Source: a virus
Taxonomy: Duplodnaviria > Heunggongvirae > Uroviricota > Caudoviricetes
DNA: 64,000 bases
IMG/VR virus record: IMGVR_UViG_3300048599_000194
Coordinates: 239,177-303,176 of that record
Reading direction: 5' to 3' (one strand)
The position numbers and the translations under genes are program-made. Each line of letters opens with the position of its first letter. Positions within the stretch are counted from its first letter, which is position 1. This document shows positions 1 through 64,000 of the stretch, one piece after another. Below the pieces are notes generated by a model. It saw only the letters and a list, made by a program, of their open reading frames with translations, was not told the DNA's origin and did not search any database.

Positions 1-91
1 AGCCATCATGCATTCTATACTACATTGGAGTTCGTACTCCCGCATAGTGAGCTTTGTGCCATCAGGAAGATCAATATCTAATTCTGCTGTA

Positions 92-379
92 TCATACATG
101 CTCATTAGTATTACCTTTACGCTTGAATAGTTTAGGTGTTTGGCAAATCAAATGACCTATGATTATACCCAGCCATCCAATATATACGAACAAGATCAGA
201 AATGCTTCCATTAAACCGCTAAAAAATGTATGATAATCAATCCTATGATATTTCAACGTGATTTTAATTTTTCGTGCCAATACTACCAAGTTGGAATGAA
301 TAATTAGATACCCGAGAATGAAATACAATGCAAGTGTTGCAATGATAGCACCATTAACAAAAGGTTCGTTAAATGGCAT
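92..379 (-). CDS. hypothetical membrane protein (hydrophobic, ~2 TM helices)
   Basis: 95-aa ORF, hydrophobic segments; abuts next gene. Confidence 0.5.
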   Translation of the reverse strand: MPFNEPFVNGAIIATLALYFILGYLIIHSNLVVLARKIKITLKYHRIDYHTFFSGLMEAFLILFVYIGWLGIIIGHLICQTPKLFKRKGNTNEHV

Positions 380-380
380 T

Positions 381-683
381 TTATCCTCCCAGGTGTTTCT
401 GCAGGTAAGGCTTCAGTTGATCAATCTTAGCTTCGAAACTAAGATACATTTCGTCGCGTGCAGGTGTATCAGAAAAACCCCAAATCGAAACCAGACGAAT
501 TGCATTGTCGTCAAGAATCTCATTAATTAGTTCAGTGATTAGCGCAATTTGATTGGCCAGTGGAACTTTACATGCATTGTCTAGAATTGCATTCAATTCA
601 TTATTGTGATGGCATGCCTCGACTAGGCAATCCCAAACATAGCCCCATCCCTCATTAATTTCACCTGAGGTGATTTTATACAT
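381..683 (-). CDS. hypothetical protein
   Basis: 100-aa ORF; start overlaps upstream stop (TAATG). Confidence 0.5.
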   Translation of the reverse strand: MYKITSGEINEGWGYVWDCLVEACHHNNELNAILDNACKVPLANQIALITELINEILDDNAIRLVSIWGFSDTPARDEMYLSFEAKIDQLKPYLQKHLGG

Positions 684-856
684 TATTGTGCCTCAGTATT
701 ATCTGTCTTATTTTCCTTGCCAGCATTGATTCGACTAAAAAGAACCTTCAATGCTTCTCCGACCTGAACAAATGCAACGCAGGTCGAAATGCAAATAAAA
801 AGAGCAATGAAGAAGGTTACAGTACTATTCTTATCCATGTAGGTAAAAATATCCAT
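683..856 (-). CDS. small hydrophobic protein (58 aa)
   Basis: Read by eye: ATG with GGAG SD; TAATG overlaps with both neighbours; not in >=60 aa ORF track. Confidence 0.4.
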   Translation of the reverse strand: MDIFTYMDKNSTVTFFIALFICISTCVAFVQVGEALKVLFSRINAGKENKTDNTEAQ

Positions 857-1416
857 TATTCATCTCCTTCAATTTTGCGTGCATCAGACATGAACTTCTC
901 CATTGTTGGTAGCTCATTTAGAGAATAGCTAAGAACCAATCGAACCGGATAATAAGTGGTATCGTTGATTTCAGTTCGTTCCACACTATGCATATCAGCA
1001 AATCGCCCCTTATCATGAGGAGCCTTCTGAAATCCGACATATACCTCAAATACATTCGCATCGAGGTCAATCACATACGCATATTCGCAGAATAGAGAAT
1101 CTTCAGCAAATGAGCTTTGATCATACAGTTCAATTAGAGGGAGCGAAGAATTTTCGATAATAGACAAAATCTTACACCCAGTATCCCGAGTCATCAATTC
1201 ACGCTCATGAATCGACCCATTCAACATGGCATCGCCTCTAGCCGCATCAACGAAAACAACCCTATTCAAATTATCTTCAAACTTCTGGCGATCCCAATTA
1301 TGAAGATATTCGAGAATGTTAGATCCAGAGCCTGAGATATATCCATCCCACTGGCCATACTGTGCAACCTTAAATTCGCCGTTCTTGACGACCGCAGTTA
1401 GATTTCTAGTTCCCAT
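856..1416 (-). CDS. hypothetical protein
   Basis: 186-aa ORF in minus-strand operon. Confidence 0.55.
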   Translation of the reverse strand: MGTRNLTAVVKNGEFKVAQYGQWDGYISGSGSNILEYLHNWDRQKFEDNLNRVVFVDAARGDAMLNGSIHERELMTRDTGCKILSIIENSSLPLIELYDQSSFAEDSLFCEYAYVIDLDANVFEVYVGFQKAPHDKGRFADMHSVERTEINDTTYYPVRLVLSYSLNELPTMEKFMSDARKIEGDE

Positions 1417-1428
1417 TATTTCCTCCCT

Positions 1429-1866
1429 TTACCAATATTCATGAATTTGTATTTCACTGCAAGAAAAGAATGGGAATGCGTTATCCCATTTCTTTGAACT
1501 GGTCATTTCAGATCGAATCCAATCTTTGATATTGGCATCTGCATCCCGCCAGCAAGTATCATGATCTGCCAGAATTTGCCAGTTTGGGGTCGGAAGATCT
1601 CTGAAATCCTTCTTGTAAACAGCCAACCGATTCCAATCCACCATTACATATGAACTGCCAGCCTTAATATGAAACCTGATCTGAAATTGAACTCGCATCT
1701 CCTCAGAATTATCAGGATCATCATTATCGTTATAGTATCTTGCATTGAGTGACATTGTTGCCGTAATATCATAAGTCTTGTTCTTACCTCGATGGGCCTC
1801 GACAAGACTTTCAAGAGTGCTCATAGCTCCATCAAATGCAAAAAGAGGAATCATATTTTTGGACAT
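1429..1866 (-). CDS. hypothetical protein
   Basis: 145-aa ORF; promoter motif just upstream. Confidence 0.55.
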   Translation of the reverse strand: MSKNMIPLFAFDGAMSTLESLVEAHRGKNKTYDITATMSLNARYYNDNDDPDNSEEMRVQFQIRFHIKAGSSYVMVDWNRLAVYKKDFRDLPTPNWQILADHDTCWRDADANIKDWIRSEMTSSKKWDNAFPFFSCSEIQIHEYW

Positions 1867-1889
1867 TGGATACTCCTTTGATATTGCAT

Positions 1890-1920
1890 AAGATACTTGA
1901 GATTTCCCCAGATGTCAACC
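1890..1920 (-). promoter_or_regulatory. conserved early-promoter-like motif (plus text AAGATACTTG-N14-GTCAACC)
   Basis: Bipartite motif recurring >=22x upstream of minus-strand starts. Confidence 0.55.
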
Positions 1921-1948
1921 AGACTACGTGACTTACGAGTTCACTTTT

Positions 1949-2311
1949 TCAGCCACGATGCTTGAACGTGTTATGAAGTTCGAGGTGAACTCGATCATTC
2001 AGTTCTTTCTTCTTTCTAAGTATTTCTTCATCTTCTATGATTTTGGAAAATACCATTTGCAACTTACTTTCAACATTTCTCCATATCACAGTGAGAACTT
2101 CAAGAGTAACTCGTTCATCAGAATACTCAACAAAATCCCACTTAGGAAAAACTGCCGACTCAGAAAAGAAAAATCCACTATCACTGAAGCATTTCGCGTG
2201 ATTGAATACTGGAATTGCCATACTAAGATCGACCATAATGTTAAGCCGATCAAAGGTAGACACGCCTAAAGAAATCTGATTTGCAAGAATCCTTGATTTA
2301 ATGTTACTCAT
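1949..2311 (-). CDS. hypothetical protein
   Basis: ORF trimmed to Met preceded by AAGGGGTGG SD to remove 137-nt overlap. Confidence 0.5.
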   Translation of the reverse strand: MSNIKSRILANQISLGVSTFDRLNIMVDLSMAIPVFNHAKCFSDSGFFFSESAVFPKWDFVEYSDERVTLEVLTVIWRNVESKLQMVFSKIIEDEEILRKKKELNDRVHLELHNTFKHRG

Positions 2312-2693
2312 ATTTGAACCACCCCTTAATAGGTTTTTCGTCGGCGTTGATGGTATATGTCTTGTTAGATATAGTTGCGCATAAAAGATCGATGAACTTG
2401 TATTGTGAAATATAAAGGCGCGAAGTATCATCAGGCTCACGACCGGAAATGTCGATTTCGATGGTGATCTGATCTTCCCTGAAAATCAGTCGATTACCAT
2501 CATTGCTCTTTTCACATTCGAAGGCGTGAATTGTATGACGACCCTTATCAGAAAATTGAGAGGGGTGTGGATTTTCTTCAATGGCTTCGATAATATCGTC
2601 ATCGTTGAAAAAGAGGTTAGAATTAAATTCGTTATCTTCATCACAGGATCTACACGAACAAGAACTGTGATGGTAAATTGCATAGCATTTCAT
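2304..2693 (-). CDS. hypothetical Cys-rich acidic protein
   Basis: ORF trimmed to MKCY start (ATGA overlap with upstream stop). Confidence 0.5.
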   Translation of the reverse strand: MKCYAIYHHSSCSCRSCDEDNEFNSNLFFNDDDIIEAIEENPHPSQFSDKGRHTIHAFECEKSNDGNRLIFREDQITIEIDISGREPDDTSRLYISQYKFIDLLCATISNKTYTINADEKPIKGWFKYE

Positions 2694-2887
2694 GAAACAC
2701 CTCGATTCAAATAGAGAGGTTCTGGTGTAGTTCGGATTCCCGCGCAAGCCTTCCAGTCACGATCACCGTACTGACGAATAAGAAAAGCCTTTTCCTCATC
2801 GGTCAGGCAATTCTCATCAACTCCGCTAAATTCTCGATAGATTTCTTCATCGATTCCAGAACTGATCATAGTACACCTCCTGTTCAT
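2690..2887 (-). CDS. hypothetical protein
   Basis: 65-aa ORF. Confidence 0.45.
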   Translation of the reverse strand: MNRRCTMISSGIDEEIYREFSGVDENCLTDEEKAFLIRQYGDRDWKACAGIRTTPEPLYLNRGVS

Positions 2888-2888
2888 T

Positions 2889-2919
2889 AAAGATACGTGA
2901 GGCGCGTGAAAAAGTCAAC
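2889..2919 (-). promoter_or_regulatory. promoter-like motif (AAGATACGTG-N15-GTCAAC)
   Basis: Motif instance; overlaps stop of upstream ORF. Confidence 0.45.
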
Positions 2920-3179
2920 TACCAAATATCTTCACTATATAACTGAGGTCTTTCAAGAGGCCGAATATTCTGTCCATTTTTCTTCACCAGTTCAAGAGCT
3001 TCTAATCGATCAAGAAATTTTCCATCTTTTCCAATGAATCCTTGAATTGCATCCTTTGTGACTGGCTTAGGAACACCAAACTTAACCATTTCGACAATTA
3101 CATCGCCATGTCTATTTGGAGCACCAAGTGCATATATCACCCCATCTCGCTTAATTGCAACACCAGTAATTTCATTCAT
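2919..3179 (-). CDS. hypothetical protein
   Basis: 86-aa ORF. Confidence 0.5.
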   Translation of the reverse strand: MNEITGVAIKRDGVIYALGAPNRHGDVIVEMVKFGVPKPVTKDAIQGFIGKDGKFLDRLEALELVKKNGQNIRPLERPQLYSEDIW

Positions 3180-3820
3180 GCTACGTTAAGAAATGCATTA
3201 ATTTGGCAGATGAATTCATCCACCGTATTAAATTCTTTATACCTCTTCCACGGAATACCACCGAGAGAAAAAATAAATTCGTCTGGCATTACCCAAGAAT
3301 TTTTATGATGATTAAATCGAACAAGAGTTCCTGCATATTGACCCGCATGAATTACCATCGCCATCACGGGTTCACTTTCATCCATCGCATCCATTACAAA
3401 AGTTTCACATACATGTACGTCAGTTTCACTGAGATTCAGCTTTTTAATGATTTCGATCACCATATTAGGAATATGAGTACAATGACCACCCCCGAATCCA
3501 TCGGTGAAGTGCCCAATGTGACTGTCAATTACCCCATCCACATAAATTTGCCTCTTAGAATTATAGTCATCATTAAATTCCAATCGAAGAATTCGCCCAA
3601 TTGGTTCAAATTCAAGATCGACTCGATGCTGTTCAAGAGCTTCACCTAGATTTGTAATTACATTCTTAAAAGTATAAGGCATTTCTTTCTGGAGAAAATT
3701 CTTTAGTGCCTCAAAAGTCTGAGCGTCGCCCTTCAATGTCAAATCATTCATTAGAGCGGAATCACCAACATCAGAATATACAGGTATCTTAAGATCAACT
3801 TTAATAGATACTCCCATCAC
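3176..3820 (-). CDS. hypothetical protein
   Basis: 214-aa ORF. Confidence 0.55.
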   Translation of the reverse strand: MMGVSIKVDLKIPVYSDVGDSALMNDLTLKGDAQTFEALKNFLQKEMPYTFKNVITNLGEALEQHRVDLEFEPIGRILRLEFNDDYNSKRQIYVDGVIDSHIGHFTDGFGGGHCTHIPNMVIEIIKKLNLSETDVHVCETFVMDAMDESEPVMAMVIHAGQYAGTLVRFNHHKNSWVMPDEFIFSLGGIPWKRYKEFNTVDEFICQINAFLNVA

Positions 3821-4038
3821 CTCACCTCTTTATTTTTTATTGGAAGTTCACCTGAATAAATTAAACCCCTCAAATATTCATGTGTTCTATTATTATATTT
3901 ACTCTTATGATATTTTCTAAGTATATTATCTGCTTTTTTAGTATACACGTCATTATCGTCAAATTCAACACCAAATACAATACAAGCAGACTCATATTCA
4001 TAAATGTCATCCGCGATTTTAGACATTAAATCTGACAT
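3817..4038 (-). CDS. hypothetical protein
   Basis: ORF trimmed to Met with GAGGG SD; TAATG overlap. Confidence 0.45.
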   Translation of the reverse strand: MSDLMSKIADDIYEYESACIVFGVEFDDNDVYTKKADNILRKYHKSKYNNRTHEYLRGLIYSGELPIKNKEVR

Positions 4039-4904
4039 TAAGCCCTCAAGCACATAATCAATGGAACCTTACCAGAAAGAATGAATGTTCCATTAAACTT
4101 ATCGACAGGTAATTCAAATCCTGCGGCATTCTTATGTCCGCCACCGCCAAATCTCTTACAAATCACCGACACGTCAAAATCACCAACAGACCTTAATGAG
4201 AATTTGTAAGTGTTTGGAGTATATCTGTAATACGTTCCCGCAAATTGGGCTTTCTTTTCTTTAATGAATTTAGTGAAAAGTGCGTTTCCGAATTCAGACA
4301 TATGCAAGCATGAATTTACCGCCAGCATAGTAAATTCATCAATCGCCAGGGTATGCATTACTTCAAATCCCATCTGGAGATTATGGTCAATAACCTTCTG
4401 AATCACAATACCTTCTGCAATTCGATCAGCTATTGACTTTTCGGCACCCTTAATGAATGCTTCAAGTGTCAGGTCTTCCTGGTAAAGACTATTCTTCACC
4501 GATTTAGAATCGGGAAGTGCAAATCTCCAGAGGTCAGCGTCTTCAATATAATTGATATAATCAGGTCGCGGAATATTTGGGTGAAAATGATCCCATGCCA
4601 ATCCGGCCCCTGATTTGTTCATGTCAAAAATGGCGTTAGGATGCCCTTCTAGGTCGAGCATCGCGCTCTTATGATGGTCGATCACCAGAACACTCTGCAT
4701 CCGCTGTACGAGCTTATCTAGGTCAGATCGAGGATAACTAAAGTCGAGGATGTAAACGTGAGATCCATCATCCAATTCAGGTCTAGGTCTTCCGTAATCT
4801 ACTGGAATATATTCAACATTCTCAGAACCCAATGCCTTATATGCGGCATATGCGGCTCCAAAACCATCCGGGTCATTGTGGTGTAAAACGTATGTCTTAG
4901 GCAT
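4038..4904 (-). CDS. DHH/DHHA1-family phosphoesterase (NrnA-like oligoribonuclease/pAp phosphatase-like)
   Basis: DHH motifs LHHNDPDGFG and VIDHHK; DHHA1 GGGH motif near C-terminus. Confidence 0.7.
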   Translation of the reverse strand: MPKTYVLHHNDPDGFGAAYAAYKALGSENVEYIPVDYGRPRPELDDGSHVYILDFSYPRSDLDKLVQRMQSVLVIDHHKSAMLDLEGHPNAIFDMNKSGAGLAWDHFHPNIPRPDYINYIEDADLWRFALPDSKSVKNSLYQEDLTLEAFIKGAEKSIADRIAEGIVIQKVIDHNLQMGFEVMHTLAIDEFTMLAVNSCLHMSEFGNALFTKFIKEKKAQFAGTYYRYTPNTYKFSLRSVGDFDVSVICKRFGGGGHKNAAGFELPVDKFNGTFILSGKVPLIMCLRA

Positions 4905-4916
4905 TTTAGTTATTCC

Positions 4917-5678
4917 TTAGTCGATGTGCAACAATGCTTCAAGTTCGCGAATGTCTTCTTTACTTGGTTCAGTCTTCATTATAGCCGTAAGGATCTTTGA
5001 CTTATAGCTATCGTCTCTCCCGATCCAATCTTCAAATACTTGGATAATCGTCTTGATATTGCACCAATATCCCTTTTCCATGTATTTCGAGATTCGATAG
5101 ATTTGTGCAATCGGGCAGTGAATATTTTTCACTGTTAGTATTTTCTTAGAATCGTCTCTAGGGAAATCCTTATCTGCAATTCCTTCAAGATTCTTCAATG
5201 TTTCATTTGTTATCGCGGCTCTTGCGATTGTAAAGTCAAAATTATTGAGAATGTCCTCGACATTCTCAGAAGATAATAGTACATGACCTTCATTTAGAGG
5301 TTTAATCAATTGAATGGGCAAAGAACCACCAAAAGACGAAAGCATTGTATTTGCGGCTTCTGAGGTTCTCTTCTCATAGTATCCAGCTTTCTTTAGTCGT
5401 AAAAGAATCGCTTGATATTGTTCATCACCTCTACAATAAATGTCAATATCTCCACATTCGACTGGATTCTTCACCGTCGAAACGCTGAGTCTAGCAAATC
5501 CACCGCAAATAAATCCATCTTCATGAATTATATTTTCAAAGAGATCCTTTAGCAATTCTTCATTGCGCTGAATCTTTAGATATACATAATCTTTAGACGC
5601 AGTGTACTTCAATTCTACCTTAGTGTCAGTGTTGTCTTTGCTGACTGCCTCTAGCTCTTGAATTAGTCCGTCACTCAT
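4917..5678 (-). CDS. hypothetical protein, possible minimal nucleotidyltransferase fold
   Basis: GG...(16)...DID segment resembling Pol-beta NTase signature; weak. Confidence 0.4.
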   Translation of the reverse strand: MSDGLIQELEAVSKDNTDTKVELKYTASKDYVYLKIQRNEELLKDLFENIIHEDGFICGGFARLSVSTVKNPVECGDIDIYCRGDEQYQAILLRLKKAGYYEKRTSEAANTMLSSFGGSLPIQLIKPLNEGHVLLSSENVEDILNNFDFTIARAAITNETLKNLEGIADKDFPRDDSKKILTVKNIHCPIAQIYRISKYMEKGYWCNIKTIIQVFEDWIGRDDSYKSKILTAIMKTEPSKEDIRELEALLHID

Positions 5679-6475
5679 TATGGAAGCATCTCCTCGATTG
5701 CAAAAATCATTTTCTGAACATCGATAGCATATAGACCAGATGAGTTAATTGAATTTACTTCAATCACTTTTAACCCGTCAGGTGTAATGGCCACATCTAA
5801 CACAAACGCTCTATCAGGTTGATAACAATCAACCATTTTCTGAGCAAATTCAATTATATATTCATCAACTGCAGATGAATAATATACAGTTCCTCCGCTC
5901 TTATATAGAGATTGTGTAATTACTTTCCCATCAACAACAAAAAAACGATATTCGGAAAAAATCTCTTTAGGACTTGCAATTACTACTTTAGTATCTGGAG
6001 TAACAGTTGAATATTGATCACCCATTGCCATGATCTTATTCTTAAAAATCAAAAAATCATCTCGACTTATTATCTCAGCAGTAAAAGCCTTAGTATCTTC
6101 ATTAGGTTTGATGAAAAATTCAGAGATATTAGGAATTAACTCGTCTGAGCATCCAAAATTGACCACTATTGAATCATAATTCAACATATTCTCGCCATAA
6201 TACTTCATCAAATTATCAATTGCACTATTATTGCTAATGAATGCCCCCGGAAAATATCCGCGCCGTACTGCATGTTTGCTTAGACTATATGAACCATAAC
6301 AGTAAATATTCCCATTTGAAGGAACGGGAGATTCTAACTTAATACCATCATCACTATCGGAAAATGGAATTACAGTGCAAAACGAATGAGGTATCCCCAT
6401 TCGCTCTACCGATTCGATAAGTTTCAGATATTGACGATCTGAATCGAACCCTCGCTGTATTAACCAGTGCGCCAT
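5678..6475 (-). CDS. ATP-grasp domain protein
   Basis: C-terminal ATP-grasp-like pattern (EYRFFVVDGKV...LDVAI...VIEVNS). Confidence 0.6.
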   Translation of the reverse strand: MAHWLIQRGFDSDRQYLKLIESVERMGIPHSFCTVIPFSDSDDGIKLESPVPSNGNIYCYGSYSLSKHAVRRGYFPGAFISNNSAIDNLMKYYGENMLNYDSIVVNFGCSDELIPNISEFFIKPNEDTKAFTAEIISRDDFLIFKNKIMAMGDQYSTVTPDTKVVIASPKEIFSEYRFFVVDGKVITQSLYKSGGTVYYSSAVDEYIIEFAQKMVDCYQPDRAFVLDVAITPDGLKVIEVNSINSSGLYAIDVQKMIFAIEEMLP

Positions 6476-6502
6476 CTATAACCTCATTAGTAGTTAAAAG
6501 TA

Positions 6503-6531
6503 ACATACTATGAGAAACCGAAGGCGTCAAC
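6503..6531 (-). promoter_or_regulatory. promoter-like motif, divergent (ACATACTATG-N15-GTCAAC)
   Basis: Variant of recurring motif upstream of ATP-grasp gene. Confidence 0.4.
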
Positions 6532-6536
6532 TAAAA

Positions 6537-6737
6537 TCAAAAATCAAAGTCAAAATATACTTTAATTTTGGGGTCACGCTTCTCTTCTAACAATCCATAA
6601 TCAGAATATCTGATTTTGAAATATACATTCTCAGATAATTTCTGGGTATATTTTAATCCAAAAGTACCAAATTCTCCGCCGCTTTTAGCTATTGGAGTTA
6701 GATATAGTGTTGTCGATAACAGTGCCATCTTCAACAT
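6537..6737 (-). CDS. small hypothetical protein
   Basis: 66-aa ORF; overlaps next ORF by 53 nt in another frame, one may be spurious. Confidence 0.3.
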   Translation of the reverse strand: MLKMALLSTTLYLTPIAKSGGEFGTFGLKYTQKLSENVYFKIRYSDYGLLEEKRDPKIKVYFDFDF

Positions 6738-7002
6738 TATTAGACTCTCCTTCTAGCTTCTTTTCCATCTTAGCTAATTCTTCATAATATCGAGGGGACT
6801 CGGCTAAATGATCTCGCGCAATATCCAAAGCCAATGCAAGTTTTGCAGGATCATTCAAATCTCCAACATGCTCTTTTTCAATTGCCGCACCCTGGGCCAA
6901 TAATCCTATGTCAAAACTCTGACCATCTCCAACCCCACCATTAATTGGATTAGAAAGGTCTATGTTTTCGTATAAATGATTTTTGTATATGAAGCGTTTC
7001 AT
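6685..7002 (-). CDS. hypothetical protein
   Basis: 105-aa ORF. Confidence 0.4.
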   Translation of the reverse strand: MKRFIYKNHLYENIDLSNPINGGVGDGQSFDIGLLAQGAAIEKEHVGDLNDPAKLALALDIARDHLAESPRYYEELAKMEKKLEGESNNVEDGTVIDNTISNSNS

Positions 7003-7017
7003 GTATCGTATTTATCA

Positions 7018-7046
7018 GAAAAAAAGCTCTAGGTATCCCTAGAGCC
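7018..7046 (-). terminator. rho-independent-type terminator
   Basis: GCTCTAGG-tatcc-CTAGAGC hairpin followed by T-run on minus strand. Confidence 0.6.
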
Positions 7047-7051
7047 TCTTT

Positions 7052-7804
7052 TCACATTTCAATCCAGCGCCTCCCTGAATTCACTGAAAAGTCATGTACC
7101 ATTGCATCACAGTCGAAAACAAGACACTGTCGATCTAATTCATCCCCATCTCGACCAAGTCCAACATTAATGAATTTTCCATCTGGATGAATTCCACGGG
7201 CCACGAATCTTTCATGATAGTGTCCATGAATTACATACTTCGGCTTGATTTCATCAACAATTGACTGAAGTTTAAGGCGATGACTATATGTAAGGGGATC
7301 CCTCTTGTTATCCAGATAGTCCTCGATGTCTACACTTTCAGGACAATCATGAGAGATAATAATGTCGGCTTTCACATCGACAGAGGAATAAATGTCCGAA
7401 TTAGAAATCTCCTCATTAGGCCACTTGTCTACTCCAAATGTTCGTTTCCAGCCATCAATAGAGTAAGCGCCTCCAACTGCACAAAAAGTATATTCGCCCC
7501 ACTGCCACGTTGTCATATTAGGGTGATAGTAGATTCTGGGGGAAACTTCAGAAACAGGTGCAGTATACTGCGCCAAATATTCATGATTGTCATGGTTTCC
7601 CTTGACAAAGTGAATCTCCATGTCACGGCGAACTAACTCAGTAGACAGGTAATAGAGAAATGCCCTCCCGTCAATGTCATGAGGCCAATATCCAAAATCA
7701 CCAACCGACAGGAGAATTTTACATCCACGCGACTCTGCATAATCAAGAACATTGTCAAGATTATATAGATTCATATGACTATCCCCAAAAATCAAAATTC
7801 GCAT
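7052..7804 (-). CDS. calcineurin-like metallophosphoesterase
   Basis: GDSH, GDFGYW, GNHDN motifs. Confidence 0.65.
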   Translation of the reverse strand: MRILIFGDSHMNLYNLDNVLDYAESRGCKILLSVGDFGYWPHDIDGRAFLYYLSTELVRRDMEIHFVKGNHDNHEYLAQYTAPVSEVSPRIYYHPNMTTWQWGEYTFCAVGGAYSIDGWKRTFGVDKWPNEEISNSDIYSSVDVKADIIISHDCPESVDIEDYLDNKRDPLTYSHRLKLQSIVDEIKPKYVIHGHYHERFVARGIHPDGKFINVGLGRDGDELDRQCLVFDCDAMVHDFSVNSGRRWIEM

Positions 7805-7830
7805 GGTAATACCTCCACTGTGATGACATG

Positions 7831-7860
7831 AAGATACTACCGCGAGTATCCTAAGTCAAC
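7831..7860 (-). promoter_or_regulatory. promoter-like motif (AAGATACTAC-N14-GTCAAC)
   Basis: Motif instance upstream of 7804 start. Confidence 0.55.
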
Positions 7861-8570
7861 TGCAATTTCTTATGATCAAACGTCCCTTGATTGATCATTG
7901 CCTTAAACCCAGCAGTGTTATACTTCCGATATTTCCCATTCAATTCGCAGGTAATGATAGTATTTGTCACCGTGTCAATTAGGAAACAAATCTTCTTAGT
8001 GCCCCACACCATAGCCGAAGTCGAATCCTTTCGGCGCTGATTTCGATACAGATATCCATCGTATGCAATGCGCTTACCAGAATTAAAAACTTCAAGCATT
8101 TTTGCGATAAGCTCTTCATCGCTTGCAGGCTTGAAATTCTTGTCAATGATATAATATCGCCAAATGAATTGATTCTTTGCATGAGTAGTAGGAGTCACCG
8201 TCATTGATTCCCCATTCTTCTTCATGCAATGAAATTCATTGTACTGCTCAATCGAAACTCCGGGAACTACAATCGGCGTTCGAATTTGACGATTATTCTT
8301 AATCTCCTCGGCAACTTCAGCCAACGTCTTTTCTGGCTTCTTTTGAGTGGGATTCTGCTTTTTCGACTTTGCGATAGATGGCTTGATCTTACGAGCCAAA
8401 ATACTTTCAGTGATTCGCTTATATTCTTCAGTTTTACTCAACGGAATTTCAATAACAACATCAATCGGCTCGGTTGGATCAATGATCTTAGGCTTGGTTC
8501 GATCTACGATCTTAAGCATACGTTCCTCCTCTCTTCTAATTGAACAAAATAGAAAAACTATAATGTCCAA
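7851..8570 (-). CDS. hypothetical basic protein
   Basis: 239-aa ORF with Lys-rich region. Confidence 0.5.
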   Translation of the reverse strand: MDIIVFLFCSIRREEERMLKIVDRTKPKIIDPTEPIDVVIEIPLSKTEEYKRITESILARKIKPSIAKSKKQNPTQKKPEKTLAEVAEEIKNNRQIRTPIVVPGVSIEQYNEFHCMKKNGESMTVTPTTHAKNQFIWRYYIIDKNFKPASDEELIAKMLEVFNSGKRIAYDGYLYRNQRRKDSTSAMVWGTKKICFLIDTVTNTIITCELNGKYRKYNTAGFKAMINQGTFDHKKLQLT

Positions 8571-8612
8571 TTATCTAGTGGTTTCTGGGGTGAATAGACA
8601 CCCCACGCCAAC

Positions 8613-8644
8613 AAGATACTACAAGAAAGGGGTCGTCGTCAACC
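8613..8644 (-). promoter_or_regulatory. promoter-like motif
   Basis: AAGATACTAC-N15-GTCAACC. Confidence 0.55.
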
Positions 8645-9024
8645 TAGCAGAAACTATCCCACCTCACTCCGTCAACCGAAAATTTAGAATTTCCGTTTTC
8701 GTCCGGAACTTCATTGATGTAGAAGGGATTGCATATCATAGTATCATATGATACAATGCGACGAACTTTTACAAAAGCCGCACGGAAATTCTTAAATTCA
8801 ATTTCAGTCATGAATTTAGTTATTTCTGGCAAATAATGATTTACGAAATACTGCCAATCTTCTGAATCAGCCAATAGAGTGTGATCACACAACTCGCCAA
8901 ATTCATAAACCTGCATTTTAGGTTCTAATGCGGAATTGTTATACTTATCAGTCTCAAATCGATTGAGATACTTAAGTTCACCATCAACTTTGGCACAAAT
9001 CGCGTACATGATTGTCTCCTTCAA
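8644..9024 (-). CDS. hypothetical protein
   Basis: 126-aa ORF. Confidence 0.5.
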   Translation of the reverse strand: MKETIMYAICAKVDGELKYLNRFETDKYNNSALEPKMQVYEFGELCDHTLLADSEDWQYFVNHYLPEITKFMTEIEFKNFRAAFVKVRRIVSYDTMICNPFYINEVPDENGNSKFSVDGVRWDSFC

Positions 9025-9040
9025 ACTTAAAATACTTTAC

Positions 9041-9472
9041 CTATTGCAACCCGTCACGGATTTCTTGTCGAATATGCATTAGAATTCTACCTAAGAAATT
9101 TCGACCAACTCCAGTATGTTTATTCACACCCCAGAACTCATCCCCCCAATCATTACCTTCTATTAATTCCTGATTTCCAGTCGCTAATAATTTACTTTGT
9201 AATTCCGGAATTGAGAATTTAATTCTGAGTACTTCAAACATTACACGAATTTTAATTCGATCCCAATCAGATCGTAGTTTAATAGATCTTGATTTCTTCT
9301 TCACATCGGCTGAACTATTTGTCGCACAGAATTCTTTCCATTTAAGGTCTTCTCTTTTTTCTGACATATATGCACATTCAGATGAACTGTATACAAAATG
9401 TCCATATGGTATTTCACATTTATAGAAATTAGACAAAAACCTATTACCCGGCGTGTGAAAATCGTCAATCAT
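9041..9472 (-). CDS. NADAR (YbiA-like, DUF1768) family protein, putative ADP-ribose-processing hydrolase
   Basis: FLSNFY...HFVYSSSECAYMSEK...LLATGNQELIE pattern typical of NADAR/YbiA. Confidence 0.6.
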   Translation of the reverse strand: MIDDFHTPGNRFLSNFYKCEIPYGHFVYSSSECAYMSEKREDLKWKEFCATNSSADVKKKSRSIKLRSDWDRIKIRVMFEVLRIKFSIPELQSKLLATGNQELIEGNDWGDEFWGVNKHTGVGRNFLGRILMHIRQEIRDGLQ

Positions 9473-9526
9473 ATCTTTATTCTAATTTAGCTCATGGCAA
9501 CCGTCAATATTTTCTAAATAAATCGT

Positions 9527-9913
9527 ATGCATCACACTGAACCCGTATTTGAATTGCTAAAAGAAGAACATCATCACTGCGGATGTGACGGCGATCATCA
9601 TTTTAGAGTTGAATGTGGTCGTGAGCATAGAATATATGGTGAAGATTTTCAATTTCTTCCAGGAGATTTCATTTACTGGGATTCAACTGAATTGAAATAT
9701 CTATCTGCGGTTGAGGGTAAATGCGACTTATTAGTATTGAGAGTAGATAGATATGGGACTTGGATCGAAGCCGCGAACATAGGGGAATTTAAGATTAAGA
9801 ATTTCACTTTGAAGGGTGCATTATATCTAAATTCACTTGGCGAATTAACAAATACACAAACGACCACTAAACTAGGGTTTATAGAAAATGGTCATTTGTA
9901 TCTAAACATCTAA
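9527..9913 (+). CDS. hypothetical protein (His/Cys-rich N-terminus)
   Basis: 128-aa ORF, one of three plus-strand genes. Confidence 0.45.
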   Translation: MHHTEPVFELLKEEHHHCGCDGDHHFRVECGREHRIYGEDFQFLPGDFIYWDSTELKYLSAVEGKCDLLVLRVDRYGTWIEAANIGEFKIKNFTLKGALYLNSLGELTNTQTTTKLGFIENGHLYLNI

Positions 9914-10224
9914 GGTTTATCTAACCAAACATCCGACCATGTTAGATTATCATTGCGTTTGCAATTGGGAGTTATGCAGACACCTAGGCTATCCCACGTC
10001 ATGAAACGATTACCCAAATGACCATATAGTCGAGAGCCTGACAACGAATCAATTCTCGGGTATTTATTGTTCACAGTTTTTACTAGTGGAGATGCATCCA
10101 TCCCATGTTTGTATGTATCCATACTTAACTCGAAATATACATAACCAATATCAAATTGACCTGCGAACAATAAACTAAGAATCATTCCAAGCATATCAAT
10201 ACTCAGTCTGAGATACCAGCGCAC
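9910..10224 (-). CDS. hypothetical protein
   Basis: 104-aa ORF. Confidence 0.4.
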   Translation of the reverse strand: MRWYLRLSIDMLGMILSLLFAGQFDIGYVYFELSMDTYKHGMDASPLVKTVNNKYPRIDSLSGSRLYGHLGNRFMTWDSLGVCITPNCKRNDNLTWSDVWLDKP

Positions 10225-10621
10225 CGTCTACGACGTTAAGAACAACATCGCCTTTACGTAGAGGCTGAGTAATTTTCCAACTATTCGTATTGACTATGAT
10301 ATGGCTCCAGTCATTATTACGCATGTTGGAACGCAAGATTTCTTCTTTAGGGTCATTCCTGGCACAAACTTCTTCATAACTTTCAACCAATCCACCAAGA
10401 TAATACATCTTGCTTTCATCGATCACCTTACTATCCATTTCATGATCATGCCGACCACGAGTACGGAAATAGAAACCAAAAGGTTTGCTATTATACCTTT
10501 CATTAATGTCCTTAGATAGTTCGATTGCCTTTCGAACATCCCAACTATCAATTTCCTTTGTGCTAGTTTCATGCACAAATGAACCTGGACTGCAAAACAC
10601 TACGTAGTCCTGTGTAATCAT
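10196..10621 (-). CDS. hypothetical protein
   Basis: Trimmed to Met with AAGGAGAT SD. Confidence 0.5.
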   Translation of the reverse strand: MITQDYVVFCSPGSFVHETSTKEIDSWDVRKAIELSKDINERYNSKPFGFYFRTRGRHDHEMDSKVIDESKMYYLGGLVESYEEVCARNDPKEEILRSNMRNNDWSHIIVNTNSWKITQPLRKGDVVLNVVDGALVSQTEY

Positions 10622-10622
10622 T

Positions 10623-11084
10623 TTACTTATCTCCTTCGTACATTTTTCTGTGACTTGCAAAAATCAACATTCGATTTTTAGCAATTTCCGGGTTGTGTCC
10701 ATCCCATTCATCAGCTTTTTCTTTTTCGGGAATGTCAAACATATTCCAATAGTTCAGTTTATAGTGATTACTAACCTGCCCCGTTGGTAGATTAGCCATC
10801 ACAATAAACCATCCACCTCCGAAGCATTCTTCTCCAGTAAAATGGCGTTTTGATTTATGTACTCCGTATTTCCCTTGAGCGGCAAATTCATTGAATAGCA
10901 TGGCATTATATACCATTCGATATTCATACAATTCATCAAATGTATGATGACCATCTGAAATACAACCCAAACTATAATTTCTAGGAACCTCGTTAAATAC
11001 TTTGATCCTATTACAAATATCGTCTAGAATTCCTTTATCGACTACGTCTTTGAACCAAACATCTAATCGCTTGATGATATTCAT
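10623..11084 (-). CDS. hypothetical protein
   Basis: 153-aa ORF. Confidence 0.5.
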   Translation of the reverse strand: MNIIKRLDVWFKDVVDKGILDDICNRIKVFNEVPRNYSLGCISDGHHTFDELYEYRMVYNAMLFNEFAAQGKYGVHKSKRHFTGEECFGGGWFIVMANLPTGQVSNHYKLNYWNMFDIPEKEKADEWDGHNPEIAKNRMLIFASHRKMYEGDK

Positions 11085-11398
11085 CAGAGTGATCCATCAT
11101 TGCGTGGCGCATTTTCTCTTGCTTCAATTTGACTTTTTAGTTTAAGCCATTGCCGCTTCTGAATATTCTCAAAATAATCGTCGGGAATTCCATAAACGGC
11201 TCGCAATGCGTCAATCATTTGAAGAACATCAGCCATTTCAACTGCTACATCTTCTAGCGTACAACGACCTCGATCATAATGACTAACTGCAACTAGAAGT
11301 TCACCCATTTCCTCATGAAATTGCCTGAATTGGCTTGATAGTCCAAAAACTTTAATCGATTTTTCTATTAGATCTTGCTTATCAATTTGATTATCCAT
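11084..11398 (-). CDS. MazG-like nucleotide pyrophosphohydrolase
   Basis: EEMGELLVAV...LEDVAVEMADVLQM resembles MazG EExxE/ExxD helices; start at Met with GGTGGGG SD. Confidence 0.55.
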   Translation of the reverse strand: MDNQIDKQDLIEKSIKVFGLSSQFRQFHEEMGELLVAVSHYDRGRCTLEDVAVEMADVLQMIDALRAVYGIPDDYFENIQKRQWLKLKSQIEARENAPRNDGSL

Positions 11399-11675
11399 AT
11401 ATACCCCACCTTCCACGCTCAATTGCTTCTCGTTCACCAACTGCGATCCGATGTAAATCAAGTTCCCATTCATTTTCAGATGCTTTTTTTCTTAGAGCTT
11501 CCAGTTTTGGATTCATTTTTTCAAATACTTCTTTTTTACCTTCTTGCAGGCCAAGTTGATATGCCACCCGAGCCTCAAAAGGCCATTTCGACTTATCCAT
11601 TGCCAATAATCTAAGGCATTCAGCTTCATATTGTTCTTTAGATATTCCCATCAAAAATATCCTCGCAAAAATCAT
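11391..11675 (-). CDS. hypothetical protein
   Basis: 94-aa ORF. Confidence 0.4.
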   Translation of the reverse strand: MIFARIFLMGISKEQYEAECLRLLAMDKSKWPFEARVAYQLGLQEGKKEVFEKMNPKLEALRKKASENEWELDLHRIAVGEREAIERGRWGIYG

Positions 11676-12048
11676 GTTGAATCTTGTCTCGCAAGGTATT
11701 CAATCCATCCATAAATGCAATTTCACCTGCAACATATGAAGGCTTAGTTAAAATCACATGATTCATTTCCTTATGATGAGCATACATATATGCGTTAAAA
11801 TCCATCATGTCGGTTAATTGGTCCATATTAATTTCAACATCACCATCACCTTCAATCGTAATAGTAGAACTATCTCCAAAATCATCATCCTTACACATCT
11901 TCAATATTTCATCCAATACTTCATATAAACTATCTTTATTCAGTTGCCTCATCAAATTCAGTAAATCAATAATAGTCAGTTCAACATTAATGTCAGTGTA
12001 TGCATTTTGAAATCTATCGCCGCGATCAACACTGTGCTTAAATCTCAT
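11638..12048 (-). CDS. hypothetical acidic protein
   Basis: 136-aa ORF. Confidence 0.5.
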   Translation of the reverse strand: MRFKHSVDRGDRFQNAYTDINVELTIIDLLNLMRQLNKDSLYEVLDEILKMCKDDDFGDSSTITIEGDGDVEINMDQLTDMMDFNAYMYAHHKEMNHVILTKPSYVAGEIAFMDGLNTLRDKIQHDFCEDIFDGNI

Positions 12049-12686
12049 CCCAGCCTCACGTTCTGAGTAGGTCGAATACTCTCAGAAATATACTTTTGAG
12101 TGTCTTTTGAGAGTGTTACTACATTACACAACGTAAGTAGTTTAGGATCAGCCTCTTGACATTCCTTCATCAGTCGAATCATACTAACACAATCATCAAA
12201 TGCCATGTGAGCATTCTCAGAACTTGTAATAGCTGATAGTTTTCCAACCCCATAATGCTTCTTGAACATTGGAAGAGTATCTCTGAATATGCAATTATTC
12301 TCAAGTCCCAAGAAATCACAATACCACTGTACGAATGTTTTCTCGAACTTTGCATTATGTGCAATACAAATATGGCCTTTTACGAATTCGTAAAATTCTT
12401 TGAAAGCTGTAAACGTATCCGGTGAATCTTCCACCATTTCATTACTAATCTTAGTCAATTCCGTGATTTTATACGGGATCCTAATTGGAGACTTTGGGGA
12501 AAATGCAAATGGCTTGGCGAGAGTATGGAAAATTTCATTCCCTGTCGGAGTCACCTTAATAGCGGCATATTCAATAATTCTAGCGGCTTTCCACGGAACG
12601 AATCCAGTGGTTTCAAAGTCAATAAAGACAATTGTTTTTGTTTCGGATAGCGCGAGGTGCGGTATATCCCAGCTACGTGGCTCCAT
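12045..12686 (-). CDS. DEDDh-family 3'-5' exonuclease (DnaQ/RNase T-like)
   Basis: Exo motifs IDFETTG, AHNAKFE, H...AFDD. Confidence 0.65.
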   Translation of the reverse strand: MEPRSWDIPHLALSETKTIVFIDFETTGFVPWKAARIIEYAAIKVTPTGNEIFHTLAKPFAFSPKSPIRIPYKITELTKISNEMVEDSPDTFTAFKEFYEFVKGHICIAHNAKFEKTFVQWYCDFLGLENNCIFRDTLPMFKKHYGVGKLSAITSSENAHMAFDDCVSMIRLMKECQEADPKLLTLCNVVTLSKDTQKYISESIRPTQNVRLG

Positions 12687-12711
12687 CTATCTCCTCCAAG
12701 GTATTATTACT

Positions 12712-12742
12712 AAGGTACTACTAATCTTAAAGATCGTCAACC
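12712..12742 (-). promoter_or_regulatory. promoter-like motif variant (AAGGTACTAC-N14-GTCAACC)
   Basis: Same spacing as canonical instances. Confidence 0.45.
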
Positions 12743-12782
12743 AAATTCTCCAGTAATTTAATTACATGCTAGAATAATTCTT

Positions 12783-13214
12783 ATGGGTGGACCACATATC
12801 AATTCTAGATTTGACGACGACATACTATTAGCCAGATCACTACACAGATTACAGCATCCAAAAAAAGAAAAAACTAAAGAACAAATAATAAAATCTTATT
12901 GGCATTCAATGAATTCAAGAATCAAAAAAGGCTGTTATCTAGAAAAAGGCATTAAGGTTGAATGGACATTTGAAGAATTTTCTAATTGGTTTAATCTTAG
13001 ATGGCGATTATTTGAAGAGATCAAATCTGCAGGTGAAACCCCATCAATAGACAGAATATATTCAAATGGGAATTATTGTGAAGCAAATTGTAGAATGATA
13101 CCGACTTCAGTAAATAGCGCACTTGGTGAAGTAAACATGCTAATTAGTCGAATGAAGACTGTTCAAGCCTTCTTAAAGAAAAATGAACATTGGTTAAAAG
13201 AGGAACGGCTGTAA
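12783..13214 (+). CDS. HNH homing endonuclease-like protein
   Basis: IDRIYSNGNYCEANCRMIP...N resembles HNH/AP2-type motif; opposite strand to neighbours. Confidence 0.55.
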   Translation: MGGPHINSRFDDDILLARSLHRLQHPKKEKTKEQIIKSYWHSMNSRIKKGCYLEKGIKVEWTFEEFSNWFNLRWRLFEEIKSAGETPSIDRIYSNGNYCEANCRMIPTSVNSALGEVNMLISRMKTVQAFLKKNEHWLKEERL

Positions 13215-13625
13215 TTCATACTCCCCTCCTTTTTCTAGATATGGACTTCTATGTACATCAAATGGACTCTTACATGGGTATACTGTGACTGTCAAATTAA
13301 TTGAAGTGAGTGTACCAAGTCCTTCATTAAAAGATGTGACCCAGCCAAATAATTTACTAATGTTGATTGACGCATAATCTTTTCCGTCTCTAAACTCAAG
13401 CAAATTCAAGGTTCTCTTATCTTTATCGTCAATATCAATCTCGATATGAAATCTAAAATTAGGCATATCTGTTATTACAATACCCTTATCTGTAGTTGCT
13501 TGATCCAAATGAACTAATACCACATGGTCGTGCAATATAAACGGAACGATGTAATCAACACATTCAGATACATTGGTGTATTGTGTTACAATTGGAGTAT
13601 CGTCTTGATTATCATGTTCGTGCAT
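13194..13625 (-). CDS. hypothetical protein
   Basis: 143-aa ORF. Confidence 0.5.
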   Translation of the reverse strand: MHEHDNQDDTPIVTQYTNVSECVDYIVPFILHDHVVLVHLDQATTDKGIVITDMPNFRFHIEIDIDDKDKRTLNLLEFRDGKDYASINISKLFGWVTSFNEGLGTLTSINLTVTVYPCKSPFDVHRSPYLEKGGEYELQPFLF

Positions 13626-13675
13626 ATGTGTCCTATTAAATTAGCGCAGATATATTTATCTGCACTATATTTGTT

Positions 13676-14452
13676 CTATAGATAAACCTTAATTTCAGAT
13701 ATTTCACTAAACTCATCGAGTTCAGAATCCATCGACTTGAATTCAGGTCGGCTCGACAGTAAAAACTCTCTCCACTGTCGCATTATAGAATCATGTCTAC
13801 CAATATCCCCTACACATTCTAATCTAATTTCGGATTCTTTATATTGAATCAGTTGTACGTATTCTCGATATATCGAGTTTTTACGCATATTCTCGCCAAT
13901 CATATGATCTCGAATATTAACAATCTTATCTCGATTCATAAAAGGTCCAATTTGCTCAACTCGACCCTTAGAAGTCTTGGTGAATTGATAGCCAATCACA
14001 TAATCTTCTAATAGAGGATTCGTTTCTTCAGATTGCTCGAATATTTTACGATACTTGATAACAGCATTGACTACAACTTCCCAATCCCTAAGTTCAAATC
14101 CAGCTTTATCATCTAATAGTACATTATAGAAAAACTTCTTAGAGAAATCTCCAGTCTTGCTATCACATATTTCTGGATTTTCATTGAAGTACGTGAAATT
14201 GACTCCATATTTCCTAAAATGTTCAATGTATTCATCGTGATGATATGAGGAGGAAAACAGAATTAAAACAATCTCAGGAAACTCGTTTAATTTCCGTAGA
14301 GCATCCATCGCAGTTTCAATTACATCGGGCATTTCATCTGCGTAATTGGCCATTGCGATAGTGTCATGTATGTCGATTGCGATATACACACTCTTACGTC
14401 CAACCTTTTTATTGTATACATACGCATTATGAATAGTCTTATCGAGATTCAT
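13676..14452 (-). CDS. hypothetical protein
   Basis: 258-aa ORF. Confidence 0.5.
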   Translation of the reverse strand: MNLDKTIHNAYVYNKKVGRKSVYIAIDIHDTIAMANYADEMPDVIETAMDALRKLNEFPEIVLILFSSSYHHDEYIEHFRKYGVNFTYFNENPEICDSKTGDFSKKFFYNVLLDDKAGFELRDWEVVVNAVIKYRKIFEQSEETNPLLEDYVIGYQFTKTSKGRVEQIGPFMNRDKIVNIRDHMIGENMRKNSIYREYVQLIQYKESEIRLECVGDIGRHDSIMRQWREFLLSSRPEFKSMDSELDEFSEISEIKVYL

Positions 14453-14595
14453 ACGTCAGACCCCCTTCACGACCGTCTCCTAGCCCCTTCAGGAGGCGAT
14501 CATATGCTTGTTGGTGTGGCTGGGGCTTTGGTGTCTGGACATAGCTAGGAAGGCTTCCTGTCCCAAATACCCCGTACATTGTGGATGTGAGTATC

Positions 14596-15231
14596 TTAGT
14601 GACCATAGTAAATTAAGTAGTTATTTTTGAAGTTGAAGGTCTTGTATAAATGAATCAAATTGAAAATTGCATATTCATATGACCATGAAGTGGAAATGAA
14701 TTCGTCGGGTCCAGGATTATCTAGCTTATACGCCGGAACCCAACCACCATCCAAAATTTCCCATTCAAATACACCTCGACGCAAACGCTCCTTAATGCAG
14801 TGAAATGCTTCAGCGTCTTTGCTTTCATAATCTTGTAGTGCATCAATATTCTTGAATTCCTCATAGACTTCTTCCAGTTTCTTCTTATCAGTCAGTCGCT
14901 TCATAATATCATGCATTTTCACATAGTTCGCATGAATTGCACTTCTATATTCCTCGATAACCTTTGCAAGGAATTCCTTATCAACCACAACGAATTCACC
15001 ATCTGGGTGTTCGAAGCTAAAGAAATTCTTATATTTTCCGCCGCGAGTGAAATCAACATACTTACCAAGGCAAATAAGTTCTTTCAAATGTGGGAAAGAA
15101 GGAGGCCAAAAGTATTTGGACTCCTCCTCATCTGGGTCTTTGAATTCAGCGGCAAGAGCCTCAGAAGAGGCTTTCCGATATTTCCTCATCCCCTTACGAG
15201 GAATCGATCCAAGGTACAATCTATATCCCAT
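14596..15231 (-). CDS. hypothetical protein
   Basis: 211-aa ORF. Confidence 0.5.
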   Translation of the reverse strand: MGYRLYLGSIPRKGMRKYRKASSEALAAEFKDPDEEESKYFWPPSFPHLKELICLGKYVDFTRGGKYKNFFSFEHPDGEFVVVDKEFLAKVIEEYRSAIHANYVKMHDIMKRLTDKKKLEEVYEEFKNIDALQDYESKDAEAFHCIKERLRRGVFEWEILDGGWVPAYKLDNPGPDEFISTSWSYEYAIFNLIHLYKTFNFKNNYLIYYGH

Positions 15232-15234
15232 TAT

Positions 15235-15792
15235 TCACTCCGGATGCCGTACTGGTGTTAGAGTTCTAGCATTCATGTATTTCTCAATTTCTGCAAATGT
15301 ATATGGGCGTTGCTCCGGGTGAGTATCGATTCCAACGTCCATTCGCTTATACTGAGTATCGTCAACTTTATGCCCGTGGTAATGACCATGCAACTGCCAA
15401 CTACCATCTTCGGCGTCTTTCCATGAAGCCATTGGAAAGTGACATGAATGAATCAATCTATTTCCAACTCGATAAATTTTCGAATCGAATATATTCTCCC
15501 GACCAAAAGCGTCAACCACTTCAGAATAATAATCGTGATTTCCAAGTATCAAGATAATTCTGCCATTTAGACGATTTCGATATTCACGGATCTTAGATTT
15601 TGAAGCAAATGCAAAATCGCCATGATGAATTACAACACCATCAACTGGAACTAAAGAGTTCCAGTTGTTGATAATTGCCTCGTTCATCTCATTCACATCA
15701 GAATATACTCGATTTGGTTGATAGCGCAAGATTGACTTGTGCTTCAAGTGAGTGTCTGATGTGAAAAACGTGTTTTCAGGTTCTAGCGTCAT
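15235..15792 (-). CDS. calcineurin-like metallophosphoesterase
   Basis: FFTSDTHLKH, HHGDFAF, GNHDYY motifs. Confidence 0.6.
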   Translation of the reverse strand: MTLEPENTFFTSDTHLKHKSILRYQPNRVYSDVNEMNEAIINNWNSLVPVDGVVIHHGDFAFASKSKIREYRNRLNGRIILILGNHDYYSEVVDAFGRENIFDSKIYRVGNRLIHSCHFPMASWKDAEDGSWQLHGHYHGHKVDDTQYKRMDVGIDTHPEQRPYTFAEIEKYMNARTLTPVRHPE

Positions 15793-16429
15793 CTTCCTTT
15801 ACTTTCCTATTAAATGCGACAAATGCCGACTTCATTGAAAGTAGAGTCTTATATCCAAGGATCTTAGAAATTTCCTCAGGACTCATACCATTCGAGTGTA
15901 GTTCTTTGTACTTGTTGAATTTCTCTTCTAGACTCACTTGATTATCCAACCGAAGAGGGAACAAATCAACCCCATGCCGAGTACGGAGCTTCGAAATATA
16001 CGAAGCGGCGCTAGTCGGAGTCTTGCCGATATTGTACTTTTCAGTCAATTCAGCCAAAGACATTCCAGCATTCCAATCATAACTAATGTTAACAACTCGA
16101 TCATAATCAGACTGATCATTTTTCTTGGAAATTTCAATCAACTCGGGATTAGAATCAATGATTCTCTTAAGTTTACTCTTACAGATTCCAAGTTCTTTGC
16201 AAATCTCGACGTGTGTCTTCTTTGCAATCAACATTCCCTTAATTGTATCCGCAGATTCATTTAGGCGCATATGCTTTCGAGAGGCAAGTTCCTCAGAAGT
16301 ATAAAGCTGATGAAACATCTGCGATACTAGCTGACGAGACACATTGAAATGCGCCCTCACTTCACTTTCGCTCGCCAAAGGATTCGCCTTTGCATAATCC
16401 TTAATCTGTTCAGAAATCGTCTTTTCCAT
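15776..16429 (-). CDS. hypothetical protein, possible DNA-binding regulator
   Basis: 217-aa ORF, helical; HTH-like segments; weak. Confidence 0.4.
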   Translation of the reverse strand: MEKTISEQIKDYAKANPLASESEVRAHFNVSRQLVSQMFHQLYTSEELASRKHMRLNESADTIKGMLIAKKTHVEICKELGICKSKLKRIIDSNPELIEISKKNDQSDYDRVVNISYDWNAGMSLAELTEKYNIGKTPTSAASYISKLRTRHGVDLFPLRLDNQVSLEEKFNKYKELHSNGMSPEEISKILGYKTLLSMKSAFVAFNRKVKEDDART

Positions 16430-16465
16430 GATAAACTCCTTTGATTGGACGCATCTTCTACGAAT

Positions 16466-16496
16466 AAGATACTACGTAAGTGTTACTTTGACAACC
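16466..16496 (-). promoter_or_regulatory. promoter-like motif variant (AAGATACTAC-N14-GACAACC)
   Basis: Motif instance upstream of 16429 start. Confidence 0.5.
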
Positions 16497-16734
16497 ACCT
16501 AAAGAATCTTGACGGCAACACCCCAACAATAAACATAACACTCCCACCTACGATCCACAAAACAATTCCAATTTTCGATTTAATTGAAGATTCTCCTGGA
16601 ATCGTAGCAAGAGATGTGCATTCATCAATAAATGAAGCCAATGACGAAATCAAAAACCATACAAATGCCATCAGATAAATGAGTGTGCCAATCCAAGCCT
16701 TGATAGACCATTCATCAGTCAAGGCTTGATTCAT
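16483..16734 (-). CDS. hypothetical membrane protein
   Basis: Trimmed to Met with GAGGA SD; hydrophobic. Confidence 0.45.
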   Translation of the reverse strand: MNQALTDEWSIKAWIGTLIYLMAFVWFLISSLASFIDECTSLATIPGESSIKSKIGIVLWIVGGSVMFIVGVLPSRFFRWLSK

Positions 16735-16741
16735 GCAATCC

Positions 16742-17062
16742 TCAATGAAGTAAGTAATGCATTTTGACGACATCCAGAGTCATCCTTTCATGTTTTGGAT
16801 GTGGGATCTTTTCAATTTGAAAAAGATCATAGTAAATTTCATCCATTTTCTTCGAGTTCAACTTAATCGCCCCATTGAATAGATAATTGGCATATCCATT
16901 ATCAACGAGAGATTGAATATCCTCATTAGAAATATCAATCTTTCTTCCAAGTCTCGGAGATTCACAATAGAATGAAATTCCATTGAAAATAATCCGACCG
17001 CCATTTACGACCATAGTACATTCAGTGATGATACCCTTGAGAAAATCATTAATGTCATTCAT
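16742..17062 (-). CDS. hypothetical protein
   Basis: 106-aa ORF. Confidence 0.45.
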   Translation of the reverse strand: MNDINDFLKGIITECTMVVNGGRIIFNGISFYCESPRLGRKIDISNEDIQSLVDNGYANYLFNGAIKLNSKKMDEIYYDLFQIEKIPHPKHERMTLDVVKMHYLLH

Positions 17063-17319
17063 TGAAACACTCCAAATCCGCGATGAGTGATGAGAGCAAA
17101 ATGAATAGTCTTGGCAATATCGCCATACCAGCGAATCACCCTTGGACCTCTAGGCATTGGAATGGTGTCTCCGAACATCTCCACGATCAAAGAAAGTTCA
17201 TGACCATCTGCCTGTACGTATTCGATTGAAGGGATTTTATCATCCTCGCGATCAAGGTCAAGTCTATCCCCAATATGGTAGTCTTGCCAGTCGCCATCTG
17301 GAACATGAGCATAGTACAT
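17059..17319 (-). CDS. hypothetical protein
   Basis: 86-aa ORF. Confidence 0.45.
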   Translation of the reverse strand: MYYAHVPDGDWQDYHIGDRLDLDREDDKIPSIEYVQADGHELSLIVEMFGDTIPMPRGPRVIRWYGDIAKTIHFALITHRGFGVFQ

Positions 17320-18006
17320 TTACGGCCTCCCCTTTGGGTTTTCAATTCCATCGACATAACCCTTTCGAGTATATCTAGTGTCAATGTATTGCATGTTAAC
17401 GGAAGGGCTAGTTGCCCCATCTTGAATTGCAACTGAAAGTATAACTTCAAGCGTAGGATGCTTACGATTCCTTAGAATCGACCACACCTTTCCAAATCTA
17501 TACTTGGATAGATTCCCGTTCCTATCTTGCCTAAGTGCATATTCTTCCTGAAGCGTGAAATTTCCATTCATCGCTTCTTTCTCAGTGGTTGCCTCGTAAG
17601 GATTCCTAAACGAATATACATATTCAACGGAATCATATAATCCAGATTCAACAATTCGATCTCGAAGAGTAAAATACAAATTCAATACTTCAGGATACTG
17701 ATCTGCCATTTCTTCAGAGGGAGTCAGGAACATTCCAATTTCACGCAAATTACCCTTACTAGAGAAGATAAATTCGACAAATCTAGTCTGCTGAATACCC
17801 TGGAACTTGTAACCTTCGTAGTGATAAACGGTTCCACCGTCATATACCTTTCTCGTAGCAAGCGGTGCCATGTAATGCATCTGCCAATCGACAGTCTCAA
17901 CTCCAACGCCAAACGGAATATGATCAATGACGCATGGCGTGGAATCACACACTTCAGAAAAATCGACCATCTGACCAAAAATCAAAGACAAGATCAAATA
18001 TATCAT
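17320..18006 (-). CDS. hypothetical protein
   Basis: 228-aa ORF. Confidence 0.5.
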   Translation of the reverse strand: MIYLILSLIFGQMVDFSEVCDSTPCVIDHIPFGVGVETVDWQMHYMAPLATRKVYDGGTVYHYEGYKFQGIQQTRFVEFIFSSKGNLREIGMFLTPSEEMADQYPEVLNLYFTLRDRIVESGLYDSVEYVYSFRNPYEATTEKEAMNGNFTLQEEYALRQDRNGNLSKYRFGKVWSILRNRKHPTLEVILSVAIQDGATSPSVNMQYIDTRYTRKGYVDGIENPKGRP

Positions 18007-18024
18007 ATGGCACCTCCTATCAAT

Positions 18025-18054
18025 AAGATACGGAAGAGAATGACGCCCGTCAAC
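18025..18054 (-). promoter_or_regulatory. promoter-like motif (AAGATACGGA-N14-GTCAAC)
   Basis: Motif instance. Confidence 0.5.
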
Positions 18055-18057
18055 GGA

Positions 18058-18828
18058 TTAATCATAGTCAATCGTTACATTCTTAGGAGGGTCGTAAATA
18101 AATTGGATTTGCTTACCATGATCAACTCTTCGCTGATGAATCGAATGGTATCGACCACCTGCAAAATCAGAATAAGAAATCTCAATCATCCTTCCTAGTT
18201 TCATCCATTTTTTTTCGCTAATGACCTTTCCGAACCCGGACATCCTCTTTGATCCAATTCCGGCTTGAAATGTAATATCAAGCATTGCAGTTTTTACCTG
18301 TGCAGGCGCATTCTCCAAATTAGGATACTTAAATGTCAACTGTCTCCAAATATACACCTTCAATGTATTGCAGATATGGCCTGCAACTTTATCTCCAATA
18401 TGCACTTGATTGCGACGAATCCATTCTTGACTACCCGAACCTCTAATTGAAGTAGCCTTGATTAGAATCTGATAAATGCTATCAGATACATTATACTTCA
18501 ATATTTCGGCCACTGTTTTATATCCGGCATTACCCAAATCTAAGCCACATGAAATAGTAGGTCCAGATGCTCCACCCGGATATACCAAAGAATCAGTGCA
18601 TCCTTCATGTTGTTCTATTTCAAACGTCGAAAAGTCAAATGGAGGAATATCTGGCATTTGAGTCAAATATGAAGTATCTTCTTCAACCGCATTAGGCGTA
18701 TTCTCCTTAATCACTGTAGCATGGCTGACAGGATTAGGAGTAACCATCACCTCATGAGATTCATTCTGAAATATAGAAATGATTGGGAAGACTAGTAATA
18801 GTATAGGGGTAAAGCAAAGATATTTCAA
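18058..18828 (-). CDS. hypothetical secreted protein (N-terminal signal-like segment)
   Basis: 256-aa ORF, hydrophobic N-terminus. Confidence 0.5.
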   Translation of the reverse strand: MKYLCFTPILLLVFPIISIFQNESHEVMVTPNPVSHATVIKENTPNAVEEDTSYLTQMPDIPPFDFSTFEIEQHEGCTDSLVYPGGASGPTISCGLDLGNAGYKTVAEILKYNVSDSIYQILIKATSIRGSGSQEWIRRNQVHIGDKVAGHICNTLKVYIWRQLTFKYPNLENAPAQVKTAMLDITFQAGIGSKRMSGFGKVISEKKWMKLGRMIEISYSDFAGGRYHSIHQRRVDHGKQIQFIYDPPKNVTIDYD

Positions 18829-19043
18829 TACAGTTCTCCATTTTGAATGGCTTCTATTTTTAGGTGTGCAAGTTCCGTTGATGTAATACCTAGTTCTTTC
18901 TGCTTATTCCGAATCCATGCATTTCGGCGGCATGCTTCGGCATTTGCTTTTTTACCTGTGGGTCCGATCATCCCCATTTCTCGCAAGCGATCAAACCACA
19001 AGGCTTTGCGAACTAGAGCATCAATGTGATCTTGTTTAGACAT
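18825..19043 (-). CDS. hypothetical protein
   Basis: 72-aa ORF; promoter motif starts only ~6 nt upstream of ATG, so leader is very short or start is an internal Met. Confidence 0.4.
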   Translation of the reverse strand: MSKQDHIDALVRKALWFDRLREMGMIGPTGKKANAEACRRNAWIRNKQKELGITSTELAHLKIEAIQNGELY

Positions 19044-19048
19044 AAGAA

Positions 19049-19079
19049 CAAGATACTATTGAAATGATAGATCGTCAAC
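19049..19079 (-). promoter_or_regulatory. promoter-like motif
   Basis: AAGATACTAT-N14-GTCAACC. Confidence 0.55.
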
Positions 19080-19084
19080 CAATT

Positions 19085-19558
19085 TTAATCACGAACGCCA
19101 AACGTGTCAATTCTGCCGAAAATTCCAGAGAGCGTTGTATCGTCAACCATGTCATCAATTAATATGAATCGATCACATTTTCCAGCATTATCAAATACGT
19201 TTCGAATGAACATTTGAAATACACATTCTTTACCTAATGATCTACATATTTCTTCAAACTCAATGAAATCAATATTTCCGAATTTGGATCTAAAGAATGA
19301 GAAAAAATCATCGCGAAATATAACGCTACTGAATTTAATTCCTAGTCGATGTTCTACTTGAGTGATTAGCCACTTCTTTGAATCTAAATCTGAACTAGAA
19401 GTAATCGCCCAGGAAAATAAATGAAATTCATCGGCCTCGGATAAATTTCTAATGAACCACTGACTTTCAATGAAATTTGAAAGGAATACCGGATTATCAA
19501 TGGATTCTATGATAGTTCCTTCTAAATCTAGAAATAATGAATTTTTGATGAATGACAT
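19085..19558 (-). CDS. hypothetical protein
   Basis: 157-aa ORF. Confidence 0.5.
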   Translation of the reverse strand: MSFIKNSLFLDLEGTIIESIDNPVFLSNFIESQWFIRNLSEADEFHLFSWAITSSSDLDSKKWLITQVEHRLGIKFSSVIFRDDFFSFFRSKFGNIDFIEFEEICRSLGKECVFQMFIRNVFDNAGKCDRFILIDDMVDDTTLSGIFGRIDTFGVRD

Positions 19559-19575
19559 ATATACCTCCCGGTACT

Positions 19576-19606
19576 AAGATACTACAGTTAAGTCAAAAAA
19601 TCAACC
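19576..19606 (-). promoter_or_regulatory. promoter-like motif
   Basis: AAGATACTAC-N15-(A)TCAACC. Confidence 0.5.
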
Positions 19607-19767
19607 AAAGTCCTCTCGGACCTCATCAACTGGAATAGAATCACTAGAAATTTCCTCATTATCAAGCAATAAGGAAACCTTGATTTCTTTCTTGTACTGT
19701 CCCCATTTTGAATCAATACGAACAGAAAGCCTAGTTTTAATTAGTCTCATTACATCATCATGATTCA
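19601..19767 (-). CDS. small hypothetical protein (55 aa)
   Basis: Read by eye; below ORF-track cutoff. Confidence 0.3.
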
Positions 19768-19995
19768 TTATCTGTTCCTTTTTACATGGCCTCTAGTTGA
19801 AAGCATGCGCCTCAGATGATTCACATATGCCTCATCGAACGCCAGAGCAATTATCGCATCGTCGTCGGCAGGTGAATAGCCATAATACCATATTTGGCAC
19901 GACTTATGCCTAACATAGTCACGACACTTTTTGAAGTGATTCAAAAGTCGAGAATCATTCATTTTTTCAAGAACTGCTTGATTCAATCTTAGCAT
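19768..19995 (-). CDS. hypothetical protein
   Basis: Trimmed to Met with AAGGGGGAT SD. Confidence 0.4.
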   Translation of the reverse strand: MLRLNQAVLEKMNDSRLLNHFKKCRDYVRHKSCQIWYYGYSPADDDAIIALAFDEAYVNHLRRMLSTRGHVKRNR

Positions 19996-20195
19996 ATATC
20001 CCCCTTGAACAGATAAACATCCATTCCTTTGTGTGTGTCGTAAACATACCATCTACATTTTGTGACTTCACCCATGATTTTACATACTTCAATTGCAGTG
20101 TCTATTGATTTATCTTCATCATATGGGCTAGTAAATGGGTATCCATATTCAGTACAATATATTGAATATCTAAACATAAAAAAGACTCCCCTCAT
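19989..20195 (-). CDS. hypothetical protein
   Basis: 68-aa ORF. Confidence 0.4.
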   Translation of the reverse strand: MRGVFFMFRYSIYCTEYGYPFTSPYDEDKSIDTAIEVCKIMGEVTKCRWYVYDTHKGMDVYLFKGDIC

Positions 20196-20210
20196 TTTTA
20201 GAGGAGAGTC
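20177..20210 (-). terminator. rho-independent-type terminator
   Basis: GACTCCCCTC/GAGGAGAGTC hairpin followed by T-run on minus strand. Confidence 0.5.
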
Positions 20211-20233
20211 TCCGGGAAAACTCCCTCTTGACT

Positions 20234-20656
20234 TTAGTTGCCGTGACAGGGCTTGGAGTTGGGATACCTCTTATAGAAAGCGGTAGTCAATACTCGGCTC
20301 ATGGCAAGAGTCCACTCGGGATTCTCAGCAAGCACCAGCTTCAGCTTCTCCAGCGCCTCACGCCGACCACGAGGAGCGTTGAACTGGTCATCCAGGCAAT
20401 TCGAGACACTGACAGTCGCAACCTGGACCTCGGATCCCTCTTCGAGCCGCATGAGGGTCGCAGTGGTACGGCACTTGCGATGAGTCGCCTTAGCCTTGTT
20501 GCGCCGCATGCGAGAAAGAGCGGAAGAAAGCTCCTTTACCGACAGATCGCTCAGCGGCTTGGAAGCAACATCAACAGGGTGAGCCTCCATCGAATGGCCG
20601 ACCTCCTCGGTACGCATCTTGAGGACGTAAGCGGAATTTCCAATTTCAATACGCAT
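20234..20656 (-). CDS. hypothetical protein encoded in a GC-rich island
   Basis: 140 aa from Met with AAGGAGAAUCAA SD; local GC ~55% vs ~36% flanks. Confidence 0.5.
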   Translation of the reverse strand: MRIEIGNSAYVLKMRTEEVGHSMEAHPVDVASKPLSDLSVKELSSALSRMRRNKAKATHRKCRTTATLMRLEEGSEVQVATVSVSNCLDDQFNAPRGRREALEKLKLVLAENPEWTLAMSRVLTTAFYKRYPNSKPCHGN

Positions 20657-20710
20657 TTGATTCTCCTTGTGTGTAGTAGATAGCCGACATTCAGCTTTCC
20701 ATCTCATTCA

Positions 20711-20741
20711 TAAGATACGATGGCCATCGTACACTGTCAAC
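20711..20741 (-). promoter_or_regulatory. promoter-like motif (AAGATACGAT-N14-GTCAACC)
   Basis: Motif instance. Confidence 0.5.
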
Positions 20742-20746
20742 CATTT

Positions 20747-21073
20747 TTAATCAACCCAACCATTAATCCGAATGTAATGATTGCAGTAATCGCGATCATT
20801 GTCAACCATATGCTTTGCGTGAAGATTAAGCTCCTGCTGAATTCTAATTTGCAGGGCCAAACCAACGACCGTACACGCCGCATCATTGGTTAATTGATAA
20901 TCGACAGATCCTTGACGGGCCTTTGCCGCATCAATACATGCCTTCTTAATCAATGGCATTTGAATTCGAACCTGCGCATCGACAAATGACTGAGTCGAAC
21001 TCTTGAACTCTTTTACAAGTTCGTCCTTAAAGGTATTTCCGGCCATTTGATCCTCCAAGCTAAGGTGTATCAA
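20747..21073 (-). CDS. hypothetical protein
   Basis: 108-aa ORF. Confidence 0.45.
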   Translation of the reverse strand: MIHLSLEDQMAGNTFKDELVKEFKSSTQSFVDAQVRIQMPLIKKACIDAAKARQGSVDYQLTNDAACTVVGLALQIRIQQELNLHAKHMVDNDRDYCNHYIRINGWVD

Positions 21074-21095
21074 AAAGATACTACTATGGCGTCAA
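21065..21095 (-). promoter_or_regulatory. promoter-like motif
   Basis: AAGATACTAC-N14-GTCAACC. Confidence 0.55.
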
Positions 21096-21109
21096 ATCGT
21101 CAACCGTTC

Positions 21110-21457
21110 TCATGCGTATTGTTCTTCGGAAGAGTCTCTTTGCTCAGGTGCCGTCTCGGATGATGAATTCTCATCAGCCAATTGTTGTTCCTTCAGAGCA
21201 CCATCAATTTCTTTAGATTGCTGTTCCATGTCGTCCAAACTCTTAGGTGCATAATCAGTTCCTTTAATCTTTTCATTAAAGGTATCCAATGTCTTATTCA
21301 TCAGCGAAGACATTGCCTTTTTCTGATTACCGTCATGTACGATATTTAATACTGCATCAAAATTTTCAACAGCCTGTTGCATTTTACCGTGAATAAATTT
21401 CAACTCTTTTTCATTAAGTGATTCGTAAATATATCCTTGGAATGCAATCTTAGTCAT
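21110..21457 (-). CDS. hypothetical acidic protein
   Basis: 115-aa ORF. Confidence 0.45.
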   Translation of the reverse strand: MTKIAFQGYIYESLNEKELKFIHGKMQQAVENFDAVLNIVHDGNQKKAMSSLMNKTLDTFNEKIKGTDYAPKSLDDMEQQSKEIDGALKEQQLADENSSSETAPEQRDSSEEQYA

Positions 21458-21465
21458 GTCTATAT

Positions 21466-22089
21466 TTAGTCAAAACGATTCCTACGATTCCGCCAATAAT
21501 TAAATCCAAAAATTGAATATCCTAGTTCACTGAGCATCCCGCTTAGAATGAACTTATTTGGGTCAATGTTTGGATTCATGGTAGTAAATTCATCAGAATC
21601 TAATCCCAAATGATATGCAATAGCAGAACCTACTGCAGATGATCTAGAAATTCCCGCATGACAATGCACAATTAGAAGTTCATTTGATTCTTCGTAGTGA
21701 GTAATTGGCTCATATGGAGATAAACAGAAATTACAAATATTTTTAGCAATCTCTTCATTAAAATAAATGAATTTTGATCTATCTAAATTCTTACGTTTAA
21801 CAATAGATTCCCATATTTCGCCACCAATGTCATCGAATCGATACGATTCAATATAAGTAAAATTATATTTTTCCCGCAGTGTTTTTTTCTCATCGTCGGT
21901 TAGAAATGGTTCATCACAACCATTGATAGAAACCAATCTAATTCCATCATTTGGGGGTAAACTAGCCAATACACTAGGAATATAATATTCATATCCTGGA
22001 TTTACTAAAGTTTGAATTGCCATTCTAGGTAAAATTTTAACTGCCTTAATCATTCCAATTTCCCATTTCATTGATTCCAGCGCCATCAA
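21466..22089 (-). CDS. protein-tyrosine/dual-specificity phosphatase-like protein
   Basis: CX5R P-loop HCHAGISRS; true start may be an internal Met. Confidence 0.6.
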   Translation of the reverse strand: MMALESMKWEIGMIKAVKILPRMAIQTLVNPGYEYYIPSVLASLPPNDGIRLVSINGCDEPFLTDDEKKTLREKYNFTYIESYRFDDIGGEIWESIVKRKNLDRSKFIYFNEEIAKNICNFCLSPYEPITHYEESNELLIVHCHAGISRSSAVGSAIAYHLGLDSDEFTTMNPNIDPNKFILSGMLSELGYSIFGFNYWRNRRNRFD

Positions 22090-22408
22090 TTAATCTTTTA
22101 GCTAAAGCAAAAGCCATGTCTTTCCAATATGTTTCAATTGGAATTGGATTTTCGTGTTCATATCGCTTAACCATGTCGCGAGTTGAATATCCACCTGGAT
22201 AAAACCCAAATGAAAAAGACATTTCAGAAAATTCCTGCGGGGTAAATCTAAAATTAGATCCTCTGATCTTCGGATTGAGCATGTCTGCAAAAAGACCTGC
22301 AGTTGATGCATGTATTTGCATATTCAAATTATCTAACAGTCGCCCTCGAATTATTTTAGGCTTCACGTTGTCTCCAAAAAAAGAGGAGGCCAGTGCCCCC
22401 TCTTCCAT
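22046..22408 (-). CDS. hypothetical protein
   Basis: ORF trimmed to internal Met to limit overlap; start uncertain. Confidence 0.4.
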   Translation of the reverse strand: MEEGALASSFFGDNVKPKIIRGRLLDNLNMQIHASTAGLFADMLNPKIRGSNFRFTPQEFSEMSFSFGFYPGGYSTRDMVKRYEHENPIPIETYWKDMAFALAKRLIDGAGINEMGNWND

Positions 22409-22418
22409 TATAGCAAAT

Positions 22419-22952
22419 TCATTCCCAATCAAAGAGCTTATCGAGAGTAGACCACATCTTAGCGGCTTCGAGGTGATCAACTCTATAAAGAGTTTCTCTG
22501 AAATACGGATATTCCCTACGATATTTCCGCCACTGTTTCAAATTCGACGTGAATTCACTGTATTCGATATTAGTGATTCGATCTGCGAGCTTCACTAGAA
22601 TAGCATCGGCATTGGTAGCAAGTAGAGGATATGTGGCTCGATGCCGCTCTTCACGAGTCTCACCGGGCTGATCTGTAACCAGCTTCACGATGTCAGCCAC
22701 TTGATCACCAAAACGGGACCGAACTTCCTTGATCTTTACGTCAGTATCCTCAACCACATCATGCAAGATTCCAGAAACTTGCAGGTGAGGGTGCGACTCA
22801 ACGGTAAATCCAAATCTATTCAAAGTCTGGCATACGTTAGCCAGATGGAAAATATACGGCTTGTCCTTATCGTAGAACTGTGATCCGTGATTCTCCGTGG
22901 CAAAAATCAATGCCTGGAAATAGATACTTTGAGAGTCTGCCAACTTATTCAT
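22419..22952 (-). CDS. HD-domain hydrolase, SpoT/Mesh1-like (putative (p)ppGpp hydrolase)
   Basis: H...ILHDVVEDT...KLADRITN pattern of RelA/SpoT HD domain; start at Met with GAGGAGG SD. Confidence 0.6.
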   Translation of the reverse strand: MNKLADSQSIYFQALIFATENHGSQFYDKDKPYIFHLANVCQTLNRFGFTVESHPHLQVSGILHDVVEDTDVKIKEVRSRFGDQVADIVKLVTDQPGETREERHRATYPLLATNADAILVKLADRITNIEYSEFTSNLKQWRKYRREYPYFRETLYRVDHLEAAKMWSTLDKLFDWE

Positions 22953-23298
22953 CGTCGTCCTCCTCGTTAGTCGTATCATTAAGATACGGGAGTTCTCCCT
23001 TAGCTTCTACCAGCTTTTCCATGTGAGTAGTGATTAGGGTGTGCTCTCCATGATGGCGAATGATCTTGCCATTGACTTCCATTGTGGTGGGATTATCACC
23101 ACTAAAACTATCATACCCATCATCACTCTTAATTGGCTTGCGAGTAATTTCAAGATACTTATCGTCTCTTCTAGGAAACCAGCGAATCTCAATTAGGTCA
23201 TCTTCGTATTTGTCAGAATCACCTAATATGATTCGAGCCATTCTAACAAAAGCATCTGGCTTGCATCTTTTACGAACAATAGTACTCAAAAGTACCAT
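22945..23298 (-). CDS. hypothetical protein
   Basis: 117-aa ORF. Confidence 0.45.
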   Translation of the reverse strand: MVLLSTIVRKRCKPDAFVRMARIILGDSDKYEDDLIEIRWFPRRDDKYLEITRKPIKSDDGYDSFSGDNPTTMEVNGKIIRHHGEHTLITTHMEKLVEAKGELPYLNDTTNEEDDDE

Positions 23299-23299
23299 G

Positions 23300-23893
23300 T
23301 CAATTCTCTATTTCTAAGGTGGTGATTGCCGGATCATTATCAATTTCACAATCAGTAGTTTCAGGTTCATCGATAATAGTCTTAAAAGGATCTTCACCAT
23401 TCAAAACCCTAATAACCAACTCACCAACTCCATTACACTTCGCTAATCGCTCCCAATGAGCAATCACATTTGGATGTGCATGTTGCTTATTTTCAAGATT
23501 TGATTTAGCTTCATTTGAAATCCATTCGGCTGAATCTCCAATAAATTCATCCAGTCTATCATGTGGATTATGCTGAGGATATAATACATCATCTAATTTA
23601 AGAATAGTATAAGGGGATTTAATGCACCGTTGCCTACGAAGGGTCACCAAATCGGCGCAGGATGCCTGAAATCCAGAGCATCCTAATTCAGATCCCATAT
23701 AATTCAAAGTAGCAGATGCAACAAGGCCCATTGCCTCAACAACGGATCCATATGTATGTGTTCCGCTTGTAACTTCATGAATCAAATTATTGAGTTCCTG
23801 AAGAGTTTTAGGCCATACAGTTGCTCTCTCCCTTAAGACCTGTTCGCGGTCGCTGTTATTTTCAAAATCTGCATTCCAAGTATGCTCAGACAT
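23300..23893 (-). CDS. hypothetical protein
   Basis: 197-aa ORF. Confidence 0.5.
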   Translation of the reverse strand: MSEHTWNADFENNSDREQVLRERATVWPKTLQELNNLIHEVTSGTHTYGSVVEAMGLVASATLNYMGSELGCSGFQASCADLVTLRRQRCIKSPYTILKLDDVLYPQHNPHDRLDEFIGDSAEWISNEAKSNLENKQHAHPNVIAHWERLAKCNGVGELVIRVLNGEDPFKTIIDEPETTDCEIDNDPAITTLEIEN

Positions 23894-24906
23894 TACTTAC
23901 CACCCTTCGCAAATCCACCCTTACCGTCTCGCTTCTGACGAAGGTAATTAAATCGAGTATCCTTGATGATTTCATCAACAGTTCTAATGAATTCATCGTG
24001 TAGAAGTTTAAGACTATCGGCTCGATAGGTAACTCCATCAAGCAAACGATGCTTATGCGAAATAATACCCATCCAATTACCAGTCCCCATTTCCTTATGG
24101 GTTCCAATAATCCCAAAATGCTCAAATCGCTCTCGATCCAGTTCAATCTCAGGCTCATCATTGAATCGAGGTTCATTGAATTCGCCACTAATAGTATCAA
24201 TGACTTGATAACGGCACACACGCATCTTCATTCCATTATAGTCATATGGAATAGACACTACATCTGCAGGATTCACTTTAACCGATACAATAGTGGAACT
24301 ATTCTTAACATAATTCCACGCCGCCACATGAAGACCTCTGGAACAGGTCTGAGAGGAATCGGCATCAACATCATCTCGATTCATAGACAATGTATTACCA
24401 GGATGATTCTTGTACTTAGAATCATGGCATGCGGAGAAATCAGAATTTACATACTTATATGCAACAAAATATCCATCATTCGTAATGGGTATTCCATTGT
24501 GTTCAAGAAACGAAAGAAGTTCAATTCTAGAACGCTCAGACGGATTGTTTCTGAGATTTTCCCAAAACTTCACCATCGGCTCAAAATCGTATTTCTTATC
24601 CATGAAATCAAGAATGCGCTTGGCAATAATCGGCGGCACAAACTCACCGTCGATCTTGATGTTTCCTTCAATGACTTCAAAATGTCCATTGGCGGCATTT
24701 CTTAGATCAGATTCTCTATCAATAAGCCGAAGAATTCGATGGATCTTCTCAGAATCTTCCAACTGCTGATCATCGGGAAGTCCCATTCCATCCATGATGA
24801 CAGCGACAACGTCATTATAGATCGGAGATGACGCTGGAATACTCTTCAATCCCTTTCCTGGAATATGAATATTCGCGCCTGCGGGTGTGATGATTGATGT
24901 GAGCAT
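23893..24906 (-). CDS. hypothetical protein
   Basis: 337-aa ORF immediately downstream of GHKL ATPase gene. Confidence 0.5.
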   Translation of the reverse strand: MLTSIITPAGANIHIPGKGLKSIPASSPIYNDVVAVIMDGMGLPDDQQLEDSEKIHRILRLIDRESDLRNAANGHFEVIEGNIKIDGEFVPPIIAKRILDFMDKKYDFEPMVKFWENLRNNPSERSRIELLSFLEHNGIPITNDGYFVAYKYVNSDFSACHDSKYKNHPGNTLSMNRDDVDADSSQTCSRGLHVAAWNYVKNSSTIVSVKVNPADVVSIPYDYNGMKMRVCRYQVIDTISGEFNEPRFNDEPEIELDRERFEHFGIIGTHKEMGTGNWMGIISHKHRLLDGVTYRADSLKLLHDEFIRTVDEIIKDTRFNYLRQKRDGKGGFAKGGK

Positions 24907-24918
24907 TTTTATTTCTCC

Positions 24919-27051
24919 TTAGTTGTTGTCTTCGTTTGCAAAGTCGCGATCAATAGAATACACATATTCACAAATCGCCTTATGTAGAGCATTTACCTGA
25001 ATGTCCCTATTGTATCCATCCTCGAAAACCCATAGCATTGGATATGAAGCATGAATCAAATTGTAAGTATTAGTTACAACATCAACAGCTTCGAAGGTTT
25101 CATCTAGTTGGACATACTGCTTCAAATAGTTATACCTAAGCAAAGCGGTCTTCACATTCTCAGTGAGTTCATTCTTCTCAGGCTTGCTAATTTTCTTCCA
25201 GTAATTAATAATGTGATCATCTGGTAAATTATCAGTAAAATCACAAATGCTCGGCAAATTACGACGAAACGTAGAAGATTCGTTAATAATTACGGTATTT
25301 GCAATTTCTTTATTATCGTTCAAATAGGAAACCAATTTCCTCAGATATGCCCATAAGTATACTTCATGTGAAATTAGATTTGGATTTGCCTTGGCTTCCT
25401 TCATTGAACGAGAAGGCATTCCGTATATAGGGAGTTTACAAAATTCACGAAAATGAATGAAATACGTTCTACTATCCTGAACGTCAAATTTCCCTCTAGA
25501 AATCGGAAAATATACGCCTTCATCTAGATCAGCAACTTCACCAAATTCACGATCCCATGAATCACGAGGAGTGCTATATGGGCTAGTAAACGTATAGTAT
25601 TCAACCTTGGCTGAATTCACACCAAAACGTCTAGCTCTCCACATATTCTTAGTTGGATATTCAGACAAATCGGTCCATTGAAAATACTGAAATCCATATT
25701 GATCTAGAATAGGATCAGTGGTAGGAACTTTAAGAACAATTAACTGGCAATGCAAGATAGTGTTAGAACCGAGCATCGCATTAAGAAGCTGATTCTTACT
25801 AAAAGTCTTTCCCTCTTCAACTTGAACCACAAATATGCGATGATAATTATTCATCGTTCGTTCGCCAAAATCAATATCACTACCAACACTCTTACTCTTT
25901 ACTCCGTATCCTATCCCTTCTTCATTTCCTCTTTTAGTAATATCAATTCGGTGAACACATCCGATTTCAGTGGGGATCGACAGATAATTTCCATTAATCT
26001 CCAAATTGTTCCACTTGAAACTCTTAACCATGTGATCAAGTCGTAGTCTATTGTACATTGTTCGAAGCTCAAACATTTCATCTAGCTTCTCGCATTTAGA
26101 AATGGATTCCATAACATGATTTCTGAAGTGAGTATTGATCTCGCTTAGAATTTCATGTATTTTATTCAACGTCTTATCATCTGACACTAGAGCTTCACGG
26201 TTTGATGCAATGGTAACGTCGCCTGTACGCAACTTAACGACAAATGGGCATCGAGCCAATTCCTTCAAGTCGCCATCAAATCTCGAATCTTCTGCCGGGA
26301 GATTGAAAGTATATGGAATCCCTTCAACACAATACAAAATCTCATTAGTCTGATAAGTGTAGCTCTTTTCCATAAGCGCCCAATTATCTTCGGTAAAATA
26401 AACCTTGCGATTCGAGTAGCTAACATTCCCAATAATGTCAGGTCGAATATCCCAGTATTCCGTAATCATTGAAATTGCATTACAGACCCTATAAATGTCA
26501 TCTTCTAGAATATGTATTGAAATAAGGGTTCCGGATTCTTCTTCGGTCAGCTCTTTAGCAATAAGTGGCATCTCGCCAACATCCGATGAATCAATATGCG
26601 GGGCGTAAGTGTATTTAATACCCTCGCAGATTGTAGTCACTTCAAATGCATCGCAGTACGAAAATGCACTCTTAGCTCCAATTCCAAAACCACCAATTTG
26701 ATCATTGGTATGTCTCTTAGTGGATGCACCATATGCTACAAATACGCTATCAATTAGTTCAGGGGAAATACCCTTTCCATAATCTCTAATCTTTAGATAC
26801 GGGGAAATGGTTGTGGGGCATGTAATTTGAATTGGCCGTTCAGGGATCTTTGCATCCATGTGCGCATCTCGCGCATTATTGGCGTATTCTTGCACAATGA
26901 TCCTAGTTGGATTTGCGTACATATTCTTACGAAGAATTGCAAGAATGTTGACTAATCCTTCGTCATCGATACGAAAACGACGACGTTCGCCCTCAATAGA
27001 AGTGAATACTGGGCGTTCAATTTTCTCAACTATCATATAGCGATCCTCCAT
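24919..27051 (-). CDS. HSP90-like GHKL (Bergerat-fold) ATPase domain protein
   Basis: N-terminus IIVQEYANNARDA and IGGFGIGAKSAF resemble HSP90 ELISNASDA / IGQFGVGFYSAF ATP-lid motifs; C-terminal 450 aa unassigned. Confidence 0.55.
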   Translation of the reverse strand: MEDRYMIVEKIERPVFTSIEGERRRFRIDDEGLVNILAILRKNMYANPTRIIVQEYANNARDAHMDAKIPERPIQITCPTTISPYLKIRDYGKGISPELIDSVFVAYGASTKRHTNDQIGGFGIGAKSAFSYCDAFEVTTICEGIKYTYAPHIDSSDVGEMPLIAKELTEEESGTLISIHILEDDIYRVCNAISMITEYWDIRPDIIGNVSYSNRKVYFTEDNWALMEKSYTYQTNEILYCVEGIPYTFNLPAEDSRFDGDLKELARCPFVVKLRTGDVTIASNREALVSDDKTLNKIHEILSEINTHFRNHVMESISKCEKLDEMFELRTMYNRLRLDHMVKSFKWNNLEINGNYLSIPTEIGCVHRIDITKRGNEEGIGYGVKSKSVGSDIDFGERTMNNYHRIFVVQVEEGKTFSKNQLLNAMLGSNTILHCQLIVLKVPTTDPILDQYGFQYFQWTDLSEYPTKNMWRARRFGVNSAKVEYYTFTSPYSTPRDSWDREFGEVADLDEGVYFPISRGKFDVQDSRTYFIHFREFCKLPIYGMPSRSMKEAKANPNLISHEVYLWAYLRKLVSYLNDNKEIANTVIINESSTFRRNLPSICDFTDNLPDDHIINYWKKISKPEKNELTENVKTALLRYNYLKQYVQLDETFEAVDVVTNTYNLIHASYPMLWVFEDGYNRDIQVNALHKAICEYVYSIDRDFANEDNN

Positions 27052-27073
27052 ATGAACATAGTATGTCCATAAG

Positions 27074-27103
27074 AAGATACTACATGATTATCGACTCGTC
27101 AAC
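27074..27103 (-). promoter_or_regulatory. promoter-like motif
   Basis: AAGATACTAC-N14-GTCAACC ~23 nt upstream of ATG 27051. Confidence 0.55.
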
Positions 27104-27115
27104 CAACTATTTCGA

Positions 27116-28429
27116 CTAAGATGCGAACTTCTGAACAAATGGTAGTTTATTGGCGTCAAACCCATGTATTGTAGCCAGTATTGACAAGTATAGCATCATA
27201 GCGTGATCTTTTCCTTCTTGCGTATTAGATCCCGTTCCAATTAGTTGAATTGCCTTAGACGATCCAACCTTTTTAATATCTAAATTAGGCTTTCTTCCGA
27301 ATTCATCTATTGCATCATCAACATCTCCACTAAGTGAAGTAATTAAAAATCTAAGAGATGGGTTAGATTGGACTGGATGTTCTATTTCCGGTAATATCAT
27401 TAATACACTGAATACCTTAATATCTTCATCCTCGATAAACTTTATTATTGGCTCATATCGACCAATGAATGAAATAGCTATCAAATATTCCTTTGAATTT
27501 AATAGTCTCTCATGAACAATTGAATCTGCACCAAATACAGAGTTAATTCTAGTTTTTAATTCAGCTATCCTATTATCTTCAATGCCCAGATATGAATTGA
27601 CAATCTCAGACATAGTATTCTTAGCCAATTCGACTAGTGAATCCAATCGCTGAAGATAGAATGTTATTAATGGCCTATAGTTATCAATCTCTTCATCAGA
27701 AACTCTATCAGTGAGTAAATCTTCAATTTGATTCATGACCTTGCCAAATAATTTAGGACTTATGGAATGTATTTCATTAATGGTTTCTACGTATGTAGAT
27801 TCGTTTTCAGAAAACATGTCTAGAAGTTTCCGTACAATCTTTTTATTTGATTTCATCGCTTCGTCGTATGACATTGATCGATCTGATGATAATTGATTAT
27901 ACAGATTAATCAACGGTTTGAAGATGCTTACAGGATTTTCTTTGAATTTATCAAATAGTAAAGATATAATCTTAAATCTATCTGAATCTTCTTTCTTGAA
28001 TTCTCCGGTTAATTTTGATAATACCATTCTAAGGTCATTAAATTCACTTTCCGAATTTCTAACACTTGAGATAATTTCTAAATTCTGGCTCGTTTCAATT
28101 ATGTCTACAAGTTCAGATAAAATTCTGATAACCTTAATAGAATTTGGATCTCTAGATTTAACTCCATCAAAACTACCATTCAATATGTCTTGTAATGCAA
28201 CCTTTACTTCATTATTTACTGACCCGTAGAATCTAGAAAGCGCCGGAATTGCATACTTGGCGTGCTCATCCCTGCTACCAAATAATTTCTCATATATTTC
28301 AGAATAATTAACTTCAATTGGCTTATCTAGTTTGATGGATAGCAACACCTTAAACTCATTAATTCCGTCATACACTCCAAAATTCGAAGTAATCTCGTTT
28401 TTTAGCGTGATTAAGTAATTACTCAACAT
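27116..28429 (-). CDS. hypothetical protein
   Basis: 437-aa helical ORF. Confidence 0.5.
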   Translation of the reverse strand: MLSNYLITLKNEITSNFGVYDGINEFKVLLSIKLDKPIEVNYSEIYEKLFGSRDEHAKYAIPALSRFYGSVNNEVKVALQDILNGSFDGVKSRDPNSIKVIRILSELVDIIETSQNLEIISSVRNSESEFNDLRMVLSKLTGEFKKEDSDRFKIISLLFDKFKENPVSIFKPLINLYNQLSSDRSMSYDEAMKSNKKIVRKLLDMFSENESTYVETINEIHSISPKLFGKVMNQIEDLLTDRVSDEEIDNYRPLITFYLQRLDSLVELAKNTMSEIVNSYLGIEDNRIAELKTRINSVFGADSIVHERLLNSKEYLIAISFIGRYEPIIKFIEDEDIKVFSVLMILPEIEHPVQSNPSLRFLITSLSGDVDDAIDEFGRKPNLDIKKVGSSKAIQLIGTGSNTQEGKDHAMMLYLSILATIHGFDANKLPFVQKFAS

Positions 28430-30149
28430 TTTCTACAACTCCTAGTCTATTTTGATTTTCCGTAGTTAGTAAACTTCTATAGTCTAATAAGAATGACTGA
28501 ACTTTTTCGATTTTGTTAGGGTCGCCCTTGGTTTTTCTCATCATCCATGTAATAATATCATCTTGATCTTTAATCAATACTTTCTTAAATAACTGCTCAA
28601 ACAATTTATTCAATTCGATTCCATTTAATGCAACATCATATGCAACGTGAGATAGTACATAAGAAACATCATTGAATAATTCTGGATTTTTCATTGCTGT
28701 CTTTAGAGCATTATAGGTTAAAATATTAATCGCATCGCCTTTATGTTTTCTAACAACTTTCAATATGTCTTCTATAGGGAATGTAGTTTCTGGATGCTTC
28801 GCAAGTCTCTTAACTAGTGAAAAAACTTCCTCTTCATATTCAGTAAGGCTGAAATCTTTTAGTATCGCAAAAACCTTAATGTATTTCTTAGCCAATTCCA
28901 ATTCATTAAGTGATATTGAGGATGAAACTATTGAATTACCTTCAACGCTGAAAGAATATTCTCCTAAATCGAAATTTTCTGGCATTGGCTGATTTGTTAA
29001 TATGCTCGATGCGTTCTTTATCGATTCTATGTCAAGCAACTTAGATGCATGCAATAATAAGTTCTTAGTTCCGAATATTGAATCATATGCATAATAAAAT
29101 CCATACTGAGGAATATTCTTAATTTCACTATACATGTCAATAAAAGTTAATTTAACAGACCCAGATTCACCTAATGCCTTTATTGCATTAGCGGCTGTCT
29201 CAAAATCTATAGATGAAATAGTCGGAATTACAACAGTAAATCCTTGATTGTTTAAGGTTATCTGAAACTCGGCATCAATTTCATTACCCAATTCCAATTT
29301 CAAGTTTGAAACTATTTGATTTTTGTCTTTCTTATTAGTAAATTTAGAATACGATGTAGTTGTATAATTTGAACCTTGCTCTTTTTTTAATAATTCATCG
29401 AAATACGCCAAATATAAAAGTTTAGAAGAAATCTTCTTCAAGTCTCCTCGATTCTCTTCAAAGTAATGACTTACCACATCATAATTCTGACCAGTAATAG
29501 TTTTTAGGGGAGAATCTTCAGTCTTTTTTGATGATAGTGATGCGACTTCATCTAATACGTTTTCAATTAATGTCTGATTCATTACATACGTGGAGTATAA
29601 CTTTTGCTTAAGTTTTCTACTCCTTGCATTTTCCTTGCCATTGTCTAATGTATTAAGATATTCTTCGTATACACTAAACAAGCCATCTAATACTTTTGCC
29701 CTATTATCTTTGAATCTATCATATATTGCTTTAACCTTGTGAAGTACAATCGAACTATCACTTTCAATCAATCGATAAAATTCCAAGAATTTATTTACTG
29801 CTTCGAAATATGTTTTCCCGAGTGATAGCACTGGAGTAAACTCATCAACTATGGAGGATTTATTGGAAAACGGACCTACCAACATAGCGGCGATAGGGTA
29901 TAACACATCCAAAACATCTTCGTATTTTCTATCTAACACTGCCCTGAAAAAAGTGACTACATATGGACGAGTCGCAGATACTATATCTGCGACTTTATCT
30001 ACATTCAACCCTCGAATATATTCTTTGGTAATGTCTGAATTGAACTCAGGATTAAGAGAATTCTCTTTTGAAATTACGGTGAATTGAGATTTAATGTCAA
30101 ATGGAGATTCTTCAAGGGTTGCCGCTTCTGTTAAAACATTTAGTCTCAT
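28419..30149 (-). CDS. hypothetical protein
   Basis: 576-aa ORF. Confidence 0.5.
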   Translation of the reverse strand: MRLNVLTEAATLEESPFDIKSQFTVISKENSLNPEFNSDITKEYIRGLNVDKVADIVSATRPYVVTFFRAVLDRKYEDVLDVLYPIAAMLVGPFSNKSSIVDEFTPVLSLGKTYFEAVNKFLEFYRLIESDSSIVLHKVKAIYDRFKDNRAKVLDGLFSVYEEYLNTLDNGKENARSRKLKQKLYSTYVMNQTLIENVLDEVASLSSKKTEDSPLKTITGQNYDVVSHYFEENRGDLKKISSKLLYLAYFDELLKKEQGSNYTTTSYSKFTNKKDKNQIVSNLKLELGNEIDAEFQITLNNQGFTVVIPTISSIDFETAANAIKALGESGSVKLTFIDMYSEIKNIPQYGFYYAYDSIFGTKNLLLHASKLLDIESIKNASSILTNQPMPENFDLGEYSFSVEGNSIVSSSISLNELELAKKYIKVFAILKDFSLTEYEEEVFSLVKRLAKHPETTFPIEDILKVVRKHKGDAINILTYNALKTAMKNPELFNDVSYVLSHVAYDVALNGIELNKLFEQLFKKVLIKDQDDIITWMMRKTKGDPNKIEKVQSFLLDYRSLLTTENQNRLGVVENVE

Positions 30150-30170
30150 TATGTGGGTATTTAGAAAATA

Positions 30171-30578
30171 TCAGTACCAATATAGCTCAGTTAGCTCTGC
30201 TTTTGTTACATCTGCCTTTGGATCTCGTTCGTGTGTTGGGAAAAAATATATGCATGGATACATATATGATTCATTTTCTCCAGGGAAAACTTTTTCCTCA
30301 TAAAAATGAACGCCCGAATATTCAATGTGATATTTCTCGAATAAAAACTTAATAACGGCTCCGTAGCAATCGCATCCACTAACAACAAAACGGCTTTTCC
30401 ATTTGCTAGTTTCGTGCGAGTCAAATCGACCCCATCTAGAATGATCAATATCCCAAGGCTGAGGATCTGAAACAGAAAATACTACACCTTCGCCTCGACA
30501 AGTAGGGCACAAGTAAGGCTCCCCTTCCAAGTCATATAAGTAAAGTTCTCCATTACCTTTACAATCAGGACACTTCAT
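30171..30578 (-). CDS. hypothetical zinc-ribbon protein
   Basis: CPDCKGNG...CPTCRGEG Cys pairs. Confidence 0.45.
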   Translation of the reverse strand: MKCPDCKGNGELYLYDLEGEPYLCPTCRGEGVVFSVSDPQPWDIDHSRWGRFDSHETSKWKSRFVVSGCDCYGAVIKFLFEKYHIEYSGVHFYEEKVFPGENESYMYPCIYFFPTHERDPKADVTKAELTELYWY

Positions 30579-30961
30579 TGATCACACTCCATGTTAGCAA
30601 GTTCCAAGAGAAAATCTCCATGACATCTACTCGGTGAGCAATAACAGACAAGGTTCTTATCTCTTAATTCTATTTTAGCGCGTTTAATCCTGGAGGGGTC
30701 TTCTAGGAACCATTTAATGTATTTTTCTATCACTTCATCCCTGGTACCATCCTGCCCAATATGAAATGGATTGCCCCAATACGACCCACGCCCAATATAG
30801 ACTGCATCTTTAGGAACTCCATGCACATGTTTATTCAACACTCTAGGTTTAGATTCTCCCTTACCTGAACAACCTCTACAAGTACGATTTTCATATTCTA
30901 ATCCAGCCATGTCAAGATATATTTTTTCAAATCCACTTCCATTACAGATTTTACATTTCAT
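30575..30961 (-). CDS. hypothetical protein with GNPF and CYCSPxxCHGD motifs
   Basis: Start at MKCK; ORF-track N-terminus reads through terminator hairpin and is discarded. Confidence 0.45.
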   Translation of the reverse strand: MKCKICNGSGFEKIYLDMAGLEYENRTCRGCSGKGESKPRVLNKHVHGVPKDAVYIGRGSYWGNPFHIGQDGTRDEVIEKYIKWFLEDPSRIKRAKIELRDKNLVCYCSPSRCHGDFLLELANMECDQ

Positions 30962-30977
30962 CAAAACACTCCATGAA

Positions 30978-31005
30978 CAAAAAAAGGGAGAGGTTACCCT
31001 CTCCC
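30978..31005 (-). terminator. rho-independent-type terminator
   Basis: GGGAGAGG-ttac-CCTCTCCC followed by T7 on minus strand, just after flotillin stop. Confidence 0.65.
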
Positions 31006-31030
31006 TCATTATAACCTGTCTACCAGCGCC

Positions 31031-32968
31031 TTAGGCGACCTTAGCGCCCTTAGCCGCAACCCTGGGGTCTTGGACCTTGGCGGAGTCCTCCAGGATCTCA
31101 GGAACGGTCTTTCCAGTGGCCTGCTGAGATGCCAGCAAACCAAGGAACGACTCCGCCACACTGGTACTTCCATTGCCTCCACCCATGACAATATCAGGCA
31201 CGAGCTTGAGATTACCCTTAGATAGCTTTTCGGCTACCTGAATGGCGGCATAGTTAGACTGACCCATCGCATCAGTCTGCTTTCTGGTGACTTCTGCCTG
31301 TGCCTCACCTTCAAGCGTAATCTTTGCGGCATTCGCCTCAGCAATTAGCTTGATCGAATCGGCTTCATTGGTAGAACGGAGCTTGAGGGCCTGACCTTCG
31401 GAATCAGCCGCGATCTTTCGAGTCTCAGCCTCCGCCTCAGCCCTTGCAATCGAAACCTTCTTATTACCTTCAGCTTCGGCAATCGAAGCGGCGGCTCTCT
31501 GACCTGCAATCTTAACCGCCTGCTCAGACTGAACCACCTCTCGCTGGGAATCGGCAAGTGCAGTCTGACGCTCCTTCTCCTGACGCTTCTCTTCCAGCTT
31601 CATCTGCTGTTCAACCGTAATTGCACCTTCTTCGGCCAACTTACGATCCTGAAGAGTCTTCATCAACTCCGCAGGCGGCTTCATTTCACCAATAAAGGTT
31701 CCGACTCCAACCACATTGTATTCCGCAAGAGCCTTGGAAATATATTCCTGTGCGGCCTGCTGACGCTCCTTACGGGAATTAAAAAACTCCTTAGCGTCAA
31801 TAGACTGAACCGCATTTCGGAAATAGTTTCCGATCATAGGCTCAAGAACCTGAGAAACCAACTGCTTGACATTTCCGAACTGAGCGATGATCTTGGGTGC
31901 CTCGCCGTAAGGAATGTGAATAACCTGCTGAACCTCAAGGGGGAATGTGAATCCGTCCTTGGACTGCACAACAATAGTTCCGAGGTTATTATCTAGGCCG
32001 TGATCCTCATGCTTGTTATTGCTCCAGTTAAGAACAATAGACGAAGTCTGAACATTCTCAACCCGAATAACCGCAGGATTGTAGGGGTAAATACCTGGAT
32101 TCTTGATTACATTCCAGACGCCTCGGCATCCTTCGGCAACCAATTCACCATTCTTGAAAGTATCCCCGGAAACATCTTCTCCGCGAGGTCCAACCGCCGA
32201 AAATACAACTCCAACATGGGCCATTGGAACGGTGATCACATCCTCAATCTTGACAGAGGCAAACCAAGGATTAATAATCCATGCGCCAGATCGAAGAACC
32301 TCTTGCTGAAGACCTCTGCATCCCTTATTGATAATGAATGCCTGAGGATTCTGGAACGATGAGTGTCCATCAACATTAGGAGCGGCAACTTCGCCTTCAG
32401 GTAGTTCAATACCATCAAATGTAGTGACAACGCCAATGTTATTAGCCGGAACTTCAATAATTCGAAGCTGATGCGGCTCAAGTCCAAAATTCTTGCAATT
32501 CTGGGAAGTAATGACAGTGAATAGCGCAGTATTAATGCGATATACACCAGTGGTCAAAACATCAAGTTGCTGACCCTTACATCCATTATTGGTAATGAAT
32601 GTGCGTCCATCCTGGTAGGAATTAGAAAACACACTATCACCAAATCGACGCCCCTTGGGAACCTCTCTACCGTCATTGGCAATCACCAATGCAATTTCAC
32701 CCTTAGGGACTGCGACTAGATTAACCTTATCAACGCTATACTGCCACGGCCAGTAGAAAAAGTGCCATCCCGGAGCGAGAGTATCAACCTGAATACCTGC
32801 CTCACCTTCAAGCGCAACAATTCTACCGTTCTGAAGACTCTTACCGAAGTTCTTCGAAACAATACCCACCTTATCCTCGTTAATGATAACGAGTCCAATC
32901 GCCCATCCAAGGAATGCAATTCCTACAATAGCGACAAGTGCAATGATTCCAATCATGAGAAGACTCAT
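31031..32968 (-). CDS. flotillin/SPFH (band-7) family protein
   Basis: N-terminal TM then SPFH region; C-terminal Ala/Glu-rich coiled-coil repeats typical of flotillin/YqiK; 3' third is GC-rich (~58%). Confidence 0.65.
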   Translation of the reverse strand: MSLLMIGIIALVAIVGIAFLGWAIGLVIINEDKVGIVSKNFGKSLQNGRIVALEGEAGIQVDTLAPGWHFFYWPWQYSVDKVNLVAVPKGEIALVIANDGREVPKGRRFGDSVFSNSYQDGRTFITNNGCKGQQLDVLTTGVYRINTALFTVITSQNCKNFGLEPHQLRIIEVPANNIGVVTTFDGIELPEGEVAAPNVDGHSSFQNPQAFIINKGCRGLQQEVLRSGAWIINPWFASVKIEDVITVPMAHVGVVFSAVGPRGEDVSGDTFKNGELVAEGCRGVWNVIKNPGIYPYNPAVIRVENVQTSSIVLNWSNNKHEDHGLDNNLGTIVVQSKDGFTFPLEVQQVIHIPYGEAPKIIAQFGNVKQLVSQVLEPMIGNYFRNAVQSIDAKEFFNSRKERQQAAQEYISKALAEYNVVGVGTFIGEMKPPAELMKTLQDRKLAEEGAITVEQQMKLEEKRQEKERQTALADSQREVVQSEQAVKIAGQRAAASIAEAEGNKKVSIARAEAEAETRKIAADSEGQALKLRSTNEADSIKLIAEANAAKITLEGEAQAEVTRKQTDAMGQSNYAAIQVAEKLSKGNLKLVPDIVMGGGNGSTSVAESFLGLLASQQATGKTVPEILEDSAKVQDPRVAAKGAKVA

Positions 32969-32987
32969 TTAGATACGACCTTTCTGT

Positions 32988-33179
32988 TTAACCGATGATT
33001 TGCTTGACATAGGTAACTTCCTTGATCGCAGGATGCTCCACGATCAAGTAAATGCCACCTTTAGAACCAACTCGGAACATTCCTTCTCCGAGTGCTTCAT
33101 TACCCGCAATAGTTGCGGCTCCAAAGGTATTAAAGGTTTGAGCCTCTTCTACCTTCACAGTAAATATTACCTTCTTCAT
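32988..33179 (-). CDS. small protein upstream of flotillin gene (possible NfeD-like partner)
   Basis: 63-aa ORF 20 nt upstream; beta-rich; assignment speculative. Confidence 0.35.
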   Translation of the reverse strand: MKKVIFTVKVEEAQTFNTFGAATIAGNEALGEGMFRVGSKGGIYLIVEHPAIKEVTYVKQIIG

Positions 33180-33244
33180 TAACCACCTTTCACATGATGA
33201 CGCTGTCTTTTTGAAACTATGCCAATGTAATGCGTCAAATTACA

Positions 33245-34006
33245 TTAGAATGTGAAACTCTGACCCTTTGTGACAAATCCATTAAATCCATCTGCGATTG
33301 CATCCGGCTTATCTCCCGGCTGATAATGGTAAAGCCACATCTTAGATTTGGTATTCTCAGGGAGATTCTTCAAATCAGAATAATGTGCATGCACTCCGCT
33401 CTTGAATGGTGCAGTTTCACTATCATGGAAAATGACATCTGCCATATCATAAAACTTAGTCAATTGATTTGGAGCAAACTGAGTATCTCCGGTGAAGAAA
33501 ATAGTTGGCGCTCCGACCACCATATCTTGAATCATGTAGCCGTAAGACTCAACGATCTTAAATCCATTCATGACATGAACCGTCTGAACCGGACGGAATT
33601 GAATTCCTTCCCATTCAAAAGTCTCATTAGGGCTGACAAGATTAAGTGGAAAATAATCTTCCAACTTTAGCATCTTACCTTCGACCGATTCAAGGCCACC
33701 TGCAAGGGACTTATTCCAAATATCATGGAGAAGACTACCAACTCCATACAATTCAGGTTTACGACCAGGAACAAAGTATCGAGAGAACGCCAACCACTCA
33801 ACACCACCACAATGATCTGCATGTGCATGAGTAAGAGTAAATGCGTCAATGTCCTTGGCAGACAGACCCAATTCAGCAAGACCGAATCGAGCATCTCCAC
33901 CAATATCGATTAGGAAATTCTTACCATTCTTCTTCACAAGAAGATTGGATTGATAGTATTCCTTGGTAGTAAATGCACTACCACAGCCGACAAATTGAAG
34001 TTCCAT
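33245..34006 (-). CDS. MBL-fold metallo-hydrolase
   Basis: THAHADHCGG (HxHxDH) motif; AAGGAG SD. Confidence 0.65.
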   Translation of the reverse strand: MELQFVGCGSAFTTKEYYQSNLLVKKNGKNFLIDIGGDARFGLAELGLSAKDIDAFTLTHAHADHCGGVEWLAFSRYFVPGRKPELYGVGSLLHDIWNKSLAGGLESVEGKMLKLEDYFPLNLVSPNETFEWEGIQFRPVQTVHVMNGFKIVESYGYMIQDMVVGAPTIFFTGDTQFAPNQLTKFYDMADVIFHDSETAPFKSGVHAHYSDLKNLPENTKSKMWLYHYQPGDKPDAIADGFNGFVTKGQSFTF

Positions 34007-34008
34007 GA

Positions 34009-34174
34009 TTTACTCCTTGGTTATATCCTTAATTTTGGCCGAAAGTCTATCTATTTCTTCGTTTCTACAACGAAGTTGAAAAACATATGACTTAATCTGA
34101 TATTCAACTTCGTTGTAAATGTGAGGTGGGAATTCTTGCTTCCATCTCTCTAGCATTTGCTCGGTTGTTTCCAT
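34009..34174 (-). CDS. small hypothetical protein (55 aa)
   Basis: Read by eye; below ORF-track cutoff. Confidence 0.3.
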
Positions 34175-34177
34175 GTA

Positions 34178-34474
34178 TTAGTCCCTCGAAAACTCAGGAT
34201 GCCTGATCACATCCTTCAGTTTATCTACTTCAGATCCATACCAAAGATGACGAGTGTTCCGAAGATTCACAACTTCAGATTCTTCCGCAGGAAATACTTC
34301 GACTGCAAACACTTCTCCAATCACCAACGTCTTAATTCTCTGAAGAGTTTCCCACGAAATAGGATCCTGAGTAGAGGATTGAATCGCAATTCGATCTGCA
34401 TAAACTCGAACACTATATCCTTCGCAAGATACAATCTTAATCAATCCAACTCGTGATTTTTCATACCAGTTCAT
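34178..34474 (-). CDS. hypothetical protein
   Basis: 98-aa ORF. Confidence 0.45.
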   Translation of the reverse strand: MNWYEKSRVGLIKIVSCEGYSVRVYADRIAIQSSTQDPISWETLQRIKTLVIGEVFAVEVFPAEESEVVNLRNTRHLWYGSEVDKLKDVIRHPEFSRD

Positions 34475-34477
34475 ATT

Positions 34478-34672
34478 TTAGTCCTCGTAGTTCATTCGTT
34501 TTGCAGACCAATCGCTAAATTTATTAAGCGCAAAGAGTCTGACGTTTCGAGTTCCATTGTAATACCAGAATCCGTGATACACGAATCCAGTGCCAGAATA
34601 ATAAATGCTCTTTCCGAAAATTTTACATACCTTTTTCATTTCAGCGCCAGCCATTATTACTCCTGATTCCAA
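34478..34672 (-). CDS. hypothetical protein
   Basis: 64-aa ORF. Confidence 0.4.
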   Translation of the reverse strand: MESGVIMAGAEMKKVCKIFGKSIYYSGTGFVYHGFWYYNGTRNVRLFALNKFSDWSAKRMNYED

Positions 34673-34820
34673 GGGAAGTGATACCCGTGTGCATAGCTAG
34701 TCAATCCAATGTTAATGGACAGCAACGGAATGCGAATATTAAGCATTTTTGGCTGTGGATCATATTCAATCCACAATCCAATGCCTCGCTTAAAATACAT
34801 TGAAAATCGATACTGGCCCA

Positions 34821-35627
34821 TTACGAAACCACTTCAGGAGGCATTGCATATCCGTCCATTTGCGGAACAAACTTAAAGAAATATCCTTTATCTTGTGAGA
34901 GAATCGGACCTTCCTTATCGATCTTCCAGCCACTCTCATCACGAACCACGAATGCTCCACGCTTACAATCGGTCGGATAATCATTCCAATTCTGACCAGC
35001 TTCCACAATCATGTCGTGTAGTTGTGGGATTTTCTTCGACTGTAGCTTTCCGTGACTATATAGAGCGCGAGCAACCATCTGAACCGAGTTCTTAGAAGCA
35101 TCGTTCTGACGCCAAAGAACTGCGTTGTAGGCTTCCCAGCATTCCGAAACAGTGTATGCCCGAGAATCAAAGTGCGCCAACTTCATCTTGGAAATGAAAT
35201 CGTTAATTTCATCTCGACGGTAATCAAGATCAAACTCAAAACTATCATGAATGCACTTCAATAACCACCGTTTGTTGAATTCAGCAGTTGCAATTGCCGC
35301 AGAAACAGAAACCATCTTCTGAAGATTTCCGTCGAACCATTGAGCGGTTCCTCGCTCATCAAAGTCGGTGAGGATCAAAGTGATCTCATCGCTCTGAGTA
35401 TATCCAATCTTGACATTCTGGATATTCTCACAGAGCGCCAAGGTAGTCGCCTGCATGCAATCCATCAAACTTCGATCAAATGGCTTCTCACATCCACGAG
35501 TGAAAGTGTGAAATGACTTTCCGTCGAGTCGAATAATCGTGTAAGTGCGACGAGGAAGATAGTACCGAGTACGATCTTCGTGCATCTTCATCCGATCTCC
35601 GAGAGAATCCTTGCTATTCATAGACAC
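34821..35627 (-). CDS. Thg1-like protein (tRNA-His guanylyltransferase family)
   Basis: RLDGKSFHTF...EKPFD...VKIGYTQSDEITLIL matches Thg1 core RxDGxxFhxF / GQSDE region. Confidence 0.6.
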   Translation of the reverse strand: MSMNSKDSLGDRMKMHEDRTRYYLPRRTYTIIRLDGKSFHTFTRGCEKPFDRSLMDCMQATTLALCENIQNVKIGYTQSDEITLILTDFDERGTAQWFDGNLQKMVSVSAAIATAEFNKRWLLKCIHDSFEFDLDYRRDEINDFISKMKLAHFDSRAYTVSECWEAYNAVLWRQNDASKNSVQMVARALYSHGKLQSKKIPQLHDMIVEAGQNWNDYPTDCKRGAFVVRDESGWKIDKEGPILSQDKGYFFKFVPQMDGYAMPPEVVS

Positions 35628-35644
35628 ACCTCCAGTTTCTTAGT

Positions 35645-35675
35645 AAGATACTATGAGTGGCACCCATCGTCAACA
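35645..35675 (-). promoter_or_regulatory. promoter-like motif
   Basis: AAGATACTAT-N14-GTCAACA upstream of Thg1-like gene. Confidence 0.55.
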
Positions 35676-35690
35676 ACTAAATACAAATTA

Positions 35691-36398
35691 ATGAGCACTT
35701 CAATTAAAATCAGACCAATAATAGAAAGCAATGATAGTAATAAATGTAAATTGCACGTTTTTCATCTACCATGTTCTAACACAATCAAATTAAATATATG
35801 TGATTCTTTAGAATTTTACTCAGATGTAGATCTTCCGTTCGTAATCGATCCTGATTCAGATATTCAAAGCATGATTAATTTCTTCGAAATGTTATGTTCT
35901 AACTATAGGGCAAAACTATCAGAATTAAATGAACTAATAGAAAAATACAATACAGAATCTACAGAATATAGCAATGATCTAATACATAACTTATTCACAC
36001 TATTGAGAATTGTTAAGCAAGGTAGAGCACATTCAATTGAATTCTCTGCAGGTCTTGAAAAAATAATAAAAGAATATAATTCAACGAAATTGAATGAATA
36101 TTTTATTGACGTTACTGAAATTCAATCCGAATTTGAAATTCTAGCTGAAATGGTAACTGATACAGTGGAAATGGTATCTCATTTGAATGAAAATGATACA
36201 AATAACTTAATGAAAAAACTAACAAAATATACTTTAATATTCACCCCATTAAACTTGTTAGCTGGAATGGGTGGAATGTCTGAATGGAGCACATTTGTCG
36301 CATATGCTGGATTAGGTGGATTCTGGGGTTATATATTGTTCGCAATATTATTAATTATTATTGGAATATCAACCTCATATTATTTCAGAACTAAGTGA
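35691..36398 (+). CDS. CorA-like transporter-family protein, truncated, with variant GMS in place of GMN
   Basis: C-terminus LIFTPLNLLAGMGGMSEW + 2 TM + YYFRTK resembles CorA TM1-GMN-TM2; plus strand; start at first Met after minus-gene overlap. Confidence 0.5.
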   Translation: MSTSIKIRPIIESNDSNKCKLHVFHLPCSNTIKLNICDSLEFYSDVDLPFVIDPDSDIQSMINFFEMLCSNYRAKLSELNELIEKYNTESTEYSNDLIHNLFTLLRIVKQGRAHSIEFSAGLEKIIKEYNSTKLNEYFIDVTEIQSEFEILAEMVTDTVEMVSHLNENDTNNLMKKLTKYTLIFTPLNLLAGMGGMSEWSTFVAYAGLGGFWGYILFAILLIIIGISTSYYFRTK

Positions 36399-36770
36399 AC
36401 TCTCCATTGCGATTTTCTCGTCTAGTGTTAATTCAGAACATTCTATTCCATTGAAATTAAACCATTCAGATACCAATTTCCGATGACAGAATTGTCCTGG
36501 TGGTTCATAGCAACAAAGAATAGCACCATCGCCTAACCATTTAGCTAACTTATACAATCCGTCTGGCTCAAGAAATGCCATTTTCATTCCAAAATACATG
36601 GAATATATGTCAGAATCATGAGTCTCCATGTATCGATCATATACTTCCTTTCGGGGGGCTAATTTAAGACAATGCTTTTTATCCCACCCATCGGGAGGCC
36701 ATCCGGATATGGAGACTGCTTTAGGTAAATGGCCCGCAAATCCATACCATGAAGTGTAAAGTTTCACCAT
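36375..36770 (-). CDS. DUF488-like protein
   Basis: KLAPRKEVYDRY and ILCCYEPPGQFCHRKLV resemble DUF488 (YeaO-like) motifs. Confidence 0.45.
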   Translation of the reverse strand: MVKLYTSWYGFAGHLPKAVSISGWPPDGWDKKHCLKLAPRKEVYDRYMETHDSDIYSMYFGMKMAFLEPDGLYKLAKWLGDGAILCCYEPPGQFCHRKLVSEWFNFNGIECSELTLDEKIAMESSLSSEII

Positions 36771-37069
36771 CTCACCTCAATATAAGACAATCCAAAAACC
36801 CATCCACCTGTTTTTCCAGAATCCACAGTAAATCCATCATCTTCAAGTTTTCTTATGATACTAGCCTTAATTTTAGGAGTATCATCGTCCAATCCATATT
36901 GTCTATATTGGTCAATAAAAATACGAAAAGATGTTGAACCTATATGTGCCATTCCTTTCATATCGGCCAATAATCTTTGATATAAATCTTCAAGTGTTAA
37001 TTGATTTGTTTCATCCACACTCAATGATCTACTATTAATTGCCATTTGTCTGAAATCGTTACATAGCAT
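36764..37069 (-). CDS. hypothetical protein
   Basis: 101-aa ORF. Confidence 0.45.
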   Translation of the reverse strand: MLCNDFRQMAINSRSLSVDETNQLTLEDLYQRLLADMKGMAHIGSTSFRIFIDQYRQYGLDDDTPKIKASIIRKLEDDGFTVDSGKTGGWVFGLSYIEVRW

Positions 37070-37296
37070 TATCCAATACCCTCAATGTCGTAGAATTCAC
37101 GAAGCCACTTCTTGGGTAAATTCTGACCCACGATCAAATAGATCAAGGAGATACTAATGTAATACATGCAATACGGTTCAGGTATTAGTGCAAATGACAG
37201 GATGAATATCATAAAACACATTAGATTCCACTTAGGATCGGCAATGATAATCCTAGGGTAGAAAAAATACTTAACTATCCATTTGAATGGATTCAT
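37069..37296 (-). CDS. hypothetical membrane protein
   Basis: 75-aa hydrophobic ORF. Confidence 0.4.
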   Translation of the reverse strand: MNPFKWIVKYFFYPRIIIADPKWNLMCFMIFILSFALIPEPYCMYYISISLIYLIVGQNLPKKWLREFYDIEGIG

Positions 37297-37298
37297 GT

Positions 37299-37736
37299 TC
37301 AGATTCTCACTTTCACTCGATGAAATTCAGTTTCACAATCTTCGAATGTGAAACTAGATCCCCCTCGCTCAAAAGCATTCCATTCCTCTGCAATTTCAGA
37401 TCCATCATTAATGTCGAAATGTAACAATGAGGTTGCTCTTTTTCTAGCCGCTTCGATGGTTAAATACGATTCCCTAGGATACTTATCCATCGCCGAATAA
37501 TCAACCCATACAAATATTTCGGTCAATTTCTCTGCACCAAATAGTCTATCGCATTCTGCTTTTATGGTATCGAGTTTGTTGAGTGGATGGTCATCGTCCC
37601 ACTCTCCAATATCAGCTTCCTTACAGTCTATAACCGAAGGATACCATCCTCTTAGACTAGATAGGCAAACCTTAGCATCTTCCATTCCGTAATTTTCATG
37701 ATCCACTATCAATACACTCGCCAAGTATGCTTTCAT
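37299..37736 (-). CDS. hypothetical protein
   Basis: 145-aa ORF. Confidence 0.45.
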   Translation of the reverse strand: MKAYLASVLIVDHENYGMEDAKVCLSSLRGWYPSVIDCKEADIGEWDDDHPLNKLDTIKAECDRLFGAEKLTEIFVWVDYSAMDKYPRESYLTIEAARKRATSLLHFDINDGSEIAEEWNAFERGGSSFTFEDCETEFHRVKVRI

Positions 37737-37787
37737 TATTCCACTCCCTTTTCTTTCATTTCTTCAAACTCTAACTTTATTTGAATT

Positions 37788-38498
37788 TTATGCCTCAAAG
37801 AAGTTTTTGATTTTCTTAATTTTAATTTGATCGTCTATTTCAGGGTTCCATTTCATCGGAGTTTTACCCTGTTTAATCTGCCTATATCTTACTAACTTGC
37901 GATATAACTGCCGCTCTACAGAATCCTCTGACAATTGACTTGGAACTCTTCCATGTCTCTTGTAAAATCTAAAAAGATCGCTGACTTCAGATGAAGCAAT
38001 CTGTCCTTGAATCGCAGTTCCAAAAAAATCAGGAAATCCAATTTCAGCCATCATATTATCGTATTCAGGATACCAAATACCCTGTAGTTTTCCAATTTTA
38101 ATGCTAGTTAGATTATTCAACCTAATTCTATGTTTTCTCTCAACTAAATCTTTAATAGTATATCCAGGCAATCGACCATTGGAAATAATCCAGTCAACCG
38201 TTTCTTTTAATTTACTAATTGCAGTTTCTTTAGTCCGAACAGGCTCGAAAATATTTGGAACATTTCTATCAATTGCAATTTCTTCAAGGGACGGATAAAA
38301 CACTCGGCCATTAGAAGAGTTATGCCATTTTGATTGCTTGAGTCCACCGATAAATGATCCAAGAGCCTTTTCTTCCGGATCGGACGAATATGCACTTGGG
38401 ACTATCCTCTTAGCCCCTTGATTTCTTTTTAATTTGCTAATTTGAATAGCTCGTTTTAACTTGCGTTCAGCAAGTACTTTTCTATCTGAGTATTTCAT
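37788..38498 (-). CDS. hypothetical protein
   Basis: 236-aa ORF. Confidence 0.5.
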   Translation of the reverse strand: MKYSDRKVLAERKLKRAIQISKLKRNQGAKRIVPSAYSSDPEEKALGSFIGGLKQSKWHNSSNGRVFYPSLEEIAIDRNVPNIFEPVRTKETAISKLKETVDWIISNGRLPGYTIKDLVERKHRIRLNNLTSIKIGKLQGIWYPEYDNMMAEIGFPDFFGTAIQGQIASSEVSDLFRFYKRHGRVPSQLSEDSVERQLYRKLVRYRQIKQGKTPMKWNPEIDDQIKIKKIKNFFEA

Positions 38499-38501
38499 GA
38501 A

Positions 38502-38849
38502 TTAAACCTTACCCAATCTTTTACGGTGCATGTAAATGAATTCTTCAATATCCCATTCACAATCAACGATATATTCCCACAGAAACCCTCGAACACCTAA
38601 TTCTGCCCTAGTAACATCCCATAGTACATATCTACGATCTCCATAGTCTTTATTATATTTCTCAATAAACTCACTAATATCTTCATTTTTTACCAATAAC
38701 GAGTACAAATAATTCAATTCACATTCTAGGAAAAACAATTCGCGTTTAACAATTGAACTTGTAACTAAATGATTTAGCATTGCATCTGGATGTGCATGGG
38801 ATGTTTTAATCTTCATTTGCATTCTCATGGATAAATTGTGAATGCGCAT
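38502..38849 (-). CDS. hypothetical protein
   Basis: 115-aa ORF. Confidence 0.45.
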   Translation of the reverse strand: MRIHNLSMRMQMKIKTSHAHPDAMLNHLVTSSIVKRELFFLECELNYLYSLLVKNEDISEFIEKYNKDYGDRRYVLWDVTRAELGVRGFLWEYIVDCEWDIEEFIYMHRKRLGKV

Positions 38850-39115
38850 TGAATTCCGCAGTTCACTTCATTTAGTTTATCTGGATTGAAAAGCTCTTCT
38901 CTGAAATGTTCTATTTCATATTCGTTGGCTTTCCATTGCTTTAATATCTCTGAAGCATTCTGGAAATTCGAAAATACATCAATAGGTGTTCTCTTTGAAA
39001 TTTGGCGATACAGTATATTAATTGATTTTTTGCCGAAGCAGTGATACTCAACTTCTATTCTACACTTAAATTCAGAAAAAGTTACTCTACATGTTAACAT
39101 TTCATTTTCCATCAA
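38825..39115 (-). CDS. hypothetical protein
   Basis: 96-aa ORF. Confidence 0.4.
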   Translation of the reverse strand: MMENEMLTCRVTFSEFKCRIEVEYHCFGKKSINILYRQISKRTPIDVFSNFQNASEILKQWKANEYEIEHFREELFNPDKLNEVNCGIQCAFTIYP

Positions 39116-39118
39116 TAC

Positions 39119-39391
39119 TCAATCTAATTCTGTTACCTTTACTACGTGTGCTCCGTCGTCTTTTGAAATCTTATCAATATCAACCAATGCACCAATTCTT
39201 TCGTTTAGTTCAGATCTTAATATTTTTGGATTATTCAGTAACATTTCCTTAATCGAATAAAGAGTGTGATAATATTCAGATACACTACTGCATTTAGTCT
39301 CTAAATCTAGATCTGGACCTGTAGCATTAAGTGAAATAAATTCATCATTTGAGCGTCTATGTATTATGTAGAATCTTCTAATACTCATCAT
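39119..39391 (-). CDS. hypothetical protein
   Basis: 90-aa ORF. Confidence 0.4.
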   Translation of the reverse strand: MMSIRRFYIIHRRSNDEFISLNATGPDLDLETKCSSVSEYYHTLYSIKEMLLNNPKILRSELNERIGALVDIDKISKDDGAHVVKVTELD

Positions 39392-39602
39392 CTATTTCCT
39401 TTCTTTGTTCACCTATGGTTTTCTCTCCAAAGTATTTACGAGGATTTCCACAGAATACACAGCTACAATCGCTTCCATGTGTGCTATAGTGCTTCCCTAC
39501 AGCCTTAGGAGACGTTTCCTGACCGTACCCTCTACTCTTCAATACCCTTGCGGCCTTAGCCTTTTCTCGGGCCTCATCGGCCCTTCTGCGATCTAGAGTC
39601 AT
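39378..39602 (-). CDS. hypothetical basic protein
   Basis: 74-aa ORF. Confidence 0.4.
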   Translation of the reverse strand: MTLDRRRADEAREKAKAARVLKSRGYGQETSPKAVGKHYSTHGSDCSCVFCGNPRKYFGEKTIGEQRKEIDDEY

Positions 39603-39623
39603 GTTGTTATTGTAACAATCATC

Positions 39624-39947
39624 TCAGGCGGATGGCCAACGCTTCAATTCTCGAATACCTTGATCTATAATATCCAAGCGAGAATCTTTCCCTTTAATTT
39701 TCAAAACAGCAGTATCTATTGAAGTACATCCGCAAAAATGAGAAAGATTGATTATTACCTCATTACCTTTATTTCTTGCTTCTACTAATACCCATATTGC
39801 GCACCGGAGGCATAATCTAGCACCCCTAACTCCAACCATATATTCATCAATTGCGATTGATATGGTGTTCTTAGTTCCAGGAATTTTGATTGAAGTTGTA
39901 TCGTATCCATACAATTCTGTGTTGCATCGTGCGCATTTCTTACACAT
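39624..39947 (-). CDS. hypothetical Cys-rich protein
   Basis: 107-aa ORF. Confidence 0.45.
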   Translation of the reverse strand: MCKKCARCNTELYGYDTTSIKIPGTKNTISIAIDEYMVGVRGARLCLRCAIWVLVEARNKGNEVIINLSHFCGCTSIDTAVLKIKGKDSRLDIIDQGIRELKRWPSA

Positions 39948-39967
39948 TCTTAACCACCTTCTTCAAG

Positions 39968-40375
39968 TTAGTCAATTCTCATTAGTAATTCACATAAGTC
40001 CGGATCAATCGTTTGCGGACATGGGGCGTCTTCAGGAGTCACCGCATCTAACTCTTGAATCTTATCTAATGGCGCAAATAAATCATGCAGTGATCCACCA
40101 TATGCAGTAAATCCATTCACTAATAACACTTGGCCTACGTCATTGAACTCGCAGATACATGCATACGATACTTGACATATTAGATCATATTCACCGTCTT
40201 CAATTCTCTTCACGTCTCGTGAATCAGAAGGTTCCAATATATTATGCCATAACGCAATTGCACACGCCCGTCTAACAAGTTCATCGTATGCGTACACCGC
40301 AGGATTCTTTCGAGCTTCAATCTGCTCGTTCTGAACCTTCATCAAATTTTTATATGAAAACTTATCCAATTTCAT
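39968..40375 (-). CDS. hypothetical protein
   Basis: 135-aa ORF. Confidence 0.45.
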   Translation of the reverse strand: MKLDKFSYKNLMKVQNEQIEARKNPAVYAYDELVRRACAIALWHNILEPSDSRDVKRIEDGEYDLICQVSYACICEFNDVGQVLLVNGFTAYGGSLHDLFAPLDKIQELDAVTPEDAPCPQTIDPDLCELLMRID

Positions 40376-40412
40376 TGCAATAGTCTCCTATTTTCAATTT
40401 GCAAATTGCAAA

Positions 40413-40862
40413 TCAATATCTTCCTATGTAATAATTGAAAAATGGTTGAGGTCTAGGTTCTCCGAAAAGGTAATGTCGAATCACATCAGTCAACCAGAAA
40501 ATAATAGGAGTTAAAAGTAGCCAGCAAGTTGAATGAATATAATCAATTTGACCTAGGAAGTTAAATTTAGAGCTACTATAATCCCAAATATTGAACTTTA
40601 GCCAAATATTAAGAATGATGCCACTGACTAATTCAATTAGAGTAATCAATCCGGCACCTGCTATGATATCGAGTGGATATTTCAACTTATGCTTGTAATT
40701 ACTCCAAGCACCAACCGCCATTCCAAGATAACCGCCAACAATAAACATCCAAACAGAGCTAGAGCCAGTTAACCTCCAATGCAGACTTGTAAATGCCGAG
40801 AAAAATACCTCAATGCAGACATATACTATGCCCATGAGGATGAAAATGGTTAGATTCTTCAT
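40413..40862 (-). CDS. hypothetical membrane protein (multi-TM)
   Basis: 149-aa ORF with ~4 hydrophobic helices. Confidence 0.5.
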   Translation of the reverse strand: MKNLTIFILMGIVYVCIEVFFSAFTSLHWRLTGSSSVWMFIVGGYLGMAVGAWSNYKHKLKYPLDIIAGAGLITLIELVSGIILNIWLKFNIWDYSSSKFNFLGQIDYIHSTCWLLLTPIIFWLTDVIRHYLFGEPRPQPFFNYYIGRY

Positions 40863-40877
40863 TCTATTGTCCTTTTT

Positions 40878-41053
40878 TATGGGTGAACGCTCAAAACCGA
40901 AAGAATATGATGAACTTCCGTCACTTCAGACTCTAATTCTTCATGACATTCTTCATATTCATCGACAGTACCATCACGATTGAGATACACTGTTGCAATT
41001 TCAGTGACGATTCTTGTAATTTTAGCCTTAACTTTTCTAGGTTTTCCAGTCAT
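40878..41053 (-). CDS. small hypothetical protein (58 aa)
   Basis: Read by eye; AAGGAGAT SD; ATGA overlap with upstream stop. Confidence 0.35.
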
Positions 41054-41772
41054 TCGTAAATCTCCTTAATTTCATCCGCTAGTTCTTGGCTAAAACAGTT
41101 ATATTTCTCTAGAATTAGCCTAAGAGATCTAACTTTATCTCTAGTTTTCATGTCTTTAGGGGCGAGCGCCTTAAATTCACTAGAAGTTTTGTTAAATACT
41201 TCTTTGTATCTGGCATTTATTTTATCCCAAAGAATATCAGCGTCATACTGTTCACCTAGTTTACATAGTTCAACCCATAGCCAATTGCTTTCATGATAGT
41301 CATGTATCATACCAGTTCTAGCAATTTGGCTTCCAAACTTAAGAATTCTAATTGAATGAAAAATCGATTTCAGTGCGGCTTTCTTATCGTAATCACCAGA
41401 GATTATTAGTTTCTTTTTCCCTTTAACCCATGAATTATTAGCTATAGTTGAAATTGATTCTCTTAGTCTATTGAGATTTAATCTAAAATGCTTACGGTAA
41501 TCATAAATGTTTGGATACTTAGGATCATCCGTTGGCAGAAATATACATTCGAGGGCCGAAATGTCGTGATTTTCTATCTTACTCAACCATTCTGCATGAG
41601 TGTATATTTGATAGTGGAAATCACCCTCCATGCGAAGAGACGTATCTTTAATTACATTTTCCGGCAGGATCTCGATAATATCGTAATCTGAATCAATACT
41701 TGCAGTTCCATATACTCGGGAACCAAACAAATATCTCGCATTATATTCAACTTTGTTCAATTCAGAAATCAT
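41050..41772 (-). CDS. nucleotidyltransferase-fold protein
   Basis: GSRVYGTASIDSDYD = GS...DxD Pol-beta-type NTase signature. Confidence 0.5.
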   Translation of the reverse strand: MISELNKVEYNARYLFGSRVYGTASIDSDYDIIEILPENVIKDTSLRMEGDFHYQIYTHAEWLSKIENHDISALECIFLPTDDPKYPNIYDYRKHFRLNLNRLRESISTIANNSWVKGKKKLIISGDYDKKAALKSIFHSIRILKFGSQIARTGMIHDYHESNWLWVELCKLGEQYDADILWDKINARYKEVFNKTSSEFKALAPKDMKTRDKVRSLRLILEKYNCFSQELADEIKEIYE

Positions 41773-41775
41773 TTA

Positions 41776-42105
41776 TTACACCTCACGTATCATGTCGTCC
41801 AGTATATCTAAATCCTTAATAGCTTCATAATCATTGATAATTGAATTTTCGTAGGCAATGGATTTTAGTTCAGAATATAATTCAATGCCAGCGCAATCGT
41901 AATACATTTTCTGTTCGATCCAATTAGTCAATGAACCAGTATAAGTTATAGCCAATCCTTCAATATTAATTGAAATGCGAGAATCGCTATTTGGATTACA
42001 TATTAATTCATCAGTTGCAGGTTTTAATTCCCACTTTAATTTACCATTTCTAGTATATTCAATAACTCGACTAAGCATTGCGACTAAATTCATCTGTATG
42101 TTCAT
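41776..42105 (-). CDS. hypothetical protein
   Basis: 109-aa ORF. Confidence 0.45.
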   Translation of the reverse strand: MNIQMNLVAMLSRVIEYTRNGKLKWELKPATDELICNPNSDSRISINIEGLAITYTGSLTNWIEQKMYYDCAGIELYSELKSIAYENSIINDYEAIKDLDILDDMIREV

Positions 42106-42140
42106 GCCATCAAAATACTATATATTATCTGAATAGTCAA

Positions 42141-42170
42141 CAAAAAAGCCCTCTATTCCTAGAGGGCTTT
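42141..42170 (-). terminator. rho-independent-type terminator downstream of tRNA-His
   Basis: AAGCCCTCT-attcct-AGAGGGCTT followed by T6 on minus strand. Confidence 0.65.
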
Positions 42171-42172
42171 AG

Positions 42173-42255
42173 GGTGTAAGACGGGACTCGAACCCGCAAG
42201 CCTCTCGGCACCAGAGTCACAGTCTGGAATGTTTACCAATTCCATCACCTACACC
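42173..42255 (-). tRNA. tRNA-His(GUG) with encoded G-1
   Basis: Cloverleaf; anticodon loop CUGUGAC; extra 5' G pairs with C73; T-loop TTCGAGT. Confidence 0.8.
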
Positions 42256-42261
42256 ATTAGG

Positions 42262-42600
42262 TCATCTGTAGAGGCACATATGACACCCATGATCTCCATT
42301 TCGATAACCTCTACGGCAAAGAAATGAATACAGGTTGTCGTTCAATATACTCTCAACAAATACAACTCTCGAATATTTATCTGCGAGCTTCTCGATTTCA
42401 TCTAGAAATGAAGAGAAGTATCCCTCTCCGCGAAATTCCTCAACAATTTCAATAGTTGCAAGATCTATTGTATTCCTCATTTGGCCTTCGATTAACCTCT
42501 GAGTTATACGATAGTAGAGATTAAGATGATACTCAGGAAGATAGATCCACTTATTGGTTCTACCACCCAACTTCAACTCATTCTCTATGGCATCAATCAT
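42262..42600 (-). CDS. hypothetical protein (possible GNAT-like)
   Basis: 112-aa ORF; weak resemblance only. Confidence 0.4.
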   Translation of the reverse strand: MIDAIENELKLGGRTNKWIYLPEYHLNLYYRITQRLIEGQMRNTIDLATIEIVEEFRGEGYFSSFLDEIEKLADKYSRVVFVESILNDNLYSFLCRRGYRNGDHGCHMCLYR

Positions 42601-42609
42601 CGTGTATGT

Positions 42610-42640
42610 AAGATACTATGTATGACCTTGTACGTCAACC
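42610..42640 (-). promoter_or_regulatory. promoter-like motif
   Basis: AAGATACTAT-N14-GTCAACC. Confidence 0.55.
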
Positions 42641-42646
42641 ACCTTT

Positions 42647-43144
42647 TCACATTCTATAAATCAAAATTCCAATTTTGAACTCGTGCGGAATTTCAAACTT
42701 CTCCAATACATTCTGCAGATGACGAATCTTCGCAGTATTGTGAATGTCCAAAACAGGAGAATCATACACCCCAAACGTATCGCACATGGAATGTACTTCG
42801 ATGGATTCGCATTCTTCTTCACAGATGTAAATGTGATCATGCTTCACATATCGATGACCTCGAAATTCGGTCGTAATGTTGGTATACGTGTCGAAAAACT
42901 CGTCTTCAGATCCAAATTCATGGAGAAACTCATCCACCTCATCGTAGCAGGTACGCTCAATCTTAGTTTTTGTAGTATACTCCACCTTAGGGGCACCACA
43001 CATGGAACAGAAAGCTCCATCTCCGGACTTCTTATCTCCATGAACATTACACTTAAGTCGAACTTCGAACTTATCTTCTCCAGGTACTCGCATATCTGGA
43101 ACGATAATCATAGGTCCATTGTGAACGTAACAAGAATATCCCAT
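42647..43144 (-). CDS. hypothetical protein
   Basis: 165-aa ORF. Confidence 0.45.
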   Translation of the reverse strand: MGYSCYVHNGPMIIVPDMRVPGEDKFEVRLKCNVHGDKKSGDGAFCSMCGAPKVEYTTKTKIERTCYDEVDEFLHEFGSEDEFFDTYTNITTEFRGHRYVKHDHIYICEEECESIEVHSMCDTFGVYDSPVLDIHNTAKIRHLQNVLEKFEIPHEFKIGILIYRM

Positions 43145-43172
43145 CGTATCCTCCTAGATTTTAGTGTACTAG

Positions 43173-43204
43173 AAAGATACTACGAGAGCCTTAAAATGTC
43201 AACC
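43173..43204 (-). promoter_or_regulatory. promoter-like motif
   Basis: AAGATACTAC-N15-GTCAACC. Confidence 0.55.
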
Positions 43205-43207
43205 GCC

Positions 43208-43774
43208 TCACTGCTCCGTCTTACACTTACATGCATCTTTGGCTAGAAACGATGCTCCATTCGAGATCAGATTAGCCAATTCACGCTTGCTCATGGGGAT
43301 GTCAATGACGCCTGCCCCTGGGATGTTGATTGACACGATAGCCTCTAAATCGTCGCCTGGAGCCTCTTCTGCCGCTTCCTCTACGGATTCTTCGGAGTCC
43401 TCCGCCTTAGTTCCAGGAAGCTCGAAGTGATATGCGCCTTCAAACCACTCAAGATACTCATCAACAATATCCTCAAAATCAGACAATTCAGAGTAAATAA
43501 CAGTTTCTGGGTCTAATTTGAGTGAGAAATTAGTATATAGGATAGCTTCCTGCGCTTGTTCTCCAACTAGAATTGGCTGGCGATTATATCCCTCAGGCAT
43601 CTCAAATTCCTGAAAGTATTCACGAACGGTGTTATGTTTTACAAACACTCCACTAGTACGAACAATCTGAGTGACGTTATATGCAGTAAAAGACTTTCCT
43701 GCATCAACCAACATCTCAACAACGGTCGCAATATTCTGGACGATGTCCTCATTAGTTAAAATCAAATTACTCAT
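43208..43774 (-). CDS. hypothetical acidic protein
   Basis: 188-aa ORF. Confidence 0.45.
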   Translation of the reverse strand: MSNLILTNEDIVQNIATVVEMLVDAGKSFTAYNVTQIVRTSGVFVKHNTVREYFQEFEMPEGYNRQPILVGEQAQEAILYTNFSLKLDPETVIYSELSDFEDIVDEYLEWFEGAYHFELPGTKAEDSEESVEEAAEEAPGDDLEAIVSINIPGAGVIDIPMSKRELANLISNGASFLAKDACKCKTEQ

Positions 43775-43991
43775 TCTCAGTTTTCTCCTTGTTTATTTCT
43801 CTCACTAGTTCAGTCATCTGCTTTTTTTGACTTTTCGTCATAGAGCCGATGATCATCATTAAGTCCACTGGAGGTGGAGGCTTAAACATCACAATATCAT
43901 TCTCGACCCACATTTCGACACCAATTGATTTGATGTGATATAAAAGACTAAGTATGACATTCGTACTCTTTCCATTATTACGCATGCTCAA
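43767..43991 (-). CDS. hypothetical protein
   Basis: 74-aa ORF. Confidence 0.4.
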   Translation of the reverse strand: MSMRNNGKSTNVILSLLYHIKSIGVEMWVENDIVMFKPPPPVDLMMIIGSMTKSQKKQMTELVREINKEKTENE

Positions 43992-45264
43992 ACTCCACCA
44001 AGTACGTTAGGTTAGCTTGATTCACATTATATACAATCATTTCATTATTCTGAACTCCAGACTTACCGCCTACTGCGTAAGTGGAATCATAGCCCTTCAT
44101 TGGAAGATTAGAAGATGATCTGCTAGGAGTATATGCCTTACCCATTGCAACATCTGCCAAGAACATGAAACAATTATTATTGCGCCCTTTACCACTATGC
44201 CAATAACCTGTAGCATAGTTAAGCGACTTTGTGGATTGATCACTGAAATACAATCCATCTCCAAACATTCTACCACATACATGAGGCGCATTTGATCGAG
44301 GGATTACTAGACCTTGTTTCAGAATCGAAAGCACATTAGAAATCTGAGTTCCATGCCAATACTCATTGACATTACCAAGTTTCTTCGCCACTGGCTCAAA
44401 TCGAATAGTAGTTTCTGGCATCTGAACTTCAAACACTCTAAACAGCTTATACGCAGATGAAGAGTGAGAACGATTCAAGGTACTCTTGAACTTTTTCTCG
44501 ATTCTATCAATCACCTTCTTATCAGCGACCAAATTGAGAGATACGTTAAAAATCTTAGGAGTCTCTATATTCTCCACTTCAACAACAGTATCCACCTGAG
44601 AATTGACCATTAGGAGAGACGCTTCGAGCGAATCAAGAATCGAATTCTGCTGGAGAATATCTGCATCTGAAGTGTATAGTTGATCGGGACGGATGCGCAT
44701 CCCAACATTCTGAGGAATGAATGTCAAATACTTCTGAAGCATCTCATGATACTTCGAATCTTCAAACTTCTTTGCAAGAATGAAGTCAGACATAGAAATT
44801 AGGAGTTTTCGCGCAGAAGTGATAGAATTCGAGGATACTATTCCAATCGGAGTACTGAAAAGTCCAGTATCCACGTTATACGTCATCGTAGTAGATGACA
44901 GAATTTCATGGACGTTCATCTTCGCCAGTTGCTTAATCAAATCCCCGACTACCGAGGAATTCGAACCAATCTGAGATACCGCAACGCTCTCCAATGTTGT
45001 GCTTGGGGCAACAGAAACAGATTTACCTGTTTCGATCACATCCTGCTTAACATATCCCTTTGCTTCCTTGGATCTCATTTTTGAGTGAGCCGCTTGAAGA
45101 CCTTTATCATGCGATCCAAAATTCTTGGTGGTCGAATCACCTGCGTATCCAATCCGACCCCATTCAAAAACAACATTTCCATCATCGTGAACGGTGTATT
45201 TCCAGAACTTATTATTGTTTCCTGAAATATTGGTCAAGGTTAATGTTGCAGTTTCAAGTACCAT
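43978..45264 (-). CDS. PARP-like ADP-ribosyltransferase (WGR domain + PARP catalytic domain)
   Basis: N-terminal WGRIGYAGD (WGR); C-terminal YWHGTQ..N..SIL, GRMFGDGLYFSD..SKS..Y, NNEMIVYN match the PARP H-Y-E signature blocks. Confidence 0.65.
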   Translation of the reverse strand: MVLETATLTLTNISGNNNKFWKYTVHDDGNVVFEWGRIGYAGDSTTKNFGSHDKGLQAAHSKMRSKEAKGYVKQDVIETGKSVSVAPSTTLESVAVSQIGSNSSVVGDLIKQLAKMNVHEILSSTTMTYNVDTGLFSTPIGIVSSNSITSARKLLISMSDFILAKKFEDSKYHEMLQKYLTFIPQNVGMRIRPDQLYTSDADILQQNSILDSLEASLLMVNSQVDTVVEVENIETPKIFNVSLNLVADKKVIDRIEKKFKSTLNRSHSSSAYKLFRVFEVQMPETTIRFEPVAKKLGNVNEYWHGTQISNVLSILKQGLVIPRSNAPHVCGRMFGDGLYFSDQSTKSLNYATGYWHSGKGRNNNCFMFLADVAMGKAYTPSRSSSNLPMKGYDSTYAVGGKSGVQNNEMIVYNVNQANLTYLVEFEHA

Positions 45265-45350
45265 TTTCGCCCCTGAATCTATTATAGCATTTTCACGCTA
45301 TGTTGACGTTCTTTGATCGCATTACACACAGCTAATTACAGAAAATCAAA

Positions 45351-45422
45351 TTTCCCCCACAGGATTCGAACCTGTATTCGCGGGACCAAAACCCGCTGTC
45401 CTGCCAATTGGACGAAAGGGAA
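45351..45422 (-). tRNA. tRNA-Gln(UUG)
   Basis: Cloverleaf; anticodon loop UUUUGGU; U1-A72. Confidence 0.75.
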
Positions 45423-45542
45423 GTTAGGATTGGCATGTCCAGTAGGGATTTCACCTACACTGCAGAATCGTCATCCTGACACCTCTAAGCCGAGGCCGCT
45501 ATCATATTCACCCTAAACAGGTCATTTTTGCGTATGGACAAA

Positions 45543-45615
45543 TGCACGATGAGGGACTCGAACCCACGGTGTTCTGCGTGTAGGGCAGATGCTTTAGCCG
45601 CTAAGCTAATCGTGC
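45543..45615 (-). tRNA. tRNA-Val(UAC) (C33 instead of U33)
   Basis: Cloverleaf; anticodon loop CCUACAC; one T-stem mismatch. Confidence 0.55.
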
Positions 45616-45741
45616 ATGGTGACATGGCTAAACCGAAATTCCATGTCGTAAGTTGAGCCGTTATACGGTATAGCTCATCTATTTTTTGAGAGGTTGCAGT
45701 GCATCCACCAAGAACCCACCTCACAAGAATGGGGATGTTCA

Positions 45742-45823
45742 ATTAAAATAGACCGCACAGGACTCGAACCTGTCATCTAGGAGTGTCCACCTAAGCATTG
45801 CCCAGAATGCTCCACCGCCTATC
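45742..45823 (-). tRNA. atypical tRNA-like element (class-II-like; 5' acceptor not resolved)
   Basis: Perfect T-arm ACAGG-TTCGAGT-CCTGT, extra arm, anticodon-like hairpin GCATT-CUGGGCA-AATGC; no partner for 3' acceptor strand. Confidence 0.3.
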
Positions 45824-45825
45824 TA

Positions 45826-45896
45826 ATTGAAGTTGGGACGAGAGGATTCGAACCTCTGTTAACCGAGTCAGAGTCGGCCTTCCTGCCACTAGAAGA
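45826..45896 (-). tRNA. tRNA-Gln(CUG)
   Basis: Cloverleaf; anticodon loop CUCUGAC; U1-A72. Confidence 0.75.
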
Positions 45897-46018
45897 CATC
45901 CCAAGTAAACTGCGCGGAATTCCTATTATCTCATCTTCAGTCTCGGTATTCGCCCCCGATTAATCTGAATACTCCTTCATAGGCGGTTTCGAATTCGTGT
46001 TCCCGCTGACACGCACCT

Positions 46019-46228
46019 TCAACTTACTGTTAATTGTTCCGTCATACTGGTCGATGATCTATATATTAACTGACCTCCATTACTACAGTTTCTAATAACT
46101 CCGAGTCGATATGGAGATGTTCTAGTGAGTTTTAACTTAACGTCACATTCAGAACAGTATCCAGTAGACTCATATGGATCATACGAATTCAACGTACTGA
46201 TTTCTTCTCCGCACATTGGACACTTCAT
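46019..46228 (-). CDS. small zinc-ribbon protein
   Basis: 69-aa ORF with CPMCGEE...CSEC. Confidence 0.4.
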   Translation of the reverse strand: MKCPMCGEEISTLNSYDPYESTGYCSECDVKLKLTRTSPYRLGVIRNCSNGGQLIYRSSTSMTEQLTVS

Positions 46229-46388
46229 TATTTCCTACTTCCCGCATTCACATGGTTCTTTTCCACATCCAGGGCATAAACCCTCTCTTAGTCTCTTATG
46301 TATCTTACATTCTGCAATCGTATCGAATCGAAACGGTCTGCCGTTAATATGAGATGTTCCATCGAGATCCGTCTCTTTTCCAGTTGTT

Positions 46389-46544
46389 CTAGGCTTCCGA
46401 TTCATTCAACAATTCCTCTAATTCTTTTTTCATTCGAATACGAGTCGATCCAGTATCTCGTTCCCTTGGGTCATATGGATCATCGTTAGCACCATATGGT
46501 TTCATTTTAGGTGGAGCGTGTCTTGTTGGCTTATTTCTTTTCAT
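46389..46544 (-). CDS. small hypothetical protein (51 aa)
   Basis: Read by eye; below ORF-track cutoff. Confidence 0.25.
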   Translation of the reverse strand: MKRNKPTRHAPPKMKPYGANDDPYDPRERDTGSTRIRMKKELEELLNESEA

Positions 46545-46563
46545 ATTAACTTCCTTTACTTAG

Positions 46564-46647
46564 TACCGGAGGAGGGACTCGAACCCTCACGCCCTTTCGG
46601 GCAACGGATTTTGAGTCCGTCGCGTCTACCAATTCCGCCACCCCGGC
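46564..46647 (-). tRNA. tRNA-Leu(CAA)
   Basis: Class II cloverleaf; anticodon loop CUCAAAA; resembles E. coli Leu tRNA. Confidence 0.8.
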
Positions 46648-47035
46648 ATCATGGAGTTGAGGGAAATCGAATCCCTGTCCTAAACAGCTTCAAAAAAGAC
46701 ATCTACAAGTTTAGTTTCTATTTTAATCTCACAGAATCAATCGTCTAAAAACAAACTAGAGATTCTGCCAGTCCATTAATCTCGGTTACATGCATGAACT
46801 ACTTTGCAACCTATCCAATATGTTGAACGCTTGCGACTATTATGGAATTTCGTCGTAGCGCCTCGCCGTTACTTAAGCGGCGAGAGCGTAAGAGTAGGAC
46901 TCTTCTGCATTTATTGTTTTCAGGTTTTTACGAGGCCACCTGACCCTCGACTTGCATTCTCATTCTACCCTATTCAGTCGAAACCTTTACAACCCCTTAA
47001 TCCCTTAAAGCGTCAAGTCACGATTTAAGAGAAGT

Positions 47036-47118
47036 GCGCAAGGAGGGACTCGAACCCTCACGCCCGAAAGGGCACTACCACCTCAAAGTAGCGGGTCTAC
47101 CAATTCCCCCACCTGCGC
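47036..47118 (-). tRNA. tRNA-Leu(GAG)
   Basis: Class II; anticodon loop UUGAGGU. Confidence 0.75.
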
Positions 47119-47122
47119 ATAT

Positions 47123-47311
47123 TCACAAATTCAATTCTTTCAAGAATTCTCTCGAAATTTGACGACTACGTCTAATTTCTTCTTCAGTTATTGGAGTTTC
47201 TCTAACAGATTCAGATCTTATTAATCCATTTGAATATCTAGAATTTTCTTCATGTCTTTTCAAGATTCGATCAATTTCTGACATTCCATCATTTTCGTCA
47301 ATGTCGCTCAT
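47123..47311 (-). CDS. small acidic protein (62 aa) between tRNAs
   Basis: Start with GGAGGG SD; longer ORF-track version would overlap a tRNA. Confidence 0.4.
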   Translation of the reverse strand: MSDIDENDGMSEIDRILKRHEENSRYSNGLIRSESVRETPITEEEIRRSRQISREFLKELNL

Positions 47312-47328
47312 CAATATACCCTCCAGAG

Positions 47329-47412
47329 TGCGCAAGGTGGGACTCGAACCCACACGCCCTTACGGGCACCAGATCCTAAGTCTGGCGCGTCTACCAATTC
47401 CGCCACTAGCGC
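47329..47412 (-). tRNA. tRNA-Leu(UAG)
   Basis: Class II; anticodon loop CUUAGGA; U-U at 5-68. Confidence 0.75.
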
Positions 47413-56110: not shown

Positions 56111-56214
56111 TGGGGGAGGCCGGATTCGAACCAACGATCAAGAAGTCGGACCATTGTCTGCTGACGCATTGACTGGCACTGCCTCTTAGCTTTAAGCCTC
56201 TAAGCTACTCCCCC
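56111..56214 (-). ncRNA. oversized tRNA-like RNA (104 nt)
   Basis: Perfect acceptor GGGGGAG/CTCCCCC, canonical D-arm GCTT-AGAGGCTTA-AAGC, T-arm with two G-U pairs; ~48-nt multi-hairpin insert replaces anticodon arm. Confidence 0.35.
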
Positions 56215-56402
56215 ATTTTCCTGAAATCCTACCAGAAAGTGCCGTTTCTAGATAACGACTAAAGATTAAAACACCTTTCTAGCATTTCTCATTCTGACAA
56301 TCTTTCTTGTTGCAAAATGAGTTTTTCGACTTTCCTATTATTCAAATAAGAGGATTGAAAAACAAAGACTGAAAACAACCACTAGTCTAGGATTTCAGGA
56401 AG

Positions 56403-56475
56403 CTGGGGATGCAGGGATCGAACCTGCGACGGGTTGGTTAACAGCCAACTGCTCTACCTACTGAGCTAATCCCCA
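56403..56475 (-). tRNA. tRNA-Asn(GUU)
   Basis: Cloverleaf; anticodon loop CUGUUAA; U1-A72. Confidence 0.8.
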
Positions 56476-56704
56476 ATTTAGTCACAACCCCTGTTTCCAG
56501 AGGCCAAATTAATGTACTTCCTAAATGAAGTTAGAGGGTTCGATGCCTTTATTCATTTAGTTTTCGAAAGTCGTTTTCGTTCGATTTGATGAGGTATTTG
56601 CAGATCGTAAACCGACTGCCAGAGCCTACCCGACTTACTTTTTCGAATGTGGATCCATATCCGTGCCTAAAATCGACAAAGCACTACATTCTAGAAGTAC
56701 AAGT

Positions 56705-56777
56705 GGACACATGTGGGATTCGAACCCACGACATCCTGCGTGCAAGGCAAGCGTTCTACCAACTGAACTAATGGCCC
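56705..56777 (-). tRNA. tRNA-Ala(UGC)-like with mispaired acceptor stem (possible pseudogene)
   Basis: D, anticodon (CUUGCAC) and T arms fold; acceptor has 2 mismatches. Confidence 0.4.
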
Positions 56778-56963
56778 ATTTCAAATGTTCGGAGTTTCCT
56801 GCAATCTTTTTAGAATCTAGACATTGCAATATCGTTGATTCCTGTTAGTGCAGTTTTCGTCTAATAGTCCGAGGGATTAGTGGACTTCAAAGACTTTTTC
56901 GAGTTTCTATACAAAGATGCCGGAAATTTCCCCCGAACGACCTTAACTCTAGAAACTCCGAAG

Positions 56964-57035
56964 TGGAGAAGATGGGACTTGAACCCACAACAATCTGCTT
57001 GCAAAGCAGGCGCTCTACCATTGAGCTACGACCCC
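56964..57035 (-). tRNA. tRNA-Ala(UGC)
   Basis: Anticodon arm CCTGC-UUUGCAA-GCAGA like E. coli alaT; G3-U70 present; two acceptor mismatches. Confidence 0.6.
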
Positions 57036-57198
57036 AGCAACTAATTGTCGATGACCACTACACCAAAATACCTTTCGAGGGGCTATGAGTAGTGTCTTTC
57101 GCTGTTTTGTTTGGTTCCTAACAGTACCTCATGTTTTTCGGATTGCATTTCTGCTAGATTCTATAGCCAAAAAAAGAATCTTCCTAGTCATCGACAAA

Positions 57199-57272
57199 GT
57201 GTGCAAGGGTGGACTCGAACCACCGACCTTCTCCGTATCAGAGAGACGTTCTAACCAACTGAACTACTCGCA
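57199..57272 (-). tRNA. tRNA-Ile(GAU)
   Basis: Cloverleaf; anticodon loop CUGAUAC. Confidence 0.8.
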
Positions 57273-57356
57273 CATTAACGGTTCCAGAGGGAGGACTACC
57301 TCCTATCCAACTAGCTATCTTGGAATTATTCACGAACATTGAATTCGTCTCTGAAG

Positions 57357-57432
57357 TGCCCCAGGTCGGACTCGAACCGACCACCTTTGGATTTTCAGTC
57401 CAACGCTCTGACCTCGTATGAGCTACCGGGGC
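57357..57432 (-). tRNA. tRNA-Phe(GAA)
   Basis: Cloverleaf; anticodon loop CUGAAAA. Confidence 0.8.
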
Positions 57433-57560
57433 ATTGAGTCTTGATGTGTATTTGGCTGACTCTTCGCCATATGTGATGCACATCTCACCTTGCAACATCT
57501 ACCGATTATCTATTGCACGTTCTTTATCAGATTCTTTCGAATCATCCTCGGAAGAAGCAG

Positions 57561-57632
57561 AGCACTGAGTGGGAGTCGAACCCACGTCTTCAGATTGGAA
57601 ATCTGAGATAATAGCCGTTATATGACCAGTGC
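57561..57632 (-). tRNA. tRNA-Gly(UCC)
   Basis: Cloverleaf; anticodon loop UUUCCAA; U73. Confidence 0.8.
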
Positions 57633-57646
57633 ATTGACTATCACAG

Positions 57647-57720
57647 TGCGTTAGGAGGGAATTGAACCCCCGACCTAGAGCTTAGAAGGCTCCCGCTCTA
57701 TCCAACTGAGCTACTAACGC
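57647..57720 (-). tRNA. tRNA-Arg(UCU)
   Basis: Cloverleaf; anticodon loop CUUCUAA. Confidence 0.8.
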
Positions 57721-58007
57721 ATTAATTGCTATATGACGGAATCGAACCGTCCGGATAAACTCAAGTGATTTCGTTCGCCACTACTTTCGTCCTTGAAACC
57801 AACAGCTTACCCTCATTCTTTCGAACTCAGGATTGCGTTGTCCCTACCCAATACAGCGTATGTCTCGATTTCCTTTTCAGGGGTTTCGAGACGATTTTTT
57901 GCTGTATGCATCTCCGAACCATTCGGAAGGAGAATGCGACCAAAGATGTCAAAGATTTCGTCCCCTTTTTGAGGCGAACCCCGGAGCGATTAGCTTGCCG
58001 AGGATTT

Positions 58008-58038
58008 TAAGATACTAGAGCTTTTCTTTCGAGTCAAC
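58008..58038 (-). promoter_or_regulatory. promoter-like motif upstream of tRNA array (distal of a tandem pair)
   Basis: AAGATACTAG-N15-GTCAAC. Confidence 0.55.
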
Positions 58039-58110
58039 TTTTTTCTTCGTTGATTTTGGAGAGAAGCTCGGATTACCAAGTTTTTGATTTCTCATTACCC
58101 TGGTAATCCT

Positions 58111-58141
58111 AAGATACTATGTCCCACCGGGGCAGTCAACC
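58111..58141 (-). promoter_or_regulatory. promoter-like motif upstream of tRNA array (proximal of a tandem pair)
   Basis: AAGATACTAT-N14-GTCAACC. Confidence 0.55.
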
Positions 58142-58283
58142 ATTTTTTGGCTGAGGAAGTTGGATGTCCCTTCCTAGTATCTCTTCTAATTTTTATTATA
58201 TCATCAAAAATCAAAAAGGTACAGGAATATTAACATCACGTCTGCGATAGAAGTATTTAGAAGAAAATTTTCAAAAATAAAAA

Positions 58284-58721
58284 TTATTCATCGTCTTCCC
58301 CGTCCTGATCACAGTTGTATATCCACGGAAATACAAAAGCGCATGCTATTGGAGTTGCAAATGAATTCAATAACTCACTTAGTTCGTCATTAGGTTTATC
58401 TAAACAAGTTAAATCGTCGGCATCTAATACTATATAACCACTATCAATACTCAAATAAATTGTAGTTCCTGTATTATAGAAACAATTTTCATCAAATACA
58501 ATCCACCATTCGAAATCATCAATTATTTTCTTACTAGTATTAGTTTTTAGTTCACTTCCGCATATTTTACAAAATTTCCCATCTTCTTGAATATGTCCAT
58601 TAATACACGTTTTTGTTTTAATGTCTTCATATCCATGTAATTCTATTACTCTTCGCTCAAGTTCACTGAGATTGTCTTTAGTTAGTTCCCATCGAAACCC
58701 AATGTGCAGTTCAGTTTGCAT
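58284..58721 (-). CDS. hypothetical protein with zinc-ribbon and acidic tail
   Basis: 145-aa ORF. Confidence 0.45.
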   Translation of the reverse strand: MQTELHIGFRWELTKDNLSELERRVIELHGYEDIKTKTCINGHIQEDGKFCKICGSELKTNTSKKIIDDFEWWIVFDENCFYNTGTTIYLSIDSGYIVLDADDLTCLDKPNDELSELLNSFATPIACAFVFPWIYNCDQDGEDDE

Positions 58722-58740
58722 TGATTAATCCCCCAAATGT

Positions 58741-58775
58741 AAAAAAGGAAGAGGCAATTGTAGCCCCTTCCTTCT
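58741..58775 (-). terminator. rho-independent-type terminator
   Basis: GGAAGGGG/CCTCTTCC imperfect hairpin followed by T7 on minus strand. Confidence 0.5.
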
Positions 58776-58800
58776 TAGTGAAGAAAATCTCTTTCGAGAA

Positions 58801-59211
58801 TTACTCCTCGTCCTCTCCCTGCAAGGAGGCAAACTGAGCGCGAAGCTCTTCGAGCGACTTGCCCTTGAGTGCGTCTCCTTCCTTCTCGGAGATAAGAGCC
58901 AGAAGCTCCTGTGCCTTCTGCTTACGCTCAGCGGCCTTTGCCTTCTTGTCCTTCTCAGCGGCAAGAGTCTCAAAGACATACTTGACAATGTCCAGCTTTA
59001 GCTTGACGATTGCAGAAGCCTTTGTTGCCCTGGAAGCAATCAAGCCCTCTCCCTCAGAATCAGAAGTCTTAGCTTCCTTGCTCAGAGCGCGGTAGATTTC
59101 GTCCAACTGCTCCAGCTTCAACTCCCACAGATCATAGAGGGAGATTGTTCCCTTGTAGGTGAAGGTGATCTTGGAACGGAGAGCCTTTTCAAAAAGATTG
59201 TCAATTGACAT
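58801..59211 (-). CDS. hypothetical protein (GC-rich 3' end)
   Basis: 136-aa ORF; RS-rich ORF in the alternative frame judged spurious. Confidence 0.45.
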   Translation of the reverse strand: MSIDNLFEKALRSKITFTYKGTISLYDLWELKLEQLDEIYRALSKEAKTSDSEGEGLIASRATKASAIVKLKLDIVKYVFETLAAEKDKKAKAAERKQKAQELLALISEKEGDALKGKSLEELRAQFASLQGEDEE

Positions 59212-59237
59212 TTCTATTGTCCTTTGTTTATGTGTGA

Positions 59238-61271
59238 TTAGAACTTGATCTTAAGAGTGCGATTCACTCGACCGCCAACTCGCACGGTGAGTTCGTCTCG
59301 CTTGGTTGCCGAGAAACCAACTCCAGACAACTGAGAATCAGTGGGTTCCACCTTCATCTTGCCGCCAAGAGCCGAGAATACTCGCTTGTGCTTCATGAAT
59401 TCATCTCGAAGGTATTCATTGAAGAATCCATTTGGGCTTTCCTCGTTGACAGCGCCCTTCAACATGAAGAAGTAGTGGCGATGTCCAATTCCGTCCTGTT
59501 CGTCCCAGTAATTGGGCGAGTACATGCAGACATGCACTGGATGGAACTGCTGAGTCATGAGATTCCAGGTCTTTCGAGGGGTCATTGTCGAATTAATGAC
59601 CGGGATGAGCTTGAATCCGTTTGCACGAGAATACTCAACCTTAGCCACATCGACGTATTCGTTACCCCTTAGATTCCTAGCACATTCGAACTGATGAATT
59701 TCTCCATCAAATTCGATCTCTGCAGTGAATCCACCCTGACTAGTGCGACCAGCGAAATTATGAACCTTGAATTCATATACACCTTCCTGCAATCGATTAC
59801 GATCAGGCCAAGTGATATTCTCTACTGCAATTGCCTTACCAGGGACTCGAATGTCTACATCCAGATTACCTCCAGATCGATGACCATTGCGCTGTCCAAA
59901 GTAAATGTGATTGTGATTAGGCTCGTGAGCATGTGCATCGAAATCGATGTTATTGTCGCCCTTATCGTTCCACTGAATAGAGAACCTCAAAACTCCATCC
60001 ACCTTACCACCAGCGGACTTGACCCGCTCCTTCATGGAATCCGTCATGTTTCCATTGTAAGCCCAGGAGAATCCATTGTTCCACTTGAATAGGGTCTGAC
60101 TCTCCTTATTCTCAGGTGCAATCAGAGAAACCATATTCTGAGAATGACGATTCTCCAAATACACTTCTAGCGAAGTTGCAGTGGGTAGAACGCCCTTCAA
60201 GAAATCATCAATTGAGATTTCCTCAACTCGACCAAGCGACTTCTGACTAACTCCCTGGTCTTCCTTCATTTCATCGAAAATCGAACCCTTGGTGAGCTTA
60301 CGACTAACCTTTCGATCTGCGAATAGAATGTTCTGGATGGTAATGTCGTCCAGCGTTGCGTGACGACGACCCAGAGAATCAATTAGACCCTCTTCAGTCA
60401 ACATCTTTTCCGCATCTTCGATCATCTTCTTGGTAAATACTTCCTTAGGTCGCATGTAATTGCTAGGAGCAACAACCTTCTCATAGCGAGTAAGAGCCTT
60501 GTCAAGATCCATTCCCTCGGAAAGATCAATCAAAAGGGTTCCAATCGAATGATTGCGAATCTTACCAATTACAGGTCCAACTGCAACGGACTCAACCCAG
60601 CAGAACAAATCCTTATGCTTAGAAGAATTATACTTCTTCTGAAGCATCAAGAACTTCTCAAGATTAGCCTTCCACTCCTCTCCCTTGTAAAGGGACTTCT
60701 GGCGAATGAGATCCAATACAGTCTCAACTGAATCGATGCTGAGTTCCTTAAGAGAACGCTCGAAAACCTGACGAGTTGAATTGTATTCACTCATTGCACT
60801 TCCGATAGTCTCGCGTCCAGTGTACTTGAACTTGCCATCAATGGTGCAATGGAAGTGATTCCATTCCTTGGTCTTTCCATCTTCGCCCATTTCATAGGAC
60901 TTGTCGGTGCCAAAGCTCAAATCACGAGTGACGAATACATTCTCAATTCGCTTGACCTTAACGAACTTTGCGAGTGCATCCACGACGGCCTGCATATCAG
61001 AATCGCCAGCATCAAAATCCCAAATGGTAGTAACGACGCCACCATCGAGGGAAACCACATTTCCGAATGCCTTGACGAAATGCCTGCAACAAGAACAATC
61101 GAACTCCCTACGCTTGCGATACATCGGATTCGTACCCTCAGGGAACGAATCAAGATAAACATTCCAAAGCTCATCCTTATCGAGAGCAATGGTAAAAAGA
61201 GTATTGATGTTCTTGGTCAACTGCTTGACATGCGCCTGCAACCGAGCATTAAACTGCTTAAACGGGATCAT
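59238..61271 (-). CDS. large hypothetical protein (677 aa)
   Basis: Long ORF, GC above local average; family not recognised by eye. Confidence 0.55.
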   Translation of the reverse strand: MIPFKQFNARLQAHVKQLTKNINTLFTIALDKDELWNVYLDSFPEGTNPMYRKRREFDCSCCRHFVKAFGNVVSLDGGVVTTIWDFDAGDSDMQAVVDALAKFVKVKRIENVFVTRDLSFGTDKSYEMGEDGKTKEWNHFHCTIDGKFKYTGRETIGSAMSEYNSTRQVFERSLKELSIDSVETVLDLIRQKSLYKGEEWKANLEKFLMLQKKYNSSKHKDLFCWVESVAVGPVIGKIRNHSIGTLLIDLSEGMDLDKALTRYEKVVAPSNYMRPKEVFTKKMIEDAEKMLTEEGLIDSLGRRHATLDDITIQNILFADRKVSRKLTKGSIFDEMKEDQGVSQKSLGRVEEISIDDFLKGVLPTATSLEVYLENRHSQNMVSLIAPENKESQTLFKWNNGFSWAYNGNMTDSMKERVKSAGGKVDGVLRFSIQWNDKGDNNIDFDAHAHEPNHNHIYFGQRNGHRSGGNLDVDIRVPGKAIAVENITWPDRNRLQEGVYEFKVHNFAGRTSQGGFTAEIEFDGEIHQFECARNLRGNEYVDVAKVEYSRANGFKLIPVINSTMTPRKTWNLMTQQFHPVHVCMYSPNYWDEQDGIGHRHYFFMLKGAVNEESPNGFFNEYLRDEFMKHKRVFSALGGKMKVEPTDSQLSGVGFSATKRDELTVRVGGRVNRTLKIKF

Positions 61272-61329
61272 TATTTCACCTCACAAAAAGTGACTTGATA
61301 TAGGGTACCTTACCCATCATCGCACGGAC

Positions 61330-61359
61330 AAGATACTACAATAACAGTGCAAGGTCAAC
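61330..61359 (-). promoter_or_regulatory. promoter-like motif
   Basis: AAGATACTAC-N14-GTCAAC upstream of 61271 start. Confidence 0.55.
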
Positions 61360-61822
61360 TATTTTTTGGAAAGAACGGGAAGTGCTCAATTGGTCTAGCG
61401 AGTCGATTATGAGGCAACATGCTATCCGTCTCGCCAACAGTTCCAGCCGCTTTTATCATCTTATACAAGATCTCATGATCTAGTGGATTATCACTTGCGT
61501 AAAATACATAGTATACCGTTGGTCTAGCACCGTCAAAGGTTAATTGCTTCCACAAGAGATCCCAGTCCTGATCATAATTAGTGATTATGTAATCAGACTG
61601 CAATGACCCTCTCCATGAATGTTCATATTCTATTGCAATTACAATGTCTTTTGATTCATCTATTAATTGTTTAACGTCTTCGGCAAACTCAAAAGTAAAT
61701 CTAGATTCATAACATCGTTCAGGAGTTTCTCTAAACTCAATACATACTTCAGAGTTCTTTTCCAGTAAAGACTTATTCAGTGCATGTAATTTCTGTTCTA
61801 ATTCAAAAGTATTCATTTTCAT
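61355..61822 (-). CDS. hypothetical protein
   Basis: 155-aa ORF. Confidence 0.45.
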   Translation of the reverse strand: MKMNTFELEQKLHALNKSLLEKNSEVCIEFRETPERCYESRFTFEFAEDVKQLIDESKDIVIAIEYEHSWRGSLQSDYIITNYDQDWDLLWKQLTFDGARPTVYYVFYASDNPLDHEILYKMIKAAGTVGETDSMLPHNRLARPIEHFPFFPKNS

Positions 61823-62112
61823 TGTTTATTGGCTTTCTTAGAAAACGTATTCATTACTTGTCTAACTATCTCAGCTAGTTCAATTTCTTCAGACTCAGCA
61901 GTGTTTATCTGCTTACGTGCAGAATAGTTAATAATCAATTCAAATGCATGGAGAGACGCATCAATAATTTCAATTGTTCTATCTCCGTTCATATCAAAAT
62001 CATTGACGTTACATAATCTATATCCATGATGCGAAATATCACGGCCAGAATAAATGGCGAAATTCTTATCTCCATGAGCTTCTATCGAAAAAGTTCTATT
62101 TTCTAGCATCAC
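61819..62112 (-). CDS. hypothetical protein
   Basis: 97-aa ORF. Confidence 0.45.
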   Translation of the reverse strand: MMLENRTFSIEAHGDKNFAIYSGRDISHHGYRLCNVNDFDMNGDRTIEIIDASLHAFELIINYSARKQINTAESEEIELAEIVRQVMNTFSKKANKQ

Positions 62113-62870
62113 AAGCTCCCACTTATATATTCTTGCGCAGTCATCGCTTTACATTCAGGTGCTGATTGTACTGTAATATTCCTTAAAAAATCCGTAATTT
62201 CAGTAACTTCGGGTTCAGGAATTGAACTCCAACATCCACGATTATCTAGGTCTTTAATCTTATCCCAAATTGGATTTTGCGTGAACTGAATTTTAGAATA
62301 GTTTGGAATATATCCTTCATCCATTAAATCTCTAATAATAGTTAGCCACTTAAATACAGTGTGTTCTTCACCATACTGAATAACTTCAGGCTCGTCTTCG
62401 CGGTCAGGCATCATCCCAACAGTAACTGCATATCCATTGAAATATTCAGCTTGCATTCGCTCGTATATAACAAAACTAGGAAATACCGAAGTGTCAAAGG
62501 TCTTAGAAACTGCAATATTCGCAGATTTGAGTGATTCAAATTTACAGTCGCCGTTTAATAGACTAATAGGATACATTAATCCGTCTTTTCCGAGAAAAGC
62601 CTTCAATGCCTTATTGTATACATAAAATTCTTGCTTTGTTTTGCTTTCTTTTAACATTAAATTAGTATGAGGAAGCCCATTCATTAACTTGTAATGTAAT
62701 TCATCAGATCTAATTTTATACGGAGCTTCGTCTGACTTATGCTTTTTCTTAGTAAATGAAAAAGGGATAGTCTCCCATCCAAATTCAAGTCCAGATAAAA
62801 CTCGAATTGTATTAGGAACCATCCCCATCATACATTGTAGATTGTGAATTAACTTACCTGCGTTCATCAT
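62109..62870 (-). CDS. hypothetical protein
   Basis: 253-aa ORF. Confidence 0.5.
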   Translation of the reverse strand: MMNAGKLIHNLQCMMGMVPNTIRVLSGLEFGWETIPFSFTKKKHKSDEAPYKIRSDELHYKLMNGLPHTNLMLKESKTKQEFYVYNKALKAFLGKDGLMYPISLLNGDCKFESLKSANIAVSKTFDTSVFPSFVIYERMQAEYFNGYAVTVGMMPDREDEPEVIQYGEEHTVFKWLTIIRDLMDEGYIPNYSKIQFTQNPIWDKIKDLDNRGCWSSIPEPEVTEITDFLRNITVQSAPECKAMTAQEYISGSL

Positions 62871-62888
62871 GACCTCCTATGTAGGTCA

Positions 62889-64000
62889 TTATAGCGCCTT
62901 AGTACGCTTCTCCACCTCTTCCATATATTTTTCCAGAGCGAGCTTCTCGTTTACTACCTTCTTAGTGTAAATTGCCACAATTAGCATTCTCTGAGCATCT
63001 CCAAGTGCCTTACCCATGTAGCCTTTATCCATCAGCCACTGAGAATCAATGGCCAATTCTTTATTGCTCAATGGAACTCCATTCAGAGATTTCAATTTAT
63101 TAAGCAGTTCAGAATCATTCATCGAATCAGCCGCATCTTGCATATATTGGAGATAATGTCTATTTTTGAACATTACATTCAAAGCATCCATTGTCTTCAA
63201 CATGCGAGCCAAAGTAATTGCATGAGATACTTCAGTTGGTAATTTCAGCTTGGTATAATCTCCACCGTTCAGAAACAACAATATCAGATTAACTACGAAC
63301 TTATCTCCCTTCACTAGCGAAACTTTCACTGGAATGAAATTTTGACCGAAAATATGCTTTCCAAGACCAGTTTCATTGAGTAAATCAATGATTTTTTCAT
63401 TAGAATGAAATTTTCCCTTAGTGAAAGCCTTCTTGAATTCCTCAAGAATTCTCTCGCCCGTGATATTATCGATTAGTCCAACATTTTCCTTGATAGCTTT
63501 CAAGGTTTCAGGTTCAATTTCAAATCCAAATCGATTTGCGAACTGAATTGCTCTAAGCATTCTCAAAGGATCTTCAGAGAAACGCTCCTTTGCATCTCTA
63601 ACTGCCTTAATTCTGCCCTTTTTGATGTCTTCAATACCGCCAAACGGATCTATGTATTCACCGGTTTCAACATCCTTCGCAATTGCATTGAAGGAAAGAT
63701 CACGACGGCTCAAATCAGCTTCGACTGATAGCGAAGGATCTCCAAAAGTCTGAACATCATCGTGTTTCCCAGATCCGCCGTATACTTCGGTACGAGGAAT
63801 CGCAAAATCATAGGGTTCTTCAGAACCATCAATGATGGCCTTAATGACCTGCATCGATTCTCCAACTCCAGTAGATACGATCTTATCTGAAATTGTAGAT
63901 AATGCCTTCTTAAGATCATCAAATGCAACATTTGTAACCAAATAATCAATATCCTTGGACTTTGCTCCGAAAATTTCATCTCGAACAACTCCACCAACTC
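62889..64000 (-). CDS. cca: tRNA nucleotidyltransferase (CCA-adding enzyme, class II head domain), 5'-partial at window edge
   Basis: Same frame continues to window end and encodes VGGVVRDEIFGAKSKDIDY (GGxVRD...DxD); downstream RRDLSFNAIA and DPLRMLRAIQFANRFGF motifs. Confidence 0.7.
   Translation of the reverse strand, partial: VGGVVRDEIFGAKSKDIDYLVTNVAFDDLKKALSTISDKIVSTGVGESMQVIKAIIDGSEEPYDFAIPRTEVYGGSGKHDDVQTFGDPSLSVEADLSRRDLSFNAIAKDVETGEYIDPFGGIEDIKKGRIKAVRDAKERFSEDPLRMLRAIQFANRFGFEIEPETLKAIKENVGLIDNITGERILEEFKKAFTKGKFHSNEKIIDLLNETGLGKHIFGQNFIPVKVSLVKGDKFVVNLILLFLNGGDYTKLKLPTEVSHAITLARMLKTMDALNVMFKNRHYLQYMQDAADSMNDSELLNKLKSLNGVPLSNKELAIDSQWLMDKGYMGKALGDAQRMLIVAIYTKKVVNEKLALEKYMEEVEKRTKAL

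Follow-up and report, generated by a model that had tools for sequence, protein, structure and literature searches.

A compact three-gene phage cassette pairs a WGR-containing PARP with a conserved winged-helix-like partner

Organisation of the PARP locus

The 64 kb stretch of DNA from a large, uncultured phage analysed here (the window) carries on its minus strand a compact, translationally coupled cassette made of a PARP gene with a WGR-helical regulatory-ART catalytic layout (43978..45264; 428 aa plus stop, ATG start), a 72-codon ORF (43767..43985) and a conserved partner gene of 188 aa (43208..43774) with an AAGGAG ribosome-binding site. The first gene was assigned from its ORF and translation together with Pfam, PHROG, PDB and fold matches, and the partner from iterated HMM searches and reverse tests. 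The first-pass annotation had described an ORF at 43978-45264 without giving its strand; this ORF is real and lies on the minus strand, the plus-strand reading being full of stops.

The ATG of the 72-codon ORF overlaps the PARP stop codon (ATGCGTAA) and its own stop overlaps the partner ATG (ATGAGTAA), which couples its translation to that of both neighbours. As the third member of the cassette it is optional: a 67-aa positional homologue with a common F.PPPPV motif was found in one other PARP locus (L145), while a counterpart is absent in L143 and L144. Searches of its product against Pfam, PHROG, NCBIfam and PADLOC gave no match.

Promoter-like elements, both on the minus strand and both consensus matches only, flank the three genes. 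An extended -10 element read from the sequence, TGCTATAAT (45281..45289), which has no -35 hexamer, precedes the PARP ATG by 16 nt and follows a tRNA-Gln gene (45351-45422). At the other end, the motif TTGACA-17-TATCTT (43174..43202), obtained by promoter scan and sequence reading, directly follows the partner stop codon, is followed in turn by AGGAGG for the next gene, and appears to mark the 3' boundary of the cassette.

In 50,697 phage records, megablast found nothing that matches the PARP gene, and the 24 kb around it match only via a 73-nt tRNA-Leu segment, which indicates that the phage is not a known isolate. A contig look-up with the exact PARP protein likewise gave no record.

Domain architecture, catalytic residues and relatives of the PARP protein

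PARP signalling has a central place in eukaryotic DNA repair, and the helical domain is the autoinhibitory module of PARP1-3. Three domains were delineated in the window protein, all encoded on the minus strand. The WGR domain (residues 6-74; 45043..45249) matches PF05406 with E=2.1e-16 (60.2 bits against a cutoff of 22), and its W35-G36-R37 codons are found at 45154-45162. The ART catalytic domain (residues 253-426; 43987..44508) matches PF00644 with E=2.2e-31 (109.4 bits against a cutoff of 26.7), so that both profiles are far above their cutoffs. Between the two lies a PARP regulatory/helical domain (residues 107-214; 44623..44946), absent from the first-pass description. Its match to PF02877 is marginal (E=1.7e-6, 28.6 bits against a cutoff of 26.8), it aligns with the PARP1 helical domain in phmmer, and the AF2 model is helical over about residues 91-223.

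The whole protein matches PHROG 23333 (E=3e-65), and a phmmer search of PDB sequences aligned its residues 5-395 with the WGR-HD-ART region of human PARP1 (E=3e-25), PARP2 being matched as well. Its AF2 model, with a pLDDT of 81, was superposed by Foldseek on the DNA-break-bound human PARP1 WGR-CAT (4opx/4dqy) with a TM of 0.70-0.71 and an E of 1e-26. These Pfam, PDB and fold matches bear out the initial assignment to the PARP-family (H-Y-E, diphtheria-toxin-clade) ARTs with a WGR domain. It is the helical regulatory domain that sets the protein apart from a free, toxin-like effector and places it with the gated, Clade-1-like enzymes of the PARP1-3 type, and the WGR and helical domains are kept in every one of the ~130 homologues examined.

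The motifs first read from the sequence are all present in the translation, namely FEWGRIGYAG (residues 33-42), YWHGTQ (302-307), GRMFGDGLYFSDQSTKSLNY (331-350) and NNEMIVYN (406-413), although the string quoted as SKS is in fact S-T-K-S. The catalytic Glu is retained as E408 (codon at 44041-44043), together with H304 (44353-44355) and Y339 (44248-44250), and the three residues are invariant in an alignment of 64 homologues. They align in phmmer with H862, Y896 and E988 of the human PARP1 triad. The K-S-x-N-Y block of the ART domain (K346/S347/Y350) and residues R37 and G39 of the WGR domain are likewise invariant in the 64 homologues. With a dN/dS of 0.05 between the window and L143, the phage PARP is under purifying selection. 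Chain synthesis requires the H-Y-E signature but is not guaranteed by it, PARP3 and PARP4 being mono-transferases with H-Y-E.

Compared with human PARP1 (~22-25% identity), the window protein has equivalents of the W-G-R of the WGR domain, of the H862/Y896/E988 triad and of K903/S904/Y907, but it is devoid of the zinc fingers, the BRCT domain, the N-terminal tail and the ~30-residue insertion that precedes the catalytic Glu. PARP4 and tankyrase, by contrast, align in phmmer without a break along its C-terminal half.

Among viruses, the jumbo or large myoviruses Xanthomonas phage XacN1 (ORF414, BBA65562.1, 39% identical to the window PARP), Xoo-sp13 and Klebsiella FBKp34/05F01 encode homologues of full length, with 32-39% identity and 98-100% coverage, whose annotation is poly(ADP-ribose) polymerase. 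These annotated phage PARPs are distant, closer relatives (45-96% identity) being found in metagenomes only, and the Cellulophaga phi4:1 copies match the catalytic domain only. To our knowledge, none of the phage PARPs has been studied experimentally. Phage PARPs were already listed in 2014 and 2021 (examples are cited in PMC7824862 and PMC4245714). The locus thus adds nothing new to the statement that phages have PARPs, a PARP-like ART in a phage being of an already known kind; what is new here is the cassette with its partner, of which the window offers a clean, compact three-gene version.

Two cellular enzymes, HaPARP (Herpetosiphon aurantiacus Haur_4763) and CdPARP (C. difficile CD160), resemble the window PARP in their WGR-PARP_reg-PARP_cat organisation, their size of ~430-450 aa and their H-Y-E triad. 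Both display DNA-dependent auto-PARylation in vitro that is sensitive to PARP inhibitors (PMC5966428), and this modification occurs only with activated DNA (PMC5966428; PMC4245714; PMC8120803). Whereas a PARG is encoded in the same genomes as these cellular enzymes, no PARG (PF05028/PF10021), Macro (PF01661) or ARH (PF03747) protein was detected at E<=1e-4 among the 96 ORFs of the 64 kb window that carries the phage-borne enzyme. We know of no description of a partner gene for HaPARP or CdPARP.

The Alt, ModA and ModB proteins of T4 are also phage-encoded NAD+-dependent ARTs, but they are mono-ARTs that do not possess WGR or helical gating domains, and no sequence relation between them and the window PARP was detected. 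They belong to the R-S-E (cholera-toxin) clade and the window PARP to the H-Y-E clade (PMC8120803), in agreement with the difference in fold anticipated by the first-pass annotation.

A partner gene genetically linked to PARP

The 188-aa partner is composed of an N-terminal winged-helix-like module (residues ~8-81, plus a helix at 97-115), an acidic disordered linker (residues 122-142, with D or E at 10 of the 21 positions) and a C-terminal beta-beta-alpha unit (residues 145-171). No match to it was found in Pfam, NCBIfam, PHROG or PADLOC, and a profile search of the PDB returned nothing meaningful. A single-sequence search reached 10 close relatives and a word-index profile search 27; an exhaustive HMM search showed the family, which amounts to 1,156 representative clusters.

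Iterated HMM searches located the N-terminal module on the PARP strand in 59 of 134 PARP loci and never on the opposite strand. The partner is downstream of PARP in 58 of these 59 loci; at most 100 nt separate its start from the PARP stop in 29 loci, and at most 1 kb in 46. It was found in 14 of the 27 PARP clusters defined at 50% identity. The association also holds when approached from the partner. Reverse look-ups revealed PARP upstream in three of three partner lineages, and a PARP-blind scan of 2.9 million viral contigs, performed with a hand-written degenerate DNA motif of the partner, gave 10 matches, nine of them on PARP-encoding contigs. These results show that the partner represents a large, undescribed and uncharacterised winged-helix-like family linked genetically to WGR-PARPs in phages and bacteria, and they point to it as a concrete candidate for the substrate, adaptor or regulator that is still missing for prokaryotic PARPs.

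About half of the PARP loci have no partner, including those of the cultured phages XacN1, FBKp34 and RAS14, which differ in this respect from the window; the partner is therefore not obligatory for PARP function. The N-terminal module is acidic in 41 of 53 family members and the tails are mostly basic. The tail is variable: most relatives have a basic, AbrB/SpoVT-like one, and the window partner has one rich in Glu/Asp.

Possible roles of the cassette

We consider it probable that the gene encodes a catalytically competent, break-gated ART of the PARP1-3 type, equipped with a dedicated partner and acting in break or end signalling. By analogy with PARP1/2/3 and with HaPARP and CdPARP, the WGR domain would bind a nucleic-acid break, and this binding would activate the enzyme by relieving the autoinhibition exerted by the helical domain. 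As regards the type of activity, the targets and the role of the partner, we infer that the H-Y-E site would move ADP-ribose from NAD+, as single units or as chains, onto the PARP itself and nearby acceptors. The conserved, acidic winged-helix-like module of the partner most likely docks to the PARP, and its tail may supply a nucleic-acid tether or an acceptor. The biological role would be break or end signalling in infection, tied to the ligase and tRNA-repair genes found beside phage PARPs.

A host-takeover effector comparable to T4 Alt/ModA/ModB, responsible for the early ADP-ribosylation of host RNA polymerase, translation factors or other proteins and with no special role for nucleic-acid breaks, is an unlikely alternative but deserves consideration. 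The PARP gene belongs to a non-structural accessory block, adjoining the anti-defence genes Apyc1 and NADAR, and the sigma70-like extended -10 element upstream of it is compatible with early transcription by the host RNAP. Such a role, though possible, suits the WGR and helical gating architecture less well than break gating does, since a free effector would need no gating module and this one is conserved throughout the homologues examined. In addition, nothing points to packaging in the virion, and the genes that recur beside PARP are those of ligases and tRNAs and not of transcription-takeover factors.

This recurrent ligase and tRNA context leads to a testable hypothesis on the kind of break to which the PARP responds. 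In raw counts of loci, some of which are phylogenetically related, 18 have a T4-type RNA ligase 1 directly upstream of PARP and co-directional with it (median 674 nt), 14 have a DNA ligase in the vicinity, and nine have a PNK-like kinase. At least three tRNAs are present within 8 kb of PARP in 22 of 85 viral loci. RNA ligase is accompanied by PNKP in two PARP loci (L002 and L003), and KptA/Tpt1 is directly downstream of PARP in a Pseudomonas megaplasmid locus (L007). The window PARP itself stands at the edge of a tRNA array, the window containing 40 tRNAs, a tmRNA and Thg1-like, TilS-like and CCA-adding enzymes.

These neighbours favour a module devoted to RNA, in which the WGR domain would sense 5'-phosphorylated breaks that host anticodon nucleases make in RNA or tRNA and the PARP would mark or cap the ends, or recruit RNA ligase/PNK repair. 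Some PARPs and Tpt1 are indeed able to ADP-ribosylate 5'-phosphate RNA ends (PMC12945103). We nevertheless regard this specialisation as decidedly improbable. DNA ligase and topoisomerase II are found near PARP just as often, and the adjacencies could reflect a shared location in early or accessory regions. Moreover, the RNA-modifying PARP10, 11, 14 and 15 do not contain a WGR domain, whereas the WGR-bearing PARP1-3 respond to DNA breaks, and DNA was the activator of HaPARP and CdPARP.

A broader proposal, which we put forward as speculative and with little expectation that it is correct, is that PARP and partner form an undescribed two-component nucleic-acid-break response module, found across many large phages and in some bacteria, and wired in phages to tRNA and RNA repair. 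The sensor would be the WGR domain, which would recognise the 5'-phosphate ends of tRNA or RNA (or of nicked phage DNA) cut by host defence nucleases, and ADP-ribosylation by the PARP would then fall on the partner or on the broken ends. The ends marked in this way might be protected, or passed on to the RNA ligase 1/PNK or DNA ligase encoded nearby.

It is very improbable that the locus is a toxin-antitoxin-like or abortive module, with the PARP as an NAD+-consuming or ADP-ribosylating toxin and the winged-helix/AbrB-type protein as its antitoxin and autoregulator. In favour of such a module, partner relatives have C-termini that match antitoxin-type folds (MazE/SpoVT-AbrB, MraZ). Evolution or recombination is also much faster in the partner, which is 47% identical between the window and L143 against 94% for the PARP, and cellular homologues are found near integrases, an MksBEF island or Ter clusters, or on megaplasmids. 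Against this, the window partner is strongly acidic and does not have a full AbrB domain, half of the PARP loci do without a partner, and the PARP retains an autoinhibitory domain of its own. Neither PARP nor partner, nor the product of the 72-codon ORF, matched the PADLOC defence models, and the PARP gene lies within a co-directional, lytic-phage-like gene block.

The suggestion of the first-pass annotation that the PARP forms a writer/eraser pair with a NADAR gene at 9041-9472 is scarcely tenable: both genes are real and lie within one 64 kb window (the NADAR ORF, on the minus strand, matches PF08719 with E=7e-22), but 34.5 kb and ~60 genes separate them, and NADAR substrates are not PARP products. 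All biochemically tested NADARs remove ADPr that DarT1 or pierisin-type ARTs attach N-glycosidically to guanosine or cytidine, and those encoded by phages counteract the host DarTG1, while PARP-type marks are removed by PARG, TARG1/MacroD or ARH3 (PMC12945103). Moreover, ~48% of medium and jumbo phages carry NADAR, whether or not they have a PARP (PMC9503650).

Other genes recur close to PARPs. DUF7352, for which we found no literature, precedes PARP in five loci, including Pseudomonas megaplasmids; it was considered as a cassette member and rejected, the window having no counterpart. A vWA-domain protein (in XacN1 and a 10-locus cluster) and homing endonucleases of the GIY-YIG and HNH types are also recurrent neighbours, which we judged to be incidental or mobile.

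The PARP gene and its product

The 428-aa PARP is encoded on the minus strand by a genuine ORF (43978-45264) with an ATG start; many stops interrupt the plus-strand frame over this interval. Every sequence motif quoted in the first-pass annotation was found in the protein, with one slip ('SKS' reads S-T-K-S). Pfam profile searches identified a WGR domain (residues 6-74, E 2e-16), the PARP_reg helical regulatory domain (residues 107-214, E 1.7e-6), whose 28.6 bits lie barely over the 26.8-bit cutoff, and the PARP catalytic domain (residues 253-426, E 2e-31), in the order of PARP1-3. The first-pass annotation had recognized the first and last of these and left the helical domain unmentioned. In a phmmer search of PDB sequences, residues 5-395 aligned to the WGR-HD-ART module of human PARP1 (E 3e-25), and PARP2, PARP3, PARP4 and the tankyrases were likewise matched. 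An AlphaFold2 model obtained with 64 homologues as input (pLDDT 81, pTM 0.64) superposed on the DNA-break-bound WGR-CAT of PARP1 (4opx, 4dqy) with a TM of 0.70-0.71 (E 1e-26). The domains, the sequence matches and the superposition all support the original reading of this protein as a PARP.

The H-Y-E signature is intact: H304, Y339 and E408 (true numbering; alignment A1 of the homologues and the model lack Met1, and their positions need +1) are unvaried in 64 homologues of 44-96% identity, as are K346, S347, Y350 and the WGR-motif residues R37 and G39. Comparison with the 94%-identical PARP of the related locus L143 gave a dS of 0.72, a dN of 0.036 and a dN/dS of 0.05. On sequence comparison, the gene is functional and under constraint. 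The sequence does not decide between poly and mono activity: H-Y-E is kept, but the insertion preceding the catalytic Glu in human PARP1 is absent, and the C-terminal half aligns contiguously in phmmer with both PARP4 (mono) and tankyrase (poly).

PARPs are not new in phages. Perina et al. (2014) had already catalogued PARP genes of Aeromonas phage Aeh1 and Cellulophaga phage phi4:1, remarking on the conserved H-Y-E (PMC4245714). Iyer et al. (2021) described eukaryote-type PARPs in a few jumbo phages, citing BBA65562.1 (PMC7824862); this is XacN1 ORF414, annotated 'poly (ADP-ribose) polymerase', with 39% full-length identity to the window PARP. In a 2024 study, the NAD-dependent enzymes listed for gut jumbo phages include 'PARP1' (PMC11662467). 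The bacterial HaPARP (Herpetosiphon aurantiacus) and CdPARP (C. difficile CD160) have the same architecture as the window PARP and show DNA-dependent auto-PARylation in vitro (PMC5966428, PMC8120803). Given these records and the 2,570 homologues retrieved by database search at E<=1e-5, the window enzyme belongs to a kind already known; our literature search found no published experiments on any phage PARP. The added value of this locus lies in a conserved, uncharacterised partner gene and in its repair/tRNA context.

A partner gene downstream of PARP

The partner, a 188-aa protein (43208-43774, minus), is separated from PARP by a 72-codon ORF (43767-43985). The latter, with its ATG at 43985, overlaps the PARP stop TAA (43978-43980), and its stop overlaps the partner ATG (43774), ahead of which lies AAGGAG. 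At 16 nt 5' of the PARP start there is an extended -10 element, TGCTATAAT (45281-45289), and a TTGACA-17-TATCTT element with AGGAGG occupies the region directly 3' of the partner ORF. By these overlaps and flanking elements, the three genes form a compact cassette bounded by predicted promoter-like elements. Locus L145 has a positional homologue of the 72-aa ORF, and L143 and L144 lack it; the ORF is optional in the cassette. Just 3' of the cassette, a 165-aa gene (42647-43144, minus) carries a CxxH...CxxCG zinc-ribbon-like motif; it has a syntenic 161-aa homologue in L145 (2271-2756, 31-34% identity), and a 145-aa window ORF (58284-58721, minus) has a similar Cys motif.

The first 110 residues of the partner were used to seed an HMM, which was iterated over the ORFs of the window and of 133 fetched PARP loci and converged on 59 loci (45/85 viral, 14/49 cellular). 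Each had a single match, on the same strand as PARP without exception and 3' of it in 58/59; its start lay at most 100 nt from the PARP stop in 29 loci and within 1 kb in 46. The pairing is not a single-clade effect, since it is present in 14/27 PARP clusters at 50% identity and in 35/67 at 60%; the partner is absent from the PARP loci of XacN1, FBKp34 and RAS14. In the reverse direction, a search by sequence alone retrieved three partner homologues, all with a WGR-PARP upstream; the partner adjoins PARP in L134-L136, while in L137 PARP is two genes off. A degenerate DNA motif encoding F-T-A-[YF]-D-[VI]-T-x-x-[LIVM]-R served for a PARP-blind scan of 2.9 million viral contigs and gave 10 matches, nine of them on contigs encoding PARP (directly upstream in seven cases), including L155, whose PARP had escaped the first scan. 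Near the PARP-partner pair of L134-L136, three related contigs, a gene for an HD_4 (RelA/SpoT-type HD hydrolase) lies a few genes 3' (about 5100-5600); the window HD_4 gene (22419-22979) is 21 kb off.

The partner family comprises 1,156 representative clusters at E<=1e-3. Its N-module had no match in Pfam, NCBIfam, PHROGs or PADLOC, no relatives by sequence in the PDB and no tblastn match in cultured phages. The AlphaFold2 model (pLDDT 74 overall, about 90 for the N-module) begins with three helices and a beta-hairpin, which precede a long helix; a disordered linker rich in acidic residues (10 D/E of 21) then leads to a small beta-beta-alpha unit. The N-module is acidic in 41/53 members (median pI 5.2), while the C-terminal parts are variable and mostly basic, many reading as SpoVT/AbrB/MazE-type domains; the tail of the window partner has a net charge of -19. 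As the N-module is conserved and acidic and the tails vary, we favor an N-module that would dock onto PARP and a tail that would serve as a variable tether or acceptor. The partner diverges or recombines far faster than PARP: it is only 47% identical between the window and L143, against 94% for PARP, and the L143 partner is almost identical to that of L001.

In L115-L120 (Abditibacterium and related genomes, about 9350-13500), PARP is directly followed by a gene for a protein of 1,260-1,330 aa that has the winged-helix-like module of the partner as its N-terminus. The remainder of these proteins gave weak HEAT/ARM-like matches only (PADLOC HEAT-ARM_XIII, E 9e-7) and clusters by BLAST with ~890-aa GHKL-like proteins near PARPs in seven viral loci.

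PARP neighbors and proposed mechanism

Genes around 134 PARP loci were clustered and representatives checked with Pfam. T4-type RNA ligase 1 (PF09511) was found in 18 loci, upstream on the PARP strand at a median distance of 674 nt, ATP-dependent DNA ligase in 14, topoisomerase II subunits in 10-12 and a PNK-like P-loop kinase in 9; homing endonucleases also occur near PARP genes. At least three tRNAs lie within 8 kb of PARP in 22/85 viral loci, and 55/85 have one or more of RNA ligase 1, DNA ligase, kinase or tRNA array. L002 and L003 combine RNA ligase and PNKP, and L004 has a CCA-adding enzyme. These frequencies, which lack a genome-wide background and are therefore only suggestive, point to a repair/tRNA theme.

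A ~200-aa DUF7352 protein directly precedes PARP in the cellular or megaplasmid loci L005/L006 (JGI 1.1 Mb contigs), L007/L008 (the 910 kb plasmid of Pseudomonas sp. FeN3W) and L131. On the Pseudomonas megaplasmid, PARP is flanked by DUF7352, overlapping it by 1 nt in L007, and by KptA/Tpt1, followed there by DUF4262 beside a Ter/TerD cluster. Our literature search found no publications on DUF7352, which by its position is a candidate second, different PARP partner. About 22 tRNA genes lie beside PARP in L005 (~3300-7200) and L006, with a phage-type integrase and an MksBEF operon close by; this is odd for a bacterial chromosome, and the contigs may represent a megaplasmid, a megaphage or an integrated element.

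Essentially all relatives retain the WGR and helical domains, which argues for gating as in PARP1-3 and HaPARP: the enzyme would bind a nucleic-acid break, be released from autoinhibition and then transfer ADP-ribose. The same retained domains argue against a constitutively active Alt/Mod-like effector. Rival explanations are host takeover, a module responding to RNA/tRNA breaks, a toxin-antitoxin-like pair and the NADAR pairing.

NADAR and other genes of the window

The NADAR gene (9041-9472, minus; E 7e-22) is genuine, but its proposed pairing with PARP as writer and eraser is not supported, so that of the overall first-pass interpretation the PARP identity stands and this pairing does not. 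The two genes are 34.5 kb apart, and NADAR occurs in about 48% of medium and jumbo phages generally (PMC9503650). Every tested NADAR removes base-linked guanosine/cytidine ADP-ribose written by DarT1 or pierisin-type toxins, whereas reversal of PARP-type marks (protein, 5'/3'-phosphate ends, adenine chains) falls to PARG, TARG1/MacroD or ARH3; phage NADARs counter host DarTG1 defence (PMC12945103). No PARG, Macro or ARH gene was detected by Pfam among the 96 window ORFs. More simply, the window NADAR is probably an independent anti-DarTG1 gene. Another anti-defence gene encodes Apyc1, an anti-Pycsar cyclic-nucleotide phosphodiesterase (33245-34006, minus; E 2e-27).

The window has a GC content of 39.7% and almost every ORF on the minus strand. 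Its tRNA array (42172-57720, minus) holds 40 tRNA genes, together representing all 20 amino acids, with small ORFs in between, and a phage-encoded tmRNA (46649-46996, minus; tag AEESYSYALAA, Rfam 190 bits). An additional 104-nt tRNA-like Rfam match (56111-56214), overlooked by ARAGORN, may be an intron-containing or atypical tRNA. Pfam analysis of the 96 ORFs, joined into pseudo-proteins, placed tRNA-maturation or repair enzymes beside or inside the array: a Thg1-like 3'-5' nucleotidyltransferase (34821-35627, minus; E 3e-27), a PP-loop TilS-like protein (54898-55503, minus; E 4e-32) and a CCA-adding/poly(A) polymerase-family enzyme (62889-63941, minus). It also identified an NTP_transf_2/Pol-beta-like protein (41050-41772), a 645-aa SPFH/Band_7 protein (31031-32968, minus), RNase T, DHH/DHHA1, R2K ATP-grasp and DUF4326 (30575-31009, minus), for which processing of ADP-ribose-derived phosphates has been proposed.

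No close match to the PARP gene or the surrounding 24 kb was found in 50,697 phage records, and syntenic metagenomic contigs were found, such as L001 (94 kb, PARP 80% identical); the source is an uncultured phage, probably large or jumbo. A 710-aa GHKL ATPase is distantly homologous to rIIA (24-29% identity to cultured phage rIIA); the ORFs that follow it, of 437 and 576 aa, match no family, and 24919-30149 (minus) is possibly an rIIA/rIIB-like block.
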